A DNA stretch of 64,000 nucleotides from a virus (taxonomy: Duplodnaviria; Heunggongvirae; Uroviricota; Caudoviricetes): IMG/VR virus record IMGVR_UViG_3300035498_002028, one strand, 5' to 3'. The notes beneath the pieces are model-generated. The model saw only the letters and a list, made by a program, of their open reading frames with translations. It searched no databases and was not told where the DNA came from. Both the position numbers and the translations under genes were made by a program. This document shows, one piece after another, positions 1-64,000 of the stretch (positions are counted from its first letter, which is position 1; the number at the start of each line of letters is the position of its first letter).

Positions 1-408
1 ATTGAATTCTGATACATCATCAATTGTAACCAAGCTAGTTAATATATCCTGTGCTTCATCAACCATTGCTTGAGTTACTTTATTTGATGAAATAGTATAG
101 TTTTCGCTAATAGCTTGTTTTGCCATCATCTGCAATCTTTCTACAATATCGGAAATGACTTTATTTTCTATTTCTTTGTATTCAGACTTAGATGGCTTTT
201 CAATTTGAATCAAATCTTCTACTAAATCGCTCTGGTCAACATATCCTTTGCGAATTTTTTCATTATACTTAGAATCCCATTGGCTCATAGGATATTCACG
301 GCGTTGTGGATTGCTGCCTACACGTCCGTATTCAGCAGTCCACGTATTGCCGTGAGGTATCATTTTATAATATTTATTATGGTTATTTGGCGTAACCATA
401 ACTAACAT
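1..408 (-). CDS. WGR-domain protein, N-terminal part; the gene runs off the window start
   Basis: Minus-strand reading frame stays open to position 1. Translation gives MLVMVTPNNHNKYYKMIPHGNTWTAEYGRVGSNPQRREY..., which has the W..YGR.G WGR signature. Start at 408 is tentative. Confidence 0.5.
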   Translation of the reverse strand, partial: MLVMVTPNNHNKYYKMIPHGNTWTAEYGRVGSNPQRREYPMSQWDSKYNEKIRKGYVDQSDLVEDLIQIEKPSKSEYKEIENKVISDIVERLQMMAKQAISENYTISSNKVTQAMVDEAQDILTSLVTIDDVSEFN

Positions 409-421
409 TTTCGGTTTTATA

Positions 422-790
422 TTATGCATATTTCCACTTGAACCTCCTTGTAACTTTTTTGTTATTTTTACAAGCCTGTGAAATTTCTTGTGCTGGTATG
501 CCAGTATTTTCGCTAGCACTTTTTATAGAATCATATCTACAAATAACATTATTATTTAATGACAACTTATAAACAGGTTTTTCATTTCTTGTATAAATTA
601 TATCGAATGGTTTTGTACCATTAAGATGTTCCTTAATGCTATTAGGATTATCAATAAATTTATATGACCAAAAATACCCACCTGCACCTTTATTCGCATT
701 TCTACAACAAGCACAAATATTCCCATGATTTATCCCGGTTTCTTTTGAAGCCAATTTAACTGAACTGAACTTCTTAAATAAAAACACCAT
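422..790 (-). CDS. NUMOD-type DNA-binding C-terminal half of the GIY-YIG homing endonuclease (separate frame)
   Basis: Two repeats of the S.K.AS.ETGI....I..AC helix-turn-helix motif typical of I-TevI-like endonuclease tails. Overlaps the upstream ORF by 17 nt; a 1-nt change in the T5 run would fuse the two. Confidence 0.6.
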   Translation of the reverse strand: MVFLFKKFSSVKLASKETGINHGNICACCRNANKGAGGYFWSYKFIDNPNSIKEHLNGTKPFDIIYTRNEKPVYKLSLNNNVICRYDSIKSASENTGIPAQEISQACKNNKKVTRRFKWKYA

Positions 791-1298
791 CTAAGTTGTA
801 TTGATAAACTTCTTTGCACTTTTCGATGGACATTTTCTTTCTTGTATCATCACTAAACTGTTTGTTTTTATTTGAATTACTCATTTTTATTTTTGTTTCT
901 TTTGATGGGAAGTGATTATATCCAACAGAATTTATCCCTTGCCTATTACAAGACAATAACTTGCGTTTTTCATCTGGCATCTTATAACCATATGCACCCT
1001 CTCCACCTTTTGTTAAATTATACCCATACTGTGGATTGTTTGATTTATAAAACTCAATGTAATACTTTTCTTTATTTATTGCTTCATCAAACGATAAGTT
1101 ATCTTCTAAAATATCATGTTTAATATTATCCCATCCATATTTTTGTATGGCGCGATAAAAGTATGGAGAACCAACATAATATTGACCATTAGTTCCCCAT
1201 CTTTTATTCACTTTTCTTGAAGTAATTCCTATATAAGATTTACCAGATGGTGTAGTATGGATATATACCTTCCATGTAGTTTTATCTTTATAAGACAT
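774..1298 (-). CDS. GIY-YIG homing endonuclease, catalytic N-terminal domain; frameshifted from its DNA-binding part
   Basis: VYIHTTPSGKSYIGIT ... YGYNLTKGGEG are GIY-YIG motifs. ORF ends in a T5 run (gtttttatttaa) where the next ORF begins in the +1 frame. Confidence 0.75.
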   Translation of the reverse strand: MSYKDKTTWKVYIHTTPSGKSYIGITSRKVNKRWGTNGQYYVGSPYFYRAIQKYGWDNIKHDILEDNLSFDEAINKEKYYIEFYKSNNPQYGYNLTKGGEGAYGYKMPDEKRKLLSCNRQGINSVGYNHFPSKETKIKMSNSNKNKQFSDDTRKKMSIEKCKEVYQYNLDGVFI

Positions 1299-1311
1299 AT
1301 TTATTCACTTC

Positions 1312-1749
1312 TTATAATACATATACTGTAATCTCAATATCTGTATCTTCAAATACATCTTCGATAACTTCTTTCACCTGCTCCCAATCCAACTTATCTA
1401 ATCCTGCGCCAATTCTAGGCATTGCAAGTTTAGTAATATCATTCTCCACACAGAAGTCTCTCATATCAACTAAAGTATCATATAATACATCATATGTTGG
1501 TTTATGGAAGCATCTAGGCTTAGTAACTAAATTAAATACATTATCAACTAATAATGCAGAGCCAACATTTGCGTATTTCTGACCATTCGGAATTGGATAA
1601 TCTCTGTGTAACTTGAAACGCATATCGTATACCTCTGTAAACTTCTTTGCGATTCCTGCACCAAGCGCATAATCGCCACTAATACAATGTGCTAAATAGC
1701 ATCCCTGTGGAGCATTAAATAAATCTCCATGTACTTCATTAAATGTCAT
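1312..1749 (-). CDS. Macro-domain protein (ADP-ribose binding/hydrolase)
   Basis: GDLF...AHCISGD..LGAGIAKKF...MPRIGAGLD are macro-domain motifs. Confidence 0.75.
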   Translation of the reverse strand: MTFNEVHGDLFNAPQGCYLAHCISGDYALGAGIAKKFTEVYDMRFKLHRDYPIPNGQKYANVGSALLVDNVFNLVTKPRCFHKPTYDVLYDTLVDMRDFCVENDITKLAMPRIGAGLDKLDWEQVKEVIEDVFEDTDIEITVYVL

Positions 1750-1767
1750 ATTTCTTTTCCTCCATTT

Positions 1768-2076
1768 TTAATAACTTGCCATATATTTAACGCCAGGAAT
1801 AACAAATGGTAATCCGAAAACTACCTCATGTTGTTCTTTTGTGGCTGGCAAACCTAATTCAATGGCTTCAATAAGCCACTCAAATTGAGATTCAATAGTT
1901 GCATTAACACCAATACTTTTTACAAAACCACCCTCGCCATAAAAGTTGTTGAATACTTCTGCTAAAATTGGTTTTCCATAAATAGCGTTTTTGTATGCTA
2001 ATTTTTCATTTTCTGCTTCTACGATATATGCGTTTACATAATGACCGTAGAATTTTACTGCTAAGTATCTTTTCAT
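1768..2076 (-). CDS. hypothetical protein
   Basis: 102-aa ORF packed tightly in the minus-strand operon. Confidence 0.5.
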   Translation of the reverse strand: MKRYLAVKFYGHYVNAYIVEAENEKLAYKNAIYGKPILAEVFNNFYGEGGFVKSIGVNATIESQFEWLIEAIELGLPATKEQHEVVFGLPFVIPGVKYMASY

Positions 2077-2606
2077 TTGACCACGTTCCTCAAGTAATAT
2101 TGTAATACACCATATATATAAATCGGTGTATATGACTTATCTGGCAGAAATACAATTCTTAAATCATATTTATGGTCAAAGCTATGAATACTGCCAAGAA
2201 AACTTTTTGAGTTATATTGGCTGTCATAGCTACCATTTACAATGTCTTGGTAATTGCAATTTTCTACAATAAGATATTTCTTTGCGTCCTTTGCCTTAAT
2301 GAATTCTTCTTCAAATCGCGCCCTTGTTCTTGTAAGGCATAATGATAATTCTTCTGCGCTATTTTTGCGTTCAAGTATTATTTCCTTTTCAAAACTCATA
2401 TCCCTTGGTATTGATAATGTTTCATCTGCTGGAATATAGAAACTGTAATCTCCATATTCCAGCGCCACAACCTTATAAGGTATTTTGTGTTTATCAAAGT
2501 AATCAGTGATATGCTGATTCTTCTTTTCTCTACTATCAATAAGGACAACCATTGATTTCATAAGGCGTTTTTGTTCTTCCTCTGAGTATTTCAATCGTTC
2601 TAGCAT
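2073..2606 (-). CDS. ERCC4/XPF-type nuclease
   Basis: VVLIDSREKK...ALEYGDY matches the ERCC4 ERK...GDY nuclease motif. Confidence 0.55.
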   Translation of the reverse strand: MLERLKYSEEEQKRLMKSMVVLIDSREKKNQHITDYFDKHKIPYKVVALEYGDYSFYIPADETLSIPRDMSFEKEIILERKNSAEELSLCLTRTRARFEEEFIKAKDAKKYLIVENCNYQDIVNGSYDSQYNSKSFLGSIHSFDHKYDLRIVFLPDKSYTPIYIYGVLQYYLRNVVK

Positions 2607-5600
2607 CAGATATTTTCTACTTTCTTATAATTTGTTATCCATAGTTCCATAATGCCAGGTAAAGGCTCATAATCACCATTTTCGGTTCTTCTTAGCTTTG
2701 GTTTGTATTTTGATGACATAATTCTTACTACATCGCCGGATTTTAATTTACATTTATTGAACGACCTTTTATCAATTTTGCAATCAATAACTGTACCATT
2801 TTTTAATGAGTACATTTTTAATCTAGGCGCATATTTTGTATCTACATCAATAACAGCCGCCATTCCAGAATATTGGTCATCCATTATATCCAAATATCCA
2901 AGGTGAGTAATTTGTGATGCAATTCTATCTTTTAGGCTACGCTTTGTTGTCTTTAAATGAGGGGCAGCTGCAATCATAAACTCTTTTGTATTTACCTTAG
3001 TAAACATCTTTTCGGTTTCTTTTTCAGCAAATGGTCTAATAAGTTCTTCTGGAACGCCCAATTCTTCTAATTTTGTTTTTTTGAATTGTACTTTACCATC
3101 AAAGTTTTCAAACAAATCAAACTGTGCGATTAAGTTATTTGCATCCCCAAATTCCTCAAAAAAATCTAATTCAATAAGAATTTTGATTTGTCTTGAATTG
3201 ATTGATGTATGATGTCTTAAATCATAAACCAATTCAATAAAGTTTCTGTATTGGTTATTGCGTAAATTGTACATTTCATCTGCTACCGCTGCGTTCATAA
3301 ACTTAATTGAAGAAATACCTTTGAATATTTGATTTGTTTCTTTATCAAAGCTATATTTAGCAATAGAATGTCGGAACTTAATTGGAGATATTTTGATACC
3401 TCTTTTTTTTGCATAATCAATAATTGCCAAACTTTTTTCTTCTTTACCTTCAAATATATTAAGTGCAGTTGTGATGAATTCTAAAGGATAATGATATCTT
3501 AAATATCCACAAATATAGCCAATCCATGAATATGGGTCTGAGTGATTCTTTGAAAATAGGTAATCACTTGCATCAATAATAACTTGCAAGAAATTGACAA
3601 TTATTTTTTCGGATTCTTCTCTTGAAACTCCATAATCATCTTTCATCGTTTGAATAAAGCCTTTTATGTAATGACCGTTTACAGGTTCACCATTTTTACC
3701 TAGCATATATCCACCATCTTTAATGATTGGTATATCATCTTCTGTTCCTGTTTTTTTACTAAAATGTCTGCGGACTATATCAGCTTCGCCCATTGTAAAC
3801 CCACAGAATTTATGTAAAAATTCAATGATTTGTTCTTGATAAACCAAATATCCAAGGGTAGAAGCAAGGAAATTATTTAAAGCATCATTTCCATTATCTC
3901 TATATATACCTTGAGATAACAAATCTCTGTATGATTCACCAGCTGGTCTAATAGCTCCATTGCCTATGGATAATAAATCAATATATGAGAAATCTGGATT
4001 CTTTGCTTTGATTTTTTGAATAGTAGAATCACTAAACAACTGCTTTAAATAAGCCGTTGCACTTTGCGATTCCCATTGAAATATCATTGTTGTATCTTCC
4101 TTGATACTATTCCATACTTCCTCATCATCGACAGGTGTATTATCTGGTGTTAAAAATGGAATCCCGGCAGCATCACACGTTTTATAAATAAGTCCTATAT
4201 TATCAAGACCGAGAATATCCAACTTAACAAAGTTTAATGAATCTATTTCCTTCATATTAAGAAGAGAAATAGGGTATTCATCTGTTGAAGTTGTAAATGT
4301 GCCAAACCACTCATCGACCGGATATGGTGATACAACACATCCGGCTGGATGATTGCCGACAGATACAACTACTCCATTTACCAAATCAACATATTTAAAC
4401 AATTTCTTATATTTTGTTCTCAGTCCATCTTCGTTGATTTCAACTTCGTCACATATTCTTGTGACTTCATCAAGTGGTATGTCTAATGCTCTGCCGATAT
4501 CTCTTATCGCGCCTTTCATCGCAATTGTATTGAATGTGACAATATCACAGCAATACAATCCTTCTTTTTCGTATAAATAATCTTTAACGATTTTTCTATC
4601 CTCAGACAACCAATCCGTATCAACATCCGCAAGTGAAACTCTTTCTTTATTCATAAACCTTTCAAAGTTTAGATTGTATTTTATACTATCAACTTCTGTG
4701 ATTCCAAGTATATATGCAATAATACTTCCGGATACTGAACCACGGCTATATCCAAACTTTACATTTCTTCTGCGCATTTCAGATTTATAATTCTCTTCAA
4801 GCAACATAAAATCTATTGCGCCATTATGTTTATATGTGTCATATTCATAGTGAATTCTGTCAACATATTCCTGGTAATTTGGATATTTCATGATACCACG
4901 CCTTATGACACCTTCATTGATTTTTTGCTTAAATACCGCTTCTGAATCATCATATAACTTTGGATATTTAGAATTGTAATCAAGATGGAATTCTTCGACC
5001 ATGCTCGCCATTTCAAGACTATTACCCATCGCCCTATATACAATATCCATAGGCAAAGATTTTTGCTTTTCATATGCTTCTACAAGTTGTCTTGGAGTTT
5101 TGAAGGTTAAGTCCCAAGTGTCCTCATTTTCAAAATGAACGCCTTTTGCTTTTTGTAACATTGCTCGTCCATCCATATGCACATCATTTAATGCGTGAGT
5201 ATCTGTACCTGTAATAAGTTGTATGCCTGTATTTTTACTTATTTCATATAAATATTGGTTATACTCGATTTGCTCTTTACAATTATGGTGCTGAATTTCT
5301 AACCAACATCTATGTTTATTATGAGTTAAGAACGCAAGCATTTTCTCTTTTGCTTCGTCCGAACCATTGTTTAACACACCACCAAGACACGCCGTTGTAA
5401 TAAGAATATTATCTGAGGTTGCAAACAATTCATCAAACGATATACGTGGATAATAATAAAAGTGGTTATCATCTCTACAATATGATTTCGACACAAGCCT
5501 ATTAAGTTCTTTAACACCCTCATAGTTTTTTGCACCAAGCCAACAGTGGTAATTATCTCTTACTTTTTTATCAAGCGTTTCGGTAAGATATGCTTCAATA

Positions 5601-5812
5601 CAATGTACATATTTCATTCCGGCAGCTTCTATGGCTTCTTTTTTATGAACCCATTCAAAAATATTTCCATGTTCGCTAATGCCGAGGGCTGTCATGCCGC
5701 ACTCTTTGGCGGCTTTGACATAATCCCTAAAATTGGTGATACTATCAATATTTGTGGTTCCGTTGCTTAACATACTATGCATATGATATGGAAAATACAT
5801 TGGAACATTCAT
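2606..5812 (-). CDS. DNA polymerase III alpha-like replicative polymerase with N-terminal PHP domain
   Basis: 1068 aa. N-terminus has PHP histidine motifs (YHMHSMLS...ISEHGN); size and layout match the DnaE/PolC family; adjacent to primase and helicase. Confidence 0.8.
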   Translation of the reverse strand: MNVPMYFPYHMHSMLSNGTTNIDSITNFRDYVKAAKECGMTALGISEHGNIFEWVHKKEAIEAAGMKYVHCIEAYLTETLDKKVRDNYHCWLGAKNYEGVKELNRLVSKSYCRDDNHFYYYPRISFDELFATSDNILITTACLGGVLNNGSDEAKEKMLAFLTHNKHRCWLEIQHHNCKEQIEYNQYLYEISKNTGIQLITGTDTHALNDVHMDGRAMLQKAKGVHFENEDTWDLTFKTPRQLVEAYEKQKSLPMDIVYRAMGNSLEMASMVEEFHLDYNSKYPKLYDDSEAVFKQKINEGVIRRGIMKYPNYQEYVDRIHYEYDTYKHNGAIDFMLLEENYKSEMRRRNVKFGYSRGSVSGSIIAYILGITEVDSIKYNLNFERFMNKERVSLADVDTDWLSEDRKIVKDYLYEKEGLYCCDIVTFNTIAMKGAIRDIGRALDIPLDEVTRICDEVEINEDGLRTKYKKLFKYVDLVNGVVVSVGNHPAGCVVSPYPVDEWFGTFTTSTDEYPISLLNMKEIDSLNFVKLDILGLDNIGLIYKTCDAAGIPFLTPDNTPVDDEEVWNSIKEDTTMIFQWESQSATAYLKQLFSDSTIQKIKAKNPDFSYIDLLSIGNGAIRPAGESYRDLLSQGIYRDNGNDALNNFLASTLGYLVYQEQIIEFLHKFCGFTMGEADIVRRHFSKKTGTEDDIPIIKDGGYMLGKNGEPVNGHYIKGFIQTMKDDYGVSREESEKIIVNFLQVIIDASDYLFSKNHSDPYSWIGYICGYLRYHYPLEFITTALNIFEGKEEKSLAIIDYAKKRGIKISPIKFRHSIAKYSFDKETNQIFKGISSIKFMNAAVADEMYNLRNNQYRNFIELVYDLRHHTSINSRQIKILIELDFFEEFGDANNLIAQFDLFENFDGKVQFKKTKLEELGVPEELIRPFAEKETEKMFTKVNTKEFMIAAAPHLKTTKRSLKDRIASQITHLGYLDIMDDQYSGMAAVIDVDTKYAPRLKMYSLKNGTVIDCKIDKRSFNKCKLKSGDVVRIMSSKYKPKLRRTENGDYEPLPGIMELWITNYKKVENI

Positions 5813-6619
5813 TTAATCACCTTCTTTGAATTTTTTATACTCACAACAATTTCTGAAATCGCATAATGTTGAGCAATAGAAAAAATCTTGAGTTGCTTCA
5901 AATTCGCTTTCCTTTTCGATTGTGTGAATTGTTTCAGAAAACCATTTCATTGCTGCATCATATTCTTTTTTATCAAAAGAAATAGTTGCCAATTTTCCTT
6001 CTTTGAAGTGATTCCATGTAATCTGAGTAGGAAAATCTCCGAACATTTCTTTGACTGCATGGCAATATAAATACATCTGCTTTTTATAAGATTCAAAGCT
6101 CTCTTTTGATTTTGCTAAAATTTCGCCATTCTTTTTTAATGGATATGCAGCCGATTTATGGTCAATTAACCAAATCTCGCCAGTTTTCTTGTTCTTCAAC
6201 AATAAATCAATAAATCCAATAAAATCATATCCATCAATAGTGAGTTTTGTTTCAAGCTCAACGCCAAGTATGTCATAATCTCTTAACCATTCAAAATCAA
6301 CCATTGCAAAATAATCAGCACATGCTTCATATGTTTTATCCATAGTTGATTGTTTAACTTTATAACATACAGCTTCATCGAAATGGTCTGCATAATACTG
6401 CGGAGCTTCATCTATAGTCAACTCGCCGTTAAAAATCATGGCGAGAATTTCATGTACAAATGAACCAACCTCGGCGTAATAATTACCTTCTGCGAGATAA
6501 GCATTATCGTCATTGATGATGTACTTTAAATAAAAAGCATATTTACAATGCTCAAAGCAGCTAAGCCTAGAATAAGACCAGCGCATTTTGTCAATCTCGT
6601 TTTTTACTTCTTCATCCAA
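5813..6619 (-). CDS. PD-(D/E)XK nuclease with C-terminal Cys cluster (Cas4/RecB-like exonuclease)
   Basis: IDHK...YLY core and C-terminal C..CDFRNCCEYKK four-Cys motif typical of Cas4/AddB-type Fe-S nucleases. Confidence 0.65.
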   Translation of the reverse strand: MDEEVKNEIDKMRWSYSRLSCFEHCKYAFYLKYIINDDNAYLAEGNYYAEVGSFVHEILAMIFNGELTIDEAPQYYADHFDEAVCYKVKQSTMDKTYEACADYFAMVDFEWLRDYDILGVELETKLTIDGYDFIGFIDLLLKNKKTGEIWLIDHKSAAYPLKKNGEILAKSKESFESYKKQMYLYCHAVKEMFGDFPTQITWNHFKEGKLATISFDKKEYDAAMKWFSETIHTIEKESEFEATQDFFYCSTLCDFRNCCEYKKFKEGD

Positions 6620-6631
6620 TCTATTCCCTCC

Positions 6632-7657
6632 TTAAACTACTTTCCGTTTAGAATGATAAAGTTCATTCCATATATCTTCACCCTTATCGACAGGCGCGTT
6701 TTTGGTTTCTGCGCCGCCTAACAATAAGTCTCTATCTTCTATGACATAAACATTTGTAACTCTTTTGAGCTTATCTATGTCTTTTTTTACATCATTTTGC
6801 CAATAGTTGATATCAGCGTCATATGCAAAAACAATATTTACATGCATCTTTACAAGCAATCTAATTTGCTCGTCTGTAAGTGTGTGCTTTTCGGCTGACA
6901 CACAATTTTTATATCCCCAACCAAATGCTTTCATGACTGATTTGACGGATTCAAAAATGATTATTTCATTTTTTTGCCGGATATATGGCAATGTAATATT
7001 TAATCCTTGAAAATAATCCATAACACCTATTTGAAAGTAATTGATATACTTAGGGATTTTCATTTGTTTGTAGTTTGGATATCTAGTGCGGGCTTTAATA
7101 TTGATTAAATTTCCATATATATCGTAAACAGGATATACAATACGATTAGTCCAGTTATCAATCCTTACACCAAATAAATCCATAACTTCTGGTTCAATGC
7201 CTTCGTCAATCCATTCTGTGACTTCTTCTTTTGAATACTTTTCTATTTCCGTGTTATCCAAAATTCTGTGTTCGTATTTAGCTTTATTTGTACCACTAAA
7301 CATAGTCTTAATACGTTTCAAAAATGACATTGTTTGTGACCTGCACATTTTGCTCATATCTATATTTGCCAATTCAGCAGCTTTCTTTACTGCATCCTCG
7401 AAACATAATCCTTCGTAATCCATAAGATATCCGATGATGCCACCAGATTTTCCACATGAAAAACAATAGTATGAATTTTTAGCAGGAGTTATGGAAAAAG
7501 AGGGAGTATTATCTACATGTAACGGACATCGCCCAAAATAATCGTTCCCTCTCCTTTCCATATCAATCGTTTGGCTAACATATTCTAATAGGTCAACATT
7601 GGCATTGATTTCTTGTAACATTTCGTCATCAAACGTTGTCTGCATATCAAAACCCAC
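6632..7657 (-). CDS. DNA primase (DnaG-like, CHC2 zinc finger plus TOPRIM)
   Basis: CPLHVDNTPSFSI...YYCFSCGKSGG is the CHC2 primase zinc finger. Confidence 0.8.
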   Translation of the reverse strand: MGFDMQTTFDDEMLQEINANVDLLEYVSQTIDMERRGNDYFGRCPLHVDNTPSFSITPAKNSYYCFSCGKSGGIIGYLMDYEGLCFEDAVKKAAELANIDMSKMCRSQTMSFLKRIKTMFSGTNKAKYEHRILDNTEIEKYSKEEVTEWIDEGIEPEVMDLFGVRIDNWTNRIVYPVYDIYGNLINIKARTRYPNYKQMKIPKYINYFQIGVMDYFQGLNITLPYIRQKNEIIIFESVKSVMKAFGWGYKNCVSAEKHTLTDEQIRLLVKMHVNIVFAYDADINYWQNDVKKDIDKLKRVTNVYVIEDRDLLLGGAETKNAPVDKGEDIWNELYHSKRKVV

Positions 7658-7661
7658 CTAT

Positions 7662-9005
7662 TTAAAATTCGTTGCTTCTTTCGTGTTGCTCTGCTTCAAC
7701 AATTGTCATTTTGTCACCATCAAAAATAAAGTCGATATAATCTTCTTCATCATCTTCTTGCATTTGTTTACCCAAACGGTTTACATATATCTTTGCAAAA
7801 GCATTGCCACATTGTAATCCATCTTTAGCAATCATCTCTTGAGTTTTATATTCCCACTTGATTCCGACTGAAAGATATCTGTTAATTTTGATACTGTCGG
7901 CAACTTCACCATTTCTGTTTAACTGACATGCTGCTAGAACAGCCAAGTCAAGTTCGCCAGCAATATTATTTTTCAAAAAGTCGCATTTTGCACCAAGTAC
8001 ATTATAGTTATCGCCTGTAGAAGTCTCATTACTTTTTAGGTAATCATACACAACAAATGTAAGCCCTATCTTATGCTTTAACATTTTGCAGAGAGAATAT
8101 AACTTTTCGTCTGACATGTTTGGCTCATAAATATGAATGAACGGTTGTTGCTTTAACCAATCAATCCAATTCTTGATATTATTGGATTCTTCATCAGAAT
8201 AATTACCGTTTTTAATTCTTTTTAAATCAACTCCGGAAAGATGTGAAATAAGTCTTTCAGTATAAAGTCTTGTAGGCATTTCGCTGTCAACAACGAGTGT
8301 TGGTACACCATTCTTTAACTTATGGACAACTTCATTCATTAGGAAAACTGATTTTCCTTGCTTATATTTAGCCTGGATTACAACAAGTTCTCCATTTTCA
8401 TATGTAAAATACTCACTGAACGTATTGAACTTTGAGGGTATTCCATACATGCCATTATCGGTTCTTCTGCTAACGATTTCTTCCCAAATAGAATCAATTT
8501 CTTCTCCAAGAGTATGAACCTCTGTTGTTGTTATATATTTTTGAGTTAAATCATCTAACTCGTCATATACTATATTGCTTAACCTATCTAAACCGTAATC
8601 TACATTGAAGCACTCAGCTGATAGCTTATTAAGAGATTTCACAAGGTCACGCTTGAATGCCAAGGTTACAATGTTCTGAGCGAGCATTTTATATTCTTCT
8701 ATGGTGTGCCTGGCTGTTTCCTTGTATAATTCCATAAATTCTTGCACAGCTGGAAGGTTATACTTTTCTATGGTTCTTTGTACACCATGATGACTTTGAA
8801 GTTTGTTCGATATATTGTAAGCATCAATGTTTGTAATGCCTTCTTTATAAAGTTCTTGTATCGCCCAATAAATACATGCATTTTCTACACCGTAAAAATA
8901 TCCGGGTTTCAGATAGTCAGTATGCAAAACAAAGTCTGGGTGATAAATGAGTGTCCCAATAACTCCACTTTCTGATTGAATGTCTGAAAGTTCATTGATA
9001 TTCAT
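7662..9005 (-). CDS. DnaB-family replicative helicase
   Basis: 447 aa with DnaB-like N-terminal domain and a RecA-fold C-terminal domain (KYKQGKSVF P-loop-like); downstream of primase. Confidence 0.75.
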   Translation of the reverse strand: MNINELSDIQSESGVIGTLIYHPDFVLHTDYLKPGYFYGVENACIYWAIQELYKEGITNIDAYNISNKLQSHHGVQRTIEKYNLPAVQEFMELYKETARHTIEEYKMLAQNIVTLAFKRDLVKSLNKLSAECFNVDYGLDRLSNIVYDELDDLTQKYITTTEVHTLGEEIDSIWEEIVSRRTDNGMYGIPSKFNTFSEYFTYENGELVVIQAKYKQGKSVFLMNEVVHKLKNGVPTLVVDSEMPTRLYTERLISHLSGVDLKRIKNGNYSDEESNNIKNWIDWLKQQPFIHIYEPNMSDEKLYSLCKMLKHKIGLTFVVYDYLKSNETSTGDNYNVLGAKCDFLKNNIAGELDLAVLAACQLNRNGEVADSIKINRYLSVGIKWEYKTQEMIAKDGLQCGNAFAKIYVNRLGKQMQEDDEEDYIDFIFDGDKMTIVEAEQHERSNEF

Positions 9006-9488
9006 TTACTTACCCCCTAAAATGCTACTAAATCCACTTGGTTTTTTGTAAACAGAAAATTTGGGTTCCGCATTATCGTCCTGTTTTGCTGTAAATGTTA
9101 CCTTAGAAATTGCCCTTGTTTTACTCTTTGCATAAGCGTCTTTGATACGCTGATTTCCTAAAACATATTTAATTCCAGGTGGGTGTTGTAATTTACATGA
9201 ATCCGGATGATTGATACAATATTGAATTGCAAAAACTATATATTCAGATGAAACATGGTCTTTAAAAATCAACCGATTTAATATATTCGTTAGTTGCGCA
9301 TATACTACTAAGCTATCAATGTGGTCATGCCATAATGTTTTGATATATTGAATATCACACTTTGTTTGGTAACAATCTTTGTGATAGTAAGCACTGCCTT
9401 CCTTTTCAAAAGCATCATTCTCTATATCTATGGTTGTATCACTATGCAGGCAATGTGAGTATCTGCACTTTCTTGTTTGCTTAGCCAT
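9006..9488 (-). CDS. hypothetical Cys-rich protein
   Basis: 160 aa with multiple C/H pairs (CRYSHCLH...HKDCYQTKC). Confidence 0.5.
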   Translation of the reverse strand: MAKQTRKCRYSHCLHSDTTIDIENDAFEKEGSAYYHKDCYQTKCDIQYIKTLWHDHIDSLVVYAQLTNILNRLIFKDHVSSEYIVFAIQYCINHPDSCKLQHPPGIKYVLGNQRIKDAYAKSKTRAISKVTFTAKQDDNAEPKFSVYKKPSGFSSILGGK

Positions 9489-10105
9489 TATTCTTCCTCT
9501 TCTAATAAATATGTTGATTCAAGGTCAGCTTCATGAAGTGCCAAAATCAAAGGATATTTTTCAATCGCAGCTGTAAGAGTATTCCATGATTCTTTGGGTT
9601 CAGTAAATCCCATATGCCATCTAATTGCATATCGCTCAATTGGCTTCAATTTAATAAACTCTTCAATCATCATTACCGACTTTTCTCCATGTCCGTAAGG
9701 AATCTTGTCATCCACAACATAGCTTGGGACTGTTTCCCAATCAAATCTGCCATTACTATCGCTCTTCTTGCCATGGTCGCTATATATTTTCTTGTTCTTT
9801 AACTCTGTGCCATAAAAATAGGATTTACAGATATCATGAAGAAGGGCAGAGATAATTAAGCTCTCACGCCCTGTTTCATTTAAGATATCAGCCCATATTG
9901 GATTATGGAGTTTATTAAACAAGCAATTAGCGACATTAAGACTATGTTCGAGCAATCCACCCTCATGGCAAGAATGAAATCTTGTACTCGCTGGTGCTGT
10001 GTAAAAATCAGACTTACGAATGAACTCTAAAAGACTGTCCATACCTTCTCTATCAACACTTTTTAGCAATTCTTCATACTGCTCTATTTTTGTCTGTTCT
10101 GCCAT
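9488..10105 (-). CDS. HD-domain phosphohydrolase
   Basis: HSCHEGGLLEHSLNV ... LLHDICK are HD motifs. Confidence 0.7.
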   Translation of the reverse strand: MAEQTKIEQYEELLKSVDREGMDSLLEFIRKSDFYTAPASTRFHSCHEGGLLEHSLNVANCLFNKLHNPIWADILNETGRESLIISALLHDICKSYFYGTELKNKKIYSDHGKKSDSNGRFDWETVPSYVVDDKIPYGHGEKSVMMIEEFIKLKPIERYAIRWHMGFTEPKESWNTLTAAIEKYPLILALHEADLESTYLLEEEE

Positions 10106-10135
10106 ATTGCTACTCCTTAACTTTTGATATTGTCA

Positions 10136-10567
10136 TTAGTTAAATGGCAATTCTTCTGAATCAATCCCATCTGGGATGTTCATAAAACCGTTATCTGCTG
10201 GTTTGTTAGTATTTTTTTTGGATGCTGCACTCTTCTTGTTAGAAGTCGTTCCACTTTTACCGTTATTATTGTCCGGGAACTCAAAACCAAAGATAACAAA
10301 GTTTGTATACTCCTTTTTGGCTTCTTTGTCATACTTATTTGTTACATCACAAGATGTAATTTTGATTGATGTTCCACCCTGTACTTCGGGAATGTCTTTA
10401 CCTAAGTCGTGTGCCGTGCCGACAAATCTAACGAAGTTATTCTGAAACTCCGTTTCGTACTGGTCACTATCCTTTTTCTTGCGACTAATACTAATCTGCG
10501 CTACGGAGTAGTTTCCCTTGTCCTCTACACGCCAAACCTTGGCATATGCACCTTGTCTAAATCCCAT
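10136..10567 (-). CDS. ssb: Single-stranded DNA-binding protein
   Basis: OB-fold region followed by a G/S/N-rich linker and an acidic tail ending DSEELPFN, like the SSB D-D-D-I-P-F tail. Confidence 0.75.
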   Translation of the reverse strand: MGFRQGAYAKVWRVEDKGNYSVAQISISRKKKDSDQYETEFQNNFVRFVGTAHDLGKDIPEVQGGTSIKITSCDVTNKYDKEAKKEYTNFVIFGFEFPDNNNGKSGTTSNKKSAASKKNTNKPADNGFMNIPDGIDSEELPFN

Positions 10568-10581
10568 TATTCTAGTCCTCC

Positions 10582-11220
10582 TTATTTAACACGAACAGCC
10601 AAAAGCTGTTTCTTTAATTTCTCAAGGACATCAATATCCTCGATGTTCATATAGTTACCTGTGATATCTGCATCATCCATAAGCGGGTCTGCTTCCTTTT
10701 CAGCTGCCTTACAAAGTTCAGCAACTTTTGTCTTACCCTTATCTGTAGAACATTTCTTAGTGACAAGCTCTTTGATTTCTGCTTTTAAGGTAAGTGTCTT
10801 TGTTGCTTCCTCCGGCAAATCTTCACCTTCAAAAATAAATGTAGCCATGCCGAATAATGCAAGGCATTTAACGAGACAACGCTTCATAGCTTTGTTTGCA
10901 TCAGTTGAGGTAATGTTCTCTGCCGGAATGGATTTATTTTTAAAGTCCATGATAGGAAGAGATTCTGTAATTGTCTCTCCTTCAATGGTTACAGATAATT
11001 CTACCCAACCCGTTTTACCATCATCGTGCCATGGTCTTGTGTTGCCAAATTCATCCATAATCTGCGGAATAGTCTTAAATGTAGCATCCGGATAAATCTT
11101 TTTTGTCTCAGCCCATGCACTACTCCACGATAGATAGGTCAAACCATTCTTTTCTTTGGTTTTCCCACTAACATCAATTGCGTACAATGTTTCAAATACG
11201 CTTTTTGCCTGTTCACTCAT
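10582..11220 (-). CDS. Rad52/Sak-like single-strand annealing protein
   Basis: GLTYLSWSSAWAE and AMKRCLVKCLALFG resemble Rad52/22 (DUF1071) family motifs; sits beside ssb. Confidence 0.5.
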   Translation of the reverse strand: MSEQAKSVFETLYAIDVSGKTKEKNGLTYLSWSSAWAETKKIYPDATFKTIPQIMDEFGNTRPWHDDGKTGWVELSVTIEGETITESLPIMDFKNKSIPAENITSTDANKAMKRCLVKCLALFGMATFIFEGEDLPEEATKTLTLKAEIKELVTKKCSTDKGKTKVAELCKAAEKEADPLMDDADITGNYMNIEDIDVLEKLKKQLLAVRVK

Positions 11221-11296
11221 TCTTTACATCCTCCATAAATTTAAAATGTAGGTTATTAGTTGTTTTTGCTTCTTTATCTCTTGTTCTGTCTTGGTT

Positions 11297-12163
11297 TTAT
11301 TTGACAACAACCCAATCCATAGATAATAAATCTGTTTGAGATGCTGACCACGGGATAACGTTACCTTGTACTGTTTTCATAGCGATATATGCGCCATAAG
11401 GCACATCATTGCCGCCAAATGCTTCTTTTGCAATATCTGTGCAAGGTGGATACGCAGCAGCCGGAACATAGTATAAAAACATTCTTGGTGGCAATTCGTC
11501 ATTTGGAAAATTCAACTTTGCATACTGTCCAAATAATTCCCATGCTTTTCTATCATAGGCTTTTGCTGCTTCAATTTCATCATCAAATCTGCCTATATGT
11601 ATTGTTTTACCATCTGTTTGAATTGAAACAATCCATTTATTTCTCGATAAATCCCATGAAACACCCTTATACTGGCTCGTATGCGATTTGCTAATTCTGT
11701 TCATATTATTGTCCTTATGTGTTGCAATGCGCATATTTACACTTCTACAGTCAAGACCATTACCATTGATATGGTCTACGACATAGTTATTAGGAAGAAT
11801 TCCAAAAATGTAATTATGTAATCTAACATTTTCTTTTTTTGAATTATTAGTATAAAACGCATATTTGCCTTTATAAGAAGTCCATTTATGTAATGATACC
11901 TTTTCAAACTCCGAACCATCACATACGGCAATATTGCCATCTGATAATCGTATATATGTCAAATCAAACTTCTCAACATATTCAACCCTATTTTTTGGCT
12001 CATATTTTGGTGCTGGTTCAATTATCGGTGGGAATCTATTGCCATTCCATCCTAATCTCGTAACTTTTTTACCTTGTTTAAGATAATCAATGGCAGTGCC
12101 AAAACCAAATTCAATCAAAGCTCTTTTCTCCTTTCTTATAAAATATCTATAATCATCACTCAT
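11297..12163 (-). CDS. HNH homing endonuclease with AP2 DNA-binding domain
   Basis: VDHINGNGLDCRSVNMRIATHKDNN is an HNH motif; SQYKGVSWD...IHIGRFDDEIEAAKAYDRKA is an AP2 domain. Confidence 0.8.
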   Translation of the reverse strand: MSDDYRYFIRKEKRALIEFGFGTAIDYLKQGKKVTRLGWNGNRFPPIIEPAPKYEPKNRVEYVEKFDLTYIRLSDGNIAVCDGSEFEKVSLHKWTSYKGKYAFYTNNSKKENVRLHNYIFGILPNNYVVDHINGNGLDCRSVNMRIATHKDNNMNRISKSHTSQYKGVSWDLSRNKWIVSIQTDGKTIHIGRFDDEIEAAKAYDRKAWELFGQYAKLNFPNDELPPRMFLYYVPAAAYPPCTDIAKEAFGGNDVPYGAYIAMKTVQGNVIPWSASQTDLLSMDWVVVK

Positions 12164-12174
12164 TGAGTGTTGTT

Positions 12175-12429
12175 TTATAATTCGACGTTTTCAATGGCTG
12201 CTCTTGCTTCTAAGACTGCAATGTAATCTTTCATTGCCCGAAGTTGTAAATCATAGATACTTCTAGGGCAGGTGGGTTTAAATTCCAATTCTCCACTATT
12301 CCACTTTGCCACCATGTTACTCAACTTGTTATATCGAACTACAACCTGGCGATATTCTGCTTTAAAACGCTCTTTATAATCGGAGCTTAACATCATATCC
12401 GCAGTTTCTTTTAAATCATAATTCATCAT
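12175..12429 (-). CDS. hypothetical protein
   Basis: 84-aa ORF in the operon. Confidence 0.4.
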   Translation of the reverse strand: MMNYDLKETADMMLSSDYKERFKAEYRQVVVRYNKLSNMVAKWNSGELEFKPTCPRSIYDLQLRAMKDYIAVLEARAAIENVEL

Positions 12430-12653
12430 TTTCTGTCCTCCGCAATCATCTTCGGCTGTTTATAATATGTATCTTTAGCCAAAGAGTTTTCTATATAATT
12501 CTTAATCTCTGCAAGAATTTCTTCTGCCGTTTTATCCTCTTGGTCATAGAATGTTTTAATAATTCTAAGTGAAGCAAGCATCCCGGCAGCTAAAGCGGAA
12601 TCTCTTACTTTTGCCATATTTTCTCTAGCAATCTCTTCTATTGTTCTACTCAT
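12426..12653 (-). CDS. hypothetical protein
   Basis: 75-aa ORF, 4-nt overlap with its neighbour. Confidence 0.4.
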   Translation of the reverse strand: MSRTIEEIARENMAKVRDSALAAGMLASLRIIKTFYDQEDKTAEEILAEIKNYIENSLAKDTYYKQPKMIAEDRK

Positions 12654-12661
12654 AATACCTC

Positions 12662-13675
12662 CTAGTGTGCTGATACATCTGCTTCGTGGAGCAACATAAC
12701 ATCCTCATAGAATTGTTCACCAAATTGAATTCGATGTCTACGCTTAACACTTTCAGATTGTACCCACTCATTATATGGATGCATATGAAAATAAATAAGA
12801 TTTGCTATGTAAATCATATCTTCTTCACTAAAGCCAAGATTCAGTGTGTAAAAGAATGAATCATAAGCTCCAACACAATGGTGCTGATAATAATGGCAAT
12901 CTCCATCCTCTTCGCCTTTTGAATTTAGATTTGATTTTGTCAAAATCTTACCCTCATCATGCAAAAGTGCTGCAATTAAAAGCCTGTCATCATCTGGTCT
13001 TACAGATTTAACATATTCATATGCTTTCCGACAATGCATACCAAGTGTTAATTTATGATGACTATTATCTTGTGGAAAGTTGTCAATACCATAATCTCCA
13101 TGGAACAATTTACTTAATTCCCATCTATCAGATGCTTCTTTATCATCCATATTAAATGTTAAAATGATTTTATCCCAACCTTCCGAATATGCAGGTGGCT
13201 GAAAGTTCTTAATCATTTTAACAATGACCTCTTCCGGAACAACCCTGTCTCTATTTGCATTCTGTTTAATGCACCTATCAAGTGGCGTGAGAACAACAAC
13301 ACAGTAATGCTTACAATTGATATTCTTTAATTCATTAAGGAATGCAATCCTTCTTTTCTTTGATAAATTTGTTGCATCATAGATTACATCTTTCCCAGAT
13401 TTCAAATCTCTTTTGATGCGTCTATGAAGCTCTACAAATAAATCTCCATTGTGTTCCTGGGAATTAACATCACCAAACAATTCCTCTCTTAACTTATCAG
13501 ATGAATGGATAATCGGTTTTTCGTTTCCATAATCAATGCTATCAAGGCATGTGGACTTGCCTGCTCCGAGAAGTCCTACCATCATTGTTAAAATTGGAGT
13601 TTTATCAACAGATTTTGAATTGTAAATGCCCCTAGTAGGGGACTTTGTATTTTCAGATAATTTCATAATCATCAA
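12662..13675 (-). CDS. Polynucleotide kinase (P-loop) fused to an HD phosphohydrolase; predicted RNA end-healing enzyme
   Basis: MMVGLLGAGKST Walker A in a PNK/AAA_33-like N-terminal domain; C-terminal LLHDEGK ... HMHP HD motifs. Confidence 0.7.
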   Translation of the reverse strand: MMIMKLSENTKSPTRGIYNSKSVDKTPILTMMVGLLGAGKSTCLDSIDYGNEKPIIHSSDKLREELFGDVNSQEHNGDLFVELHRRIKRDLKSGKDVIYDATNLSKKRRIAFLNELKNINCKHYCVVVLTPLDRCIKQNANRDRVVPEEVIVKMIKNFQPPAYSEGWDKIILTFNMDDKEASDRWELSKLFHGDYGIDNFPQDNSHHKLTLGMHCRKAYEYVKSVRPDDDRLLIAALLHDEGKILTKSNLNSKGEEDGDCHYYQHHCVGAYDSFFYTLNLGFSEEDMIYIANLIYFHMHPYNEWVQSESVKRRHRIQFGEQFYEDVMLLHEADVSAH

Positions 13676-13995
13676 CCTCCGAAGATATTTCCAAAAAAGC
13701 CGCTCAAAACATCGGAATATTGAGAGTTTTGGTTATATCTACTCATTGACCACATGTTACTTTCAAACGAAAAGAAATTATGCATCTTCTCATTAAAATC
13801 CTTTTCGTTCGTGCCAAGTGGCATGATAACTCTCACTGTTTTCTTAGCTTTGGATAATGCGAACGATAATGCTCCTACATTATCTTTTAGGTTTTTCTTG
13901 TTTAAAAGATAATCAATGAAACCATTGTCATCACTGAATGTATAGTAAAATTCAATGGTTCCATTTTTGTATTCTGTTCGTATTGTATAATTCAT
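13672..13995 (-). CDS. hypothetical protein
   Basis: 107-aa ORF. Confidence 0.45.
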   Translation of the reverse strand: MNYTIRTEYKNGTIEFYYTFSDDNGFIDYLLNKKNLKDNVGALSFALSKAKKTVRVIMPLGTNEKDFNEKMHNFFSFESNMWSMSRYNQNSQYSDVLSGFFGNIFGG

Positions 13996-14001
13996 GATTT
14001 A

Positions 14002-14778
14002 TCACCTATTTATTATTTGCGAATAGTCATTGCGATTATTTTCACCAGACCATTCTCCATGCAATTCAAGTTCAGCAGAATGTCTTGCTTTTACTGCTTC
14101 TTCAAAAGTAGAAAAAGCACCTAGAAAAATACGCTTATTATCCTTTGAAATTCTAGCCACATATTTCCCACACCTTTTATTAAATGTAACTCCGGTATAA
14201 CCCGATGTATTATTTCTTTTTCGCCGGATATTGATATTATTTTCTGATTTTGTTGCAATTCTTAAATTACTTTTTCTATTGTTGTGCTTGTCCCAATCTT
14301 TATGGTCTACAAGTGTATTGTCATCCGTAATTCGCATTACAACTCTATGTAGCCAAACAATCTTATTTTCGCCATTTCGCCCATTGGCGATAATATATCC
14401 TTGTTCGCTAAATCTCCAACAATATTGACTTGCTATTTCATAGTCATCAATGTCTATGAAAAATCTTTCTCCTTTATCAGTAATTCCTATTGCAGTATTT
14501 CCATCAAACATCCAGCGGTTACTTTTTGTGTTCTTTTGTTTATGAATAATTTCTTTGAGATAACATCCGCAAGATGTAGTAGGATTTATTTTATTCTGCA
14601 AATTTGAGCTGCATACAACAGTTTGTTTCCCACAATCACAAAGGCAATTCCAATACGCTTTATTTCCTTTTCCTTGCTCTAGCAACTCTTTTTGCTTTTC
14701 ATAATTCCTTGATATGACAGTCAGCCTACCAAATCTTTTTCCAACCAAATCTTTTGCACACGACATATTAAATCTCAC
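14002..14778 (-). CDS. HNH homing endonuclease with AP2 domain
   Basis: VDHKDWDKHNNRKSNLRIATKSENN is an HNH motif; SGYTGVTFN...RIFLGAFSTFEEAVKARHSAE is an AP2 domain. Confidence 0.8.
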   Translation of the reverse strand: MRFNMSCAKDLVGKRFGRLTVISRNYEKQKELLEQGKGNKAYWNCLCDCGKQTVVCSSNLQNKINPTTSCGCYLKEIIHKQKNTKSNRWMFDGNTAIGITDKGERFFIDIDDYEIASQYCWRFSEQGYIIANGRNGENKIVWLHRVVMRITDDNTLVDHKDWDKHNNRKSNLRIATKSENNINIRRKRNNTSGYTGVTFNKRCGKYVARISKDNKRIFLGAFSTFEEAVKARHSAELELHGEWSGENNRNDYSQIINR

Positions 14779-16078
14779 TCAGTACATCTTCACTCATATT
14801 TTCAATCTGTTCGTCCGTTAGAGAATCTGCAATAATTCCAGACAATACTTTAAAACTAAAATTTTTATGCTTGTATGCCGTAAAAGATTCACGGTTATCA
14901 ATACGAACAACTACACCCTCTCTAACATGGCTCTTACCAATCGGGTCAACTCCGTCATAATATTTTTCAACTCGCTGCATTAAATCATCCCAGGTTGTAT
15001 AGATGAATTTCTCAAATAACGGAACGCATTTAACACCCATTTTTTCACATTCAATCTGAACCTGCTCCCACGGAAGCTCAACTGTATAGCCATCCTCATT
15101 TGTCATGGTCATACGGTATACATAACAATCATTTTCTCCGACTTCACAACCATAAGAGAATACGGTTTCTTCTCCATATTTACGAGAAAACTCTTTATCC
15201 TTGATTAGCTTGTTGGAACATCTTCCCATGATTGTTTGGTTGCCTTCTGTGTATCCAACAATTTCGTAGAACACTTCCATACCCTTTGGTAATCTTTCTT
15301 TGAAGAAATCGTGATACTTCTGACGGAAAGCATTACTTCCATAATACCCACCATCATAATCTCGCAAAGTGGTTCTTCTAGTTCCACTAACACACTTAAA
15401 CTGCTTAACTTCTTTATCTTTAAGCCGGAATACTTTCTTCAAAATTAAGTGACGTTTCTTTTTCGTTATCTCAATAGCATTTGCTGTTCTTGCAGATGTT
15501 CCATGCATCTTCAAAGTGATATAGCATGTATCGCCTGGCTTAAATGCACTTTGATTAAACGCAAGCTGCGCCGTATCAATATGCTCAACAAAGAACGGAT
15601 AAGAAATCTTTTCCTTTTCTTCTTTTTTGTTTTTCTTGTTCTGACTTGGTTGTTGACTATTATTTCTATTCTTACGTTTTGGGATATATTTTTTGCAAAT
15701 CTCATGTCCATCAAGAATTGTAATCTGGTCGCCATCGGTCAGTTTGTCAATATTCGTATACTTAGAAAGCACTTCTAATGGCATTAAAAGACCTTCTGAT
15801 TTCTCGCCACGTAATTTTAATGCAGTGATATTTCTTTTATCTGGGTCTAAATAACCACCGATATTATTGCCTTCCTCATCTTTCTTGCGGACTAAGTTGT
15901 TATCAGTAGCGAACTCTTCACTAAGCTGACCATCCACAGGAAAATAAATTACTCGTTCCCCCGCGAAATAGCTCATGTCAACAATGACATTATTGCCGAA
16001 TACAGTAACACACTGTAACCTGTCTGCATTGCTATGTTTGCGAAGTTCTTTGATTGTAGTAACATAAGCACAATACAT
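14768..16078 (-). CDS. ATP-dependent RNA ligase fused to an N-terminal tRNA-binding (Myf/Trbp111/EMAP-like) domain
   Basis: N-terminal HSNADRL...RGEKSEGLL matches the tRNA-binding-domain consensus (HPNADKL...RGV.SEGML). Nucleotidyltransferase motifs follow: KMHG (motif I variant), EGVVVR (IV), KHKNF (V). Confidence 0.65.
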   Translation of the reverse strand: MYCAYVTTIKELRKHSNADRLQCVTVFGNNVIVDMSYFAGERVIYFPVDGQLSEEFATDNNLVRKKDEEGNNIGGYLDPDKRNITALKLRGEKSEGLLMPLEVLSKYTNIDKLTDGDQITILDGHEICKKYIPKRKNRNNSQQPSQNKKNKKEEKEKISYPFFVEHIDTAQLAFNQSAFKPGDTCYITLKMHGTSARTANAIEITKKKRHLILKKVFRLKDKEVKQFKCVSGTRRTTLRDYDGGYYGSNAFRQKYHDFFKERLPKGMEVFYEIVGYTEGNQTIMGRCSNKLIKDKEFSRKYGEETVFSYGCEVGENDCYVYRMTMTNEDGYTVELPWEQVQIECEKMGVKCVPLFEKFIYTTWDDLMQRVEKYYDGVDPIGKSHVREGVVVRIDNRESFTAYKHKNFSFKVLSGIIADSLTDEQIENMSEDVLSEI

Positions 16079-16082
16079 AATT

Positions 16083-16787
16083 TTATTCCTCCATACTGTT
16101 GCCTTTTTCTAGGTTGCATAACTCACACATTGTCTGATAGTTATTGAGTGTATTTTCTCCACCTTTTGATGCCGGAATGATATGGTCTTTTGTCATAAGA
16201 ATTTCAACACCATTATTGTTTATGGCATATAGGTTAAGATGATACCTTTTTGCGTTCTGTGCTTTACAACGCTCTTTTCTAAAGTAACTTCCAGTAATAC
16301 CACATTTGCAGCAAGTTACTCCTTTTGTAAAGAATGTTTGATATCTTTGGGAGTTACCACGGACAATATCGCCATCAAGAATGATATCTGCTTCATTCTT
16401 TTCCTTGAAAAGAACATCTTTGGTAACTGTTTTTATTTGTTCGATTGTATACGTCTCTTTACGTTCATACATAATCTCGCGGTTCTTTGCAAGTTCTTCT
16501 GCTGACATTTTAAATTTGTCATGTTTTTGTTTTGCTGGCTTCTGTGAGAAATCGTAATTTCTCACAAAGTCGTACAACTCTCCAACAGTTTTAATATCGC
16601 TATAATTGCTTGCGCCTTTCACATGCACACCGCTAATTTCTGTATTGAAATCAAACCCAAATTCACTATTTTTTCGCAGTGGATTTTTTAGAAAATCTTC
16701 TACCTTTTTGTACTGCATTCTTAGCGGAATTTGATTTTTTTGATATACAAACTTTATCGCGTAGTGTTTCATTCTTGACATATCCAT
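16083..16787 (-). CDS. HNH endonuclease
   Basis: CCKCG...C....HLNLYAIN...DHIIPASKGG...NNYQTMCELCNLEKGN is an HNH/zinc motif; AAAGGAGAG RBS lies upstream of ATG 16787. Confidence 0.75.
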   Translation of the reverse strand: MDMSRMKHYAIKFVYQKNQIPLRMQYKKVEDFLKNPLRKNSEFGFDFNTEISGVHVKGASNYSDIKTVGELYDFVRNYDFSQKPAKQKHDKFKMSAEELAKNREIMYERKETYTIEQIKTVTKDVLFKEKNEADIILDGDIVRGNSQRYQTFFTKGVTCCKCGITGSYFRKERCKAQNAKRYHLNLYAINNNGVEILMTKDHIIPASKGGENTLNNYQTMCELCNLEKGNSMEE

Positions 16788-16968
16788 CTCTCCTTTTAGC
16801 TTTAGAAGAGGGCTTTTGTTTCTGTTGTTCTGTCTTGGTTTTATCGAATTTTAAAGGAACCTTCTTACTTTCCTGGTAACATTTAGGACATCTATTAAGT
16901 TCAAATGCCTTACCATTTTCAAATCTCATCAAATGTACCATTTTACAATTACAATTCTTACAAAACAT
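16666..16968 (-). CDS. small zinc-ribbon protein (overlaps the downstream HNH gene in another frame)
   Basis: MFCKNCNCK...CPKCY zinc ribbon; Lys-rich tail overlaps 16083-16787 by 120 nt. Confidence 0.35.
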   Translation of the reverse strand: MFCKNCNCKMVHLMRFENGKAFELNRCPKCYQESKKVPLKFDKTKTEQQKQKPSSKAKRRDGYVKNETLRDKVCISKKSNSAKNAVQKGRRFSKKSTAKK

Positions 16969-16989
16969 TTATAGACCCTCCTTTTCTCT

Positions 16990-17030
16990 CTGTTCATTAT
17001 AACATATTCTAGGATAATGTCAATACTTTT
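16990..17030 (-). promoter_or_regulatory. Consensus sigma70-type promoter (TTGACA-N16-TATAAT) with conserved upstream CAGAAAAAGTA
   Basis: Minus strand: TTGACA at 17024-17019, TATAAT at 17002-16997; precedes 16968/16787 starts. Confidence 0.55.
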
Positions 17031-17039
17031 TCTGTCTTA

Positions 17040-17861
17040 TTATTCAATCTGCAACATATCTGTTTTTGCCCTTTGGTAGAAGTTTCTATCAATTTCAAAT
17101 CCATAGGCGCTACGTCCTAATTCTTTTGCAGCTCTTAATGTTGTACCACTTCCGGCACAAGGGTCAATTACAACATCGCCCTCATCGGTAAATGTTTCAA
17201 TCAATTTTTTCAGCACTTTTACGCTTTTTTGCGCTGGATGAATTTTAGGAACATCTTTACCGTCTCTTTCCCATGTAAACCAATTAAATACCATATGTCC
17301 TGTCCCTGGTATCGTCTTACCATTTTCGTCAAATTTTGCTCCATTTCTGAATTTTGGAAGCCTATCTCTGTAAAACAATAAGGCATATTCTGTAGCTCCA
17401 ACAACTCTCATATTTGCTTTCAAAACCTGCGGGCTATAATTTTTACAGAATACCAGTGGTATATAGTGAATAAAGCCATGTTTTTCTGCTGCACTAATCA
17501 GTGTTTGAATCTGTTCGAATGAACAAAATACAATCATACATGGTGAATTACTGCTTCTTCCTCTTGGTACTGGTCTTGTATCATCTTTTTTCAACATTTT
17601 TGAGCAAAAATGAAAATACTCATATAAGTTGAAATTAAAATCACTGTTAAATGCAGCTTTGCCAGCTAACTTGCTCTCGCCATTCTTTCTATCTCCACCC
17701 TTATACCATATAGGATTGCTGCCGTAAAAATTGTTCCCTATGTTATAAGGGATATCAGCTATTACTAACTGCGCCGGGGGGATTGCATATTTTTTATAGT
17801 TCTGCATACTATCCCTATACAATTCACACTTGATTTTTCTTGTTGGTTTAATTAAGTCCAT
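17040..17861 (-). CDS. DNA methyltransferase (beta-class N6-adenine or N4-cytosine)
   Basis: DIPYNIGN (motif IV-like) precedes DPCAGSGTT (motif I). Contains CGCCGGGGGG at 17774-17783. Confidence 0.75.
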   Translation of the reverse strand: MDLIKPTRKIKCELYRDSMQNYKKYAIPPAQLVIADIPYNIGNNFYGSNPIWYKGGDRKNGESKLAGKAAFNSDFNFNLYEYFHFCSKMLKKDDTRPVPRGRSSNSPCMIVFCSFEQIQTLISAAEKHGFIHYIPLVFCKNYSPQVLKANMRVVGATEYALLFYRDRLPKFRNGAKFDENGKTIPGTGHMVFNWFTWERDGKDVPKIHPAQKSVKVLKKLIETFTDEGDVVIDPCAGSGTTLRAAKELGRSAYGFEIDRNFYQRAKTDMLQIE

Positions 17862-17867
17862 TATGCT

Positions 17868-18116
17868 CTATCTCCTTTTATTGCTTGTCAATCTGTTTAA
17901 CATCGCTTTTACTGTATCATAACTTGGATTAGCTGCTAATCTCTTTCCATCTGGACTAAACAACTGATATATAGGTGTAGTATAATAATAGTTATGACAG
18001 TATAAATATTTCTTTTTGGAAGCAATCAATATATATCCACATATATTATCCAATTCCCATACTTCTGTATTTTCATCCTGCGAAAAAGATTTCATTATTA
18101 AGTCAAATTCATTCAT
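17868..18116 (-). CDS. hypothetical protein
   Basis: 82-aa ORF. Confidence 0.4.
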   Translation of the reverse strand: MNEFDLIMKSFSQDENTEVWELDNICGYILIASKKKYLYCHNYYYTTPIYQLFSPDGKRLAANPSYDTVKAMLNRLTSNKRR

Positions 18117-18119
18117 ATT

Positions 18120-18866
18120 TCACCTTTTATCTTGTTCTGACCTGGCTATAAATAATTTTTCGATTGCTTTTGTCTTATCAGTAGCTTTAATGCTTCTGCT
18201 TACTTCTTGTTGCCATATGCATTCAAAATCATTTGGTGCATTTAATTCAGACACAAAAATATAATTGTCTTTACTCCATTTTCTCACTGTTTCCCAAAAT
18301 TCATCATAATCAAAATTGACGGAATTGGCATATTGTTTCACGCCTTCATAGGGCGGGTCGCAATAAATGACAGCATTGTGAGGATTTAGACTTTTATAAT
18401 CAGACACCGCAAGAACTACTGTTTCCATATTTTCTAGTTGCTTTAATATATTATTAGACGCTTCTTTATAGTAATCTCTATATTTTAAACCATTTTTTGT
18501 CTTTTCATATCCAGGTGGAGCGTATCCACCATCAAACCATCTCCCGTTATAACTTGCTAAAAATCCTACGTTGCCAACATACCAATCCTCATAACTTCCA
18601 TTTTGATAATTGGCTCTTACTTCGTTGTATAATTCCCTTGGAACTTCATCTAATAATTTGCCGCCATTTTGCAAATGCAACCAAAGTGAAATTAGATACT
18701 GGTTTATATCAAAACCTAATCTGTTTTCACAATGGATTTTGTCAATGACATTACACCCCCCGGCGAATGGTTCTATATATGTGGTAATTCCATTATCATC
18801 AATACACTGTTGAAGTATTGGAACTATATGCTTTGCAATCCTACTTTTACTTCCCATGTATTTCAT
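18120..18866 (-). CDS. Dam-family DNA adenine methyltransferase
   Basis: MKYMGSKSRIAKHIVP...EPFAGGCNV...DPPY; contains CCCCCCGGCG at 18763-18772. Confidence 0.8.
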   Translation of the reverse strand: MKYMGSKSRIAKHIVPILQQCIDDNGITTYIEPFAGGCNVIDKIHCENRLGFDINQYLISLWLHLQNGGKLLDEVPRELYNEVRANYQNGSYEDWYVGNVGFLASYNGRWFDGGYAPPGYEKTKNGLKYRDYYKEASNNILKQLENMETVVLAVSDYKSLNPHNAVIYCDPPYEGVKQYANSVNFDYDEFWETVRKWSKDNYIFVSELNAPNDFECIWQQEVSRSIKATDKTKAIEKLFIARSEQDKR

Positions 18867-19741
18867 ATTTTAATTTATTCTCCTGCTTCTCTCTTGTTCT
18901 GTCTTGGTTATAATTCGTAATCAAAACCTCAATATCTTTACTTCTATCAATTTTATGATAGTTGCAATTACTATAGTCACCGTTTAAGTAATGAACATTA
19001 TACTTATTCTTCCATTTATCTAATCGTGGGTTTTCATATTTTAGATTATTACTTAGTGCAAAACGAATTCCTCTCGTATCTAAAGCATCTAAAATATCAA
19101 GTAATCTTTTTTCGTTATCATCAGACCATCCACCATTTTCATTATATGCCGCCACACTATTATAATAAGGTGGGTCACAGTAAACAAAATCTCCTGGATT
19201 GATACTCAGATAATCAAAATCATAAAATTGCTGGTTTATAAATATACAATTTTTGCTATGCAGTGCATCAACAAATGCAATGAACTTTTGTCTCAACGCT
19301 GGATTAAAACTACTCCTATTTTTACCAAAGGGCATATTATACTTCCCATTATTATTAAAACGTATCTGATAGTTAAATGCATAACATATCATCGTATAAA
19401 ACATGATAGGACTGTTATCACCAAAATTATACGCATTTCTCAAATCAGAAAAGCCTTGAGCATTTTCTTTGCTTAATCCATAATTACTGATAATAGAATC
19501 AATTTCAGACAATAATTGTTCTATATCAGTTTCTTTTAAGTATTCCATTAAACCAACAACATGATTTTCAATATCATTATAGATTACTTTTCTTGCTTCT
19601 ACATTTATGCCTACGTTGAACCCCCCCGGCGAAAACGTCAACAAAAGTATCTATATCTGTTGGAAATAATGGGATAATTTCATCTAATAGCTTATATTTA
19701 CCACCAACATAATTCAGTGGGCTTTTGATATAATTTCCCAT
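18847..19741 (-). pseudogene. Second Dam-family adenine methyltransferase, frameshifted within a C7/G7 tract (19621-19627)
   Basis: The N-terminus MGNYIKSPLNYVGGKYKLL...FVDVFAGG is encoded from ATG 19741 in one frame. The rest (FNVGINV...DPPYY) is in the -1 frame from 19644. A single G fewer in the G7 run gives a continuous protein. Confidence 0.7.
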
Positions 19742-19776
19742 ATTGCTCTCCTTATTTCATTTGTTCTTTATACTTC

Positions 19777-20898
19777 TTATTCAAGCTCATCAATCAATTT
19801 TTCAAGCTCTTCTATGGCTCCTTTGCTCAAGCTATCTTGATATACTGCAAGCCATCTCTTAAATCTGCCATACAGAGATAAACCTGTTGACACGGGTGCA
19901 GCGGCAAGCTCTTCAATTCTTTTGTTGGTTTCATCTGATAAAATCTGTGCAACCCGATGTTGTACAAATACAGGATAGCCGCCAAGTGAGCGAACACGCT
20001 TTGATTGTTCTTCTGAACCAACGGGAATTGAAAATGGTTGTTTATTATTCTTGTCAAATTCTTCAATAAGAAGTTCTTTGATATTAGCATTCTCAATAAT
20101 ATCCATCTGGTAAATATCATCGCAATCTTCTTCAATCATTTTTCTTACAACTTCTGGTTTAATTTTACCGTTTAATAATGCTTCTGATATCATTTTTGAT
20201 GTAATTATCTTTGCATTCCAGCTATCGCAAGTCTTTCTGTCTCGCTCCAACTTGATATATTGCGGTTTAAAATTATAACCATATTGCAAGTCACCATAGT
20301 AATTGATTGCTAATCCGGCAACATATACTTCTCCACCATGTCCCGGAAGAATATCACCATAGCTTGTCTCAATTTTGTCAATATCATCATAGTTATAAAA
20401 CCCAAGCCATACGTCCTCAAGCTCATAATATTCGTCTACTGATACATTTCCGACCTCAATGACAAGACCTTGTTCTATTGGCTCTATTTCTGATACATAA
20501 AACGCTAATATTTTGTCTTTCCATTTTTGTGAATTTTTAAACCTACTATCCCAGCGTTGTTTTGCATTATTATTGTATATGGTGAATGTCTTACCAATAC
20601 GATTCAAAACTAATGCCGCAATCTTGTAGCCTTCTCCAAATTGACCAACAGTTGCGTCATTATTTGCTTTGCTTGTCCTGCCTAATAATAATGTGCTGAT
20701 ACTCAGCTTAGACTTCGGACTTATAAGCCTAATTACCTCCCTATCTGAATCATATTCAATTTTGAATTTATTCAGATTGTCGATTGTTTCTTGGTCAACG
20801 CCATTTTGTATCAATTCTCTCATAGCGTCTGTGTAATCCCAATCAGATACATATGTTGGCGTAAGTGTTAATTCATAGCACTTTGGATTATTTTGCAT
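19777..20898 (-). CDS. GHKL-superfamily (histidine kinase/MORC-like) ATPase
   Basis: ELIQNGVDQE (N-box E...N..D) and GQFGEGYK (G2 box). Confidence 0.45.
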   Translation of the reverse strand: MQNNPKCYELTLTPTYVSDWDYTDAMRELIQNGVDQETIDNLNKFKIEYDSDREVIRLISPKSKLSISTLLLGRTSKANNDATVGQFGEGYKIAALVLNRIGKTFTIYNNNAKQRWDSRFKNSQKWKDKILAFYVSEIEPIEQGLVIEVGNVSVDEYYELEDVWLGFYNYDDIDKIETSYGDILPGHGGEVYVAGLAINYYGDLQYGYNFKPQYIKLERDRKTCDSWNAKIITSKMISEALLNGKIKPEVVRKMIEEDCDDIYQMDIIENANIKELLIEEFDKNNKQPFSIPVGSEEQSKRVRSLGGYPVFVQHRVAQILSDETNKRIEELAAAPVSTGLSLYGRFKRWLAVYQDSLSKGAIEELEKLIDELE

Positions 20899-21006
20899 AC
20901 CGTAACCTCCCCAATCTTTTTAAAATTTCATCTGCAATTATATTGTAATCAACTACATCCCCCGCTCCCACTATCAATGCTCTTAGCATGTGATACACTT
21001 CCTTTC

Positions 21007-21327
21007 TTATATTAACTCTGCTCCACATTGAGGACAGAATTTTGCATTGACTAAATTATATTGTCCTATAGGTTCCGGGGCATTAGAATGGAATAACTGA
21101 CATTTACAATTGCCACATTTTATAATTGTCATGCCTTTTTGTTTAAAAAAAATTCTCGAAGCCTTGTCCCTATTCTCTGGTTTGCTTAACGATTCTTTGT
21201 AGAATTCATTTAACTCATTTCCTTTAAGCCACTTAATCCACGCGCCGCAATCCGAGCAATACGCTCCTGTCATTGTGTTCGTCTGTTTTATTTCAACATT
21301 TTTACTGTCACATTTTTTGCACTTCAC
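21007..21327 (-). CDS. zinc-ribbon protein
   Basis: CKKCDS...CSDCG and CGNCKC...CPQCG pairs. Confidence 0.5.
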   Translation of the reverse strand: MKCKKCDSKNVEIKQTNTMTGAYCSDCGAWIKWLKGNELNEFYKESLSKPENRDKASRIFFKQKGMTIIKCGNCKCQLFHSNAPEPIGQYNLVNAKFCPQCGAELI

Positions 21328-22573
21328 CTAATTCCCCCATTTCTTCAACAAGACTATCTCGGTTATTTTTGAGAACACCTTTCATTACCATATCTAAAAG
21401 GTAATTTAAAACTGCTCCAATTTGTTTGCCTTCATATCCAAAACGTTTTATATCGTTACCATTTACGGCAAGCTGAGAAAGCATAAAGCAATCATTTTTA
21501 TCCTTGACCATCATCGCAACATATAGCATATTTACAAAGACAATTTCCGCTTTATCATTTGATTTAGCCCTAGAGTATGCGATAGAATAGAACAATGCCA
21601 TTTGAGTATCTTCATACCCAATATCATGCATAATCTTCTTGATAAAGTATTCCATTCCACATTTCTCGGCATCATATTCCAAAATTTGCTGACCATATTT
21701 TCTAATATGCAGTACACTGAGGATGGTTTCATTATCGTATCTGAGGTTTGTAAGAATATCTTTTAATTGCTCTTCTGGAAAATCGAAGAACAAAGCCAAA
21801 CGAACATTTTTAATTTGGTCTGAATGCATAATATTACTTATATATGAAATATCTGTTTCTTTTAATGCCGGAAACATCTCAAAGAAAATGCTCTCTGCTT
21901 TGCGTAATATCTTTGAAACACTCACAGCATCTCCCATAAGAATCTGCGTGAGTTCAGAATTGATTCTCTCAGCAGATATTTTTGATAGTAATGTTTTTTT
22001 ATTTTCCATCGCCACAAAAGTATTATCTTCAATATCAAATCCAAATCGAACTGCAAATCTTAATGCTCTCATAATTCTCAAAGCATCTTCTGAAAAGCGC
22101 TCTTCTGGATTGCCAACGCAGCGCACAACCTTATTCTCAATATCTTGTATGCCGCCATATAAATCCACCAACCCATCTTTATTATTGTATGCCATGGCAT
22201 TCATTGTAAAATCTCTTCTGGATAAATCTTCTTTTAACGAGTTGGTAAAGACAACATTTTTAGGATGTCGAGCATCTTCATACTCTCCGTCAATACGATA
22301 TGTAGTAATTTCATACTGCTTATCGTCTTTTGCAATCGTAACTGTCCCATGTTTCAATCCGGTTGGAATAACTTTGAAATGATTGAAAATTTCAATTATC
22401 TGTTCTGGTTGAGCCGATGTGCATATATCCCAATCGTGAGGTTTCTTATTCATTATGCTATCTCTTACGCAGCCACCAACAATATATGCTTCGTATCCAG
22501 CTTCGTGTAGCATATGTAATATCAATTTTACATTCCCTGGCATTTCAATATTGATAAGCATTATTTCAATCAT
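21308..22573 (-). CDS. tRNA nucleotidyltransferase (CCA-adding enzyme family, class II NTase)
   Basis: GGCVRDSIMNKKPHDWDI ... RDFTMNAMAY match the CCA/poly(A) polymerase head domain; in-window tRNA genes do not encode CCA. Confidence 0.7.
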   Translation of the reverse strand: MIEIMLINIEMPGNVKLILHMLHEAGYEAYIVGGCVRDSIMNKKPHDWDICTSAQPEQIIEIFNHFKVIPTGLKHGTVTIAKDDKQYEITTYRIDGEYEDARHPKNVVFTNSLKEDLSRRDFTMNAMAYNNKDGLVDLYGGIQDIENKVVRCVGNPEERFSEDALRIMRALRFAVRFGFDIEDNTFVAMENKKTLLSKISAERINSELTQILMGDAVSVSKILRKAESIFFEMFPALKETDISYISNIMHSDQIKNVRLALFFDFPEEQLKDILTNLRYDNETILSVLHIRKYGQQILEYDAEKCGMEYFIKKIMHDIGYEDTQMALFYSIAYSRAKSNDKAEIVFVNMLYVAMMVKDKNDCFMLSQLAVNGNDIKRFGYEGKQIGAVLNYLLDMVMKGVLKNNRDSLVEEMGELGEVQKM

Positions 22574-22586
22574 CTCCTTTTAATGG

Positions 22587-23534
22587 TTAATTCCACGGAT
22601 TTGGTATTGGTTCTAAAAATCTCGCAAGACATCCGTTATGATAAAAAACTAAATCATCATCTTCGATTTGTTCACAAAAATAATACTTCACGATTTGATG
22701 ATATATTTCTGCACTCAAACATTTAAACTCAACTAGTTCAGAATCATTTATCATATGTTTAATCCAGCCATCAGTATTGTAAATCCTTTCCAATCTAAAC
22801 ATGGTAAGTCGTATATATTTCTTCACATCACTAAATTCCAATGCATTTTTGACGCAATCATATAACATATCAATATCACCATCAGATGATATTCGTATTT
22901 TAGGCTGCAATATAATCTCATCTTCTCCGAGACTGAACACTTCAAATTTACCTGCAATATGTGGAATAATTGTATCTAATAATTCGCTCATCAGATATCT
23001 TTCATATTGAATCTGTTTCTTTGGATTGCAAGCTCCCATAACAACTTGTCGTATATACTTGCTGTTAATAATATGTTTGCTGTTTGTATAGGAACTAACG
23101 AACTCTTCCCAGGTATCACAATAATTAAAAATACTGCTAGACCAATAATGCAATGCTGAGAAATTTGCCTTCTTCATATCCAATGACATAAATACAAGCC
23201 CATTGTTATCCTCGACATATACATTCTTCCTTGGATACTGACTGTTTACCGTATACTGATTATATGAAAATGCATTAAATTCAACATTTTCTTTTATGTC
23301 AGTTATAATATTGTCTTTTACTTGGTTATAGTATTCGAAATAATCTTGTTCACAGTTATATGATTCAAGTTCCTTGCAGAAAATTTCAAATGCTTCAACA
23401 CATGGTTTTACTATATTTATGATGTTTAATCGCTGCATAAAATATGGATTATCATAAACTGCAATAGGAATATTGTAGTCTTTGCAAAATCTCTTCTTTA
23501 ATGAAATTGATTGCAATGCTTCATCTCTTGTCAT
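22587..23534 (-). CDS. hypothetical protein
   Basis: 315-aa ORF. Confidence 0.5.
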   Translation of the reverse strand: MTRDEALQSISLKKRFCKDYNIPIAVYDNPYFMQRLNIINIVKPCVEAFEIFCKELESYNCEQDYFEYYNQVKDNIITDIKENVEFNAFSYNQYTVNSQYPRKNVYVEDNNGLVFMSLDMKKANFSALHYWSSSIFNYCDTWEEFVSSYTNSKHIINSKYIRQVVMGACNPKKQIQYERYLMSELLDTIIPHIAGKFEVFSLGEDEIILQPKIRISSDGDIDMLYDCVKNALEFSDVKKYIRLTMFRLERIYNTDGWIKHMINDSELVEFKCLSAEIYHQIVKYYFCEQIEDDDLVFYHNGCLARFLEPIPNPWN

Positions 23535-23606
23535 TTCATACCTCGTTGTTTGCCGTTTTCTCTACGAATTTTCAAATCATCCTCAGAGTTTAGAACTCCA
23601 TCTACA

Positions 23607-24644
23607 TCAAGAAATATAACCTTCATTTGTTATCACCCTCTCATTTACACTGGCAACGAAATCGTCAATCTTTTCTCTGTCAACGGTATCCGGCAAACCT
23701 GTATGCTCTTTTAAGTAATCCAATTTTTTCTCCATATCGTCTACAATCTTGTAGAATTCCTGCGTTGGTTGTCTATTTTCGTCAAGATACTTGCCATTTC
23801 TGATATCCATTAAAAAGTCATGTTCTTTTTCTCTATATGTGCAAATCTCACCATATTCAAGTATGTCAAAACACATTAAATATAGTCTTACAAGATGGCA
23901 CATATGTTTCCCTAATTTACTGTGCTCAATCGCTTTACTGTTACGTTTGCCTATTTTCCCATAACCGCTCACAATAGCTTTCATCTCGTTCCACATATTA
24001 GCCCAATCCCTTAGTGGATAATGCTGTAAATTGATATTCATAAATATTTCAGTATCGTATCCTTCTTCAACTGCTTTATCAATAAACAACTCAAGCTCGC
24101 CATCCGACATGGGAAAATAATTCTGTTTAAAATCAACCGATGCATGTTCAATTGTTTTTAAAATATGCTTCTCATTGTCACTTTGGCTTACAAGTCTTGC
24201 GGATTTGTTTTCAAGGCGGCGAAGCTGCGCATTTGCGTAACCTCCAAAAGAATGAATTGCCTGCTTAGAAAGAAACATCTTTCTGTTATTTACAAGTTCT
24301 TCACCTATTGGAGATAAATACAGATAATGCTCTGGTTTCAAGCCTAAAATTTCAATTGTGTTTGGGTTACATTTGCACAGCAATTCGATAATTTTGTCGA
24401 ATGAGTAAACTGTAGTATCTGTTTCCACGTCCACGACTTGTTCAAAATCTTTACCTGTTAAAATATTCCTTCTTGAATTTGTGGCAATCCCCCGAACATC
24501 TAAGTCGCTGTTTTCATTACTGGTTCCATATGCATGGCTGCCGCCTAATCCTAACAGGACAATATGACTTCCCAGACTTTCATGTTGTCTAAGGAAGTCA
24601 TAGTCGGACGATTGAACTTTTGTTTTAATTTCTTCTAAATTCAT
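23607..24644 (-). CDS. Pol-beta superfamily nucleotidyltransferase (minimal NTase core)
   Basis: LGLGGSHAYGTSNENSDLDVRGI matches the GS....G......SD.D NTase motif. Confidence 0.5.
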   Translation of the reverse strand: MNLEEIKTKVQSSDYDFLRQHESLGSHIVLLGLGGSHAYGTSNENSDLDVRGIATNSRRNILTGKDFEQVVDVETDTTVYSFDKIIELLCKCNPNTIEILGLKPEHYLYLSPIGEELVNNRKMFLSKQAIHSFGGYANAQLRRLENKSARLVSQSDNEKHILKTIEHASVDFKQNYFPMSDGELELFIDKAVEEGYDTEIFMNINLQHYPLRDWANMWNEMKAIVSGYGKIGKRNSKAIEHSKLGKHMCHLVRLYLMCFDILEYGEICTYREKEHDFLMDIRNGKYLDENRQPTQEFYKIVDDMEKKLDYLKEHTGLPDTVDREKIDDFVASVNERVITNEGYIS

Positions 24645-24686
24645 ATCGTACTTCTCTTATATATGTTGTTCTGTCCTAATTATTTC

Positions 24687-25367
24687 TTACAAAAGTACCA
24701 AGATTGAAGAATCAAGGGTCAAAAACGGACGAACACCGTAGCAATAGCCACAATCATACCAATTCAACGTACCACTGGAGATGACGCAGCAAACGCCACG
24801 AGCATAATCATTTGATGGTGTACTATATGGTGTAATCAGATACCACCAGTCTGAATACTGCTCGTTCACACCGAGAATCTTATGGTATTTTGCGTATTCT
24901 GCTGCTGATAAAAGACTGATTTTATCATCACAATAACCATAATCATCCAGCCCATCCAAAGAGGTTAAGTCCCTTCTAAAGCCAAGAATGCTATCAGAAC
25001 CAACAATAGCTGCTAATTCCTTTAAATAATCTCCATTGAGCTTTCTCCGGATATCACTTTCTTTCCAGTCATTGCTATCTCCAAATTTCATGCTCATATG
25101 GAAATCAGCTGCAATAACTTTTGTTGCATTAACTGTCTGTTCAAGAACCATAAACTCTCTGTCACCGATTTTAAAATGCTCTCCTACTTTCAATGTCGAA
25201 AGCTGAACTTTACCAGCATTTAAAACCTTCTCAATATCTGCTGTGATATCAATAATGAGCTTACCATTTTCAATTTTCATGTTTGTCTGGTCTACTGTAA
25301 TCTGCATTTTTCTTACCTTATTTACCTTTCTTTTAAATCTTTTAATCATATCAGTTCCTCTTCTCAA
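24687..25367 (-). CDS. hypothetical protein
   Basis: 226-aa ORF; consensus sigma70 promoter lies upstream. Confidence 0.5.
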   Translation of the reverse strand: MRRGTDMIKRFKRKVNKVRKMQITVDQTNMKIENGKLIIDITADIEKVLNAGKVQLSTLKVGEHFKIGDREFMVLEQTVNATKVIAADFHMSMKFGDSNDWKESDIRRKLNGDYLKELAAIVGSDSILGFRRDLTSLDGLDDYGYCDDKISLLSAAEYAKYHKILGVNEQYSDWWYLITPYSTPSNDYARGVCCVISSGTLNWYDCGYCYGVRPFLTLDSSILVLL

Positions 25368-25384
25368 TACTTATTCTGTCTTAC

Positions 25385-25430
25385 TTATTATATTGTAATG
25401 CACAATTATTGCTTTGTCAATAGTTTTTCT
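25385..25430 (-). promoter_or_regulatory. sigma70-type promoter (TTGACA-N17-TACAAT) with conserved CAGAAAAACTATTGACA
   Basis: Minus strand: TTGACA at 25420-25415, TACAAT at 25397-25392; upstream of 25367 start. Confidence 0.5.
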
Positions 25431-25439
25431 GCATTATCT

Positions 25440-25751
25440 TTAAATAGTATATGCAACCAGTGGCATAATAAAGGGTAACTGAAAATCTGATATATGTACA
25501 GGACTTTCACATAAATATGAACCACATAACATATTGCCATATGAATATCTTGGTATATCATAAGAATAAGCAGGTGGTGGTAATGGTTGGAGCGAACATT
25601 GCATCACTCCGAATAATCCATTTTTGTATAGAGAATAATATCTATAATTTTTTTCGATAACAATTTCATCCAGTTGTCTTTGCTGTAATTTATTCATATG
25701 AAACATATTGACCAACCGTATTCTTGCCTTAGATTCTCTATTTCTTTTCAT
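25440..25751 (-). CDS. hypothetical protein
   Basis: 103-aa ORF. Confidence 0.4.
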   Translation of the reverse strand: MKRNRESKARIRLVNMFHMNKLQQRQLDEIVIEKNYRYYSLYKNGLFGVMQCSLQPLPPPAYSYDIPRYSYGNMLCGSYLCESPVHISDFQLPFIMPLVAYTI

Positions 25752-25760
25752 AAACCACTC

Positions 25761-26195
25761 CTACATATTTATATCAGCCAAACTTGCAATTCTGATGATG
25801 GCATCATCTGGTGTATGTCCGTCCCATTTTGGTGCATGGTCAAGCTCTGGTACATTGAAAATGTCCCAATATGGTTCAATATCATAATGATATGTAGCTT
25901 GTCCTTTTGGAGTGTTAATGCCTACAATAAACATTCCGTCATACATATCACCAGTATCATGCAGCCTGGACTTCCATGCAAGCTCCGGATTGTTATTACA
26001 GATTACAGCAAACAAAATTGCTCTATGATGATATAGCTCATCAAAGGTATGGTATCCATCTGATACCTTACCGTATTCACCATTTAGAATTAGTCTTGTA
26101 TCCTCTCTAATTAACTCTTTACTAGGCGTTTGCAAAACGCCAAAAGCCGCATAAATACGGCATTTTTTTGTTGACAAAATAAAATATCTCCTCAC
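25761..26195 (-). CDS. hypothetical protein
   Basis: 144-aa ORF. Confidence 0.45.
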   Translation of the reverse strand: MRRYFILSTKKCRIYAAFGVLQTPSKELIREDTRLILNGEYGKVSDGYHTFDELYHHRAILFAVICNNNPELAWKSRLHDTGDMYDGMFIVGINTPKGQATYHYDIEPYWDIFNVPELDHAPKWDGHTPDDAIIRIASLADINM

Positions 26196-26260
26196 GGCTT
26201 ATGGTAAAATAGAGTTGACTAAAAACCATCATACCAACCACCGAAAGGAGATATACTCAT

Positions 26261-26773
26261 ATGATACCATATAAGCAGCTCAAATTGGCAGATGTTTTTG
26301 AAGAATGTCAGGAAATTTTTGATTCTGACAAGCCCCGGTTTCTGTCTCTTCTTGAAAACCACATTGACCTTGATTCAATTATTCCGGTTTCCTTCCGAAA
26401 CCACTACTATGCATCAACGGGTCGTTCCCGTAAATACCCTTTAACTGCCATGCTCTGGGCTCTTATCATCCAGCGCATATTTTCTATCCCGACAGATTCT
26501 CTTTTGCTTGTTTTTCTCTGTTACTCCAGAGAATTAAGAGAGTTCTGTGGTTTTAGCAAAGTTCCTGACGCCTCCAAGATAACCCGGTTCAAGCAGGACT
26601 TCCTTTTGGACTTACAATCGGTTTTTGAAAATCTCGTGGATCTTACCGAACCGATCTGCCAGGCAATTGATTCTGCAAAAGCCGATATGACCATTTTTGA
26701 CACATCTAACTCTTTACTCTGCATCTGTTACAACCTCCATATCTCCAACCAATCTTTCAATGTCCGGTTTTAG
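26261..26773 (+). mobile_element. Truncated IS transposase N-terminal fragment (InsH/DUF772-like); the only plus-strand gene
   Basis: FRNHYYASTGRSRKYPLTAMLWALIIQRIF...VPDASKITRFKQ is the transposase InsH N-terminal domain. No DDE domain follows and the ORF ends at 170 aa. An AGGAG RBS precedes the ATG. Confidence 0.55.
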
Positions 26774-27061
26774 GCTTTCCCATGCTGCAATGTACGCTTT
26801 TATAATCGCATCCTTGCCAACAAATTCCTCATACTTCTTATTTAGATAAGTTTCTCTATCACTATAATCCATACTACGATATTTATAACAATCAGTAATA
26901 TCATGTCTATAGCTTTGCCATTTCCTCTTTCTAAATGGTTTATACTCTATATCATCAATTCTCCAATAATATGATGACATCGAATAATTATCAACCAAAG
27001 ATATATAAATAGCAATCTCTGTCTTGTCCTCTTTCTTAAAGTTATATGCTTTTGCTCTCAT
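26714..27061 (-). CDS. hypothetical protein
   Basis: 115-aa ORF. Confidence 0.4.
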   Translation of the reverse strand: MRAKAYNFKKEDKTEIAIYISLVDNYSMSSYYWRIDDIEYKPFRKRKWQSYRHDITDCYKYRSMDYSDRETYLNKKYEEFVGKDAIIKAYIAAWESLKPDIERLVGDMEVVTDAE

Positions 27062-27091
27062 TTCATAAACCTCGTTATTCAGTGTGTAAAA

Positions 27092-27865
27092 TCAATCTTC
27101 CAACCAATAGTTGTCAAGATAATAAAAGCCATACACTACTCCACCTATTGCCGCAATCCAAAATATCCAAAATATAATTGTTCCTGCGCTTGAAGTAAAA
27201 GCATCAAGCGTCTCTTCTATATTTTTGTCCTCATAGAATTTACTCTCATTTGAGATTGTTCCATTATAAAGTTTGGTATAAATTGTCCCTGTGTGTTTTG
27301 CAGCGACACCATAATACTCATACCTAACACTGCTAGATTTTTTGATAGTGGTTATATAATGTGAGCTAGGTGTCTTAATGGTTCCATATGGAAATTCAAT
27401 GCCGCAAAATGTTATTTTTTCGCTATGCGTTTTCCAACTATCATAGTAATCCCATGAATAATATACTTCTGTATGGCTTCCTTTAACATTTCCCTTTTCA
27501 TCATAATCAATGACTGTTTTCTCATGGCGATTATAATGCTGTTCTTCTTTGTATACATATAGGTATTCGCCGCCGATTTCATCAAAATTGACGGTATCGA
27601 CAGCTTGTAAATCCCCATAGACGAATGCATTACCAACATTGGTTTTCATTCCATATTCAAACATATCTGATTCTGTAATCTGAATAGCTTTCTGGTATTC
27701 TGCATTCTTATCATTCTGATAATCAGATATTTTCCCAGAAATTCCGAAACCAATAATGAGCATAAAAGCAATAATAACAATACTTGCAATTACCTCTCTT
27801 TTGGTTATTTCCATTCTTTTAGTCCTCATCAAATAAATTCTGTGGCGCATCCTCCGATACATCAT
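27092..27865 (-). CDS. membrane protein with N- and C-terminal TM helices
   Basis: IASIVIIAFMLIIGFGISG and IIFWIFWIAAIGGVVYGFYY hydrophobic segments. Confidence 0.5.
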   Translation of the reverse strand: MMYRRMRHRIYLMRTKRMEITKREVIASIVIIAFMLIIGFGISGKISDYQNDKNAEYQKAIQITESDMFEYGMKTNVGNAFVYGDLQAVDTVNFDEIGGEYLYVYKEEQHYNRHEKTVIDYDEKGNVKGSHTEVYYSWDYYDSWKTHSEKITFCGIEFPYGTIKTPSSHYITTIKKSSSVRYEYYGVAAKHTGTIYTKLYNGTISNESKFYEDKNIEETLDAFTSSAGTIIFWIFWIAAIGGVVYGFYYLDNYWLED

Positions 27866-28424
27866 AATTTAACCTCTCAAATCCGGCATTCTCATACCCT
27901 GTTATACTTAGGAAGATTCTTGTGGGGAATTTTTTCACGTATCTGTTATATGCTGTTACAGACTTGTTATAATTTTCCCTATATTGTGCAATCAGATTTT
28001 CAGTTGTTGATAGCTCTGTCATAAACTGCTTATAATTCTCATTGCTTTGTAATTCCGGATACGCATACGCTACAGCCGTAATAGAAGTTTGGATATCATT
28101 TACTTCTGCACCTTTGCTCATACTATCTGCAAGCTGCGTTAATGTTGTCGATTCATGCTTATCATACTGTTTAACGCAATCAGCAAGATTGTAAACTAAG
28201 TCAACTCTTCGCTTCTCTTGAACTTTAATATCTGATTGAGCCGTATAAACAGTTTCTTCCAGACTAATCGCTCTATTCTGTGCTGATTGAACGCCAAAAA
28301 TAATCATTAAAATAAATGCGATGACCGCCGCTCCAATTATCAGCGGCAATTTCCAACTTGATTTCATTCTATTGTTCCTCCAATGCGTTTTCATAAAAAT
28401 TGTCGAATGGTTCAGTTTCTCCAT
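27819..28424 (-). CDS. LemA-family membrane protein
   Basis: N-terminal TM helix, then RRVDLVYNLADCVKQYDKHE... pattern typical of LemA. Confidence 0.5.
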   Translation of the reverse strand: MEKLNHSTIFMKTHWRNNRMKSSWKLPLIIGAAVIAFILMIIFGVQSAQNRAISLEETVYTAQSDIKVQEKRRVDLVYNLADCVKQYDKHESTTLTQLADSMSKGAEVNDIQTSITAVAYAYPELQSNENYKQFMTELSTTENLIAQYRENYNKSVTAYNRYVKKFPTRIFLSITGYENAGFERLNYDVSEDAPQNLFDED

Positions 28425-28650
28425 TCAAATGCCAGTTTGCAATTTCTAATCCTTGTCCATAAAGTGTGTCAAAATACATTTGGAATTTAATTGACACACA
28501 TGCAATTTGTCTTGCATCAGAAATAGCTTTATCTACGGCAGCTTTGCCATTGAAGCCACCGTAGTATTCGTATTCTGCCAGCTTTGCAATAGATGTTTCT
28601 GGATTGAGAATTGCAAGTGCATCCTCCAAACTCATCTCTTTGTTTCTCAT
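28369..28650 (-). CDS. hypothetical protein
   Basis: 93-aa ORF. Confidence 0.4.
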   Translation of the reverse strand: MRNKEMSLEDALAILNPETSIAKLAEYEYYGGFNGKAAVDKAISDARQIACVSIKFQMYFDTLYGQGLEIANWHLNGETEPFDNFYENALEEQ

Positions 28651-29444
28651 ATAATTACATCCTCAATAAATTCATATAATTGTGGGTCAAGATATCTTTT
28701 AAGCAGCTCTTTATTATTAAAACCAGTACCATGGTAAAATTCCTCTGCTATGCCGCCACCAATAGCGCAAAGGGTATCTGTATCGCATTTTAGACTAAGA
28801 ACATTTCTCAAAAAACTCTCATAATCTTCACTTTCTAAAAAACATCTTACCGCTACTGGTACACTTCCTTGGCATGTCACATCCCATCTGTATGTATCTC
28901 TGATATCACTCAATTTCATATCAGCTGGATACAAGTAATCACCGGAAGGATATTGCTCAATTATATATTTCTCAATTTCCTTTTTGGAAGCGCCACATTT
29001 TGCCATCCAACCAAGAATGGCTGTGACTACAGCTCCCTTTATTCCCTCGTAATGATTGTGTGTGCATATCGCCGTATCTTGCGCCATTACAGCCACATCT
29101 CCAATTTTACTGTCACTGTTAAAAACATCAATTACAGGTGATACCCTCATCGCTGAGCCATTTCCATAACTGTTATATGGTTGGAGTGTGTCATCAATCA
29201 ACCACGTACAAAATGAGCCGCCATATCCCGCCTGCGGATATTGATTTCCAAATATATGATAAGCAATTGCAAAAGGTATGCTTTCTTTAATTGCATATTT
29301 TGTTGCGATTGATAAAACTGTATCATCCGTATATTTACAATCGTCTGTATATAAATCTATATGCCGCCAATCTAAATCATTTGGTCTGCCAAATTCCCAT
29401 CTCGAACCAGCTATATCTCCTAAGATTGCTCCAATAATCGCCAT
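28647..29444 (-). CDS. ADP-ribosylglycohydrolase (DraG/ARH family)
   Basis: MAIIGAILGDIAGSRWEF...DDTVL matches the ARH N-terminal motif. Confidence 0.7.
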   Translation of the reverse strand: MAIIGAILGDIAGSRWEFGRPNDLDWRHIDLYTDDCKYTDDTVLSIATKYAIKESIPFAIAYHIFGNQYPQAGYGGSFCTWLIDDTLQPYNSYGNGSAMRVSPVIDVFNSDSKIGDVAVMAQDTAICTHNHYEGIKGAVVTAILGWMAKCGASKKEIEKYIIEQYPSGDYLYPADMKLSDIRDTYRWDVTCQGSVPVAVRCFLESEDYESFLRNVLSLKCDTDTLCAIGGGIAEEFYHGTGFNNKELLKRYLDPQLYEFIEDVII

Positions 29445-29446
29445 AA

Positions 29447-29857
29447 CTACTCCTTAGTCCATTCCTTGCATTCAACACCATTTTGTATCAACCAATCAGC
29501 AAATAAGTGCCTATGACAGAAATCATCTGGTTTCTCATAGCAAATCAATGCAATATGCCAGTCTTTATTTTGGCTAATATGAGAATCCATTTGCTCTCTG
29601 ATTTCATACGGCAATAATAATTGCAAATCATTCATAACCTTCGCAAAGGTTAATGTGTTCAATACTTCATCACGATAATGCTCAATATAGAAATCATTAT
29701 CATGATTTTGTTTCCATTCCATAAAGAACCCATATTTGGGTGCGACCTTTTTATATTGTAATCCTTTATAGAACCCAGGCACTTTAGCACAAATTGATAT
29801 TGGTACAATGTTTGGTGGCAAATTTCTTAATTGAGCAAAATAACTTGTATAAATCAT
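29447..29857 (-). CDS. hypothetical protein
   Basis: 136-aa ORF. Confidence 0.45.
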   Translation of the reverse strand: MIYTSYFAQLRNLPPNIVPISICAKVPGFYKGLQYKKVAPKYGFFMEWKQNHDNDFYIEHYRDEVLNTLTFAKVMNDLQLLLPYEIREQMDSHISQNKDWHIALICYEKPDDFCHRHLFADWLIQNGVECKEWTKE

Positions 29858-30048
29858 AATTCGTCACCTACTCTGCTTTCTTCTTTTTTGTTTCTGCCAG
29901 TTTCACAATATACATTGCTGCCAGACATAACAACTGGTACACCTCCAGCCAGAGGACAACCCTTACATGCCGGATATCGCGCACATACATTATGAAGATA
30001 GGCAAATCCTTTCTGACTGTCATTGATTGGCATAATGTTTCTCCTATC

Positions 30049-31002
30049 TTAATACTTGATATTTATAGTTCCATGTTCGTTTATCCAATCAAGCATATTT
30101 TTATATCCAAGCCCATTTTCATTTATTGGGCGCATTATAAAATCATATCTTTTTGGATGCATCTCCTTGATGCGTTCAAGCCTATTTGGACATCCATCTG
30201 ATTGTATGCCATAAAGACAAAATTCACATCCAGTTCTCTGACATCTGGTAGTATGTAATAGTCCATTATCATTCTCAACTATTTCTCCATATACATCTTT
30301 TGCATACGGAATATTGAAGTCTCGAATATATTTCAATATATCTTGTTCAGTCCAAAAACTTAAAGGTTGAGAGGTTGGTCTTGTTTTTTGAAACGCATTG
30401 CATCCATATTTAATCCAATTCGATTTACGTTGAGCCGATTCTGCCGCCATAGTCCCAATAAAAGGATGTAGACCAGTCTCTTTCTCGTATTTCTTTGCTG
30501 GATTTTTCTTCATAATGTCACAACACTTATCTCCAATTTGGAACGGAGCATTTACTAAAAAACGCCACTTCTTTGAAATCTTACCTCTCCCATACTTATT
30601 ACCTTCCCAACGTATCGTTCTTAGTTTTTCTGACTTGGTTGTGCGGTATTCTTGTATATAAGAAGATTGCTCTTTGCTTATTATAGGATAACCATATTTT
30701 AAAATAACATCTTTAAAATTCATTTCTGGTCTGAGCCAAGTTACATTGTCAATCGTTTTAACAAAATCTTTTATCTCTGGATATTCCAAACCTGTATCTA
30801 CATATACGGCTGGAACTTCCGGATACAGTTCTCTTACAAGGTGCAAAAGGACTGTACTATCTTTACCTCCACTAAAACTAACATAGACGTTTCCATTAAA
30901 TTCGTTATACCACTGACGTATTCTTGATTTTGTCATAGATATTTTCAAATCTAATGATAAATGTTGCATTATCAGAAGGTCATTATTTGTTCGCGCACTC
31001 AA
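30049..31002 (-). CDS. PAPS reductase-family PP-loop ATPase (DndC-like); possible DNA or nucleotide modification enzyme
   Basis: YVSFSGGKDSTVLLHLV PP-loop motif. Confidence 0.6.
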   Translation of the reverse strand: MSARTNNDLLIMQHLSLDLKISMTKSRIRQWYNEFNGNVYVSFSGGKDSTVLLHLVRELYPEVPAVYVDTGLEYPEIKDFVKTIDNVTWLRPEMNFKDVILKYGYPIISKEQSSYIQEYRTTKSEKLRTIRWEGNKYGRGKISKKWRFLVNAPFQIGDKCCDIMKKNPAKKYEKETGLHPFIGTMAAESAQRKSNWIKYGCNAFQKTRPTSQPLSFWTEQDILKYIRDFNIPYAKDVYGEIVENDNGLLHTTRCQRTGCEFCLYGIQSDGCPNRLERIKEMHPKRYDFIMRPINENGLGYKNMLDWINEHGTINIKY

Positions 31003-31196
31003 TTATTTTCTTTCCTTTAACATGATATTTCATCAAGTGTTAAAGGAATTTATCTCATTCTTAGCTGCAATTACTTTAGCGCATGGTGTGAGATTTTATG
31101 TTTTAACCAATTGTCACAATACAAAAATAGATGATATACCTTTGTATGCTATACAACCCTGTTTACAGGGTTTTGAAAAAATTGAGTATAAAATGT

Positions 31197-31529
31197 TTAG
31201 TCCAGCCCAAGGACTAATTCACCCAGATACGAACAATCAAGAATTTCTACGTTTGATATCTTGCGCTCTGGATGATTTTTATTTAATTTTTCTATATGCT
31301 CTTTGAATTCCATATCAATCACATCCCATGACGATTCCGGCAAGAAGAAATATTTTGTTGCCTGTTTATCGTTGCCGCGATTCGTCTTATAACTGTAGAC
31401 CACTTTCCAACATGGTATGTCAATAGTTTCAGAAGCAATTTGACGAGGGTGGCACCGAACCACCTCAAGCATCTTACTATCATTTACCTTAGATTGTAAA
31501 AGAATGTCTGAAATCTTCATCAATGTCAC
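31197..31529 (-). CDS. hypothetical protein
   Basis: 110-aa ORF. Confidence 0.4.
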   Translation of the reverse strand: MTLMKISDILLQSKVNDSKMLEVVRCHPRQIASETIDIPCWKVVYSYKTNRGNDKQATKYFFLPESSWDVIDMEFKEHIEKLNKNHPERKISNVEILDCSYLGELVLGLD

Positions 31530-31540
31530 CCTCTTGTATA

Positions 31541-32446
31541 TTACTTATCCGTTGTTTCTGTTTCCTCATTTGAAGAATTATTGAGAATCAATGATAAATC
31601 ATCGCCCATGTACTGTGGCAGTTCTCCATTCCACTTCTCAACCTTATTGTTGTCAATCAGCTCTTGTGTGATTGAAGCAGCTAACTTTTTATTTGCTTCC
31701 GCTTCTGCTTCGGCTTTAATTTTAGTAGCATCTGCTTCTGCCTGTGCATCTGTTAATTTAACCTTTGCTTCGGCTTCTGCCTTATCAATGGCAGTCTGAT
31801 TGTTAATCGCCTGTGTCTCAGCGTTCTGCTGCGCAGTAATCTTTGCGTTGATAGCTTCTTGTGTTTCCTCATCTACTTCAATATTGATTAAAGAAACATT
31901 GCTAATCGTAATTCCATATGCTTCAAACTTCTGCGCTAAATATTCTGTAAGTGCAAGATTTACATTCGCGCGCTCTGAGCCAAGAATGTCCGACACTTTA
32001 TATTTCGCCACAATTTCTTTTGTCCAGGAAATAATGTTTGGCTTGATAAAGCTATCACGAACCTCTTTTCCAGACTGCCCTTTGAACTCTGTAAACACAT
32101 TTGTTACACTGTCTTGCTGATACTGATATGTAAAGGTTAAATCCAATGTCATGGCTTTTCCCTCTGACGAACTTGCCGTAAAACTTTCATCCTTACTAGA
32201 ATCGCCATCATCTCCCGCAGTCAAGTAACTCTGCTCGATACCTACCGTATATAATGTTGTGTGTGTTGACGGAGCAATCAAATGCCAACCCTGTGTCAAC
32301 ACATCATCTTTAACTCCACCATTCATATTGTACTGAACAGCCACGTAACCTGCCGGAACTCTTGATACACTCATGCCTAACAAGATAACCACGGCAATAA
32401 TGATAACTGCAAGCGAAATGCCGCCTACTAAACCACTTTTCTTCAT
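31541..32446 (-). CDS. SPFH/band-7 (prohibitin/HflC-like) membrane protein
   Basis: N-terminal TM helix, SPFH core and an Ala/Glu/Lys-rich coiled coil (AEAEAKVKLTDAQAEADATKIKAEAEAEANKK). Confidence 0.6.
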   Translation of the reverse strand: MKKSGLVGGISLAVIIIAVVILLGMSVSRVPAGYVAVQYNMNGGVKDDVLTQGWHLIAPSTHTTLYTVGIEQSYLTAGDDGDSSKDESFTASSSEGKAMTLDLTFTYQYQQDSVTNVFTEFKGQSGKEVRDSFIKPNIISWTKEIVAKYKVSDILGSERANVNLALTEYLAQKFEAYGITISNVSLINIEVDEETQEAINAKITAQQNAETQAINNQTAIDKAEAEAKVKLTDAQAEADATKIKAEAEAEANKKLAASITQELIDNNKVEKWNGELPQYMGDDLSLILNNSSNEETETTDK

Positions 32447-32608
32447 TTTGAATTTACCTCACTTTCCTCTTCGTCCTTCATAATATCTATTGCATCTTTA
32501 CCGATAGTACCGATAAATTTGCCAATAGGCTTATAAAGAGAAGATGCCAGAAACCAAACCGCAACACAAATAATAATTACGATTATAATAAATACCGGAT
32601 TCATGTTT
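32447..32608 (-). CDS. small membrane protein translationally coupled to the SPFH gene (below the ORF-track size cutoff)
   Basis: ATG at 32608; MNPVFIIIVIIICVAVWFLASSLYK...; its stop overlaps the ATG of the SPFH gene. Confidence 0.35.
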
Positions 32609-32809
32609 TCTTCCTTTCTTAATAATATAGTTTATTTAAAACAGCTCAAATGCTTCTTTAGCTAACTGGTTATCCAGTTACGAGTTTGAATCGTCCACTG
32701 CTTTATTCTGTTTCTCAGTGCGTTTCTTCTGCCGCTTTAGCCATAATACTTGTCCAATGAGCTAATTCTGTTTTTGTCTTTCTCCTACCATGATTCTTTC
32801 CCATTGCTT

Positions 32810-33082
32810 TTAACCTACCTTTCCACAATAAATGTACTTCGTAAATGTAGCTTCATTACCATATCTGTCTGTGCCAGTACGGTCTAAACTTTCGATATTA
32901 TAGTGCTTTCTTAGGTTATAAATAATTGCACTTAACCTTGTAGCGCCATAATTATCAATAGCTTCCCAACTTGTAATACTTCCGTATTTTTGCAAGTGGT
33001 TTAAAACTTTCTGAGTTTTTGTAACCCTTTTTGTTCTCTGCACCTTTTTCACTGGATGCTCGCCCCCTTTACTTAGCCACAA
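32810..33082 (-). CDS. winged helix-turn-helix DNA-binding protein
   Basis: LNHLQKYGSITSWEAIDNYGATRLSAIIYNLRK matches a common phage HTH family; the true start is probably a GTG with an AAAGGGGG RBS inside the listed ORF. Confidence 0.55.
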   Translation of the reverse strand: MWLSKGGEHPVKKVQRTKRVTKTQKVLNHLQKYGSITSWEAIDNYGATRLSAIIYNLRKHYNIESLDRTGTDRYGNEATFTKYIYCGKVG

Positions 33083-33305
33083 TCTTTGCTAAAATATATG
33101 TTTCTCATTTTTGGCTACCTTTCTATTTGTTCTGTCTTGGTTTTGGTGCAGGTAATAATACTTTTGGAATATTACCACTACCTCCACCAGCCTTTAATGC
33201 TCTTGCAATTCCGTTTACATCATATACGGCTTGCTCAAAATGCCAACCATATGGGCTTAATCCTTTTAATGGATTAACAACCTCTGCATTATTCTTCATA
33301 CTTAT

Positions 33306-35187
33306 CTATCCTTTTTCAATCAATTTATAAGCATTTCTAAGAGAGCTACTACCAATATTCAATGTAAGTGTTCCAATAGTATCTTGGTCTTTTCTTATAT
33401 TGCTATTGTAATCATCATATACAATGGTATCTGATTTATTATCTGACACCAATGTTGCTGTAACAGTACCATGATTTTCTTTTACGCAAGGTGCACAACC
33501 AGAAGAAGAAACTATTCTACTTGCATCATGGTTACTTTTCATGTAGTTTCCTAGAACTTCAATTCTACTACTCCCCCGACACAATCATGTGTTAATGGAA
33601 TATCAGAAACTATAAAACTCTCTTCTCCATTTGTACCACCATTGATATCATCAAATAATTTATCTAATGCACACTCAAAGGCTCCTATTCCAGAGAAAAA
33701 GCTGCCGACCTTTAAATTGTCAAATAAATAAGGCATAGCTTTGTATAAATTTTTGTATATGTAATATAAAACATCAACCACAATTGAGTTTCCAGCTTGT
33801 TTGTATAGCTGCGTATTACTAACACCAGCATTACTAGCTCTGTCAAATGCTTCATCAGAAAAAGCCATAAGTCTAAAACATTCTCTTGGTGTTAATTTAC
33901 GGATTCTATAACCAACATTATTATTTTGTTCTATCACTCTTTTACCCCCCGGAATCTATTGTACGGATTGTTCCACATACATTATCTTTGAATGTACGCA
34001 AACCTTCATCCATTCTTTTCTCACAAATAATCTTTTCCATATCATCACTACTTTCTGAATACTTCATCATTTTCTTTATCCAAAATCAAAATTTTAGGTG
34101 GGTCTTTATAATCTGTTGCTCTTAATGATTGGCAACACCCCCCGATAGATAGAACTCTTACTCTATCCTGGCATCCTTTGTTTGGATTTAATGAACCTAT
34201 AACGCAAATTCCACTGTTCTTTTTCTTCATATAATTACTCCTTTTTGCTATGTTCTATAATTGCTGTTGGAGATTTATAATCACAAGCATTCAAACACCT
34301 AGTAATACCATTTGAATCATAAACCATGTTTGACTGATGTTTTCCAGTACCTTTATCAAGATAACCAACACAGTTTACACTTGAATCATATCCCATTGAT
34401 GTCTGTCTATGCTTCCTCTCCCCCCCCCCCCCGCACGAACAGTATTAGAAAATTCTTTATTTAGTTTTCCATTCTTTTCTAAATCTTCTAATAGCTCTTT
34501 TGCCTTTGGAGTATTAACATAAAACTTTTGGTCAACCTCATCTTCTAATACATCTTTAAGACGTATATCGCTATTAAATCCTTCCGGAAATTCAAAGAAT
34601 CCGTTATCTAATTCTTTTTTGATGATTACTAGATATACTCGTTCTCTATTCTGAGGTACACCGAAATCTTTTGCATTTAACACCTTGTAATATGTGTTAT
34701 ATCCGTATTCATTTAGTTCTTCAATGAACATATTAAATGTGTCTTTGAACTGTTTCCCTACAATATTTTTTACATTTTCATATATGCCCCAATTTGGTTT
34801 ATTGGCTCTTATTACTCTTAACCATTCAACTAATAATGAAGAGCGTGTCTTATCAATTTCTTCACTATCACATACAGGGCACTTATGCCTTTTTGAATAA
34901 TGAACTGTTAATGGATTGTATTCGTGATTACACTTTATACACTTCCATTTACTACCAGCTTGCTTACCTGCCACTGAAAAATCTTGACAAGGCGAACCTC
35001 CACAAATCATTGTAAATGGTTTTAATTCACTTTCATCAACCTTAGTAATATCGCCAAGATTCAAACTTTCGTCAACATCATGGATTGCACAGTAACTTTT
35101 TGTTGCATATTTATCAAATTCACAAAAATTTACAAGCTCATATCCTTTAGATGTTGAACTTATATTTTTATTTGTCATAATAAACAC
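33306..35187 (-). pseudogene. C5-cytosine DNA methyltransferase region broken into at least 4 frames by poly-G/C tracts (13, 6, 6 and 5 nt)
   Basis: 35187-34375 carries motifs II-VIII (EFDKYATKSY, GGSPCQDFS, ENV, GVPQNRERVY), ending in the C13 run at 34420-34432. 34230-34048 has a TRD-like piece (QDRVRVLSIGG...DYKDPPKI). 33937-33551 has motifs IX/X (RKLTPRECFRLMAF, QAGNSIVVD) then a motif-I-like VGSFFSGIGAFE. 33584-33306 is reachable across a C5 run. Confidence 0.6.
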
Positions 35188-35537
35188 TCCTATTTTGGTT
35201 TGTCTCTAATACAGAACCTATATATTCTGTAGAAACAATTGAATTATTGGTTTCTAAATTACCAACTTTTGCCTATTTATAAGGCTAAAATAAAAATATA
35301 ATTTTACTTACTATTCGCGGCTAATCCGCACAAGATGATTTCTCATTTTTAATATCAATGTTTTAATAGCTGTGTTTTGCTTGGAATTTAATCCAGGTCT
35401 TTATCACCACTAACACAAGCGCCTTTTCTAAGAGGAACACTTTTTCTATAAAACAAAGAGAATTTTAAGATGGTTTACTCCACCTGTTTTTATCCTGCTT
35501 CTAACATGCAGTCCATCTTGTGCTGCCGCATCGAATA

Positions 35538-35978
35538 TTAAGATAATTTCTTTAAGTAATCGTCAACACACTTTGCAATAATCTTATTGTCAGCTTTACC
35601 CTTTAGCTCAGCCATTACTAACTTCATACATGTGCCTTTATTGTCTGCTCCGGAATTTGAAAGGATTTCGTCTACCTTATCAGCAGTTTCATTCTCATCC
35701 ATCATTTTCGGCAAATATGAGGACAACACTTCAATTTTGTAAAGTGTAGATTTATATAAATCAGATTCTTGCCTGTTCACAAGAGAATCCTTTGTCTGAT
35801 TAAGTTGCTTCAATTCCTTTTTGATTCCATCAAGCATAATGTCATCAGTAATATCACATTTGTTTGTCTTTGCAATATCCTGCGCTTTTGCGACTGCCAT
35901 TTTCAATGTGTCGCGTTTATCGACATCTTTTGACTTCATAGCATCTTTGATTGCGCCCTGGATTGTCTGATACATCAT
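35538..35978 (-). CDS. GatB/YqeY-domain protein
   Basis: The pattern ...KSKDVDKRDTLKMAVAKAQ...LYKSTLYKIEVLSSYLPKMMDENE matches the YqeY consensus. Confidence 0.5.
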   Translation of the reverse strand: MMYQTIQGAIKDAMKSKDVDKRDTLKMAVAKAQDIAKTNKCDITDDIMLDGIKKELKQLNQTKDSLVNRQESDLYKSTLYKIEVLSSYLPKMMDENETADKVDEILSNSGADNKGTCMKLVMAELKGKADNKIIAKCVDDYLKKLS

Positions 35979-35980
35979 TT

Positions 35981-36271
35981 TTACTTTTCTCCCTCTGTTT
36001 CTGTACTTGCAAATAATGTATTGTACTTTGCAATGGTATCAACATTCTTTGCCTTCATATCTAAAAGTTTCTGTTCGGTATCATTAAGAGCAGCCTTCTT
36101 TTCGGCAATCTCTTTAAGAGACTGGTCAATACCCTCGTTAATTTGGCTCAATGACTGTATTGCCAGAGTGATTTCATTTTCGACTACATTGGATTCACTT
36201 CCGTAATAATCAAGTTCACTTTTCTTTTCCTCGAAGAAATCTGCATTTGTTGTGTTTCTTAAAAGTCCCAT
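35981..36271 (-). CDS. hypothetical coiled-coil protein
   Basis: 96-aa ORF. Confidence 0.4.
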   Translation of the reverse strand: MGLLRNTTNADFFEEKKSELDYYGSESNVVENEITLAIQSLSQINEGIDQSLKEIAEKKAALNDTEQKLLDMKAKNVDTIAKYNTLFASTETEGEK

Positions 36272-36314
36272 TGTTTCGTTCTCCTTTTCCTTGTTGTTCT
36301 GTCTTGGTTTTAAA

Positions 36315-37304
36315 TTATTTAATAAAGCTCAAGATGTGTGAAATTATATCCACAGTCCATCCATCGCCCAAAACATTCGCTGCGTCATTTCGATTTAAGC
36401 ATTTAGTATATCCTTCTGGAACCGTTTGGCATCTTTCTAATTCCAACTGATTCATATATCTTACACCATTAAATACATCGCCTGTATAATTATCTAAATC
36501 ACTCGCCGCTACTTTTCTTTTTCCACCAGATAGTCTATTATATTCTTTCACGCATTGTTCATAATGAGTTTCATCTTTAAATATCAATGTCGTAAATCCA
36601 GTAGAATAATACCGATGAAACATTTTTACTGGTGTAGCATTTGGTCTGCTATCAATAACTGCCAAACATCTTGCTTTTTCACGGTCTGTATAGCCATCAG
36701 TAAGGATGTCTTTTAACAATATTCCTTTATCTTCTGGTTGTGTTATGCCAGGTATATTTGTCCAATAATATCTTTTTCTTAAAGCCGGAGCAACTAATCG
36801 ACTATCAATTTTTATCGGTTGCAAACCTAAGAATGCACTGATTGTATCCTTATCAGAATCTTTCATACTTGCTACATTTTCCATTAGAAAATATGTAGGT
36901 TTCACTTCTTTTAAAATTCGACTACACTGATAAAACAAACCCGATTTTTCAAGATTTTCTAATCCTACTCTTTTTTCTGTAGGAATTGCAATAGAAAACG
37001 TTTGGCAAGGACTTCCAAAAATCATCAAATCAAAATGTGGTACGATATAATTACCCGATTCTGTTTTTAAAATATGGTTTTCATATGATACTTTATTCAC
37101 ATCACCAATTTGTATAATATCTGGATAATTTTCTTTTGAAACTTTTATGCCAATATCCTTGATTTCACTTGCATAATACTTATCTACTTCTATTCCAGCT
37201 CGTTCTAAAGCAATTCTGCCGCAGGACATACCATCACATAGACTTAATACCGTTAAGCCTTTGTTTGTTGATAAAATACCTTTTTGATTATCGTTTATTC
37301 CCAT
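36315..37304 (-). CDS. C5-cytosine DNA methyltransferase (Dcm-like)
   Basis: LSLCDGMSCGRIALERAG (motif I), FGSPCQTFS (IV), ENV (VI); a consensus sigma70 promoter lies just upstream. Confidence 0.8.
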   Translation of the reverse strand: MGINDNQKGILSTNKGLTVLSLCDGMSCGRIALERAGIEVDKYYASEIKDIGIKVSKENYPDIIQIGDVNKVSYENHILKTESGNYIVPHFDLMIFGSPCQTFSIAIPTEKRVGLENLEKSGLFYQCSRILKEVKPTYFLMENVASMKDSDKDTISAFLGLQPIKIDSRLVAPALRKRYYWTNIPGITQPEDKGILLKDILTDGYTDREKARCLAVIDSRPNATPVKMFHRYYSTGFTTLIFKDETHYEQCVKEYNRLSGGKRKVAASDLDNYTGDVFNGVRYMNQLELERCQTVPEGYTKCLNRNDAANVLGDGWTVDIISHILSFIK

Positions 37305-37434
37305 AAAACCTCCTAATTGGGCGAATTATATACACCCTTGATAATTTTTGACAATTTTGTAGTGCTGTAAAGTCCCCTACTTTGGGGATTTAGGGTGCTA
37401 TAAAAAAGGTATTTTGCTTTATTCCCTAACCTTA

Positions 37435-37480
37435 TGATTGATTATAACACCCTCGCAATATGATGTCAATACTTTTTCTG
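37435..37480 (-). promoter_or_regulatory. Consensus sigma70 promoter (TTGACA-N17-TATAAT) with conserved CAGAAAAAGTATTGACA
   Basis: Minus strand: TTGACA at 37469-37464, TATAAT at 37446-37441; upstream of the C5-MTase gene start (37304). Confidence 0.6.
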
Positions 37481-37493
37481 CATTATTTATAAA

Positions 37494-39476
37494 TTACTTA
37501 CAAAGCTCCATAAATTCTTCCTCAGATATAATTTGTGTACCAAATTTAATAGCTTTCTGATTCTTGCTGCTGCCAGATTCTTTATCATTTGTGATAAGAT
37601 AATTCGTCTTTGCAGTTACGCCGGATACAATCTTACCACCATACTTTTCAATTTCTTCAACTAATGCATCCCGATTAGAAAAATGAATCAGTTTTCCAGT
37701 GATACAGAATGACTTACCACCAAGTTTATTGTTTGCAACCGTCTGTTCATCATCTTCTGCAATCTCCAAAATACTGATTAAAGGCTCAATTTCAGCTCGA
37801 TTACTCTGAATAAATGAATTGATATTGTTGCTTGTTACTGTGCCAAAATCTTCAAGTTGTGTCCAATCATAATTACAGCAAGCCAAAGAAATAAATGTTT
37901 CTAATGCTTTTCCATTCTTCCTCATTGACATACAATGTTTTGACAATGACTTCGCACTCGATTTCCCGACACCTGGAATACCTATCGCTGTTAATACACT
38001 TGATAATTTACATTGTCGGCTCTCTTCTATTGATTTTAACAAATTTGAAACACTGCTCTTACCATATCCATCAAGTTTCTCAATTGAATCTTTATGAATA
38101 TATAACTTGTAAATACTTTCAAAATCTGAAATATATCCAAGCTCCATCAACATTCTAAGTCTTTCATCGGACAATCCAACGATATTCATTCCTTCTCTTG
38201 AACAAAAATTTGCCATCTTATCATGTAATCTTGCCGGACAGTTTTCATTGATACAATTCAATGTTTCCCGCTGGTTATCGTCTTTAATAACTGCTCTGCC
38301 GCCACAGCAAGGGCATTGTGTAGGAATCTTATATGTATCACTTTGCGTGAGATTCTCCATGATTTTAGGTATAATCTGATTGGATTTGATAATGGTAACT
38401 GTATCTCCAATACCCAGCTTTAAATCCTTTATAATACTCACATTATTCAAAGTAGCCCGACTAACAGTAGTGCCATCAATTTCAACTGGCTCAACAATTG
38501 CAACAGGATTTATTAAGCCTGTTCTACTCGTTGACCACTCAATGTCAATAAGTTCTGTCTCATTTCTCTCTTGATAGAATTTGAATGCTAATGAGTGCTT
38601 TGGATGATGACCCGTCATCCCAAGGTTGTTACCATACTGAATATCATCAAACATTCCAACCATTCCATCAATCGGATAATATTTTTCTTCACAGATTTTT
38701 TTCAACATCTCAATTGACTGTTCACATTGATTTTCCAAATCCTCACAGTATACGAGAGGAACAACTTCAAATCCCAATTTATCCAGCAATATAAAGTTTA
38801 GAGAATTCTTGTTAAATTCTCGTTTTCCATCTTTATCCTCTGCTTTATACAGTTTCCAAGCAATAAACTTAATTTTTCTCTTTGCTGCTATCTCACTGTT
38901 AAGCTGCCTTACTGAACCACTAACAAGATTTCTAGGATTTTTATAAGGGACTATTTCACTTTCATTGATTCCCTTGAACGTTTCATAATCAATAATTGCT
39001 TCTCCATCAATCCATAACTTGCCTTTGTATGGAATTTGAAATGGAAGATTTACAAACGTGCGAACATTATTCGTGATATCTTCCCCAATCTCTCCGTTGC
39101 CACGGCTCTCCGCTCTAACTAATTCCCCATCTTCATAATATAAAGAGCATGTAAGTCCATCCATCTTAGCCATTAAAACCATTGGCTTCTTGCCAAAATA
39201 CACAATGAAATCACTCAACTCCGTTGTCTTTCCAAGAGATAATAAAGGATGGTCATGTTTTACTTTTTCCAACTTACTTAATACTTCATAACCAACGCTT
39301 TGGGTAGGAGAATTTGCATATATAATACCTGTCTCTTCTTCAAGTGCAGCAAGTTCATCAAAAAGTTTGTCATACTCTTTATCACTTATAATACTTGTAT
39401 TATCATTGTAATATGCATTACGATAAACATTTAGTTTTTCAACAAGTTCCTGTACTCTATTCACCCTCTTCACCAC
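37494..39476 (-). CDS. ligA: NAD-dependent DNA ligase
   Basis: KMDGLTCSLYYEDGEL (KxDG adenylation motif), CPCCGGRAV zinc finger, HhH and C-terminal BRCT-like region; 660 aa. Confidence 0.85.
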   Translation of the reverse strand: MVKRVNRVQELVEKLNVYRNAYYNDNTSIISDKEYDKLFDELAALEEETGIIYANSPTQSVGYEVLSKLEKVKHDHPLLSLGKTTELSDFIVYFGKKPMVLMAKMDGLTCSLYYEDGELVRAESRGNGEIGEDITNNVRTFVNLPFQIPYKGKLWIDGEAIIDYETFKGINESEIVPYKNPRNLVSGSVRQLNSEIAAKRKIKFIAWKLYKAEDKDGKREFNKNSLNFILLDKLGFEVVPLVYCEDLENQCEQSIEMLKKICEEKYYPIDGMVGMFDDIQYGNNLGMTGHHPKHSLAFKFYQERNETELIDIEWSTSRTGLINPVAIVEPVEIDGTTVSRATLNNVSIIKDLKLGIGDTVTIIKSNQIIPKIMENLTQSDTYKIPTQCPCCGGRAVIKDDNQRETLNCINENCPARLHDKMANFCSREGMNIVGLSDERLRMLMELGYISDFESIYKLYIHKDSIEKLDGYGKSSVSNLLKSIEESRQCKLSSVLTAIGIPGVGKSSAKSLSKHCMSMRKNGKALETFISLACCNYDWTQLEDFGTVTSNNINSFIQSNRAEIEPLISILEIAEDDEQTVANNKLGGKSFCITGKLIHFSNRDALVEEIEKYGGKIVSGVTAKTNYLITNDKESGSSKNQKAIKFGTQIISEEEFMELCK

Positions 39477-40074
39477 CTATCCAGGAATTATAGCCATCGG
39501 AAATTTGTTGCAATGTTTTAGGTGCATAATCCATATATGGATACATACATCCGACATTAAATGCTTTAACTGAAAAACCTTGTTTGTTTAGATAATTGCT
39601 TATTTGTCTTTCTAATTCTGCTTCTTTGGTAACATGTGAATGACCATGAATCAAAACAGCTTCATGATAATGTCCTTCATAGAATGGCATATAATAGTGT
39701 GACATAATTACCTGTATCTGTTTCCCGTCAAGAACATCTGTAACTTTTTTGTAATTTACGATTTCTTCAAAACGTTTCTTAAATACAGAAGATGTGGTTT
39801 TGTCATGATTCCCTAAAATAAGATGCAGATTCCCATGCATCTTATTCAATATACTCATAGCTTCATTTCTATTGGTATCGTTGAATTTCCATATTAAATC
39901 GCCACAAATATATACATGGTCTGCATTCGTAACACTCTCATTCCATCGCTTCAAAATATCGTTATTCATTTCCTCAACGTCTTTATATGGTCTATCATCA
40001 AAATTCTTTCCAGCCTTTGTAACGTTTTTATGAAATAAATGAAGGTCTGAGATATATAACTTTCTTTGTTCCAA
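39457..40074 (-). CDS. calcineurin-like metallophosphoesterase
   Basis: LYISDLHLFH ... GDLIWK ... GNHD ... HGHSH motifs. Confidence 0.65.
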   Translation of the reverse strand: MEQRKLYISDLHLFHKNVTKAGKNFDDRPYKDVEEMNNDILKRWNESVTNADHVYICGDLIWKFNDTNRNEAMSILNKMHGNLHLILGNHDKTTSSVFKKRFEEIVNYKKVTDVLDGKQIQVIMSHYYMPFYEGHYHEAVLIHGHSHVTKEAELERQISNYLNKQGFSVKAFNVGCMYPYMDYAPKTLQQISDGYNSWIGGEEGE

Positions 40075-40086
40075 GTTTTCCCCTCC

Positions 40087-40527
40087 TTACTTAAAATTTC
40101 CTACTATGACAATAATCGCCCCAATGTAATATACATAATCCAAAATCACATTGTATAAGAAATAAAATCTATGAAACTTTATCTTATTCATATCCGGATT
40201 GACGAAATCAATCTTCAACGCAACAAAGAAATTCGGAATAATAGTTGCGACCTGCATGGCGCTAAGTACCAAAAATAAAGAATTTCCTACTACTTTGCTT
40301 ATCGCAAAATAATAAATAATCTCTAAAATCACAATAAGAGCCAAAATTATATAGGATATAATTAGTACCACTGTGCGCTGTTCTATATCCATAGCCGACA
40401 TTTTTTCTTTGATAGATAATAAATCTTTCTGAATATAATCCATATACATCTTTTTACTTAATAATTTTGGAGTATTCTTAATGCGTAAATACAATAAATA
40501 AAATGTAATTGCTAGTAGTATAATCAT
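40087..40527 (-). CDS. integral membrane protein
   Basis: Four predicted hydrophobic helices. Confidence 0.5.
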   Translation of the reverse strand: MIILLAITFYLLYLRIKNTPKLLSKKMYMDYIQKDLLSIKEKMSAMDIEQRTVVLIISYIILALIVILEIIYYFAISKVVGNSLFLVLSAMQVATIIPNFFVALKIDFVNPDMNKIKFHRFYFLYNVILDYVYYIGAIIVIVGNFK

Positions 40528-40530
40528 TCA

Positions 40531-41445
40531 TTATACCTCCGTTGTTCTGTCTTGGTTATGCGGAATTAAAAGCATCTCTTTGCTACTAAATCCGGCAGCG
40601 CCAGCATGACCGCCACCACCATGATTCATTGCAATCTTTGAGACATCAATCCTATTTGAACGCAGTGAATATGTCCATACATTTCCATCAAATGAAAATC
40701 CAACAAACATATCATAATTTTCTGAATCTACGGAATTAAAATCGTCACTGCTTACCATTGCGAGATTGATTGCAAAACATTTGAATCCATCAAGTATTGC
40801 TTCGAAACCTTTTATTGCGCAATATTCAGCAACCCAGCCCTCTCTATATGTGATAATATCTACTCCACTCTTACAAATAGAATCCAATAATTTTTCATCT
40901 GAATCAGTAATTAAATCATTCCAGATTTCGTCTGTTGGTTCATTATCATATAACTGAAAACCACTCGCAAATCGTCTTGTTTGAATGCCATACTTAAATG
41001 TCCATACATCATAATCTGCAATAAGTTTTGTAAACATCGGTGCTTCTTGTGTCATAGAGATATCGAAGTTTTTAATCACTTCTCCAACTCCACCATCCGT
41101 CATGAATTTTAAGAAACAGAATGTAAGCATACATCCGGCAACACCATCTAATCGAATACCTCTGATATTCTTCGTATATCCTCTATATCTTTCAATTGAT
41201 GATTGATGATGGTCAATCCATACAACATCATTTGTAATTTCAAGAAGCCTATCCATTTCTTCCGGGAAAATAGAATAGTCAACGATATATACCTGTTCAC
41301 CTTCTTGGATTTTATCAAATGGGAAATCCATACCATAATTGATTTTGTAAAACTCTAATGGATAGTTGTCACTGTGCCAAGCTAATTCCTTAACCCAGAA
41401 TCCAGCACACTTTCCATCATTATCAACGTGATAAAATACTTTCAT
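40531..41445 (-). CDS. DHH/DHHA1 phosphoesterase (NrnA-like nanoRNase / pAp phosphatase)
   Basis: VVWIDHHQS (DHH motif) and GGGGHAGAAGF (DHHA1 GGGH). Confidence 0.65.
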   Translation of the reverse strand: MKVFYHVDNDGKCAGFWVKELAWHSDNYPLEFYKINYGMDFPFDKIQEGEQVYIVDYSIFPEEMDRLLEITNDVVWIDHHQSSIERYRGYTKNIRGIRLDGVAGCMLTFCFLKFMTDGGVGEVIKNFDISMTQEAPMFTKLIADYDVWTFKYGIQTRRFASGFQLYDNEPTDEIWNDLITDSDEKLLDSICKSGVDIITYREGWVAEYCAIKGFEAILDGFKCFAINLAMVSSDDFNSVDSENYDMFVGFSFDGNVWTYSLRSNRIDVSKIAMNHGGGGHAGAAGFSSKEMLLIPHNQDRTTEV

Positions 41446-41689
41446 CTTCTAATCCTCCATCTTCACATAAGAACTCTTCCATATCTTTTTTAAACTGCTT
41501 TAATATTTCCTCATCGGTTGAGTGAATATGTATTTTCACTGGCTTTGAAATATCAAGTGTGAACAGCCCAATAATTGATTTTGCATCAATTACATATCTG
41601 CCACGGATAGCGTCAATATCGCAGTCATATTTTAAAACTATCTCAGAGAATCTTTTTACTCTTTCAATTGAATTTAAGTTCAATAACAC
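41423..41689 (-). CDS. hypothetical protein
   Basis: 88-aa ORF. Confidence 0.4.
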   Translation of the reverse strand: MLLNLNSIERVKRFSEIVLKYDCDIDAIRGRYVIDAKSIIGLFTLDISKPVKIHIHSTDEEILKQFKKDMEEFLCEDGGLEDESILSR

Positions 41690-41692
41690 AAA

Positions 41693-41977
41693 TCATCCCT
41701 CCAATTCTATCTTCTGTAATCTATACTGTTGTTTAATATTTGGATATTTCTCTTTATCCACTTTGCTGATAAACATGTTATAAGGTCTTGCAAACGTTTT
41801 GAATGGATAATACAACGCCTGGTAAATTACAAGCGTTTCACCTGTTTCTGTATGTTGAGCAATATCCTTTACGACATATAAATACTGATTACTACTTTTA
41901 TCCTCAATCATTTCCCTTTTAAAATGCTGTACGATATCGCCAATACTAATACCGGAATCTTTGCGTAAATCTATCAT
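41693..41977 (-). CDS. DUF1653-like small protein
   Basis: GDIVQHFKRE...YLYVVKDIAQHTETGETLVIYQALY matches the DUF1653 pattern. Confidence 0.4.
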   Translation of the reverse strand: MIDLRKDSGISIGDIVQHFKREMIEDKSSNQYLYVVKDIAQHTETGETLVIYQALYYPFKTFARPYNMFISKVDKEKYPNIKQQYRLQKIELEG

Positions 41978-41986
41978 TTCCCTCTC

Positions 41987-42664
41987 CTACTTATAAAATT
42001 TATCAATTTCTTTACTTAAATAATTCAAATACTCTTCCCACATTTCTTTAAGGTAGATATATTCCTTGACCTGCCTTGCCAACATGTTCTTTTTCATATC
42101 TGTTTTATAATCAAAAGATTTGTCGTATTTCTTATACTTCTTTTGAAGCACAGAATTTAAAAACTCTGTTGTAATTTTGTGGATTAAGAGTAAATCCTTT
42201 TTCTGAACTTTACTTGCGATTTTCTTGTAACGTTCATTTTCTTCTAAGGGTATTTCGGCATTTTTATCCGCAGGTAAGTTTTTTACACTGAATGGACTAA
42301 TATCTGCTCCGGCTGTTTTTGCCTTTAATAAGTCCGCTACAATACCAATATCTTTTGCTTTGAAGTTAAATAATACCTCTTCATCGCTTTCCATATAGTT
42401 CATATACGTGACATTGGCTTCTTCCAAGGCTTTCTTTATGTTTCTACCTCTACCAATCGAAGGGATATATGCAGATAAAATCGCTCTTTTATTAACGTCA
42501 TGACCATACATATATATCTTATTGTGATTTCTGCAATCTATATATAGGTCATCATATCCTTCGGCTATATCGCCTTTAGCATCTCTTGGGATATCGTGAG
42601 TAACCTCGTCAAGCTCTGGAAGAACTCTATATGTCCCTTTGTATTTCATTAAATAATGGCTCAT
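41987..42664 (-). CDS. hypothetical protein
   Basis: 225-aa ORF. Confidence 0.5.
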   Translation of the reverse strand: MSHYLMKYKGTYRVLPELDEVTHDIPRDAKGDIAEGYDDLYIDCRNHNKIYMYGHDVNKRAILSAYIPSIGRGRNIKKALEEANVTYMNYMESDEEVLFNFKAKDIGIVADLLKAKTAGADISPFSVKNLPADKNAEIPLEENERYKKIASKVQKKDLLLIHKITTEFLNSVLQKKYKKYDKSFDYKTDMKKNMLARQVKEYIYLKEMWEEYLNYLSKEIDKFYK

Positions 42665-42680
42665 TAAAATATTCTCCTAG

Positions 42681-43031
42681 TTAAGTATTGTTTCTATATC
42701 TCGAATATTTCTCTGCAAAACCCAGCTTATATCTTCGTATATGTCCTTTATAAATCAAATCTTTATACCACGGCATTTCAGTATCCTCTAAATCTGAAAA
42801 ATCATAATCGGCATTCCCATCACTCCACATAAAATGAAGCATCTGAAAATTCCCGTTTTCGGTTATACGTGGCTTGCAGAAATATATTTTCACATTGGGG
42901 CTTCTAATTTTTGCCTTAACCGCTTCAATTAAACAATTTGAATAATATGGCTTTGAAATAATCCGAAAACTACTCATGTTGCACACTCCTAATGCATTAA
43001 GCAATTCTAACAATCTGCTCAAAAAATACAT
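42681..43031 (-). CDS. hypothetical protein
   Basis: 116-aa ORF. Confidence 0.4.
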   Translation of the reverse strand: MYFLSRLLELLNALGVCNMSSFRIISKPYYSNCLIEAVKAKIRSPNVKIYFCKPRITENGNFQMLHFMWSDGNADYDFSDLEDTEMPWYKDLIYKGHIRRYKLGFAEKYSRYRNNT

Positions 43032-43767
43032 AGAATTTACTCATAATTCTTTGTGAGCAATGATAATGTCCCGCTAACCAAGAATCGAATTCTAATCCAT
43101 CGTCTATCAGCTGGTTAAAATACATTGTCAAAATATCTGGTTTATAAAATCCTTTTGACAATACAGAAGCTACGCTTTGTGGTAAGCAATGACTGATAAC
43201 AATATCAACCTTGTTGTTATGCTTTGCTAAGTTTTCAATTCCTCGCTGCATTTCCTCTTCTGATGGTAGTTCCTCGTCCCACCAAGAAAATCCTCTTACC
43301 CTAAACATCTTATTCTGTTTATTCCAAAGGTTATAGGTTTTTCTGAAATCCTTTTCACTTGCAAAATCGTTAGGGTCTAATATACCATCTTGAATATCGT
43401 GCGAACTTGCCCCACCAAATGCAAAAATTTTCTTGTCGCATAGCTCAAACACATAACCTCTCATTAAATGATAAACGCTATCGTTAATCTTGTGGGCTTT
43501 GCCGCCATAAAAATCAACAACCTCAAATGCATCATTTAGCACAGGATGATTGTCATGGTTTCCATCTATGAATAAAGTTGTAAAAGGTTTCTTATCTAGC
43601 CAGTCAAGCCAATATTTTTCTCCTTTTGTTTGCCGATTGTTCCAGACAAGCCCGAAATCTCCAAGGATAATTACAAAATCATCCTTGGTCATTTCTTTTT
43701 GTTCCGGGAAACAATCTGTGCTAAATCTACTAGGGTCGCCGTGGATATCTCCTGTTATATAAATCAT
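42997..43767 (-). CDS. calcineurin-like metallophosphoesterase
   Basis: MIYITGDIHGD ... GDFGLVWN ... GNHDNH motifs. Confidence 0.65.
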   Translation of the reverse strand: MIYITGDIHGDPSRFSTDCFPEQKEMTKDDFVIILGDFGLVWNNRQTKGEKYWLDWLDKKPFTTLFIDGNHDNHPVLNDAFEVVDFYGGKAHKINDSVYHLMRGYVFELCDKKIFAFGGASSHDIQDGILDPNDFASEKDFRKTYNLWNKQNKMFRVRGFSWWDEELPSEEEMQRGIENLAKHNNKVDIVISHCLPQSVASVLSKGFYKPDILTMYFNQLIDDGLEFDSWLAGHYHCSQRIMSKFYVFFEQIVRIA

Positions 43768-43787
43768 AGTGTTCCCCTTTATCCTTT

Positions 43788-44027
43788 CTAAAAAATGTTC
43801 GGTATATTATATCCTTGCAAAATACATATCGAATATATTAACCCAATAATGGATGCAGAAAAAATAATCTTACCCAAATCAGTCAACTTCTCTGTTCTGT
43901 CTATTACGACAAGAACGCATTCAATGACAATGAATGCTGAGCCAACTAATAACCATCCTACTGGTAATCCGCTAATCAATGTGACAGCAAATAATACCAG
44001 ATACAAAATTGATAATAAACCAAGCAT
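43788..44027 (-). CDS. small two-TM membrane protein
   Basis: 79 aa, hydrophobic throughout. Confidence 0.4.
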   Translation of the reverse strand: MLGLLSILYLVLFAVTLISGLPVGWLLVGSAFIVIECVLVVIDRTEKLTDLGKIIFSASIIGLIYSICILQGYNIPNIF

Positions 44028-44044
44028 ATTTATTCTCCTTTACA

Positions 44045-45727
44045 TTATTTATAAAACCTGTAAATATTGTCATCATTAACAATAATGAACTGTCCACCAT
44101 TCTTTATAAGTACACTATCTGAGCTAACTGCGCTGCAAGTAAAATCTTTATACTGTAAGTTTTTTACATTTAATCCTCTGATTGCATCGTCAATAGGAAT
44201 GTAGATTGCGCCATTGTCATAGCATACGTTATATACAGGACACTTGTAATTGATTTTATCGCTTGACCATTTCAGCACATTCTTGTCAAGAATATATGTA
44301 TGAAACATAGACGTTTTATCTTCAATAATCACAAGCCACCTGTCAAGTTTCTTGTCATAATGCGGCGCACAATTTTGAATACGCTTATAAAAATCCATCA
44401 CATAATTGTACCCGTCAATATTGATAATGACTTTGTTATCATAAGCATTAACCAAACAATATTTACCATTTACAACATTGAAGAATGATGTGCTGCTACA
44501 CTTTGCAATATTCCTTCTCCCAATGCCATTCGCAGTAATTTCGATACTTGATAAATATTCTTGGTCAGATAGATAATAAATCGTGTTATTGTCAATCACC
44601 GGATACGAATTGTACTTAATCGGAATTCTTGACTTTCCAATCTCCATATAGTCCTTATAGCAAATAATTACATTTCCATTTTTATCAAACAGGCAACGAC
44701 CACCATTATATTTAACCTTTTTGCCAGTCGTTATACTTACAACTTCATCATTCTTATTAAGATATGCTTTATCTGAAAATACTGCCTTGATATCAAGTGC
44801 GGATAATACATCTGCAATCTTAAAACCATTTTCAACGCCAATAGAGATTGCCTTACTGATTACCTTTGCTGCCATATTACACATAGGACATGTATCAAAA
44901 TCAGAAAAATAATAATCATTGTCAGTCTTACAAAAAGTGAGGTGTGTTAGCATGTCTTGTATGAAGTCCCCAAATTTTCTATCTCCATTATTGAACACAT
45001 TTTTAAACCCATTTACTAAATCCGGCGATAAATTTCTCCATGTCTTTGTTGTTTTAGGGATTTTCACGTTTGGATTATCAATCACAGATAAACCTTTATT
45101 TATTCTCTCCACAATTTGCATATCTGGGTTTGTTGTGCCGCCAAATGGATGTATTCTTGTGAGTGACTTCCATGCAAGCACACAGAATGCATATGTATCT
45201 GTATCTGCATTGAAATTATCCCCAACTAACTTAGGGTCTTTGAACAAATCCATTGCCACTTCACAATGTTGTGAACCAATGCTCCAACTATCTGTATCAA
45301 TGATAAATACATCCTTTGTCTTTGGGTCAAAGAGAATGTTTTGGTCATTCAAATCACCAATAAAGATATTCTGATTGTGCAAAATTTGTAACACATTCCA
45401 AATCTTACTAAGCATTTCGAGAATATCTTTTGTATTGATATTGTTTGAAGTAACAAATTTCTTGTTGGATAAACGCTTAAAATCTTCTCCCTGTACTTTA
45501 GGCATTACCATGCCAATAAAGCGATTCTTTTTGTCGAATACGCAGTCTGTGGGCTTTACTACTTCTTTTGGCAGATTGGCGTTCATAAGCATCTGAATTT
45601 TTTGTTGCTTGGATGCAAGATTTATATGTGGTTTGTAAATCTTAATAACAGATTTCTTCCCATATTCATATATAATCCCTTCCCCACCTTCCGTCAGTGG
45701 AGTTTTTCCATAAGAATCAAATTGCAT
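44045..45727 (-). CDS. Ser/Thr protein kinase-like domain protein with C-terminal repeat/propeller-like region (kinase of a TerY-P-like triad)
   Basis: GGEGIIYEYGKKSVIKIYK (Gly loop plus Lys), IGDLNDQNILFD (catalytic-loop-like), IIDTDSWS (DFG-like). Confidence 0.55.
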   Translation of the reverse strand: MQFDSYGKTPLTEGGEGIIYEYGKKSVIKIYKPHINLASKQQKIQMLMNANLPKEVVKPTDCVFDKKNRFIGMVMPKVQGEDFKRLSNKKFVTSNNINTKDILEMLSKIWNVLQILHNQNIFIGDLNDQNILFDPKTKDVFIIDTDSWSIGSQHCEVAMDLFKDPKLVGDNFNADTDTYAFCVLAWKSLTRIHPFGGTTNPDMQIVERINKGLSVIDNPNVKIPKTTKTWRNLSPDLVNGFKNVFNNGDRKFGDFIQDMLTHLTFCKTDNDYYFSDFDTCPMCNMAAKVISKAISIGVENGFKIADVLSALDIKAVFSDKAYLNKNDEVVSITTGKKVKYNGGRCLFDKNGNVIICYKDYMEIGKSRIPIKYNSYPVIDNNTIYYLSDQEYLSSIEITANGIGRRNIAKCSSTSFFNVVNGKYCLVNAYDNKVIINIDGYNYVMDFYKRIQNCAPHYDKKLDRWLVIIEDKTSMFHTYILDKNVLKWSSDKINYKCPVYNVCYDNGAIYIPIDDAIRGLNVKNLQYKDFTCSAVSSDSVLIKNGGQFIIVNDDNIYRFYK

Positions 45728-45739
45728 AAGCTCACCACC

Positions 45740-46453
45740 TTACATAACCACAGAAAAATCATCCTGGAATATCTTTTCATTGCGATTGAAAAATAACTTC
45801 ATTCGCATATCTTTCCCGGACAACAATACTTGTTTTAATTCTTCTTTTAGTGGGTTGCCATCTTCAAGGTCTGCAACAAACCTAATACCATCGGAAGCAA
45901 CGCCAATGTTATTAACACCTTCAAACTCTATTGTTTCAATAGAAACACCATCTTTGTATTCACTCATACGAGAACCATCAACATAGTTGTAACAAAGATA
46001 TTTTGGATATTTTCCACAATCCAGTTTTCTAAAAGAAATTGAATCATCCTTGTTTACAATGATGTATCCATCACCACAGTAATTAACCCATGCGTTATTG
46101 CTTCCCAATTCCTTTTCTACAACCAAAGTTGTAAATGATAAATAATCCTTAATATCTTCCGGATTATCGCCAATAAGTTGCACAAGCTCATCCATCACAG
46201 ACATCATAAGCGCAGGAATGTCAATGTATTTCTTGCCTTTTTCTACAAAGTTTTTATACCTGTCTACAATCAGCTTGCAAAATAACTTTGCTCCAATTTC
46301 AGAATGCTTTCCTGCTGAGCAGCCATCACACACTACCTTAAATATCCCTTTATACTCGCCAGTTGCGTCTTGACAGTTAATGCTTTCCTCTTTATGAGAG
46401 AATCCCATTTTCAATACGTTCATATTGTTCCTCCTAACAATTATGGGGAACAA
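45740..46453 (-). CDS. PP2C-family Ser/Thr phosphatase
   Basis: INCQDA...VCDGCSAGKHSE...YCGDGYIIV...VASDGI match PP2C metal-binding motifs. Confidence 0.6.
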   Translation of the reverse strand: MFPIIVRRNNMNVLKMGFSHKEESINCQDATGEYKGIFKVVCDGCSAGKHSEIGAKLFCKLIVDRYKNFVEKGKKYIDIPALMMSVMDELVQLIGDNPEDIKDYLSFTTLVVEKELGSNNAWVNYCGDGYIIVNKDDSISFRKLDCGKYPKYLCYNYVDGSRMSEYKDGVSIETIEFEGVNNIGVASDGIRFVADLEDGNPLKEELKQVLLSGKDMRMKLFFNRNEKIFQDDFSVVM

Positions 46454-46493
46454 GATATGCTCTCATTCCCCATAATCCATTTCATAAATCTAT

Positions 46494-47195
46494 CTATACG
46501 AAGAATGCATCTCCGTCAGCAACAACCGACTTAGAACTCTCGATTACGGACTTGCTCAGACAATTAAAAGCCTTCCTTAATTCACTTGCAGAACTTCCGA
46601 CTTCAAGCAGATTCACAAATCCAAGCCGCTGAGCTTCCACCTTCGCGTCACCTCCGAAAGAAATAAACGCAGTGGTAATCTCTTCTCTGTTCAAGTTTTC
46701 GATAGCCTGTCTTGCCGTTGCTACATCTGCTCTTGAAGCGTTCTCAAATCCGTCTGAGAAAATAGCAAATACACACTTTACTCTCACACCCTGGTCACGA
46801 AGGTATTTGCGATATTCAAGCATTTTTCTGCTGCCCTCAACAACCGTATCATACATTGCTGTTGAGCCACCAGCTGAGAAACTTGTATCGAACTCGTCAA
46901 TTGCCTTGTAACCGCCGATATTGACATCGCTTGCAAAATCAGCGCGGGCAACCAAAATCTCATTAGATTCCTTTGAATTGGTAAGCGCATCCTTAAAATC
47001 ATTTAAGCACTGAATCATGTCATTGCTGTATGATGACATCGAACCGGAACCATCAATACCAATCATCATAAGGTTTACGTTTTCACTCTCAAGGTCATCA
47101 ACACTGGTATTCTCTTCTTCGATGCCAAGACCGTCAATTTCTAATCCGTTTGTTTCAAAATCACTCATTGTATTACCCTCCTTACAGAATAGCAT
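46494..47195 (-). CDS. von Willebrand factor A domain protein (TerY-like)
   Basis: LMMIGIDGSGSMSSY is a MIDAS D.S.S motif; adjacent to the PP2C and kinase genes. Confidence 0.65.
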   Translation of the reverse strand: MLFCKEGNTMSDFETNGLEIDGLGIEEENTSVDDLESENVNLMMIGIDGSGSMSSYSNDMIQCLNDFKDALTNSKESNEILVARADFASDVNIGGYKAIDEFDTSFSAGGSTAMYDTVVEGSRKMLEYRKYLRDQGVRVKCVFAIFSDGFENASRADVATARQAIENLNREEITTAFISFGGDAKVEAQRLGFVNLLEVGSSASELRKAFNCLSKSVIESSKSVVADGDAFFV

Positions 47196-48090
47196 CTGTT
47201 GATTTTACGATGTTGACACCGTATACAGATACAAAGTTGTTAAAAGTATCTTCTGTTACCTGCTCAAAACCAGGAATACTTGACATACAATCGCTAAGAA
47301 TATAAATCTTTTTAGTTACTTCTGGCTGATTTGCATAATTCTCAAGAATCTGCTTGATAGTTTCAAGTACGCAATGGGATTTTGCTTCGCCAGCAATTAC
47401 AATCTTGTCGTATGATGCAACAGAATTTAAGTAGTCGATATTGACATAATTCTTTGTATCATACTCCGGCTTGATAATGCCGTACATCTCACTTAATGGG
47501 TCAGTACCTTTAACCAGACGCTTAACAACCGACTTCTTTGCTACGCTGTGGAAATAAATCATATTTGCAAACTGGTTTTCAAGCGCACAACCTGTAGTTC
47601 CCTGGATGCAATGATAAGCCCAAATGCATAACTGCTTCTTTCCATCCTGCTCCAAATGCTTTACATACTCTCTTGATTCCTTTGGTGCAATAACAGGCTT
47701 CCATTTTCCAGAATCAAGGTCTGCCAACGTAATGACAGTATAAGGAGCCGGATTATTGCCATTTTCATCTACCCACCAACACGGATGGAAAATCTGATGC
47801 GGCGTATGTGTATCAATAGATACGGCAATATTTGAAATCTTGTCCATGTTATTGTAGATAAACTGCGTCATTCGCTCTACATCTCCATGTGCGCCAGGAA
47901 CTCCCAACGCCCCATTGTCCATGAAGTCCTGCTGTACATCAATCCCAAGGAACAATACTCTCTCCGTATTCTGTTTCGCTGGAGCAAGCTGTTCGTCATT
48001 TGCCATCTTCAAAATGTCATTTAATGCAATCGGATTTTCTTTTGCTCCAATAGACGGAATGTTTACTATATCGTTATAAGGTGTATTCAT
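47182..48090 (-). CDS. isochorismatase-family cysteine hydrolase (nicotinamidase-like)
   Basis: LFLGIDVQQDFMDNGALGV ... SIDTH pattern. Confidence 0.55.
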   Translation of the reverse strand: MNTPYNDIVNIPSIGAKENPIALNDILKMANDEQLAPAKQNTERVLFLGIDVQQDFMDNGALGVPGAHGDVERMTQFIYNNMDKISNIAVSIDTHTPHQIFHPCWWVDENGNNPAPYTVITLADLDSGKWKPVIAPKESREYVKHLEQDGKKQLCIWAYHCIQGTTGCALENQFANMIYFHSVAKKSVVKRLVKGTDPLSEMYGIIKPEYDTKNYVNIDYLNSVASYDKIVIAGEAKSHCVLETIKQILENYANQPEVTKKIYILSDCMSSIPGFEQVTEDTFNNFVSVYGVNIVKSTDAIL

Positions 48091-48126
48091 ATCTTTTTCC
48101 TCTCTTTCTTTTGGCTACACTTAGAA

Positions 48127-48888
48127 TTACTTCTGTGCATCATTCATCTCTGTAACTGTCTGGTTTGCCTGCTCATTATCATTAGAGCTATTTTCCTGCG
48201 TGTTCGCTTCGGATTCTTCGATAAGCTGACCAAACAACTTGCCAAGCTCATCCATAGCCGCACTCACTTCTTTGCTCTCTTCCTCACGAAGTTCTTTTAT
48301 AGCTCTAATGTACGCTTCTTTCTGAATCTCGATTGCTTCTTCCTTCTTTGCTTCTGCAATCTTGGCTGCACGAGCTTTCTTCTTCTCGACAAACTTTGCT
48401 GCTTTAGCAACCTCAGCTTCGTACTGTTCTGCTAATTTTGCAGCCATTTTCTCGTTTTCGTTCATAACATTTACAGCTCTCTTGATAACCTTGTTATACA
48501 ATGAACCACCGAAGGGAGTATTCCTACCGAGCAACTTCTTTGTAATGCAAATTGAGATACCCTGCTCCAAAGAATATGTATCTGTTAAATCAAGTACGGC
48601 TTTTTCTTTTGTACCATCCGCAAATTTAACCACAACAACCTTTGGCGCTCCGTCTTTTTGAATTACCTTTACATCGCAAATGTCCGGCATAATTACTTCG
48701 CAGCCAATTACCGCACCGTTTTGAAAAAATCCAGCACAAATGGCTCCATCGTGGAAATACACCTTTGTTCTTGTTTCCGTTGTTACGTTGCCTACTGCCA
48801 TTACCTCTGGTTTCCCTGTTTTGCTTTCGCATTCATCTGAACCAAAGGGCAGTTTTGCTTTTACCTCTGACATCCTTTTGTCCTCCAT
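48127..48888 (-). CDS. hypothetical protein with C-terminal coiled coil
   Basis: 253-aa ORF. Confidence 0.5.
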   Translation of the reverse strand: MEDKRMSEVKAKLPFGSDECESKTGKPEVMAVGNVTTETRTKVYFHDGAICAGFFQNGAVIGCEVIMPDICDVKVIQKDGAPKVVVVKFADGTKEKAVLDLTDTYSLEQGISICITKKLLGRNTPFGGSLYNKVIKRAVNVMNENEKMAAKLAEQYEAEVAKAAKFVEKKKARAAKIAEAKKEEAIEIQKEAYIRAIKELREEESKEVSAAMDELGKLFGQLIEESEANTQENSSNDNEQANQTVTEMNDAQK

Positions 48889-48917
48889 TTTAATGTTTTA
48901 TAATAGCGTTTCCGCAA

Positions 48918-48999
48918 TGCTGGTAGAGAGATTTGAACTCTCACATCTAATGATACCGGAGCTTAAATCCGGTGTGTCTGCCATTCCACCATACCAGCA
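48918..48999 (-). tRNA. tRNA-Leu (anticodon UAA), class II with long variable arm
   Basis: Manual fold: acceptor GCTGGTA/TACCAGC, D-arm GTG-GAATGGCAGA-CAC, anticodon stem CCGGA/TCCGG with loop TTTAAGC, long variable arm, T-arm AGAG-TTCAAAT-CTCT, discriminator A; no encoded CCA. Confidence 0.65.
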
Positions 49000-49188
49000 T
49001 GTCCATAAAGACCTTTAAAAACTTTATGGCTATTGAGAGCGAGCTTTCCTATCTACCGAAATATAGAGGATAAGAAGAAGAGAGATGCTTCGGTTTTTTG
49101 TCGGTGCTACTCTCGGTTTGCGTTCATTTAATTCTTTCCAAATTTTTATAATGAAACCCTAATACGGAGGGCTGAACGACAGGTTTTG

Positions 49189-64000: not shown

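Follow-up and report, generated by a model that had tools for sequence, protein, structure and literature searches.

The C1 operators of phage P1 are asymmetric 17-bp sites that occur in many dispersed copies in a large temperate phage genome and serve many operons; they are promoter-associated and are not known to follow a strict orientation rule or to have any sequence or protein relationship to the motif described here. The closest precedents of this motif are the gp71 sites of mycobacteriophage L5 and SPBRE, the MrpR/YopR site of SPbeta. The L5-type repressor has more than 20 asymmetric 13-mers in promoters and short intergenic spaces, and it acts in an orientation-dependent manner to block both initiation and elongation (PMC9283540). 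Among the related Cluster A phages the consensus differs and tracks immunity (PMC9283540; see also PMC6550527). SPBRE is a repeat of ~15 bp found at ~10–13 early promoter regions of SPbeta, a large temperate Bacillus siphovirus, is co-oriented with the downstream gene, and precedes the yonP-yonO polymerase operon and the replication module (PMC10516654). The Cluster A repressor is monomeric and consists of an HTH domain and a "stoperator" domain.

Here we describe a motif of 16–18 bases, with ~20 repeats overall, each oriented along the gene direction, in a phage sequence of 64,000 nucleotides (the window, meaning the whole stretch that was analysed); further copies lie just outside the window. 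The likeness to the Cluster A mycobacteriophages (L5 gp71 and the TipsytheTRex repressor) lies in an asymmetric site of ~13–18 bp with >20 copies, in the placement of sites both at early lytic promoters and in promoterless short intergenic spaces, in an orientation tied to transcription (here, copies flip in flipped operons), and in the lineage-specific versions found here, which recall the differing consensus there. The differences are considerable. Those phages are ~50-kb actinobacteriophages, whereas the present one is an SPbeta-like Lachnospiraceae phage of ~155 kb; the motif sequences are unrelated; no gp71-like repressor was found among the proteins searched; promoter copies here lie just 5′ of the −35 or past the −10; and some copies here are inside ORFs and a tmRNA gene.

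SPBRE also lies 4 nt upstream of the −35 (aimR, yonX) or after the −10 (yonX, yopV), and it serves early operons that include the yonO polymerase and replication genes, much as copies here precede the ATG of a yonO-like gene and Sak. The phage family shares further genes with SPbeta, namely YopX, a YonO-like RNA polymerase, a YonN-like HU protein, and YonG- and YonF-like late genes. The strong copies here, however, are promoterless, unlike most SPBRE copies, which extend over the spacer and −10 of a genuine sigma-A promoter (TAGACA-N17-TATAAT), and SPBRE as re-derived here, (ACAAATACA)AAAAATATGTATATA, has a partial dyad and no similarity to our motif. SPbeta encodes MrpR, which has a tyrosine-recombinase fold, whereas no homologue was found in the window-family sequences searched. 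Bacillus phage PBC2 has an SPBRE-like conserved promoter spacer but no comparable stand-alone element. In C. difficile pCD1602_4, the closest GenBank phage, k-mer motif discovery was swamped by the AT-rich background (27% GC).

An asymmetric repeat along the coding strand

The motif is real. Its minus-strand form, AACCAAGACAGAACAA, has seven perfect copies (11281, 16825, 18894, 33127, 36294, 40542, and 52905) and four copies with one mismatch (15636, 54684, 58227, and 62909) in the 64-kb window. The plus-strand form, TTGTTCTGTCTTGGTT, has 18 matches at ≤3 mismatches, all on the plus strand, compared with 1.05 expected, and none of 100 shuffles reaches 18. The core holds ~29 bits and is accompanied by an invariant A at position −2; the element is ~18 nt long and reads A-N-AACCAAGACAGAACAA on the minus strand. 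With no dyad in the 16–18-nt motif or its flanks and no reverse-strand copies, the site is asymmetric. Copies that overlap ORFs fall in all three reading frames, and at the motif, which is mostly unpaired, RNA fold z-scores equal those of control upstream regions. Because the reading frames differ between copies and an RNA fold is absent, the motif acts at the nucleotide level. A peptide motif is rejected on the grounds of the three frames, and a structured RNA or known RNA family is rejected by the fold z-scores together with Rfam, which finds only tmRNA and tRNAs in the window.

These results bear out a preliminary description of the sequence that reported a conserved 16-nt motif with at least 10 copies, all in one orientation: there are 11 copies at ≤1 mismatch and 18 at ≤3, and 18 of 18 share the orientation. 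The positions given there are correct to within 2 nt (11283 becomes 11281, and 18895 becomes 18894), and copies at 15636, 49891, and 56980, the latter two kept in relatives, were overlooked. The copies had been placed between genes and shortly before start codons. A start codon does lie 14–60 nt downstream of 7 of the 11 best copies, where the background chance is 8.4% per position, but the statement fails for 58227, 15636, 52905, and 62909. The copy at 52905 was assigned to a gene start and in fact precedes the leader of a CRISPR array, and the next start codon after 62909 is 108 nt away. Some copies are intergenic, as described, but several overlap the final codons of the upstream ORF, in differing frames.

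Copies are found alone (between genes or at the ends of ORFs), in a weaker variant form 3 nt 5′ of a −35, and just past a −10. The stand-alone copies, like all sites listed below, are minus-strand features. The perfect copy at 11281..11296 lies directly past the stop codon of an HNH/AP2/Tad2-like gene and at the head of the replication module, with the start of the Sak SSAP gene (11220) 60 nt on. A small Zn-ribbon ORF (16666-16968) reads, with its basic tail, through the perfect copy at 16825..16840, which follows the start site of the 17023 promoter by ~150 nt and precedes the start of an HNH gene by 37 nt. Another, at 18894..18909, is in a Dam-like methyltransferase ORF, 21 codons from its stop, and the next start codon (18866) is 27 nt on. 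At 33127..33142 a perfect copy overlaps the end of a 58-aa ORF (its final 6 codons), and a wHTH (HTH_39) gene starts 44 nt on, at 33082. The perfect copy at 36294..36309 begins 5 nt past the stop of a C5-methylase gene, 22 nt before a start codon (36271) and ~1.1 kb downstream of the 37469 promoter. The copy at 40542..40557, also perfect, is contained in the final 9 codons of a DHH-family ORF, with a Shine-Dalgarno sequence starting 1 nt after it and an ATG 14 nt after it. The last perfect copy (52905..52920) lies within the final 11 codons of a 98-aa ORF, just 5′ of the leader of CRISPR-like array A and of a Cas12f/TnpB-like gene. Two stand-alone copies have one mismatch: 54684..54699, which is intergenic and 17 nt before a start codon (54666), and 62909..62924, which lies in a 125-aa ORF, 27 codons from the stop. 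A weak variant with three mismatches (24666..24681) follows the stop of a diversity-generating retroelement target gene by 5 nt, with a start codon at 24644, 21 nt on. Overall, the genes preceded by copies include Sak and the replication module, NrdD, methylases, and the yonO-like gene.

Sigma-A promoters are not enriched at the stand-alone copies. The mean best score is 8.2 of 12, compared with 7.8 in random windows, and single stand-alone copies reach best scores of 7–10 of 12 (−35 and −10 hexamers with 16–18-nt spacing). Shine-Dalgarno sequences can abut stand-alone copies, as at 40542 and at L043 20877. Any transcript must therefore start inside or upstream of the motif, and an activator site or −10-like element 5′ of a start site cannot serve the next gene. 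A sigma-A promoter, a MotA-type box, or a −10-only promoter at the stand-alone copies is rejected, as there is neither a conserved downstream element nor promoter enrichment, and the abutting Shine-Dalgarno sequences also disfavour these promoter types. An association with terminators is likewise rejected, since terminator-like sites are not in excess in the 64-kb window.

Copies at promoters and inside genes

Sigma-A promoters are few in the 64-kb window, and every strong one on the coding strand has a member of the motif family 3–4 nt upstream of its −35 or 0–8 nt after its −10. The strong promoters are 17023, 25420, 37469, 50381, and 58555 in the window and L105 11587 just outside; the same rule is seen in relatives, and some promoters are bracketed by the motif on both sides. 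The variant TAATAAGACAGAAAAA (17027..17042) is 3 nt upstream of the −35 of promoter 16996-17023, which scores 12/12 with a perfect TTGACA-N16-TATAAT. Promoter 25392-25420 has two elements, AGATAATGCAGAAAAA (25424-25439), 3 nt upstream of the −35, and the variant AAGTAAGACAGAATAA (25371..25386), which begins 5 nt past the −10. The same 3-nt distance to the −35 is kept by AAATAATGCAGAAAAA (37473..37488) at promoter 37441-37469 (12/12), by the variant AAATAATACAGAATAA (50385..50400) at promoter 50353-50381, and by AAATATATCAGAAAAA (58559..58574) at promoter 58527-58555, which drives the tmRNA/tRNA cluster. The earlier statement that no sigma70 boxes follow the motif is accurate for the strong copies but not for the weak variants at 17027 and 25371, which adjoin promoters. 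A further copy (25371, 16825, 58227, or 49891) follows within 500 bp downstream in 4 of the 6 motif-linked promoters.

Perfect stand-alone copies and promoter-linked copies differ systematically, with CC at positions 3-4 and C at position 13, and this difference makes two different readers possible. In promoter-linked elements the 3′ half is part of a cassette, the 17-mer CAGAAAAAGTATTGACA, that is common to many unrelated-looking gut phage contigs (40 IMG/VR matches compared with ~7 expected). Common descent of this cassette could explain part of the constant distance to the −35.

Other copies lie well inside genes. A one-mismatch copy, AACCAAGTCAGAACAA (15636..15651), is in the hypervariable Lys-rich linker of an RNA-ligase ORF (14768-16078). 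The variant AACCAATACAGAAAAA occurs twice: at 49891..49906 it is ~40 nt into an N6-methylase ORF and ~450 nt downstream of the 50381 promoter, and at 56980..56995 it covers codons 28-33 of a 744-aa ORF. The first of these sites is identical in the relative L101, whereas L473 has its own lineage motif there; at the position orthologous to the second, the L045 lineage has GTAAATCAGAAAA (peptide TNTEK versus SKSEK). A further one-mismatch copy, AACCAAGACAGAATAA (58227..58242), falls in a variable loop of the phage's tmRNA gene (58033-58431), ~280 nt beyond the 58555 promoter's start site; the insert of ~25 nt that holds it is missing from the relative L101. RNA-repair genes (RNA ligase, RlaP, CCA-adding enzyme, and kinase) are abundant in the window.

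Lineage versions in the phage family

Relatives with 48–83% DnaB identity carry their own version of the motif at the same places, including the orthologous sites within ORFs. Lineage versions are found 5′ of Sak (the place equivalent to 11281), 5′ of the RNA ligase in the tail of the Zn-ribbon ORF, at the N terminus of the 744-aa ORF, and inside the N6-methylase ORF. The small orthologous Zn-ribbon ORFs of L041, L043, and L048 read through their own lineage motifs. At the site equivalent to 62909, L101 has a perfect copy (4112) although the flanks are only ~67% identical, and the site persists across ~25–30% nucleotide divergence. Motif similarity between lineages departs from the DnaB tree, the pattern that would be expected for an exchangeable immunity module. 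Genes in the window are all on one strand, and the tie between motif orientation and transcription direction was judged in L499 and L470. L499 has three minus-strand copies in a block of minus-strand genes and two plus-strand copies in a plus-strand block, and L470 has a minus-strand promoter with a flipped motif. In L048, the copy that follows a −10 at 18015 overlaps the −10 itself.

Some of the surrounding gene content is variable. In the window an HNH gene separates the 16825 copy from the RNA ligase, which in relatives follows directly on the motif, and a CRISPR-Cas12-like block between 54684 and 50385 is missing from L101. The idea that the motif is a target of the Cas12f/TnpB-like protein is rejected, as the five spacers of the two mini-arrays have no motif match and L101 keeps the motif without that module. 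Exact motif scans of IMG/VR, GTDB genomes, and JGI metagenomes, collections that lack the window's own genome, returned single chance-level matches only, except for L001/L101 and L028, which are window-like contigs with the exact motif; an exact-match scan with the L043 lineage motif returned only its two copies already known.

The phage is a large, SPbeta-like, and probably temperate phage of Lachnospiraceae. Its YonO-like two-barrel RNA polymerase (925–935 aa) is 26% identical over 550 aa to SPbeta YonO (E = 4e-29) and has the DKDGD motif; the gene lies outside the window, on window-like contigs and on a 156-kb contig of the relative L042. A perfect motif copy precedes the yonO-like ATG by 22–23 nt. 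In the 10 kb after the yonO-like gene, which include the gap before the YonG/YonF-like late genes, there is no copy at ≤3 mismatches, and the corresponding stretch of L499 has only a chance-level match with two mismatches. One window-like contig of 87.7 kb joins the phage to bacterial genes at a single junction (ENA ERZ12802843 NODE_246) that could be a misassembly. Among these genes is one for a TrpRS 78% identical to chromosomal Lachnospiraceae enzymes, which suggests a prophage, apparently integrated in a Lachnospiraceae chromosome. No integrase was found in the partial family sequences searched.

A proposed operator network, its alternatives, and candidate readers

Whether the motif was a promoter or an operator had been left as a choice in the preliminary description. 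A cis-regulatory, phage-specific role is well supported because the motif varies by lineage, is conserved in position, and is co-oriented with transcription; within that role the operator is favoured, and the promoter option is weakened. The reasons are the placement at every strong sigma-A promoter (a fixed 3–4 nt from the −35, or overlapping the −10/+1), the copies in ORF 5′ ends and in the tmRNA gene, where no promoter use is obvious, and the lack of a copy before the late operon, the expected target of a YonO-like polymerase. We give a probability of about 0.5 to the reading that the motif is an operator/stoperator network for a predicted phage regulator. A phage-encoded, sequence-specific regulator would bind the motif and control the host sigma-A RNA polymerase on the non-structural arm. 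At sigma-A promoters the bound protein would block or modulate initiation, and at the stand-alone copies it would stop the elongating polymerase in the manner of a stoperator; we infer the binding, the repression, and the elongation block from the arrangement of the sites. Long operons without terminators might be held silent by such sites in the prophage, or be shut down late in infection, and the absence of a terminator excess in the window would make internal stop sites useful for silencing long operons. Protein specificity and motif would drift together between related phages, like immunity determinants. Two points sit less easily with an operator: an operator would not normally need as much as ~29 bits with 7 perfect copies among 12, a picture that resembles phage RNA-polymerase promoters, and a high-affinity roadblock inside the tmRNA gene would be odd if the tmRNA is to be expressed.

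That resemblance to polymerase promoters underlies another account, which we consider unlikely. The stand-alone copies would be single-block, phage-specific promoters with the start site inside the motif, read by the YonO-like polymerase or another phage factor and driving middle genes (replication, nucleotide metabolism, and the polymerase gene), and the sigma-A-adjacent copies would make tandem early and middle promoters. As with T7-like and P23-45 promoters, a high-information, lineage-specific motif precedes many genes in a phage that encodes its own polymerase, here of the two-barrel kind; the motif has sharp edges and no bipartite −35/−10, and the genes it precedes, as listed above, the scarcity of sigma-A promoters, and the lack of a terminator excess in 64 kb fit as well. 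The P23-45 two-barrel polymerase uses conserved multi-copy promoter motifs (bioRxiv 10.1101/2022.12.01.518664), and lineage-specific versions could equally reflect co-evolution of polymerase and promoter. SPbeta YonO, however, transcribes the late operon only, from one promoter (PMC5467207), and a YonO-like polymerase acting on middle genes would be unlike SPbeta. Here the late operon is without a copy, which for the 10 kb examined after the yonO-like gene is suggestive; orthologous copies 40–100 nt inside ORFs and the copy in the tmRNA gene would give truncated products; and the motif is fixed relative to every strong sigma-A −35 or overlaps the −10/+1. No sigma factor or second polymerase was present among the ~90 window proteins scanned.

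We regard it as very unlikely that the motif is an RNA-level element, that is, an unstructured A/C-rich tag ahead of ribosome-binding sites and in the phage tmRNA, serving as a translational operator or as a processing site of polycistronic mRNAs for a phage RNA-binding protein or endoribonuclease. Many copies are 0–45 nt upstream of a Shine-Dalgarno sequence, the motif is mostly unpaired in predicted folds, one copy is within a structural RNA, copies just past a −10 would be at the extreme 5′ end of the transcript, and the window is rich in RNA-repair genes. Yet the copy 5′ of the −35 at every strong sigma-A promoter is outside that promoter's own transcript, the overlap with the −10 at L048 18015 means that the full motif is not transcribed there, the spacing between motif and start codon varies between 11 and 60 nt without a constant register, and no candidate RNA-binding reader was found. 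Equally improbable, in our estimate, is a motif with no dedicated reader, in which a UP-like part of a promoter cassette has been spread or homogenised by recombination, leaving stand-alone copies as remnants or as junctions of module shuffling. T4-type phages offer a parallel in their promoter/stem-loop cassettes. The wide occurrence of CAGAAAAAGTATTGACA among unrelated-looking contigs would be accounted for, as would its A-rich 3′ half, which we take to resemble a proximal UP subsite, and copies do flank variable modules such as the CRISPR-Cas12-like block (54684-50385) and the HNH gene next to the 16825 copy. Stand-alone copies are better conserved than promoter-linked ones, though, and their conserved G/C positions are atypical of UP elements; sites persist at orthologous places across ~25–30% nucleotide divergence, in-coding copies are kept with lineage-specific sequence, and 16 nt is very short for homogenisation by gene conversion. 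A pure UP element is rejected because of the conserved G/C positions, and a CodY box because its left half-site is missing, with only the CAGAAAA core similar. Taken together, it is doubtful that the stand-alone copies are either the single-block promoters of a second phage transcription mode or an mRNA/tmRNA tag that ties mRNA processing to trans-translation; either would, if true, be new biology for large Firmicutes prophages.

The operator/stoperator network would place a familiar type of control in a phage group that is new for it. To our knowledge, elongation-blocking stoperator repression has so far been documented in actinobacteriophages only, and its range would extend to the widespread SPbeta-like prophages of ~150–160 kb in gut and rumen Firmicutes, with a reader whose specificity diversifies between close relatives. 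The motif versions would provide a sequence-based marker of immunity groups for an uncultivated phage family, and the motif would map its transcription units, with early sigma-A promoters, internal stops, and a YonO-type polymerase gene under the same control. The finding also offers a concrete system in which to study how an SPbeta-like phage controls the expression of its own RNA polymerase. The versions would also form an orthogonal operator set, minable as repressor/operator pairs once the proteins are found.

A few proteins can be considered as the reader. The window has one small wHTH protein (32810-33082; Pfam HTH_39), the possible regulator named in the preliminary description, and on a window-like contig an HTH_36 protein is encoded by the first gene after a promoter; neither has a PDB sequence match. 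The small Zn-ribbon protein (16666-16968) is a further candidate. Among the replication-module proteins none co-varies with motif type. The proteins upstream of YopX were rejected as regulators since they belong to a diversity-generating retroelement, and the 744-aa protein, considered as a polymerase, is not one. Searches by tblastn, blastp, and phmmer with SPbeta YopR and a gut-phage homologue as queries found no MrpR/YopR homologue in the window, L035-L082, L101-L108, L028, L498-L500, and L460-L497, which are partial genomes. Homologues of MrpR do occur in other large gut phages, where they adjoin ligase or replication genes.

Copies, contexts and lineage versions of the motif

The 16-nt element TTGTTCTGTCTTGGTT on the plus strand (AACCAAGACAGAACAA on the minus strand) has 18 matches at three or fewer mismatches in the window, against 1.05 expected by chance, and all 18 share a single orientation. 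The preliminary description of a recurrent, co-oriented motif is thereby borne out, with its coordinates right within 2 nt. Seven copies are perfect (11281, 16825, 18894, 33127, 36294, 40542, and 52905), and four carry one mismatch (15636, 54684, 58227, and 62909). The core holds about 29 bits and has sharp edges; together with an invariant A at position −2, it makes a unit of about 18 nt. A start codon lies 14–60 nt downstream of 7 of the 11 best copies, compared with 8.4% of positions by chance. The earlier statement that copies sit shortly upstream of gene starts thus holds for these but not for the copies found in the tmRNA gene, in the RNA-ligase ORF, and before a CRISPR-array leader. Several copies overlap the final codons of the preceding ORF in differing reading frames, which marks the motif as a nucleotide signal and rules out a peptide motif. 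Predicted folds at the motif, which is mostly unpaired, show no more structure than control upstream regions.

Every strong coding-strand sigma-A promoter has a motif variant 3 nt upstream of its −35 (consensus AATAAKRCAGAAAAA-gta-TTGACA); these promoters lie at 17023, 25420, 37469, 50381, and 58555, with one more just outside the window. At 25420, an additional copy begins 5 nt past the −10. The motif therefore occurs in three contexts: standing alone, upstream of a −35, and after a −10. Within 500 bp downstream of four of the six strong promoters lies a further copy (25371, 16825, 58227, and 49891). Around stand-alone copies, sigma-A promoters are not enriched (mean best score of 8.2 of 12 versus 7.8 of 12 in random windows). 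The original observation that no sigma70 boxes accompany the motif is correct for these copies, but two of those it listed as weaker adjoin perfect promoters. Terminators are not in excess in the window.

In related phages, retrieved as DnaB-centered IMG/VR loci of 48–83% identity on contigs of about 150–160 kb, the exact window 16-mer is absent, and each relative has its own recurrent, co-oriented version: CCAACGCAGATAA in L043, TAAATCTGAACAA in L041 and L042, TTAAATCAGAAAA in L045, TAAATAAGACGGAATAA in L048, AACCAAAACAGAAAAA in L052, and AGTAAATAATTAA in L072. A loose core, AA..AA..C(A/T)GAA.AA, is common to them. These versions recur in the three contexts and at the positions seen in the window. 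The first observation of the motif is extended as well as confirmed. Shared positions include the region upstream of Sak, the start of the N6-methylase ORF, and a site upstream of the RNA ligase within a small, conserved Zn-ribbon ORF, whose basic tail in every lineage reads through that lineage's motif. Codons 28–33 of the 744-aa ORF are AACCAATACAGAAAAA in the window phage (peptide TNTEK) versus GTAAATCAGAAAA in the L045 lineage (peptide SKSEK). In L101, which is more closely related (about 75% nucleotide identity), the window-type motif persists at the orthologue of 62909 despite diverged flanks; the L101 tmRNA has no copy, and the copy in the window tmRNA sits in an insert of about 25 nt, relative to L101, in a variable region. 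Motif similarity among lineages does not mirror the DnaB tree, and none of the replication-module proteins co-varies with the motif.

Orientation and coding strand are inseparable in the window and the DnaB loci but can be separated in L499, a related contig with a divergent region. There, three copies are on the minus strand in a minus-strand gene block and two are on the plus strand in a plus-strand block. A minus-strand promoter in L470, an IMG/VR contig, likewise bears a flipped motif.

An SPbeta-like phage with a YonO-like polymerase

The window covers one arm of a large phage, with all genes on the minus strand and a GC content of 34%. It encodes DnaE, DnaB, DnaG, Sak, an NAD ligase, RNA-repair proteins, many methylases and HNH proteins, tRNAs, a tmRNA, and YopX. 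An exact-motif scan of IMG/VR recovered L028, a contig from the same sample series as window-like contigs. On it, a perfect copy lies 23 nt before the gene for a 927-aa protein that has a DKDGD metal-binding motif and is homologous to YonO, the single-subunit RNA polymerase of SPbeta (E = 4e-29, with 26% identity across 550 aa). Such polymerases of 925–935 aa are present in window-like and related contigs (L028 5794–8577, L498 10001–12778, and L499 10001–12808) and on the 156,001-bp contig of the relative L042. The family is large (>4000 homologues at E ≤ 1e-20 in the protein database), and some members match Pfam PF05183.

In two lineages, a motif-bearing promoter is followed by small genes, a stand-alone copy, and the yonO-like gene, then by genes for a 299-aa protein, a beta-CASP nuclease, ClpP, a metallophosphatase, and a YonN-like HU protein, and finally by tRNAs, a YonG-like gene, and a YonF-like terminase gene. 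This order, along with YopX in the window, corresponds to the late-region layout of SPbeta. At positions 1–8800 of L498, an 87.7-kb ENA contig, the phage polymerase region is joined to bacterial genes (acetyl-CoA hydrolase, TrpRS, RNase T, histidine kinase, S8 peptidase, and DAG kinase), and the TrpRS shares 78% identity with enzymes encoded on Lachnospiraceae/Roseburia chromosomes. Between the phage and bacterial genes lie about 800 nt of AT-rich, gene-free sequence containing the palindrome TAAGACATGTCTTA, and this is probably a prophage junction. This junction, for which misassembly is possible, and NrdD, encoded just outside the window, point to an integrated prophage of an anaerobic Lachnospiraceae host.

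Regulator sites, promoters, and other readings

The Shine-Dalgarno sequence is 1 nt from the stand-alone copy at 40542 and 0 nt from that at 20877 of L043, and the ATG can be as near as 11–14 nt. A transcript that serves the following gene thus has to begin within the motif or upstream of it, which rules out an activator site or a −10-type element at stand-alone copies; what is left is a single-block promoter of the T7 type or a non-promoter site. The fixed place of the motif relative to sigma-A core elements and the conserved copies within ORFs and the tmRNA suit a DNA-bound protein that would interfere with host polymerase, and they fit a promoter poorly. Between the two proposals made initially, phage-specific promoter or operator, the operator is thus the better supported. 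We put at about 0.5 the probability that the motif forms a network of operator/stoperator-like sites for a putative phage regulator. The main weakness of this model is that the reader protein was not found: the window-family sequences searched yielded no homologue of MrpR, the SPbeta master repressor, homologues of which are present in other large gut phages, and no gp71-like candidate repressor. The wHTH protein proposed initially is a candidate reader.

The closest published precedent is the repressor of cluster A mycobacteriophages, a monomer with more than 20 asymmetric 13-mer sites, called operators at promoters and stoperators in short intergenic spaces, whose orientation-dependent binding blocks initiation and elongation (PMC9283540). 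By genome type, the closest relative is SPbeta, in which the 15-bp SPBRE is the site of MrpR, as verified by ChAP-seq and EMSA (PMC10516654). Rederived from NC_001884, SPBRE occurs 4 nt upstream of a −35, after a −10, and upstream of yonP-yonO and of replication genes. Unlike the window element, most SPBREs overlap a real TAGACA-N17-TATAAT promoter. The early promoters of Bacillus phage PBC2 (L442, 76922–101200) have a conserved spacer, T(T/A)GAC(A/T)AAnCAAAAGATAATGATATAAT, closely resembling SPBRE-bearing SPbeta promoters (TAGACAAAnATAAAAAATATGTATATAAT), which suggests that this family of Bacillus phages uses an operator-in-spacer design of the SPBRE type. The window motif is a new example in the known class of dispersed phage regulatory sites. 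If the operator/stoperator reading is true, stoperator-like control would also operate in SPbeta-like prophages of gut Firmicutes, and the version found in each lineage would help to tell apart immunity groups in an uncultivated phage family.

That the motif is instead a promoter for phage transcription seems unlikely. A phage polymerase exists, the information content is high, and P23-45 provides a precedent; yet SPbeta YonO uses a single late promoter, conserved copies lie within genes, and the late operon has no preceding copy (none at three or fewer mismatches over the 10 kb that follow the yonO-like gene, including the gap before the late genes). We consider an RNA-level tag very improbable: proximity to Shine-Dalgarno sequences and the tmRNA copy would agree with it, but copies upstream of a −35 do not. 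Equally little probability attaches to a cassette or UP-like origin with no dedicated reader. It is suggested by the wide spread of the promoter cassette CAGAAAAAGTATTGACA, a 17-mer with exact matches in 40 IMG/VR stretches (L460–L497) where about 7 are expected. Many of these are on 25–50-kb contigs outside the family of the window phage, and strong promoters in the host clade may commonly take this form. Such an origin, however, leaves the better conservation of stand-alone copies unexplained.

Other features of the window and its relatives

The first gene past the 17023 promoter encodes the Zn-ribbon protein (16666–16968, minus; CKNC...CPKC) with its Lys/Arg-rich tail, and its 3′ end overlaps an inserted HNH gene. 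The tmRNA (58033–58431, minus; Rfam 77.7 bits; ARAGORN tag ANTELKAVA*) is followed by tRNA-Gln, tRNA-Trp, and tRNA-Lys, a cluster driven by the strong sigma-A promoter at 58527–58555. A plus-strand tRNA-Phe called by ARAGORN at 25821–25894, within a WDGH-domain ORF (25761–26177), is not reported by Rfam, lies opposite all genes, and is probably a false positive. A short repeat with the sequence cggctag(a/t)a(a)tgTTCATCCTTCTA(t) occurs six times in L101 (10830–11620) and once in the window (50300–50330), just downstream of sigma-A promoters and near tRNA genes. Three separate ORFs match successive stretches of the C5 cytosine methylase profile (36315–37304, profile 2–120; 34375–35178, 81–220; 33551–33937, 268–323) with unrelated genes interspersed and may be split, rearranged, or multiple genes.

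A compact type V-like CRISPR module (50693–52806, minus) is wholly missing from the syntenic relative L101. Its 532-aa Cas12f/TnpB-like protein (51029–52627, minus; Pfam Cas12f1-like_TNB and OrfB_IS605) is flanked by mini-arrays of three (52639–52806) and four (50693–50926) 36-nt repeats, which differ between arrays; the leaders that precede the two arrays, each of about 70 nt, are similar. None of the spacers matches the motif. L103 (1–2260), just upstream of the window end, carries a diversity-generating retroelement with a variable repeat (VR, 121–205), an Avd-like ORF (237–605), a template repeat (TR, 629–709), and a reverse transcriptase (884–2260); VR and TR differ at 16 positions, every one of them an adenine in TR. 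The window contains a second, remote VR, 90% identical to this TR and about 42 kb distant, at 24724–24805 (minus), at the 3′ end of a DUF6273 gene (24687–25349).

Follow-up and report, generated by a model that had tools for sequence, protein, structure and literature searches.

This locus raises the question of why runs of G or C in a phage genome of low GC content are located within genes for DNA methyltransferases (MTases), and whether they serve there as switches. The window, i.e., the whole 64-kb stretch of DNA that was analysed, has a GC content of 34.4 % and contains eight G/C runs of at least six bases. Six of these are located in MTase genes, which together cover 8.3 % of the window (binomial P = 8e-6), and the remaining two flank the frameshift of an SH3-domain gene; overall, four of five phage DNA-methyltransferase genes harbour short G/C runs. 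The first-pass annotation had described such runs as rare and nearly confined to MTase genes. The placement is borne out. As to rarity, the total of eight exceeds the expectation of a third-order Markov model (1.7; eight or more runs in 0 of 60 simulations), but is no significant excess under a first-order model (expectation 4.4; eight or more in 10 of 60 simulations). The non-random aspect of the runs is their position rather than their total. According to the codon counts of the window, the runs are made of the rarest Gly, Pro and Ala codons (GGG, 9.6 % of Gly; CCC, 4.8 % of Pro; GCC, 8.9 % of Ala), and only 4 of 75 Gly-Gly dipeptides are written GGGGGG, all four representing tract sites. 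Judged from sequence comparison, these homopolymers are probably simple-sequence contingency tracts in phage DNA-modification genes.

Three of the MTase genes and their tracts are arranged as follows (tract positions from the run listing):

17040-17861, minus strand: beta-class N6/N4 DNA methyltransferase of 273 amino acids, intact (ON) in the window (PF01555, E = 6e-26)
17776-17781, minus strand: C6 tract (sense) of the beta-class gene, encoding I-P-P-A; decamer copy at 17772-17781
18120-18866, minus strand: Dam1, divergent D12-class adenine methyltransferase of 248 amino acids, intact (ON) in the window (PF02086, E = 1.6e-16)
18756-18761, minus strand: G6 tract (sense) at the motif I Gly-Gly codons of Dam1 (EPFAGGCNV); decamer copy at 18756-18765
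18847-19741, minus strand: Dam2, T4-Dam-like D12-class adenine methyltransferase, frameshifted (OFF) in the window (PF02086 on both pieces)
19621-19627, minus strand: G7 tract (sense) at the motif I Gly-Gly codons of Dam2 (DVFAGG/FNVGINV), frameshift site; decamer copy at 19622-19631

The MTase assignments of the first-pass annotation agree with Pfam (PF01555, PF02086 twice and PF00145). The beta-class enzyme (92.2 bits versus a gathering cut-off of 26.7) has ADIPYN at residues ~36-41 and DPCAGSGTT near the C-terminus, i.e., motif IV before motif I as defines its class, and its nearest solved relative is DpnA (5hfj, E = 2e-15). FAGG and CDPPY, together with PF02086 scores above the cut-off of 22, place Dam1 (61.2 bits) and the two pieces of Dam2 (75.5 and 33.0 bits) in the D12 class; a sequence search retrieved no PDB relative of Dam1. 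The runs annotated at 17776-17781 and 19621-19627 are found at these positions, and the C6 run placed at 18763-18768 in Dam1 actually lies 7 bases away at 18756-18761. Like the repeats of contingency loci, the tracts are located inside the ORF near its 5' end, occupying codons 27-29 of 273 (beta-class MTase, on the Pro-Pro codons just upstream of motif IV), 34-36 of 248 (Dam1) and 39-41 of 297 (Dam2).

Dam2 is split exactly at G7 into ORFs of 54 (19577-19741) and 265 amino acids (18847-19644). As claimed from the first reading of the sequence, one G fewer repairs the gene: G6 yields a single ORF of 297 amino acids, and G9 one of 298. The G6 form has the F-xxx-FNVGINV spacing of all homologues, and the repaired protein matches T4 Dam (1yfj, E = 3e-39). 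Some 70 Dam2 relatives devoid of a tract use GGT GGT GGA and are all intact at that site.

Invariant tracts in always intact genes had been named beforehand as the observation that would speak against phase variation. The opposite is found in L085/L090, in a separate clade (L030-L055) and in the C5-MTase tracts, and the length differences among related phages, which make or break ORFs, support contingency loci. L085 and L090, 96.9 % identical to each other and ~80 % to the window, keep all three tracts (Dam1, Dam2, beta-class) at the codons of the window, at other lengths. In L090 all three genes are intact (Dam1, G6; Dam2, G6; beta-class, C6 with a 272-aa ORF). In L085 Dam2 is intact (G6), with Dam1 broken by G8 (..EPFAGGGVM, then a stop) and the beta-class frame lost by C5 (MEMETT..YAIPRHS, then three stops), and in the window Dam2 is broken (G7), with Dam1 and the beta-class gene intact. 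Only five indels separate L085 from L090 in 12.1 kb, three of them in G/C tracts. As read from these alignments, the tracts persist through ~20 % nucleotide divergence, and their lengths differ in close relatives with reciprocal ON/OFF states.

The Dam2 tract is also G6 (ON) in L103. In the separate clade (L030, L032-L036, L050 and L055; mutual identity 86-97 %, all but L035 at least 92 %), the Dam2 site carries G5 and G8 in frame (279-aa ORFs), as well as G7 (L055) and G9 (L050), both frameshifted. Distant Dam1 relatives have runs at the same codons (G6 in L125 and L126, G8 in L114, G9 in L134), and L119 and L138 differ by C7 versus C9 and by G8 versus G7; the only run-less Dam1 homologue among those read at these codons is L012 (TGC GGT GGT). 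A beta-class homologue without the tract has IPRAQ written as ATACCGAGAGCGCAG.

The fourth tract-bearing MTase gene is dissected by its runs as well (tract positions from the run listing, except for G5 from ORF reading):

33306-35178, minus strand: circularly permuted C5-cytosine methyltransferase with multiple target-recognition domains (TRDs), in pieces (PF00145 on pieces A and E)
34375-35178, minus strand: piece A, motifs II-VIII
34420-34432, minus strand: G13 tract (sense), ..TVRAGGGG.. codons, at the end of piece A
34235-34420, minus strand: piece B (TRD)
34048-34230, minus strand: piece C (TRD)
34138-34143, minus strand: G6 tract (sense) in piece C (..LSIGGCCQSL..), in frame in the window
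33942-34070, minus strand: piece D
33945-33950, minus strand: G6 tract (sense) at the D/E junction (..TIRTIDSGG/KRVIEQ..)
33551-33943, minus strand: piece E, motifs IX and X, then motif I at 33665-33700
33573-33577, minus strand: G5 tract (sense) at the E/F junction (..HDCVGG/..)
33306-33572, minus strand: pieces F/G, TRD-like

The C13, C6, C6 and C5 runs annotated earlier in this gene are thus all present. Rather than following the canonical motif order I-X, the gene begins at motif II, with FFSGIGAFECAL after motif X, and intact single-ORF relatives of 550-576 amino acids (L160, L161, L163, L167) share the permuted order. By its motif and domain arrangement, the enzyme is a permuted and multispecific member of the C5-MTase superfamily. 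Bacillus phage C5-MTases of the SPR, phi3T and rho11s type are multispecific, with tandem TRDs between motifs VIII and IX, and M.BssHII and M.AquI represent circularly permuted or split C5-MTases. Like the former, the intact relatives L160-L167 have four to five tandem TRDs between motifs VIII and IX; unlike in any of these types, motif I follows motif X at the C-terminus, i.e., the permutation is a different one. A further difference is that the TRDs of the window's clade each carry a polyG tract and that the gene is split into several ORFs.

The G13 tract constitutes a three-frame switch: one frame adds the tail RGSIDRHQWDMIQV and a stop, a second EEA and a stop, and the third fuses piece A to TRD piece B; all three are used among relatives. 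Contigs of the window's own lineage (L096 and L226, at least 99.6 % identical) have indels in C5-MTase tracts only. L096 (8,284 bp, 1 mismatch) differs by G13 to G10 (P0130) and G6 to G5, and L226 (1,098 bp, no mismatch) by G13 to G9, which changes the frame (P0129, tail EEA and a stop); the flanks of the G13 site are otherwise identical. The tract of piece C is G6 in L096 and G5 in L227 and L228, and contig L101 starts 7 nt from it. At the D/E junction, G6 (also P0123, on the contig from which the window probably stems, and L101, i.e., P0125) separates D from E, whereas G5 (L096, P0121 in two contigs, P0124) fuses them to a protein of 171/172 amino acids (TRD, then motifs IX, X and I). At the E/F junction, one extra G would join E to the TRD-like piece F/G; L227 and L228 (91 % nucleotide identity) have G6 there, and an ORF of 239 amino acids with PF00145 is called. 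Alternative C5-MTase products are thus on record (P0129, P0130, P0121, P0124). Since true stop codons also separate the pieces, tract changes alone cannot rebuild a single polypeptide. Taken over all loci, changes in repeat number switch between intact and truncated frames in Dam2, Dam1, the beta-class gene and the C5-MTase D/E junction, and repeat number is polymorphic among near-identical genomes (L096 and L226 versus the window; L085/L090; L032/L055).

The start of the C5-MTase gene is itself part of a further variable element:

35157-35304, no strand assigned: invertible segment, 17-nt inverted repeats (35157-35173 and 35288-35304, 94 % complementary) around 114 bp

This segment (~115-135 bp) bears the ribosome binding site (RBS) and the ATG (35178) of piece A. 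Its orientation is opposite to that of the window in L094, a 157-bp segment is inverted between 100 %-identical flanks in L178 versus L179, and both orientations likewise occur in L164 versus L160 and L220 versus L185, so that inverted repeats and both natural orientations, as known of invertons, are found. A tyrosine recombinase adjoins the MTase in L227, but neither the window nor L146-L225 contain a homologue of it. Epigenetic invertons with invertible segments were described for hsdS genes of Type I R-M systems (PMC7672463). The phage segment resembles them in that short inverted repeats bound a small segment present in both orientations, which would control an MTase. It differs in being phage-borne, in inverting the RBS and ATG of a C5-MTase where the invertons shuffle hsdS halves, and in that no recombinase was identified near it. 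The invertible start represents a second, independent C5-MTase switch, which indicates that selection favours variable expression of MTases among these phages.

The two runs outside the MTase genes belong to a single frameshift:

60980-61862, minus strand: SH3_3-domain gene with a signal-peptide-like N-terminus, frameshifted (OFF) (PF08239)
61790-61804, minus strand: C6-GGC-G6 (sense; CCCCCCGGCGGGGGG), frameshift site and fourth decamer copy (run listing: C6 61790-61795, G6 61799-61804)

The ATG at 61862 opens a frame of 29 codons (MRKNLFILGLCSLAFISVVAPRRGADIWK, then a stop), and the body of the gene (60980-61840) lies in another frame; removal of one C or one G yields an ORF of 293 amino acids.

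In the proposed mechanism, each tract would act from its place early in the ORF. The Dam tracts coincide with the Gly-Gly pair of FxGG, the AdoMet-binding motif I, and those of the C5-MTase with Gly-Gly codons of TRDs. Slippage during phage DNA replication would add or remove a base, and the resulting frameshift would cut the enzyme short before its catalytic domain (OFF) or restore it (ON). The sequenced lineage would then represent one state of the system, with Dam2 and the SH3 gene OFF, Dam1 and the beta-class MTase ON, and the C5-MTase in one of several frame combinations. Among the repeats that switch fast in bacteria, tracts of 5-8 bases would count as short. Switching may be frequent and reversible inside one phage population, a point on which contigs ending beside tracts give no more than a hint. 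It may pay by hedging bets on the state of the virion methylome: with a methylase ON, phage DNA would be shielded from host restriction enzymes that attack unmethylated sites, and with it OFF, from methylation-dependent (Type IV-like) restriction.

Gene decay could leave similar traces if the MTase genes were dispensable and inactivating indels struck homopolymers first, with no adaptive or reversible switching involved. In all contigs of the lineage, Dam2 as well as the SH3 gene is OFF, and ~15 billion catalogued proteins include neither an ON Dam2 of the window lineage (G6 or G9) nor a repaired SH3 protein, so that both could be fixed losses in this clone; moreover, not only frameshifts but also stop codons fragment the C5-MTase. 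However, dN/dS between the window and L085/L090 is 0.07 for Dam2, 0.09 for Dam1 and 0.01 for the beta-class gene, the overall range being 0.01-0.13 with OFF-allele comparisons included, and the OFF alleles in the comparison of L085, L090 and the window carry no further lesion. Judged by these ratios, the MTase genes are under purifying selection. Synonymous divergence is near saturation (pS 0.66-0.75), yet the tracts of rarest codons (GGG-GGG and CCC-CCG) are kept at the same codons. In several clades, which differ in the codons on either side, runs also arose at the same Gly-Gly motif, whereas decay neither creates nor maintains such runs. Moreover, the distribution of ON and OFF states over near-identical genomes is patchy and not nested. 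Decay is therefore an unlikely explanation of the tracts.

A different account starts from the decamer CCCCCCGGCG, which occurs in three MTase genes in both orientations, as reported in the first pass, and in a fourth copy in the SH3 gene (plus strand, 18756 and 19622; minus strand, 17772-17781 and 61795-61804). As also stated there, its translation is FAGG in the two Dam genes and (I)PPA in the beta-class MTase. With 0.09 copies expected (one mismatch tolerated) and the observed count reached in 0 of 100 shuffles, the four exact copies might indicate that CCCCCCGGCG is itself functional, as a nuclease or MTase target or as a short-patch gene-conversion cassette, the homopolymers being secondary. 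In line with this, Dam1 and Dam2 have the 12-mer TTCGCCGGGGGG in common, even though their ancestors had F-C-G-G and F-G-G-G in other codons, both use the rare Ala codon GCC, and GCC, TCC or CC precedes many C5-MTase tracts in relatives. But the tract is kept where the decamer is not: TTCGTCG6 in Dam1 of L090, C(5/6)GGCA in the beta-class gene of L085 and L090, TTTGCCG6 in Dam2 of L103 and GGTG8GT at the Dam2 tract of the L032 clade. The exact decamer is absent from all 80 viral loci examined; by this comparison it is lineage-specific, and run length is what varies and matters to the reading frame. A function of the decamer as such is accordingly quite improbable. Selection on DNA rather than protein, as first proposed, seems to apply to the run and not to the 10-mer, since the latter is not conserved among relatives.

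Short-read data are known to be weak on long poly-G runs, and sequencing or assembly artefacts in truly intact genes might explain the unusual tract lengths. The longest tract (34420-34432) was assembled as G13, G10 or G9, and contigs L091 and L093 terminate 17-24 nt from it. Since long homopolymers are poorly handled by short reads and assembly and contigs break at this site, part of the G13/G10/G9 variation could be technical. In case of Dam2, error is excluded by the occurrence of G7 in every one of seven independent contigs spanning the site (L081, L083, L084, L086-L089; 99.98-100 % identical to the window), which represent six or more samples and two assembly pipelines (JGI samples 3300035499, 3300035497, 3300043104 and 3300035495; Logan assemblies SRR11792607, SRR11792166 and SRR11792608). 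The C6+G6 tract of the SH3 gene is likewise identical in three contigs (L143, L144, L145). Furthermore, the informative differences concern short runs (G5-G8, C5-C6), which Illumina resolves well, and unrelated studies show them again at orthologous codons (ENA ERZ27271029 versus ERZ27302875; IMG/VR loci). As a general explanation, error is very unlikely.

Expression of OFF alleles by programmed +1 frameshifting or transcriptional slippage, the tract serving as expression signal, is just as improbable: GGG GGG G would, from its sequence, permit perfect +1 re-pairing of the P-site Gly-tRNA, and G7 is stable across the seven contigs, but the shift needed varies with locus and lineage (G7, G8, G9, C5), and with orthologues in frame (G6) in L085, L090 and L103 or run-less in ~70 relatives, a frameshift signal is not a conserved feature of the gene. 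Out-of-frame alleles may show low-level leakiness.

Contingency tracts in DNA-modification genes thus remain the preferred reading, and they have counterparts in bacteria as well as in phages. The mod genes of Haemophilus and Neisseria encode phase-variable MTases. In Campylobacter jejuni, the Type IIG gene cj0031 contains a polyG tract and encodes a phase-variable MTase ("phasevarion"; PMC4889913). As in bacterial phasevarions, the repeat is located within the MTase ORF and a change in length gives an ON/OFF frameshift; there, the two states lead to differing methylation patterns in a clonal population, and they would do so here. The differences are that the present genes are phage-borne orphan MTases with no restriction partner visible adjoining, that at least four MTase genes of one genome have tracts, which are short (5-8 bases, one of 13) and located on catalytic-motif codons, and that they would serve to protect phage DNA and not to regulate genes of the host.

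The nearest mechanistic analogue is agt of phage T2, the A9 tract of which was experimentally demonstrated to be a contingency locus trading TgvAB against McrA/BC restriction; other homopolymers of at least six bases in T2 and T4 are contingency loci, too (bioRxiv 10.1101/2025.10.21.683753). In both cases a homopolymer in a phage DNA-modification gene would flip between OFF and ON as a form of bet-hedging, in which susceptibility to one host defence is exchanged for susceptibility to another. T2 represents an experimentally studied poly-A tract in an AT-rich coliphage, whereas the present evidence is comparative and concerns rare-codon G/C tracts of an uncultivated Firmicutes-type phage. Hypermutable polyG tracts in a low-GC phage genome are also found in Campylobacter Fletchervirus phages (Sorensen et al. 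2021, Cell Rep 35:109214); subpopulations there reportedly have different ON/OFF states, and the tracts (G7-G11) lie in receptor-binding protein genes and alter host range, in contrast to the DNA-modification genes considered here. As in the window, a phage methylase gene with a polyG run is reported for Bordetella phage BPP-1 (Liu et al. 2004, via bioRxiv 10.1101/2025.10.21.683753); as summarized in the citing paper, it is a single gene of a GC-rich phage that was not studied further.

The tract pattern is that expected of a reversible on/off switch varying the marking of phage DNA. One may speculate, tentatively, that in this group of large uncultivated phages tracts and inversion together form a combinatorial, heritable and yet reversible "methylome generator". 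A separate G/C tract at a codon of a catalytic motif would gate each of three adenine/N4 MTases, polyG tracts, one for every TRD, would choose the TRD fused to the catalytic core of the C5-MTase or split this enzyme into subunits, and inversion of its start codon would add a further level of control. If this were true, a single burst would yield virions with many methylation patterns, and these phages would have their own equivalent of bacterial phasevarions, employed as an offensive tool against restriction and against defences that depend on methylation.

The homopolymeric G/C runs in the window are quite probably slipped-strand contingency tracts gating the DNA-modification genes of the phage, i.e., mainly its DNA methyltransferase (MTase) genes. 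The features concerned are the following:

19741→18847, minus strand: Dam2, T4-Dam-like D12-class adenine MTase (PF02086; 1yfj, E=3e-39)
18866→18120, minus strand: Dam1, divergent PF02086 protein
listed between Dam1 and the beta-class MTase, same sense direction as the MTases: 82-aa ORF
17861→17040, minus strand: beta-class N6/N4 MTase (PF01555; nearest solved relative DpnA)
33306-35178, minus strand: C5-MTase in ORF fragments (pieces A-G)
35157-35304: candidate invertible start segment of the C5-MTase
60980-61862: SH3_3-domain gene

The window has a GC content of 34.4 % with nearly all genes on the minus strand, and its replication genes mark it as a large uncultivated phage of Firmicutes type, the PolIII alpha matching those of Clostridioides phage pCD1602_4 (52 % identity) and Bacillus phage PBC2 (45 %). 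Exact look-up of its C5-MTase fragments leads to a JGI contig of 178,866 bp, the probable source of the window. Megablast of positions 16000-21000 against 50,697 phage records gave no match; the nearest isolates, at <52 % amino acid identity, are Clostridioides phage pCD1602_4 for PolIII alpha, Lactococcus phage 949-type for Dam2 and Bacillus phages for piece A of the C5-MTase. When metagenome contigs were scanned with Dam1, the window's lineage was not among the matches (66-67 % amino acid identity at best), but additional tract-bearing Dam1 clades were. According to precomputed Pfam hits on identical contigs (L081, L082, L086), the surroundings of the MTase cluster (11297-16787) harbour several HNH-endonuclease genes (HNH, HNH_3, HNH_5), an RNA ligase and a KTI12/AAA_33 kinase-like gene; a CCA-adding-enzyme-like gene as well as Tad2-like and Sequestin-domain genes are also found near the cluster. 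Since gene order differs between lineages (Dam2-Dam1-82aa-beta at 17040-19741 in the window, Dam1-Dam2-beta at 9244-11701 in the homologous contigs L085 and L090, Dam1-beta-Dam2 at 8525-10840 in L103), the three-MTase cassette has evidently been reshuffled.

All G/C runs listed in the first-pass annotation are present, that of Dam1 being located at 18756-18761 instead of 18763-18768. Eight runs in the window comprise at least six bases; six of them lie inside MTase genes, which together account for 8.3 % of the window (binomial P=8e-6), and the other two together form CCCCCCGGCGGGGGG (sense strand) in the SH3_3-domain gene. Their total does not differ significantly from the 4.4 expected under a first-order Markov model (it is high against the 1.7 expected from a third-order model); the overall excess was dropped as evidence, and the signal resides in where the runs lie and in their codon make-up rather than in their number. 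The codons involved are the rarest for their amino acids (GGG, 9.6 % of Gly; CCC, 4.8 % of Pro; GCC, 8.9 % of Ala), and GGGGGG encodes Gly-Gly at only 4 of 75 such dipeptides, all four of them tract sites. The frameshift proposed for Dam2 indeed falls exactly at its G7 run, and one G fewer (G6) gives back ..DVFAGGFNVGINV.. with the spacing of every homologue.

Comparison with relatives supports the earlier proposal of contingency loci, as tract lengths make or break reading frames. Contigs L085 and L090 share 96.9 % identity with each other and ~80 % with the window, and both come from a clade at 82-83 % identity to the repaired Dam2. All three tracts are kept at orthologous codons, with different lengths:

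Tract lengths and frame states of the three clustered MTase genes
L090: Dam1, G6, intact; Dam2, G6, intact; beta MTase, C6, intact
L085: Dam1, G8, broken (..EPFAGGGVM, then stop); Dam2, G6, intact; beta MTase, C5, broken (..YAIPRHS, then three stops)
Window: Dam1, G6, intact; Dam2, G7, broken; beta MTase, C6, intact

Across 12.1 kb, L085 and L090 differ by five indels, three of them in G/C tracts. Since the third tract indel (L085, 2566; L090, 2571) concerns a DUF6273 gene (G8 vs G4, ORFs of 197 vs 218 aa), variable tracts are not strictly confined to MTases; the window's own DUF6273 gene is located at 24687-25367. In a separate Dam2 clade from IMG/VR (L030, L032-L036, L050, L055; 86-97 % mutual identity, at least 92 % for all but L035), the same motif-I codons form G5 or G8 in frame and G7 or G9 out of frame; in some 70 further relatives, intact at this site, the motif reads GGT GGT GGA. 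Among distant Dam1 relatives, tracts of G8 (L114), G6 (L125, L126) and G9 (L134) were found, and L119 and L138 differ by C7 vs C9 as well as by G8 vs G7 in the neighbouring beta-like MTase. Two Dam2 relatives without tract (L029, L031) carry point substitutions in the FxGG motif (FGVGFNV and FGGRFNV), which may represent alternative inactivating changes. Tracts of G6-G10 and C6-C7 also occur in PAPS_reduct-domain genes of relatives (L040, L042, L045, L047, L067, L072, L077) and in small NPPY/NPPF proteins (NPPY near position 8378 in L030-L036, L050 and L055; NPPF at 880 in L114), which look like additional MTases. The PAPS-reductase-like tract is G6 in L040 vs G10 in L042 with altered C-terminus, and that at position 8378 is C7 vs C6 between close relatives.

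Irreversible decay is on the whole regarded as unlikely; within the window's clone, Dam2 and the SH3_3-domain gene are its most plausible cases. Exact look-up of Dam2 alleles with intact frame (G6, G9) and of the repaired SH3_3 protein found none on record, and a search with repaired Dam2 retrieved no full-length protein at ~100 % identity, but instead the clade at 82-83 %. The SH3_3-domain gene opens with an ATG at 61862 that has a good RBS and is followed by signal-peptide-like sequence; its frame ends nine codons past a C6-GGC-G6 tract (61790-61804), the long ORF going on in another frame, and removal of one C or one G yields a 293-aa protein. This broken state is common to all near-identical contigs (three to five). 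Between the window and L085/L090, dN/dS amounts to 0.07 (Dam2), 0.09 (Dam1) and 0.01 (beta MTase) at pS values of 0.66-0.75, i.e., with synonymous sites near saturation, and frameshifted alleles display no further lesion once the tract is corrected. Since runs of the rarest synonymous codons stay in place despite near-saturated synonymous sites, selection on the DNA run is indicated, arguing against simple decay.

A recurrent decamer covering a G/C run plus flank had been reported from three MTase genes of the window. It is present there, and a fourth copy in the SH3_3-domain gene brings the total to four (0.09 expected, far past chance). Dam1 and Dam2 moreover have the 12-mer TTCGCCGGGGGG in common, while their relatives encode F-C-G-G and F-G-G-G otherwise. 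That the decamer itself is functional seems rather improbable, and would be compatible with the contingency-tract reading. It has no copy in all 80 viral loci compared, and the tract is kept where the decamer is not (TTCGTCG6 in Dam1 of L090, ..C(5/6)GGCA in the beta MTase of L085/L090, TTTGCCG6 in Dam2 of L103). Run length is regarded as the functional feature. The shared flank possibly arose when tract sites underwent short-patch conversion with one another, or because C-rich sequence is preferred on their 5' side; GCC or CC precedes many of the tracts in C5-MTases of relatives.

Sequencing error as the origin of the odd tract lengths is highly improbable. Dam2 contains G7 in all seven contigs 99.98-100 % identical to the window, their sources being four JGI metagenomes and three SRA runs assembled in Logan; the frameshift is therefore not an artefact. 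Those near-identical contigs that reach far enough also agree in G6 of Dam1 and C6 of the beta MTase. Recoding, by which out-of-frame alleles would still be read through, is scarcely to be expected.

Intact relatives of the C5-MTase (L160, L161, L163, L167) each consist of one ORF of 550-576 aa that is free of G tracts and in which motifs II-VIII are followed by 4-5 target-recognition domains (TRDs), motifs IX and X and, at the C-terminus, motif I (FFSGIGAFE.AL). The enzyme is therefore circularly permuted and multispecific, and these matching relatives rule out that the position of motif I after motif X is a rearrangement or pseudogene artefact of this genome. Members of the window's clade (L146-L159) carry G5-G10 tracts on Gly-Gly codons in nearly every TRD, with frame shifts at most tracts. 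The window's gene is split into pieces A, B, C, D, E and F/G; a G13 tract marks the junction of A and B, a G6 tract lies within C, and D/E and E/F meet at G6 and G5, respectively. The pieces are also parted by true stop codons. Among contigs of the window's own lineage, all departures from its sequence concern tract lengths, apart from the one mismatch noted: L096 (8,284 bp, 1 mismatch) has G10 and G5, L226 (1,098 bp, 0 mismatches) has G9, changing the tail of piece A to EEA followed by a stop, and L101 has G6 at the D/E junction. The G13/G10/G9 differences are to be read with the caveat that a 13-base homopolymer is technically hard and that contigs break beside the tract. Tract variants are also recorded as proteins (P0126, P0130, P0129; P0121, P0124 vs P0123, P0125), all three frames are used past the first tract across relatives, and G5 at this tract in L227 and L228 (91 % nucleotide identity) fuses A and B in frame. 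Independent assemblies of the same phage (L091, L093, L101, L092, L094, L226) repeatedly end near ~34449-34456 (C13 tract), ~34131 (C6 at 34138) and ~35272-35288 (invertible segment); population heterogeneity and poly-G read problems would both give such breaks. A second C5-MTase gene, of conventional type (36315-37304; 329 aa, PF00145), is found 1.1 kb upstream of the permuted gene and contains no G/C tract.

The first codons of piece A overlap one arm (35157-35173) of a 17-nt inverted repeat, whose partner (35288-35304) lies 114 bp upstream; the segment between the arms (about 115-135 bp) carries the RBS and ATG of the C5-MTase and looks like an invertible ON/OFF element on a phage MTase gene. 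The pair occurs at the same place in 55 of 80 relatives, arm sequences varying by lineage with complementarity kept (covariation); a 56th hit (L219), at a contig end, was left out of the orientation test. In L094, the segment has the opposite orientation to the window. A chimeric assembly at this junction was ruled out, since unrelated IMG/VR contigs show the same inversion within flanks of 100 % identity: L178 and L179 share flanks of 544 and 523 bp around an exactly inverted 157-bp segment, and L164 vs L160 and L220 vs L185 are inverted likewise. An RNA stem instead of DNA inversion is less favoured as explanation for the covariation, since both orientations are observed; the repeat may have an RNA role in addition. 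No counterpart of the L227 tyrosine recombinase was found in the window, and no recombinase was found beside the start segment. Scanning 35050-35560 for promoters was uninformative, with 3 sites vs 2.2 expected.

Phage-encoded orphan MTases are usually seen as fixed anti-restriction armour, and genes of this sort are routinely annotated as pseudogenes or 'fragments'. Tract-controlled MTases would allow bet-hedging against two opposite kinds of restriction, one acting on unmethylated DNA and one dependent on methylation. Experimental proof of phage contingency loci is very recent and comes from T-even phages, the closest experimental analogue of the window's MTase tracts being the A9 tract in agt of phage T2, which trades TgvAB against McrA/BC (bioRxiv 10.1101/2025.10.21.683753). 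In phages, polyG tracts have been described for receptor-binding genes of Fletchervirus, and one has been noted in a methylase gene of phage BPP-1. In full-text literature searches, neither multi-MTase tract systems nor MTase invertons turned up for phages. Contingency loci of phages are already known, as are phase-variable MTases, and the permuted multi-TRD C5-MTase together with the inverton is an unusually rich setting.

The present data suggest that uncultivated Firmicutes-type phages of gut and digester metagenomes use the contingency strategy in nature, where it appears to be concentrated on DNA-modification genes and coupled with a DNA-inversion switch. If several MTases switch independently, one phage lineage would hold a standing mixture of methylation states and thereby survive both hosts cutting unmethylated DNA and hosts cutting methylated DNA. 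If true, this would have consequences for predicting host range from metagenomes, for linking phages to hosts by methylation and for gene annotation.

Follow-up and report, generated by a model that had tools for sequence, protein, structure and literature searches.

The gene of the C5-cytosine methyltransferase (MTase) locus described here is in pieces, which could be the remains of a lost enzyme, two adjacent enzymes, or the working parts of a single enzyme with an unusual motif order. The locus occupies positions 35178 to 33123 of the minus strand of a 64,000-nucleotide stretch of Caudoviricetes DNA (IMG/VR record IMGVR_UViG_3300035498_002028; the whole stretch is called the window) and consists of seven ORF pieces (A to G) that form one C5-cytosine MTase system. 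The carrier appears as a large gut or rumen phage. A preliminary description, based on the letters of the DNA, had recognized a split C5-MTase with motifs IX and X followed by motif I, and this order stands, with motif positions located and Pfam matches in two pieces. The pieces use three reading frames, not four as described, and the locus extends beyond position 33306, where the description ended. The features are as follows.

34375-35178, minus strand: piece A, the "alpha" ORF, 267 aa, with motifs II, IV, VI, and VIII and then a first target recognition domain (TRD), TRDa
34870-34941, minus strand: putative zinc-ribbon-like insert, CxxC...CxxC (CIKCNHEYNPLTVHYSKRHKCPVC), in the interval between motifs IV and VI of piece A
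34420-34432, minus strand: poly-G13 tract (C13 on the plus strand), in Gly codons of TRDa
34235-34396, minus strand: piece B, a TRD module (VGYLDKGTGKHQSNMVYDSNGITRCLNACDYKSPTAII) whose frame is open from 34444 across the G tract
34048-34230, minus strand: piece C, a 60-aa ORF with one TRD module (containing LSIGGCCQSLRATDYKDPPKILI) and a strong start signal (AGGAG, 7 nt, ATG)
34138-34143, minus strand: G6 tract within piece C, in the Gly-Gly codons of LSIGGCC, in frame in the window
33942-34070, minus strand: piece D, a TRD module (ICEKRMDEGLRTFKDNVCGTIRTIDSGG), separated from piece E by a G6 tract in the window
33945-33950, minus strand: G6 tract at the D/E junction; D and E are separate with G6 and fused with G5
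33551-33937, minus strand: piece E, the "beta" ORF, 128 aa from a GTG, with motifs IX, X, and I and a tail of ~30 aa
33573-33577, minus strand: G5 tract at the E/F junction; one additional G would fuse E to the F modules (through HDCVGGSSRIEVLGNY)
33306-33584, minus strand: piece F, two TRD-like modules, with a likely start at the ATG at 33542
33123-33299, minus strand: piece G, a 58-aa ORF that has its own AAGGA and ATG and encodes a single TRD-like module (VYDVNGIARALKAGGGSGNIPKVLL)

Between them, pieces A and E contain all of the conserved C5-MTase motifs I, IV, VI, VIII, IX, and X. Piece A starts with the ATG at 35178, which has an AGGAG 8 nt upstream, and encodes motifs II (NFCEFD), IV (GGSPCQ), VI (ENV), and VIII (QNRERVY) with a match to PF00145 at 2.6e-45; motif I is absent from it, as the preliminary description had stated. 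That description had the first ORF end at the poly-G tract; piece A instead reads across G13 (AGGGGRGSIDRHQWDMIQV) to a stop codon at 34375-34377 and ends in a TRD region, TRDa (SNTVRAGGGGRGSIDRHQWDMIQV). The putative zinc-ribbon insert has weak matches to Pfam zinc-ribbon and HypA families and is kept in all homologues. Piece E, which also matches PF00145 (3e-13), encodes motif IX (RKLTPRECFRLMAF, 33901-33860), motif X (QAGNSIVVD, 33799-33773), the conserved linker AMPYLFDNL, and then motif I with its helix A (KVGSFFSGIGAFECAL, 33712-33665), which begins 28 aa after QAGNSIVVD.

The remaining pieces are TRD modules, many of which have counterparts in other genomes. Inspection of the region upstream of piece B found no Shine-Dalgarno sequence of its own, and this piece is fused to A both in P0241, a homologue 94% identical to A, and in the isolate locus L171; it also has a weak match (E of 0.001) within the TRD array of the intact enzyme L037. 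An ORF identical to piece C is called on three other contigs, and a module similar to D lies in frame within the intact enzyme P0365. Piece F contains modules F1 (IEVLGNYMKSNHDASRIVSSSGCAPCVKENHG) and F2 (VYDDYNSNIRKDQDTIGTLTLNIG, continuing to YKLIE). F1-like modules directly precede motif IX in L003, L005, and L020; the intact enzyme L078 has an F2-like module after motif I (53% identity, 1e-11), and P0255 has one after TRDa. Piece G is split from F by an in-frame TAG; an identical ORF is found on six contigs, and it is 39 to 42% identical to a module of intact enzymes. Shine-Dalgarno-like motifs precede the starts of C, F, and G, and a G-rich stretch precedes that of E. In the window, TRDa, B, C, and D thus come before motif IX, and F1, F2, and G come after motif I, while modules of the same types precede motif IX or motif II in some genomes and follow TRDa or motif I in others. 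Stop codon reassignment at the F/G TAG was also considered, and it was rejected because a TAG that ends piece C precedes TGA TGA and because ordinary ORFs tile the window.

The order in which motif II comes first and motif I last is a real circular permutation of the C5-MTase family, an option that had been thought less likely in the preliminary description. All of the approximately 100 related phage loci from IMG/VR have the order II-IV-VI-VIII-IX-X-I, and the intact relatives, single ORFs of 407 to 611 aa with several TRD modules per ORF, start their chain at motif II and end it at motif I. The loci include 41 distinct intact ORFs, most of which end ~20 aa past motif I; the eight of them shown are 467 to 611 aa long. 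The junction from motif X to motif I is found in 330 clusters at 50% identity, with contiguous coverage in all of the top 150, and few stretches of the family are as conserved as the X-I linker, AMPYLFD(D/N)L. In comparison with M.HhaI, residues 9 to 255 of piece A correspond to HhaI residues 29 to 235, and residues 51 to 110 and 119 to 136 of D+E correspond to residues 267 to 321 and 13 to 30 (motif I), respectively, which places the permutation break at M.HhaI residues ~28 to 30. One family member (P0363) has IX-X-I joined straight to II-...-VIII.

Structure prediction is consistent with this order. An AlphaFold2 model of the intact 407-aa homologue P0467 has a pLDDT of 78.7 and a pTM of 0.79, its best structural match is M.HhaI (E of 3e-17), and it forms the C-terminal motif I as a strand (386 to 391) and a helix (397 to 406) with a pLDDT of 90 to 97. 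An M.HhaI-like two-domain fold is thus predicted for the intact homologue, and the split proteins of the window are a separate case. This target was shorter and had a more diverse alignment than the 524-aa intact homologue P0214, for which an earlier run with a shallow alignment reached a pLDDT of 45 and was discarded.

A DNA search of 50,697 GenBank phages returned only short matches to conserved motifs, and a protein search of the same phages returned no close relative, the best matches listed being 30 to 44% identical with alignments that stop at motif X. Exact look-ups found no sequence identical to piece A, and they found matches for D+E, C, G, and a neighboring gene. The open-access literature that was searched contained no account of a permutation of the I/II-break type in nature or of poly-G-switched phage C5-MTases.

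In the lineage of the window, A and E are never fused. The closest 120 homologues of A are 240 to 390 aa long and the closest 120 homologues of E are 100 to 220 aa long, and the split is fixed across hundreds of protein clusters and maintained between lineages that are only ~75 to 80% identical in protein. The cultured isolate Ruminococcus sp. YE282 (NZ_FMUV01000001.1) has the same split architecture, and three hard stops in the window occur without homopolymers; thus, the single uninterrupted conventional ORF that the preliminary description had allowed for upon resequencing is not what is found. At the B/C junction, a TAA precedes a new ATG that lies in a different frame, and neither B/C nor C/D has a G run. 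TRDa and module B share one frame in P0301, presumably the ancestral tandem arrangement.

Purifying selection acts on every piece in the frame that it uses. In comparisons restricted to split genomes and to pairs with a pS of <0.6, dN/dS is 0.02 to 0.24 for each piece in its own frame and roughly 0.6 to 7 in the other frames (0.06 to 0.18 for both A and E and 0.24 for D), although the regular expressions used to extract modules favor conserved copies. An earlier tblastn-based calculation against all loci had saturated synonymous sites and was redone within split genomes. In the region of overlap with TRDa, selection acts on the TRDa frame only (dN/dS of 0.11 versus 3.5 to 4.7). The frame beginning ERKHRQTSMGY that overlaps the TRDa tail was therefore rejected as a selected dual-coding frame; it serves only as the linker of the A-B fusion.

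The pieces are associated with an unusual number of G tracts. The C13 run is the only homopolymer of >8 in the window, where ~7e-5 such runs are expected by chance, so the preliminary description was correct in calling it the longest. DNA MTase genes, 8.6% of the sequence, contain five of the six coding-strand runs of at least six G's in the window (P = 3e-5), and Gly-Gly dipeptides are encoded with a run of at least five G's in 6 of 10 cases in the locus versus 2 of 61 in other long ORFs (P = 4e-5). Runs of at least five G's have a density of 2.9 per kb in split arrays, compared with 0.20 per kb in the flanks of these arrays, a ~14-fold difference, and with 0.024 per kb in intact arrays. The latter difference, ~100-fold, indicates that the tracts were created and not merely hit by frameshifts. 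Poly-G tracts are also found in motif I of two Dam-like MTases of the same window.

Three of these tracts change the reading frame, at the junctions A/B (G13), D/E (G6 at 33945-33950), and E/F (G5). With G13, the frame continues into TRDa; G14 or G11 would produce an A-B fusion, and G12 or G15 an early stop (ending GGEEA). Relatives have G3 to G13 at the equivalent site, and among 120 homologues of A, ~46 to 52 are in the TRDa frame, ~29 have the early stop, and ~21 to 30 are in the B frame. At the E/F junction, L171 also has a G run, and L009, L010, and L011 have Gly-Gly codons, while E and an F2-like module share one frame in L008 and P0009. The preliminary description was right that a G5 run leads into a further frame there, but the tract lies at 33573-33577 and not at 33577-33581. 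It had also treated the G6 run before its TRD-like piece as a frame breaker; this tract is inside piece C and changes no frame in the window. The equivalent tract is longer by five G's in L006 than in L003, and the homologous module is broken out of frame at this GG tract in L006.

Near-identical genomes differ at the tracts. Over up to 8.3 kb, L161, L162, and L164 differ from the window only by G10 in place of G13, by G5 in place of G6 at the D/E junction, and by one SNP adjacent to a tract. The population variation at G13 that the preliminary description proposed to look for is thus present, and together with the three frames found after this tract among homologues, it supports both the slippage hotspot and the heavily phase-varied MTase suggested there. 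The change from G6 to G5 alters the reading frame: D and E are separate in the window and in L167, which also has G6, and are fused as a 171-aa protein (P0001) in the three G5 genomes. At G13, the difference is exactly 3 nt and keeps the frame, so that frame switching at this tract is seen only among more distant relatives. Three assemblies, two from JGI and one from Logan, contain the G10/G5 haplotype, and one Logan assembly shares G6 with the window; the length calls for long homopolymers in short-read assemblies carry some error. Indel counts between loci that are 93 to 97% identical are confounded by divergent and intergenic indels and were used for single examples only. Three features of a phase-variable locus are found here, namely, a homopolymer tract within coding sequence, length polymorphism among near-identical genomes, and a resulting change of frame.

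The preliminary description had also offered decay, and the locus could in principle be a pseudogene in which an intact permuted MTase is being lost, with frameshifts falling first at mutable G runs and leaving non-functional pieces. Consistent with this, A and E are separated by several stops in all sampled genomes of the lineage, the B/C, C/D, and F/G junctions have no tract and consist of simple frameshifts or stops, and intact relatives exist elsewhere. We nevertheless consider decay rather unlikely, since strong purifying selection acts on each piece in its own frame in the split genomes, including modules that are cut off from A, and the split persists across divergent lineages and hundreds of clusters; the enrichment of the tracts over intact arrays, the conservation of their positions (as at E/F), the start signals of downstream pieces, and the frame-keeping difference at G13 all point in the same direction. 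Two tandem MTases, with the second (truncated) one starting at KVGSFFSGIGA as proposed in the preliminary description, would explain why motif X is followed by motif I, as expected at a boundary between two genes, and the arrangement of P0363 implies that tandem or duplicated forms exist or once existed in the family. However, nothing after motif I in the window matches motifs II to VIII, only TRD-like modules; A and all of its homologues lack an N-terminal motif I; most intact homologues end shortly after motif I; the X-I linker is highly conserved; and motif I is confidently placed within the fold in the model of the intact homologue. This explanation is thus very improbable, and we regard a sequencing or assembly artifact, in which homopolymer miscalls break up a single ORF, as equally hard to credit. 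Half of the six junctions are at G runs, and the contig of L164 begins 9 nt before G13, which suggests assembly trouble at this position, but no homopolymer is found at the other three, long ORFs densely tile the remainder of the 64-kb window, independent samples and assemblers yield the same haplotypes, the isolate genome shares the architecture, and each frame has its own selection signal.

Other explanations accept that the pieces are functional but assign the tracts a different role. Long G runs could plausibly cause slippage during transcription, and programmed slippage of RNA polymerization or of the ribosome could yield a single alpha-TRD-beta polypeptide in a fraction of the product, with the variation in DNA being secondary. 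The A/B, D/E, and E/F junctions would need only one G more or less, and selection on all frames would also be accounted for if one template gave rise to several isoforms. A path from A to E must nevertheless cross the B/C and C/D junctions, neither of which has a slippery sequence, most tracts in relatives are only G5 to G7, and heritable differences in tract length between genomes are directly observed; we therefore find this mechanism quite unlikely. Much the same can be said of a silent cassette store, in which only alpha, beta, and a fused TRD are expressed and the small modules are spare TRDs that are recombined in. The varying positions of module types among genomes would fit such a store, and in L019 two modules are joined exactly at GG codons (TIECGG followed by VADLSY), which suggests recombination at G runs. 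However, all of the modules are on one strand, selection on the amino acids of untranslated cassettes could act only after transfer, and C and G have good ribosome-binding sites.

The explanation that we favor, and hold to be probable, is a split, multi-TRD permuted MTase in which poly-G contingency tracts switch the TRD modules. The locus would encode a phage C5-MTase of the permuted family, with motif II first, motif I last, and short TRD modules in tandem as in the multispecific MTases of Bacillus phages. In this lineage, the enzyme is permanently split into an alpha ORF (motifs II to VIII and one TRD) and a beta ORF (motifs IX, X, and I), with the other TRD modules encoded as short ORFs in other frames, between alpha and beta and downstream. 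The tracts, located in Gly-Gly codons and at module junctions, would slip during replication, and possibly during transcription, and thereby determine the module that alpha or beta carries: the state of G13 would select TRDa, TRD-B, or no TRD on alpha, that of the G6 tract at 33945 would put TRD-D on or off beta, and that of the G5 tract at 33573 would do the same for the F modules at the C terminus of beta. Such switches may be reversible. Alpha and beta would assemble into one active M.HhaI-like fold, and the set of attached and free TRDs would determine which sequences in the phage DNA are methylated. The likely benefit is bet-hedging, in which methylation shields against Type II-like restriction while other hosts restrict methylated DNA.

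Some features of the locus count against this switched, split enzyme. Beta would have to supply motif I, a central strand of the catalytic sheet, in trans, and we know of no natural C5-MTase in which this occurs. The TRD modules after motif I would be tethered far from the canonical TRD position, and B and D have no ribosome-binding sites. Since the B/C, C/D, and F/G junctions are not slippery, several modules could be reached only as free mini-proteins or not at all. A bolder version is possible but more doubtful: TRDs would be plug-in parts that function on either end of either subunit, at a second (I/II) site, or as free proteins of ~60 aa, giving an enzyme of three or more parts whose central catalytic strand is supplied in trans and whose mix of C5-methylation specificities within one phage population is shifted by poly-G tracts, a phage "phasevarion" that would serve anti-restriction bet-hedging.

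Several known systems share parts of this organization. A 2018 survey of REBASE found only type H among 27 natural permuted C5-MTases, with M.BssHII, M.Alw26I, M2.Eco31IC, M.Esp3I, and M2.BsaI as members, and explained it by tandem duplication followed by truncation at both ends (PMC5944983). Type H enzymes and the family in the window both have motif X before motif I in one polypeptide, as in piece E, but the break of the latter lies between motifs I and II (II-...-VIII-TRDs-IX-X-I); of the M.BssHII-like permutation sought in the preliminary description, the permutation is therefore present and the type H break position is not. The engineered enzymes cp35M.MpeI and cp33M.SssI are active, with full or almost full protection in vivo and activity in extracts that is much below that of the wild type (PMC5944983). 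Judging from residue numbers, their new N terminus (approximately residues 33 to 35) lies between motifs I and II, which would be the topology of the window family, although these are laboratory constructs that are CG specific, with a single TRD, and unsplit, whereas the enzyme in the window is split. The plant enzymes DRM2 and NtDRM (PDB 4onj and 7l4h) are collinear with D+E across the X-I junction (E of 8e-5 and 0.004), motifs X and I being contiguous in both families. The DRM break is between motifs V and VI, and DRM enzymes, unlike the window family, are eukaryotic, RNA directed, and dimeric and lack a TRD array.

The multispecific C5-MTases of Bacillus phages (M.SPRI, M.Phi3TI, M.Rho11sI, M.H2I, and MtbP of SPbeta) are orphan enzymes for restriction evasion that have several tandem TRDs between motifs VIII and IX, each presumed to have its own target. 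They are ~31% identical to intact members of the window family, which likewise has several tandem TRD modules between motifs VIII and IX. However, the SPR/phi3T type has the canonical motif order in a single polypeptide and no homopolymer switches, whereas the window has a permuted order and split ORFs, and only its family places modules also after motif I or before motif II. In M.AquI and M.EcoHK31I, two subunits make up the C5-MTase, and fragments of M.BspRI, M.BsuRI, M.HhaI, and M.SssI complement each other to form active enzymes (PMC3404938). As in M.AquI, the catalytic part and the IX/X part are on separate ORFs that are split in the variable region, but M.AquI alpha has motifs I to VIII, whereas motif I is absent from the alpha of the window and is encoded with IX and X in beta; the window also has more than two ORFs, with split points that we propose to be switchable. 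Homopolymer tracts are carried by phase-variable Type III mod and Type I hsdS genes. In phages, poly-G tracts occur in receptor-binding genes of Fletchervirus and in a methylase gene of Bordetella phage BPP-1 (cited in bioRxiv 10.1101/2025.10.21.683753). As at such contingency loci, a change in the length of a homopolymer within coding sequence here shifts the frame and alters expression or a C-terminal domain. Unlike them, the window has several tracts in one phage C5-MTase locus, each at a TRD module, so that specificity modules would be chosen in combination instead of being simply turned on or off.

The family represents a natural C5-MTase permutation broken between motifs I and II, a type missed by a dedicated survey and yet abundant: phages and prophages of Ruminococcus and Lachnospiraceae have it in hundreds of protein clusters. 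Such loci are presently annotated as fragments or pseudogenes. The enzyme has apparently been dismantled at its TRD boundaries, which makes the autonomy of C5-MTase TRDs, a question of long standing, directly testable and offers ready-made parts for the engineering of split or programmable methyltransferases. It would also extend phage contingency loci, which are only newly recognized, from receptor-binding genes to DNA modification. If the plug-in version were true, it would, together with the poly-G tracts of the Dam-like MTases, amount to a phase-variable phage methylome. Phages with such loci may hedge their bets, some hosts restricting DNA that lacks methylation and others restricting DNA that carries it.

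The C5-cytosine methyltransferase (MTase) locus occupies 35178-33123 as seven ORF pieces (A to G) in three frames, and all of the coding here is on the minus strand.

Pieces of the locus and their G tracts
35178-34375, minus: A, 267 aa, with motifs II, IV (GGSPCQ), VI (ENV), and VIII (QNRERVY) and without motif I
C-terminal end of A, minus: TRDa, the first target-recognition domain (TRD), SNTVRAGGGGRGSIDRHQWDMIQV and stop
34941-34870, minus: zinc-ribbon-like insert in A (CxxC...CxxC), between motifs IV and VI
34396-34235, minus: B, single short TRD-like module
34230-34048, minus: C, single short TRD-like module
34070-33942, minus: D, single short TRD-like module
33937-33551, minus: E, motif IX, then motif X, then motif I (KVGSFFSGIGAFECAL)
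33584-33306, minus: F, two TRD-like modules
33299-33123, minus: G, one TRD-like module
34420-34432, coding strand minus: G13 (the first tract), frame change at the A/B junction
33945-33950, coding strand minus: G6, frame change at the D/E junction
33573-33577, coding strand minus: G5, frame change at the E/F junction
34138, minus: G6 inside C, not at a junction

A Pfam search gave PF00145 matches for A (2.6e-45) and E (3e-13). A aligns with M.HhaI residues 29-235, and D plus E aligns with residues 267-321 and then 13-30; strand 1, motif I, and helix A of M.HhaI are therefore absent from the front of A and found at the end of E. The split C5-MTase with the order IX, X, I given in the preliminary description is confirmed, with small corrections, e.g., three frames and seven pieces rather than four frames. 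The start signal of C equals that of A in quality (AGGAG, 7-8 nt, ATG), while those of G, F, and E are weaker and B and D have none. The zinc-ribbon-like insert is conserved across the family and has weak Pfam matches to HypA and zinc ribbons.

IMG/VR was scanned once with A and once with E as query, which gave 160 loci on phage contigs of ~50-170 kb, and every inspected locus has the order II-IV-VI-VIII-IX-X-I. More distant relatives (65-73% identity to A) carry it in a single unbroken ORF of 467-611 aa, with an N-terminal motif II and a variable number of tandem TRD modules, most of them stopping ~20 residues past motif I. A search of 1.84 billion representative proteins with a 60-aa X-to-I query recovered 330 clusters (50% identity), and the junction is covered contiguously in 150 of the top 150 clusters. 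The model of the intact protein P0467 (407 aa), built from a diverse alignment, has a pLDDT of 78.7 and a pTM of 0.79, with low confidence in the TRD region only; a strand and a helix are modelled in its C-terminal motif I (pLDDT 90-97), and its top structural match is M.HhaI (E 3e-17). Intact forms also occur in cultured Lachnospiraceae (e.g., Blautia, Faecalimonas, Dorea, and Coprococcus), annotated as “DNA (cytosine-5-)-methyltransferase” and nothing more. The permutation, with its break between motifs I and II, is thus real and conserved. A natural topology broken at this point was not among the finds of a 2018 REBASE survey, although in that study engineered C5-MTases with a new N terminus at residue 33-35 were active (PMC5944983); by their residue numbers, cp33 and cp35 would match the exact break of this family.

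The X-to-I search also returned P0363 (362 aa), in which the IX-X-I part (beta, as in piece E) is fused to the II-VIII part (alpha, as in piece A), with “..ADVGGGYELVNFCEFD” linking motif I to motif II. Its order, IX-X-I-II-...-VIII, is M.BssHII-like, found here within the one family, and hints at tandem or re-ordered copies and a duplication route to permutation. An intein (Hint and intein-splicing Pfam domains) is present in many intact members of 800-990 aa (P0361, P0138, P0160, P0168, and others) and in P0361 sits within motif IV, between GGSPC and QDFS.

Among the 24 closest IMG/VR loci, the array lies in several frames in all 24 genomes. In length, the 120 closest database homologues range over 240-390 aa for A, and the closest ones over 100-220 aa for E; no A-E fusion was found among either set. 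The same split architecture is present in cultured Ruminococcus sp. YE282 and in the metagenome-assembled genome of a rumen Ruminococcus (79% identity to A in both), and its presence in an isolate means that it does not stem from metagenome assembly. When split genomes alone are compared, every piece shows purifying selection in its own frame, with dN/dS values of 0.06-0.18 for A, 0.06 for IX-X, 0.18 for X-I, 0.02 for the TRDa tail, 0.24 for D, and 0.08-0.14 for the other modules (modules were taken by regular expressions, which biases towards conserved copies); the other two frames give ~0.6-7. In the overlap past the first tract, selection acts on the TRDa frame only (0.11 versus 3.5-4.7).

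The first tract (C13 on the plus strand) is the sole homopolymer longer than 8 in 64 kb (chance expectation, ~7e-5), in agreement with the earlier remark that it is the longest in the window. The G tracts previously placed between pieces do lie at frame changes in the case of G13, one G6, and G5, but the other G6, at 34138, lies within C. The B/C and C/D junctions have no homopolymer, and the F/G boundary is an in-frame TAG. A G run of at least 5 encodes 6 of 10 Gly-Gly dipeptides in the locus versus 2 of 61 elsewhere in the window (P = 4e-5). At equal G content, the density of coding-strand runs of at least 5 is 2.9 per kb between motifs VIII and I of split loci, 0.20 in their flanks, and 0.024 in intact loci; for runs of at least 6, split arrays have 2.08 per kb and intact arrays none.

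Near-identical contigs from other samples (L161 [8.3 kb], L162, L164, L166, L167, and L168) differ from the window solely in G13/G10, G6/G5 at D/E, and one SNP beside the first tract. The G10 and G5 combination recurs in three independent assemblies, while G6 is found in the window and L167; G5 joins D and E into a single protein of 171 aa (P0001). The first tract occupies the same codons in all relatives, ranging from an interrupted G3 to G13. Of 120 A homologues, ~46-52 end in the TRDa frame, ~29 stop early (at ..GGEEA), and ~21-30 run into B. In P0301, TRDa and module B still share one frame, which makes the offset frames look derived, as a switch between one and the other. For the tracts at the C-like module, ahead of motif IX, and at E/F, too, a frame that is kept in one genome is lost in a close relative. 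The G runs thus behave as contingency tracts. One near-identical contig (L164; Logan SRR11792166) starts 9 nt ahead of the first tract, where tract heterogeneity or poor coverage may have broken the assembly.

Of the readings offered earlier, that of a phase-varied MTase is supported by the differing tract lengths and the three frames among homologues, and the permuted enzyme, then rated “less likely,” proves correct on motif order, intact ORFs, and the P0467 model. Two tandem MTase genes are contradicted by the lack of motifs II-VIII past motif I and by the intact homologues. Decay is contradicted by purifying selection on each piece, by a split that is fixed, and by the start signals and the enrichment of tracts; in the lineage of the window, the MTase is permanently split and is not decaying. 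Frame breaks made by misassembly conflict with the homopolymer-free junctions, the recurring haplotypes, and the isolate genome. Slippage of RNA synthesis or of the ribosome, yielding one long protein, could operate at the G junctions; since B/C and C/D in the window cannot be crossed in this way, we consider it improbable. Modules without start signals possibly serve as a silent cassette store.

Module positions vary. F1-like modules lie immediately before motif IX in L003, L005, and L020; F2-like modules follow TRDa in P0255 and are placed past motif I in the intact locus L078 and in L008 and P0009. The “INFGKQYRQGNRVY” module is found within the array, after motif I, or (P0311) fused ahead of motif II, and intact P0361 has a TRD-like module past motif I. 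The circular map therefore has two TRD sites, the canonical one at VIII/IX and an apparent second place of attachment at I/II, and modules change position from genome to genome. At L019 7256-7837, two TRD modules are joined exactly at Gly-Gly codons (..TIRTIECGG/VADLSYP..), with the intervening module of L003 and L020 deleted; G runs may double as recombination or deletion points.

Four other DNA MTase genes make five in 20 kb.

Other MTase genes of the window
19756-18850, minus: D12-class (Dam-like) N6-adenine MTase, split by G7; repaired protein, PF02086, 4e-22
18866-18120, minus: second Dam-like MTase, directly downstream of the first
17861-17040, minus: N6_N4 MTase (PF01555); coding-strand C6 encodes Pro-Pro
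37304-36315, minus: canonical C5-MTase, 329 aa, normal motif order

The G7 (C7 on the plus strand, 19621-19627) falls exactly in motif I (DVFAGG/FNVG) and shifts the frame; L169, from another sample and 100% identical over 6.7 kb, has the same G7. In the second Dam-like gene, a G6 (C6 on the plus strand, 18756-18761) lies in frame in the motif I codons (EPFAGGCNV). The window has 6 coding-strand G runs of at least 6, and 5 of these lie in MTase genes, the split locus included (P = 3e-5). Poly-G in motif I of both Dam-like MTases fits a generally phase-variable methylation repertoire.

The window covers the part of a large phage genome that serves replication and nucleotide metabolism, with genes for DNA polymerase, DnaB helicase, RNA ligase, kinase, CCA-adding enzyme, and NAD-dependent ligase, along with five tRNAs (one call possibly spurious) and one tmRNA. 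The RNA ligase, kinase, and CCA-adding enzyme genes near tRNAs suggest a tRNA-repair module.

RNA genes and a transposase-like ORF
57531-58431, minus: tRNA-Lys, tRNA-Trp, tRNA-Gln, and tmRNA (tag ANTELKAVA) cluster
48917-48999: tRNA-Leu
25821, opposite strand: tRNA-Phe call, may be spurious
51029-52627, minus: 532-aa ORF matching phage “transposase” families (phrog_506, 1e-39)

The tRNA/tmRNA cluster occupies a stretch without a long ORF (57079-58578). GC is higher at 46000-50000 (0.39-0.40 versus ~0.34); the transposase-like ORF and this stretch may represent an inserted mobile element. A CCCCCC-nnn-GGGGGG sequence at 61790-61804, near the 5' end of an SH3_3-domain ORF (61840-60980), could be a hairpin or a further slippery site.

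In the most likely mechanism, which is partly inferred, alpha and beta would assemble into a single catalytic fold. Precedents are the two-subunit C5-MTases M.AquI and M.EcoHK31I, as well as complementation between fragments of monomeric C5-MTases (PMC3404938). TRD modules would be fused to alpha, fused to beta, or made as small proteins and, like those of multispecific phage enzymes, would dock singly; poly-G slippage would alter the set attached. In its current state, the window would have TRDa on alpha, B off, D detached, beta starting at GTG (33937), and C, F, and G as possible free ORFs. Descriptions of phage contingency loci have so far mainly concerned receptor-binding genes; a poly-G tract in a methylase gene of Bordetella phage BPP-1 is mentioned briefly (bioRxiv 10.1101/2025.10.21.683753). 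Literature searches of open-access papers found no account of this arrangement; C5-MTase permutation, split MTases, multispecific phage MTases, and simple-sequence contingency loci are each known, and it is their combination that we did not find described. A plausible benefit would be bet-hedging where some hosts restrict unmethylated DNA and others methylated DNA.

Follow-up and report, generated by a model that had tools for sequence, protein, structure and literature searches.

Why would a phage carry a vWA protein, a protein phosphatase and a protein kinase side by side, and on what would they act? The question is raised by a viral DNA stretch of 64,000 nucleotides (IMGVR_UViG_3300035498_002028; hereafter the window), in which a first-pass annotation read three adjacent minus-strand genes as a TerY-P-like triad. 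The kinase, PP2C and vWA/MIDAS genes do lie contiguously on the minus strand at 44045-47195, exactly where they were first placed, as ORFs of 560 aa (kinase, 44045-45727), 237 aa (PP2C, 45740-46453) and 233 aa (vWA, 46494-47195); about 40 nt separate the annotated vWA stop from the PP2C start, and 12 nt separate PP2C from the kinase. All three domain assignments hold, and every motif quoted for them is found in the translations (IDGSGSMSSY; DGCSAG, GDGY and SDGI; VIKIYK, IGDLNDQNIL and DTDSW). The triad reading overlooked a fourth member, a PncA-type nicotinamidase-like gene directly upstream of the vWA gene (47182..48090, minus strand, 302 aa). The locus is one conserved four-gene operon, a TerY-P triad derivative to which an enzyme has been added, and we consider it highly likely that these genes form a functional TerY-P-derived unit. 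As for what the unit does, the best explanation overall, to which we give somewhat less than an even chance, is that this TerY-P-derived operon is a phospho-switch over a vWA-nicotinamidase pair and NAD+ salvage.

The PP2C-family Ser/Thr phosphatase (45740..46453, minus strand) consists of the catalytic domain alone. It matches Pfam PP2C_2 (E 1.8e-13; 51 bits, cut-off 24), and its metal-binding motifs QD, DGC, GDG, SDG and DD are invariant in 54 unique homologues; translation likely starts at the ATG at nt 46423, which would give a protein of 227 aa, the length of the homologues. The kinase is more elaborate. A Hanks-type Ser/Thr protein kinase domain (residues 1-261; 44945..45727, minus strand), whose catalytic residues are intact (Gly loop G14-G15-E16, K29, D125, N130 and D144), is followed by a degenerate zinc-ribbon-like hairpin (residues 262-290; 44858..44944, minus strand) of the form C266-x2-D269 ... 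C280-P-x-C283. This segment is modelled as a beta hairpin in which C266, C280, P281 and C283 do not vary and conservation of D269 reaches at least 90%; the three Cys and one Asp would constitute a putative metal site. An alignment of the window kinase with the R478 TerY-P kinase (E 7e-5) extends as far as the CPxC motif, and the full CxxC-x12-CPxC motif is present in 21 of the 35 bacterial kinases from four-gene sets. The rest of the protein had been described as a long C-terminal repeat region, a description that we abandon: TRF finds no sequence repeat there, and residues 300-560 (44048..44830, minus strand) are confidently predicted to form an all-beta domain, its 28 strands evenly spaced and falling into seven sets of four. 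The domain is probably a seven-bladed beta-propeller, a fold that we infer from the model because no match to a known fold was obtained, and it may serve to bind a substrate or ligand. The C-terminal regions of the bacterial kinases were considered as homologues of the phage beta domain and set aside, there being no detectable homology (E 0.55). Among PADLOC models, the kinase reaches STK_OB, which we take to be the TerY-P kinase model, at an E of only 0.0028, ranked behind mad6, MkoA and PD-T4-6.

The vWA protein (46494..47195, minus strand) has a complete MIDAS (D48-x-S50-x-S52, T112, D148), all five residues of which are invariant among 40 homologues. The N-tail is acidic and disordered, and the protein has an S-x-S helix at its C-terminus and a terminal FF motif; its conservation extends across clades, and its true start is probably M10 (nt 47168), matching homologues of 225-229 aa. 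Searched as a single sequence or as a close-homologue profile, it finds nothing meaningful in Pfam (E up to 10), NCBIfam or the PDB (phmmer/hmmsearch), and the Pfam VWA model misses it but flags some of its homologues. What, then, identifies it? The AF2 model (pLDDT 82) retrieves PDB matches by Foldseek that are all vWA/MIDAS domains (E about 1e-8, probability 1.00), and the modelled structure is a Rossmann-like vWA fold with a D-x-S-x-S, T, D metal site. When a narrow vWA alignment (A1) was compared by hhalign with R478 TerY sequences taken singly, the matches (E 0.02-0.11) were not strong enough to be used. A cross-clade vWA profile aligned to TerY (R478 plus Selenomonas) reaches a probability of 97.5% and an E of 5.7e-12 over 181 columns, an alignment that takes in the TerY C-terminal S-x-S helix; as a control, two non-TerY vWA proteins of the same plasmid, R478, reach just E 0.002 and 0.075. 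By this profile comparison the protein is specifically TerY-like. The fold is identified solely via AF2 and Foldseek, and the TerY-likeness solely via the cross-clade profile. Two longer vWA representatives were considered as enzyme-vWA fusions and rejected; the N-terminus of P0249 was read by eye as AP2/homing-endonuclease-like instead, and P0243 has instead an extra domain without a Pfam match.

The fourth protein is a PncA-type nicotinamidase-like amidohydrolase of the isochorismatase superfamily. A profile of 13 enzyme homologues places nicotinamidases first in the PDB (29iv, 9.7e-14; 2h0r, 9.4e-13; 1ilw, 2.5e-10; 2wt9, 2.3e-7; M. tuberculosis PncA 3pl1, 1.7e-6). The triad D51, K194, C240 and the metal site D93, H95, H160 are invariant in these 13 diverse members and are kept across phage and bacterial clades, their PncA equivalence being drawn from alignment and motif: the enzyme shares with the PncA nicotinamidase/pyrazinamidase the Asp-Lys-Cys triad and D-x-H...H metal site, as well as the W-x-x-H...G..G and G-x-A-x-x-x-C motifs. 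Unlike PncA, the cassette enzyme is extended by ~45 aa at its N-terminus and carries ~45 further aa inserted between the metal-site motifs, both features subfamily-specific and conserved in all clades, and a TerY-like vWA gene is always adjacent. The window enzyme stays under the Pfam Isochorismatase (PF00857) cut-off (18.7 bits vs 27) and under that of NCBIfam PRK11609 (32.7 bits vs 174); a huge-phage orthologue just passes the Pfam model at 28.7 bits. Active-site similarity suggests that the substrate would be nicotinamide or a close pyridine carboxamide. The PncA-like gp275 of phage G belongs to a different subfamily, and tblastn gives no match between the two. As judged from their sequences, all four cassette proteins retain their catalytic or metal-binding residues.

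How tightly are the four genes bound to one another? Of the 91 evaluable phage or Clostridia-side loci, 90 have all four on the same strand (88 complete loci from the locus survey and two huge phages completed separately), in the order enzyme-vWA-PP2C-kinase with a single exception (L086, vWA-PP2C-kinase-enzyme); carriers include large Lachnospiraceae/Clostridia-associated phages as well as three huge phages. The four genes are also chromosomal in Chloroflexota, Polyangiaceae, Ktedonobacteria and others, in a cyclically permuted order; 17 of the 23 evaluable loci from Chloroflexota, Myxococcota and related bacteria have all four as PP2C-kinase-enzyme-vWA. Its presence in the chromosomes of several bacterial phyla means that the cassette is not phage-specific, and because ~150 independent loci share the gene set (in the same order, lineage exceptions apart), its co-occurrence is more than chance. 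Megablast of the locus against deposited phages gave no match; in a set of 50,697 deposited phage genomes, exactly four records match the enzyme, and the same four match the kinase. The PncA-like gene is a near-obligate partner of the other three, the genes first noticed co-occur in related phages, and the kinase-like gene keeps its assignment as a kinase rather than moving to another fold; neither part of the refuting condition named in the first-pass annotation holds. Within the set there are two tight pairs, PP2C with kinase and enzyme with vWA, whose relative order is permuted between lineages. The enzyme and vWA genes abut or overlap, one bacterial genome (L167) keeps that pair only, and a 240-aa domain without assignment has as its fusion partner the vWA protein in P0243 and the enzyme in L159; we regard enzyme and vWA as the likely core pair of the cassette. 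Conservation is highest in the enzyme (80% identity, against 43% for the kinase in the same comparison), and kinase and PP2C evolve fastest. In the window, the cassette has as neighbours a small membrane protein, metallophosphoesterases, a tRNA-Leu and an N6-methyltransferase, and a promoter/terminator scan gave sites no more numerous than in shuffled sequence.

Where does the cassette stand among known systems? In the summary given in PMC11090510, from which we take the family definition, the TerY-P triad consists of a TerY vWA protein, a PP2C and a Ser/Thr kinase with a zinc ribbon, as on plasmid R478 (Anantharaman, Iyer & Aravind 2012), and TerY-P-like modules act as stand-alone defence systems. 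A comparison of synteny, as the first-pass annotation had proposed, finds the same three domain types in the transcriptional order of R478 (vWA, PP2C, kinase); a TerY-like vWA with its C-terminal S-x-S helix is likewise shared, and the zinc ribbon is present in kinases of bacterial cassette members and survives as a putative remnant in the phage kinase. Unlike the R478 triad, the cassette adds the near-obligate PncA-like hydrolase gene, absent from the R478 and Selenomonas triads, and its kinase has the extra all-beta domain of ~260 aa; its PP2C has nothing beyond the catalytic domain (237 aa vs 545 aa in R478), without a BLASTP match to the R478 PP2C, and it has no TerY-C domain and no ter or restriction partners. 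The TerY-P defence system of Gao et al. 2020, as PMC11090510 presents it, is a stand-alone core of vWA, phosphatase and kinase genes, and such a core, able to function alone, is common to both systems; its kinase ends in an OB fold, whereas the cassette kinase ends in a zinc-ribbon remnant and a beta-rich domain, is matched by STK_OB more weakly than by generic kinase models, and belongs to a set that has a nicotinamidase-like gene. In PADLOC-DB v2 (E up to 10), the vWA and PP2C proteins have no match except an unrelated HamC at 0.017, the enzyme matches no defence model either, and the cassette is unrecognised by these models. The TerY-P-like label stands as to the vWA protein, the gene order and the zinc ribbon of the bacterial kinases; it falls short in that the unit has four genes, its recognition by PADLOC is weak or absent, the kinase C-terminus is beta-rich and not an OB fold, the zinc ribbon of the phage kinase is degenerate, and no ter or DNA-processing genes are adjacent. 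A vWA domain, a Hanks kinase and a PP2C also form a reversible signalling unit in the type VI secretion PpkA/PppA/Fha1 pathway. The same combination is described as such a unit for Deinococcus DRA0331-0334 (bioRxiv 10.64898/2026.01.23.701218). Both are likened to the cassette by domain content, and both differ from it in having FHA-domain readers and no nicotinamidase. We found no description of the four-gene module in the searchable literature, and neither the NARP3 paper nor a jumbo-phage comparative review mentions it.

How might such a module work? Kinase and PP2C would provide a reversible Ser/Thr phosphorylation switch, with the kinase C-terminal beta domain binding the trigger or the substrate. 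Through its MIDAS metal site, the vWA protein may bind an acidic or phosphorylated partner and serve the nicotinamidase-like enzyme as an adaptor or a regulatory subunit. The output would be nicotinic acid, made in a controlled manner by deamidating nicotinamide or a close pyridine carboxamide. On a phage, nicotinamide released by NAD+-consuming defences and ADP-ribosylation could thereby be steered into the host Preiss-Handler route such that NAD+ is sustained during infection, and the phage's own NAD-dependent DNA ligase would need it; the kinase may have host targets as well. We put forward this specific NAD+-salvage switch tentatively, as a mechanism that is possible but well short of an even chance. 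The acidic N-tail of the vWA protein was considered as the site of a conserved phospho-acceptor: close phage homologues all share the NTS there, but across clades no Ser/Thr is kept, and so the tail offers no shared candidate. The window encodes an NAD-dependent DNA ligase (37494-39476) and an ADP-ribosylglycohydrolase (28647-29444); no PncB, NadD or NadE partner is evident among the selected window ORFs that were profiled. Like NARP1, NARP2 and NARP3, the cassette would set a phage enzyme to work on nicotinamide/NAD+ precursors against NAD+-depleting immunity. Unlike the NARPs, which rebuild NAD+ directly (ADPR-PP + nicotinamide; Nampt + Nmnat; PnuC + NadR), it would just deamidate nicotinamide, rely on host Preiss-Handler enzymes and be coupled to a kinase/phosphatase switch. 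To our knowledge, none of the known phage countermeasures (NARP1-3) is under kinase control, and the literature searched on nicotinamidase contains no phage counter-defence pathway built on one.

Could the cassette instead be directed at other phages? Anti-phage defence or superinfection exclusion on a temperate or huge phage, of the TerY-P type sensu Gao et al. 2020, strikes us as unlikely but worth serious attention: the kinase would sense a competing phage via its beta domain, the PP2C would restrain the kinase, and the vWA protein and hydrolase would execute or amplify the response, e.g. by destroying the nicotinamide that competitors need to rebuild NAD+. The stand-alone defence activity summarised for TerY-P-like modules (PMC11090510) speaks for such a role, as do the rapid divergence of kinase and PP2C, the STAND-like NTPase with beta-propellers that lies upstream of the cassette in 12 of 35 bacterial loci, and the toxin-antitoxin-like (MazE-, PemK-like) genes, methyltransferases and TnpB in the flanks of relatives. 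Additionally, contigs of 355-938 kb from cultured Lachnospiraceae (Diplocloster hominis CSJ-3, Lachnospiraceae bacterium A4, B54_54_AM_H) contain close relatives; this points to resident prophage and makes the first-pass notion of a lytic phage an assumption only. Set against a defence role are the lack of PADLOC defence-model matches for enzyme, vWA and PP2C, the lack of a nuclease, pore-former or NADase effector, and the fact that removing nicotinamide is not toxic by itself. The genomic settings argue likewise, for in Chloroflexota the cassette is found next to enolase, at a site that stays the same from genus to genus and lacks an obvious defence island, rather than in a variable island, and the phage lineage keeps its cassette at one genomic position over deep divergence (kinase 30-87% identity). 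The fast-evolving kinase and PP2C, the STAND-like NTPase and the flanking genes may fit conflict or defence as well as a metabolic role.

Host takeover, the role suggested in the first-pass annotation, is another idea, with T7 Gp0.7 as the model: the kinase would phosphorylate host proteins or decoy Stk2-type abortive-infection kinases, the PP2C would erase host or defence phosphorylation, and the vWA protein and hydrolase would be accessories. Kinase and PP2C look catalytically intact, a large beta domain would suit the recruitment of protein substrates, and the cassette sits among early-type replication, RNA-repair and methyltransferase genes; this reading nonetheless leaves unexplained why a nicotinamidase-like enzyme and a TerY-like vWA are almost always linked to the pair, and why these four genes also occur in the chromosomes of free-living bacteria, which have no host, and we judge it decidedly improbable. 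That a canonical tellurite-resistance-type metal-stress module of TerY-P was merely captured by a phage would account for the TerY-like vWA, the R478 gene order and the zinc-ribbon remnant on the kinase, but it is very improbable indeed, given that TerD, TerB, TerC, TerZ and DNA-processing partners are absent beside the cassette, that no TerD, TerB, TerC or McrBC-like genes were seen in the flanks of relatives, that phmmer with R478 TerY and PP2C retrieves the Selenomonas triad and no four-gene-set proteins, and that neither of those triads has a PncA-like partner. Finally, are these mere neighbours, co-inherited in one phage lineage without joint function? Common descent could explain synteny within the close Lachnospiraceae phage clade, but the linkage outlasts three gene orders and insertions of 1-10 kb and spans Clostridia phages to Chloroflexota, Myxococcota, Ktedonobacteria and Patescibacteria; because it is kept despite permuted order, this explanation is effectively refuted and retains next to no probability.

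NAD+ depletion and reconstitution are now viewed as a central battlefield between phages and bacteria, and the NAD+-salvage switch, if true, would supply a first concrete enzymatic output for the TerY-P triad, which is still enigmatic. A broader conjecture, which we think unlikely to hold, is that of an unrecognised system in which reversible Ser/Thr phosphorylation gates a vWA-bound nicotinamidase, a TerY-P offshoot tied to the nicotinamide/NAD+ pool; chromosomal in bacteria, it would have been captured by large phages, including megaphages, as a regulated weapon of the NAD+ arms race, rebuilding NAD+ or, in a prophage, starving competitors' NAD+ reconstitution of nicotinamide. Annotation at the level of the triad misses partners. 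Pfam mostly fails to pick up the vWA protein, the enzyme and the bacterial kinases. The cassette spans gut phages, megaphages and free-living bacteria, and it is testable, being a small module with all of its active sites intact. Cultured carriers of the cassette are Ktedonospora formicarum SOSP1-1, Diplocloster hominis CSJ-3 and Lachnospiraceae bacterium A4.

Four genes that are inherited together lie on the minus strand of the window, which is AT-rich (GC ~34%) and transcribed almost entirely from that strand. The first-pass annotation recognised three of them, and abutting ORFs do encode a kinase (44045-45727, 560 aa), a PP2C phosphatase (45740-46453, 237 aa), and a vWA protein (46494-47195, 233 aa), with every quoted motif present in the translations. 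The fourth gene (47182-48090, minus strand, 302 aa) abuts the vWA start, and in all close relatives a 302-aa gene directly precedes the vWA gene. Within the set there are two tight pairs, the enzyme encoded by this fourth gene with the vWA protein and PP2C with the kinase, and all catalytic and metal sites of the four proteins are intact.

The linkage was measured by running HMMs of all four proteins over every fetched locus. On the phage/Clostridia side, 91 loci extended 3.5 kb or more to each side of the kinase and were evaluable; in 88 of them one strand carries all four genes. The huge phage LR756500 (462 kb) keeps the order isochorismatase-like, vWA, PP2C, kinase despite having kinase and vWA proteins that are <30% identical to those of the window; in two other huge phages the genes absent from the first flank lie shortly beyond it, with the order unchanged and insertions of at most ~10 kb. 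The most divergent viral locus (L086) retains all four genes, but the enzyme is placed after the kinase. A search of 50,697 deposited phage genomes gave four records for the enzyme and exactly those four for the kinase. In all clades, conservation among the four proteins is highest for the enzyme and lowest for the kinase and PP2C. Insertions between the cassette genes are tolerated, as at 8703-9687 and 10357-10758 of one relative's locus (L001) and at 5958-6947 of another (L017); in one clade vWA and PP2C are separated by small ORFs and the gene for ThyX (Thy1), and in another ~1 kb separates PP2C from the kinase.

The fourth protein is predicted to be a PncA-type nicotinamidase-like enzyme. 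Its profile retrieves PDB nicotinamidases first (E 9.7e-14 to 1.7e-6), M. tuberculosis PncA among them, and both the Asp-Lys-Cys triad (D51, K194, C240) and the D-x-H...H metal site (D93, H95, H160) are invariant. An insertion and an N-terminal extension, each of ~45 residues and kept in all clades, mark a distinct subfamily, which scores below the Pfam and NCBIfam thresholds. In a Moraniibacteriota MAG (L159, 8863-10653) the enzyme is fused to a domain of ~240-270 aa with the motif GRVIRG..P.DF..LS.DPDRKL; this domain, for which there is no Pfam match, is fused to vWA in another metagenomic protein (P0243).

For the vWA protein, sequence searches of Pfam, NCBIfam, and the PDB gave no match, and its family (393 clusters at E <= 1e-10 among 1.84 billion representatives) is annotated solely as hypothetical or 'VWA domain-containing'. 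An AF2 model built from 40 homologues (pLDDT 82) has only vWA/MIDAS domains as structural matches in the PDB, and the MIDAS residues D48-x-S50-x-S52, T112, and D148 are invariant in the homologue alignment. In the kinase, no sequence repeat was found in what had been called a C-terminal repeat region. The chain instead continues through a short hairpin (C266-x2-D269...C280-P-x-C283) into an all-beta domain, modelled with confidence, in which 28 strands are spaced evenly; it would correspond to a seven-bladed propeller.

How does this cassette relate to TerY-P, to which the first-pass annotation likened it? TerY-P comprises a TerY-like vWA protein, a PP2C, and a Ser/Thr kinase with a C-terminal zinc ribbon, and a variant with an OB fold is a stand-alone defence system (PMC11090510). 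Our reference was the triad of plasmid R478, in which three TerY genes are followed by PP2C and then the kinase. The likeness holds for the vWA protein, whose cross-clade alignment matches a TerY alignment with 97.5% probability (E 5.7e-12, 181 columns), including the TerY C-terminal F..W-S-x-S helix, and matches single TerY sequences at E 3e-9 to 4e-5, whereas two non-TerY vWA proteins of R478, used as a control, score only E 0.002 and 0.075. It holds also for the kinase, whose profile aligns with the R478 kinase through to CPxC (E 7e-5). It does not extend to a canonical system: PADLOC models gave no match to the vWA and PP2C proteins, the PADLOC model taken as the TerY-P kinase (STK_OB) reached only E 0.0028 against the kinase, and no ter or restriction partner genes adjoin the cassette. 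Additionally, phmmer with the R478 proteins found a canonical Selenomonas triad, which unlike the cassette is without the enzyme gene, and found none of the four-gene-set proteins. Taken together, these results make the cassette a derivative of TerY-P that falls outside the canonical systems. We found no description of the four-gene set in the searchable literature on TerY-P, on nicotinamidase/isochorismatase with vWA, PP2C, and kinase, or on phage kinases, nor any mention of it in a jumbo-phage comparative review.

The four-gene module also occurs outside phages. When one genome per species was scanned with the kinase, relatives were detected in Chloroflexota (Ardenticatenaceae, Promineifilaceae, Anaerolineae), Polyangiaceae, Ktedonospora formicarum, a Moraniibacteriota MAG, and others, the match being limited to the kinase domain and the Cys motif. 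A clean CxxC-x12-CPxC zinc ribbon is present in 21 of 35 bacterial kinases; more than 200 residues follow it, in which similarity to the phage beta domain is undetectable. The bacterial cassettes lie on Mb-scale chromosomal contigs, and in 17 of 23 evaluable loci the gene order is a cyclic permutation (PP2C, kinase, enzyme, vWA). The Chloroflexota cassette occupies a fixed site adjoining enolase, with housekeeping-like genes upstream in some genomes. Directly upstream on the same strand, 12 of 35 Chloroflexota-type loci encode a STAND-like NTPase/propeller protein of ~1,650 aa (AAA_16/AAA_22 plus FG-GAP/PQQ beta-propeller repeats; L150 493-5418, L168 674-5572, L126 351-5369). One Candidatus Leptofilum genome has the enzyme-vWA pair alone, without PP2C and kinase (L167, 8987-10783); this pair has IS110 and DDE transposases nearby and a NACHT/EAD7 protein at the edge of the locus.

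We propose that the kinase and PP2C would act as a reversible switch, with a trigger or substrate bound by the kinase beta domain, and that the MIDAS site of the vWA protein would bind an acidic or phosphorylated partner and regulate or scaffold the enzyme, which may deamidate nicotinamide or a close analogue. For the phage, the outcome would be nicotinamide entering host Preiss-Handler salvage, sustaining NAD+. The NAD-dependent DNA ligase of the phage itself (37494-39476) requires NAD+, and an ADP-ribosylglycohydrolase (28647-29444; phrog_6572, E 9.5e-35) also points to NAD-linked chemistry; together with the nicotinamidase-like gene, these place several NAD-linked functions on one phage. 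The NAD+ reconstitution pathway NARP3 is unrelated to the cassette, and the PncA-like gene of phage G belongs to another subfamily. The main rival to NAD+ salvage is a defence or exclusion system borne by a prophage or huge phage, for which TerY-P-like defence modules are a precedent and with which the fast evolution of the kinase would agree; somewhat against it, the chromosomal site next to enolase is fixed, and both a toxic effector and PADLOC matches are lacking. The bacterial chromosomal copies would go unexplained if the module were purely a host-takeover kinase.

The relatives come from IMG/VR as viral contigs, the longest ~230 kb. Matches among deposited phages are to uncultured records only; in structure, the kinase is best matched among viral proteins by one of 550 aa from 'Myoviridae sp. 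ctNQV2'. Close relatives also occur in Lachnospiraceae genome assemblies, cultured isolates included, on contigs larger than the phage (355-938 kb); the phage-type cassette is found in B54_54_AM_H (938 kb), Lachnospiraceae bacterium A4 (416 kb), and Diplocloster hominis CSJ-3 (355 kb), and in strain 48-33, whose 31-kb scaffold is uninformative on integration (loci L097, L100, L106, L109 for the four strains). The host is thus very probably a member of the Lachnospiraceae, and the contig sizes suggest integration or stable carriage, so the element may be temperate.

The window also encodes a DNA polymerase, a DnaB-like helicase, a primase, an RNase H, a PAPS-reductase-like gene (30049-31002), and three DNA methyltransferases (34375-35187, 36315-37304, and 49189-49944, the last matching phrog_5696 at E 1.8e-92 and Pfam N6_Mtase). 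An RNA-repair-type set (12662-16078 and 21308-24644), consisting of a PNK-like protein, an RNA ligase, a CCA-adding-type tRNA nucleotidyltransferase, and a second nucleotidyltransferase, suggests a means of countering host anticodon nucleases. Downstream of the cassette lie a confirmed metallophosphoesterase (42997-43767), whose 256-aa product is conserved downstream of the kinase in relatives too, and a DHH/DHHA1-type phosphoesterase (40531-41445); by eye and from a homologous ORF in a relative (L004), ORF 39457-40074 looks like a second metallophosphoesterase. ORF 51029-52627 (532 aa) has CxxC...CxxC at its C-terminal end and resembles a TnpB/IS605 OrfB-type protein, and a flanking gene in another relative (L007) matches Pfam OrfB_IS605 and Cas12f1-like_TNB. 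RNA genes comprise five or six tRNAs and one tmRNA: the tmRNA (tag peptide ANTELKAVA) adjoins tRNA-Lys, tRNA-Trp, and tRNA-Gln at 57531-58431, and tRNA-Leu (48917-48999) lies just upstream of the cassette. ARAGORN places a tRNA-Phe on the plus strand at 25821-25894, within minus-strand ORF 25761-26195 of an otherwise minus-strand genome; the call may be spurious, or the gene antisense.
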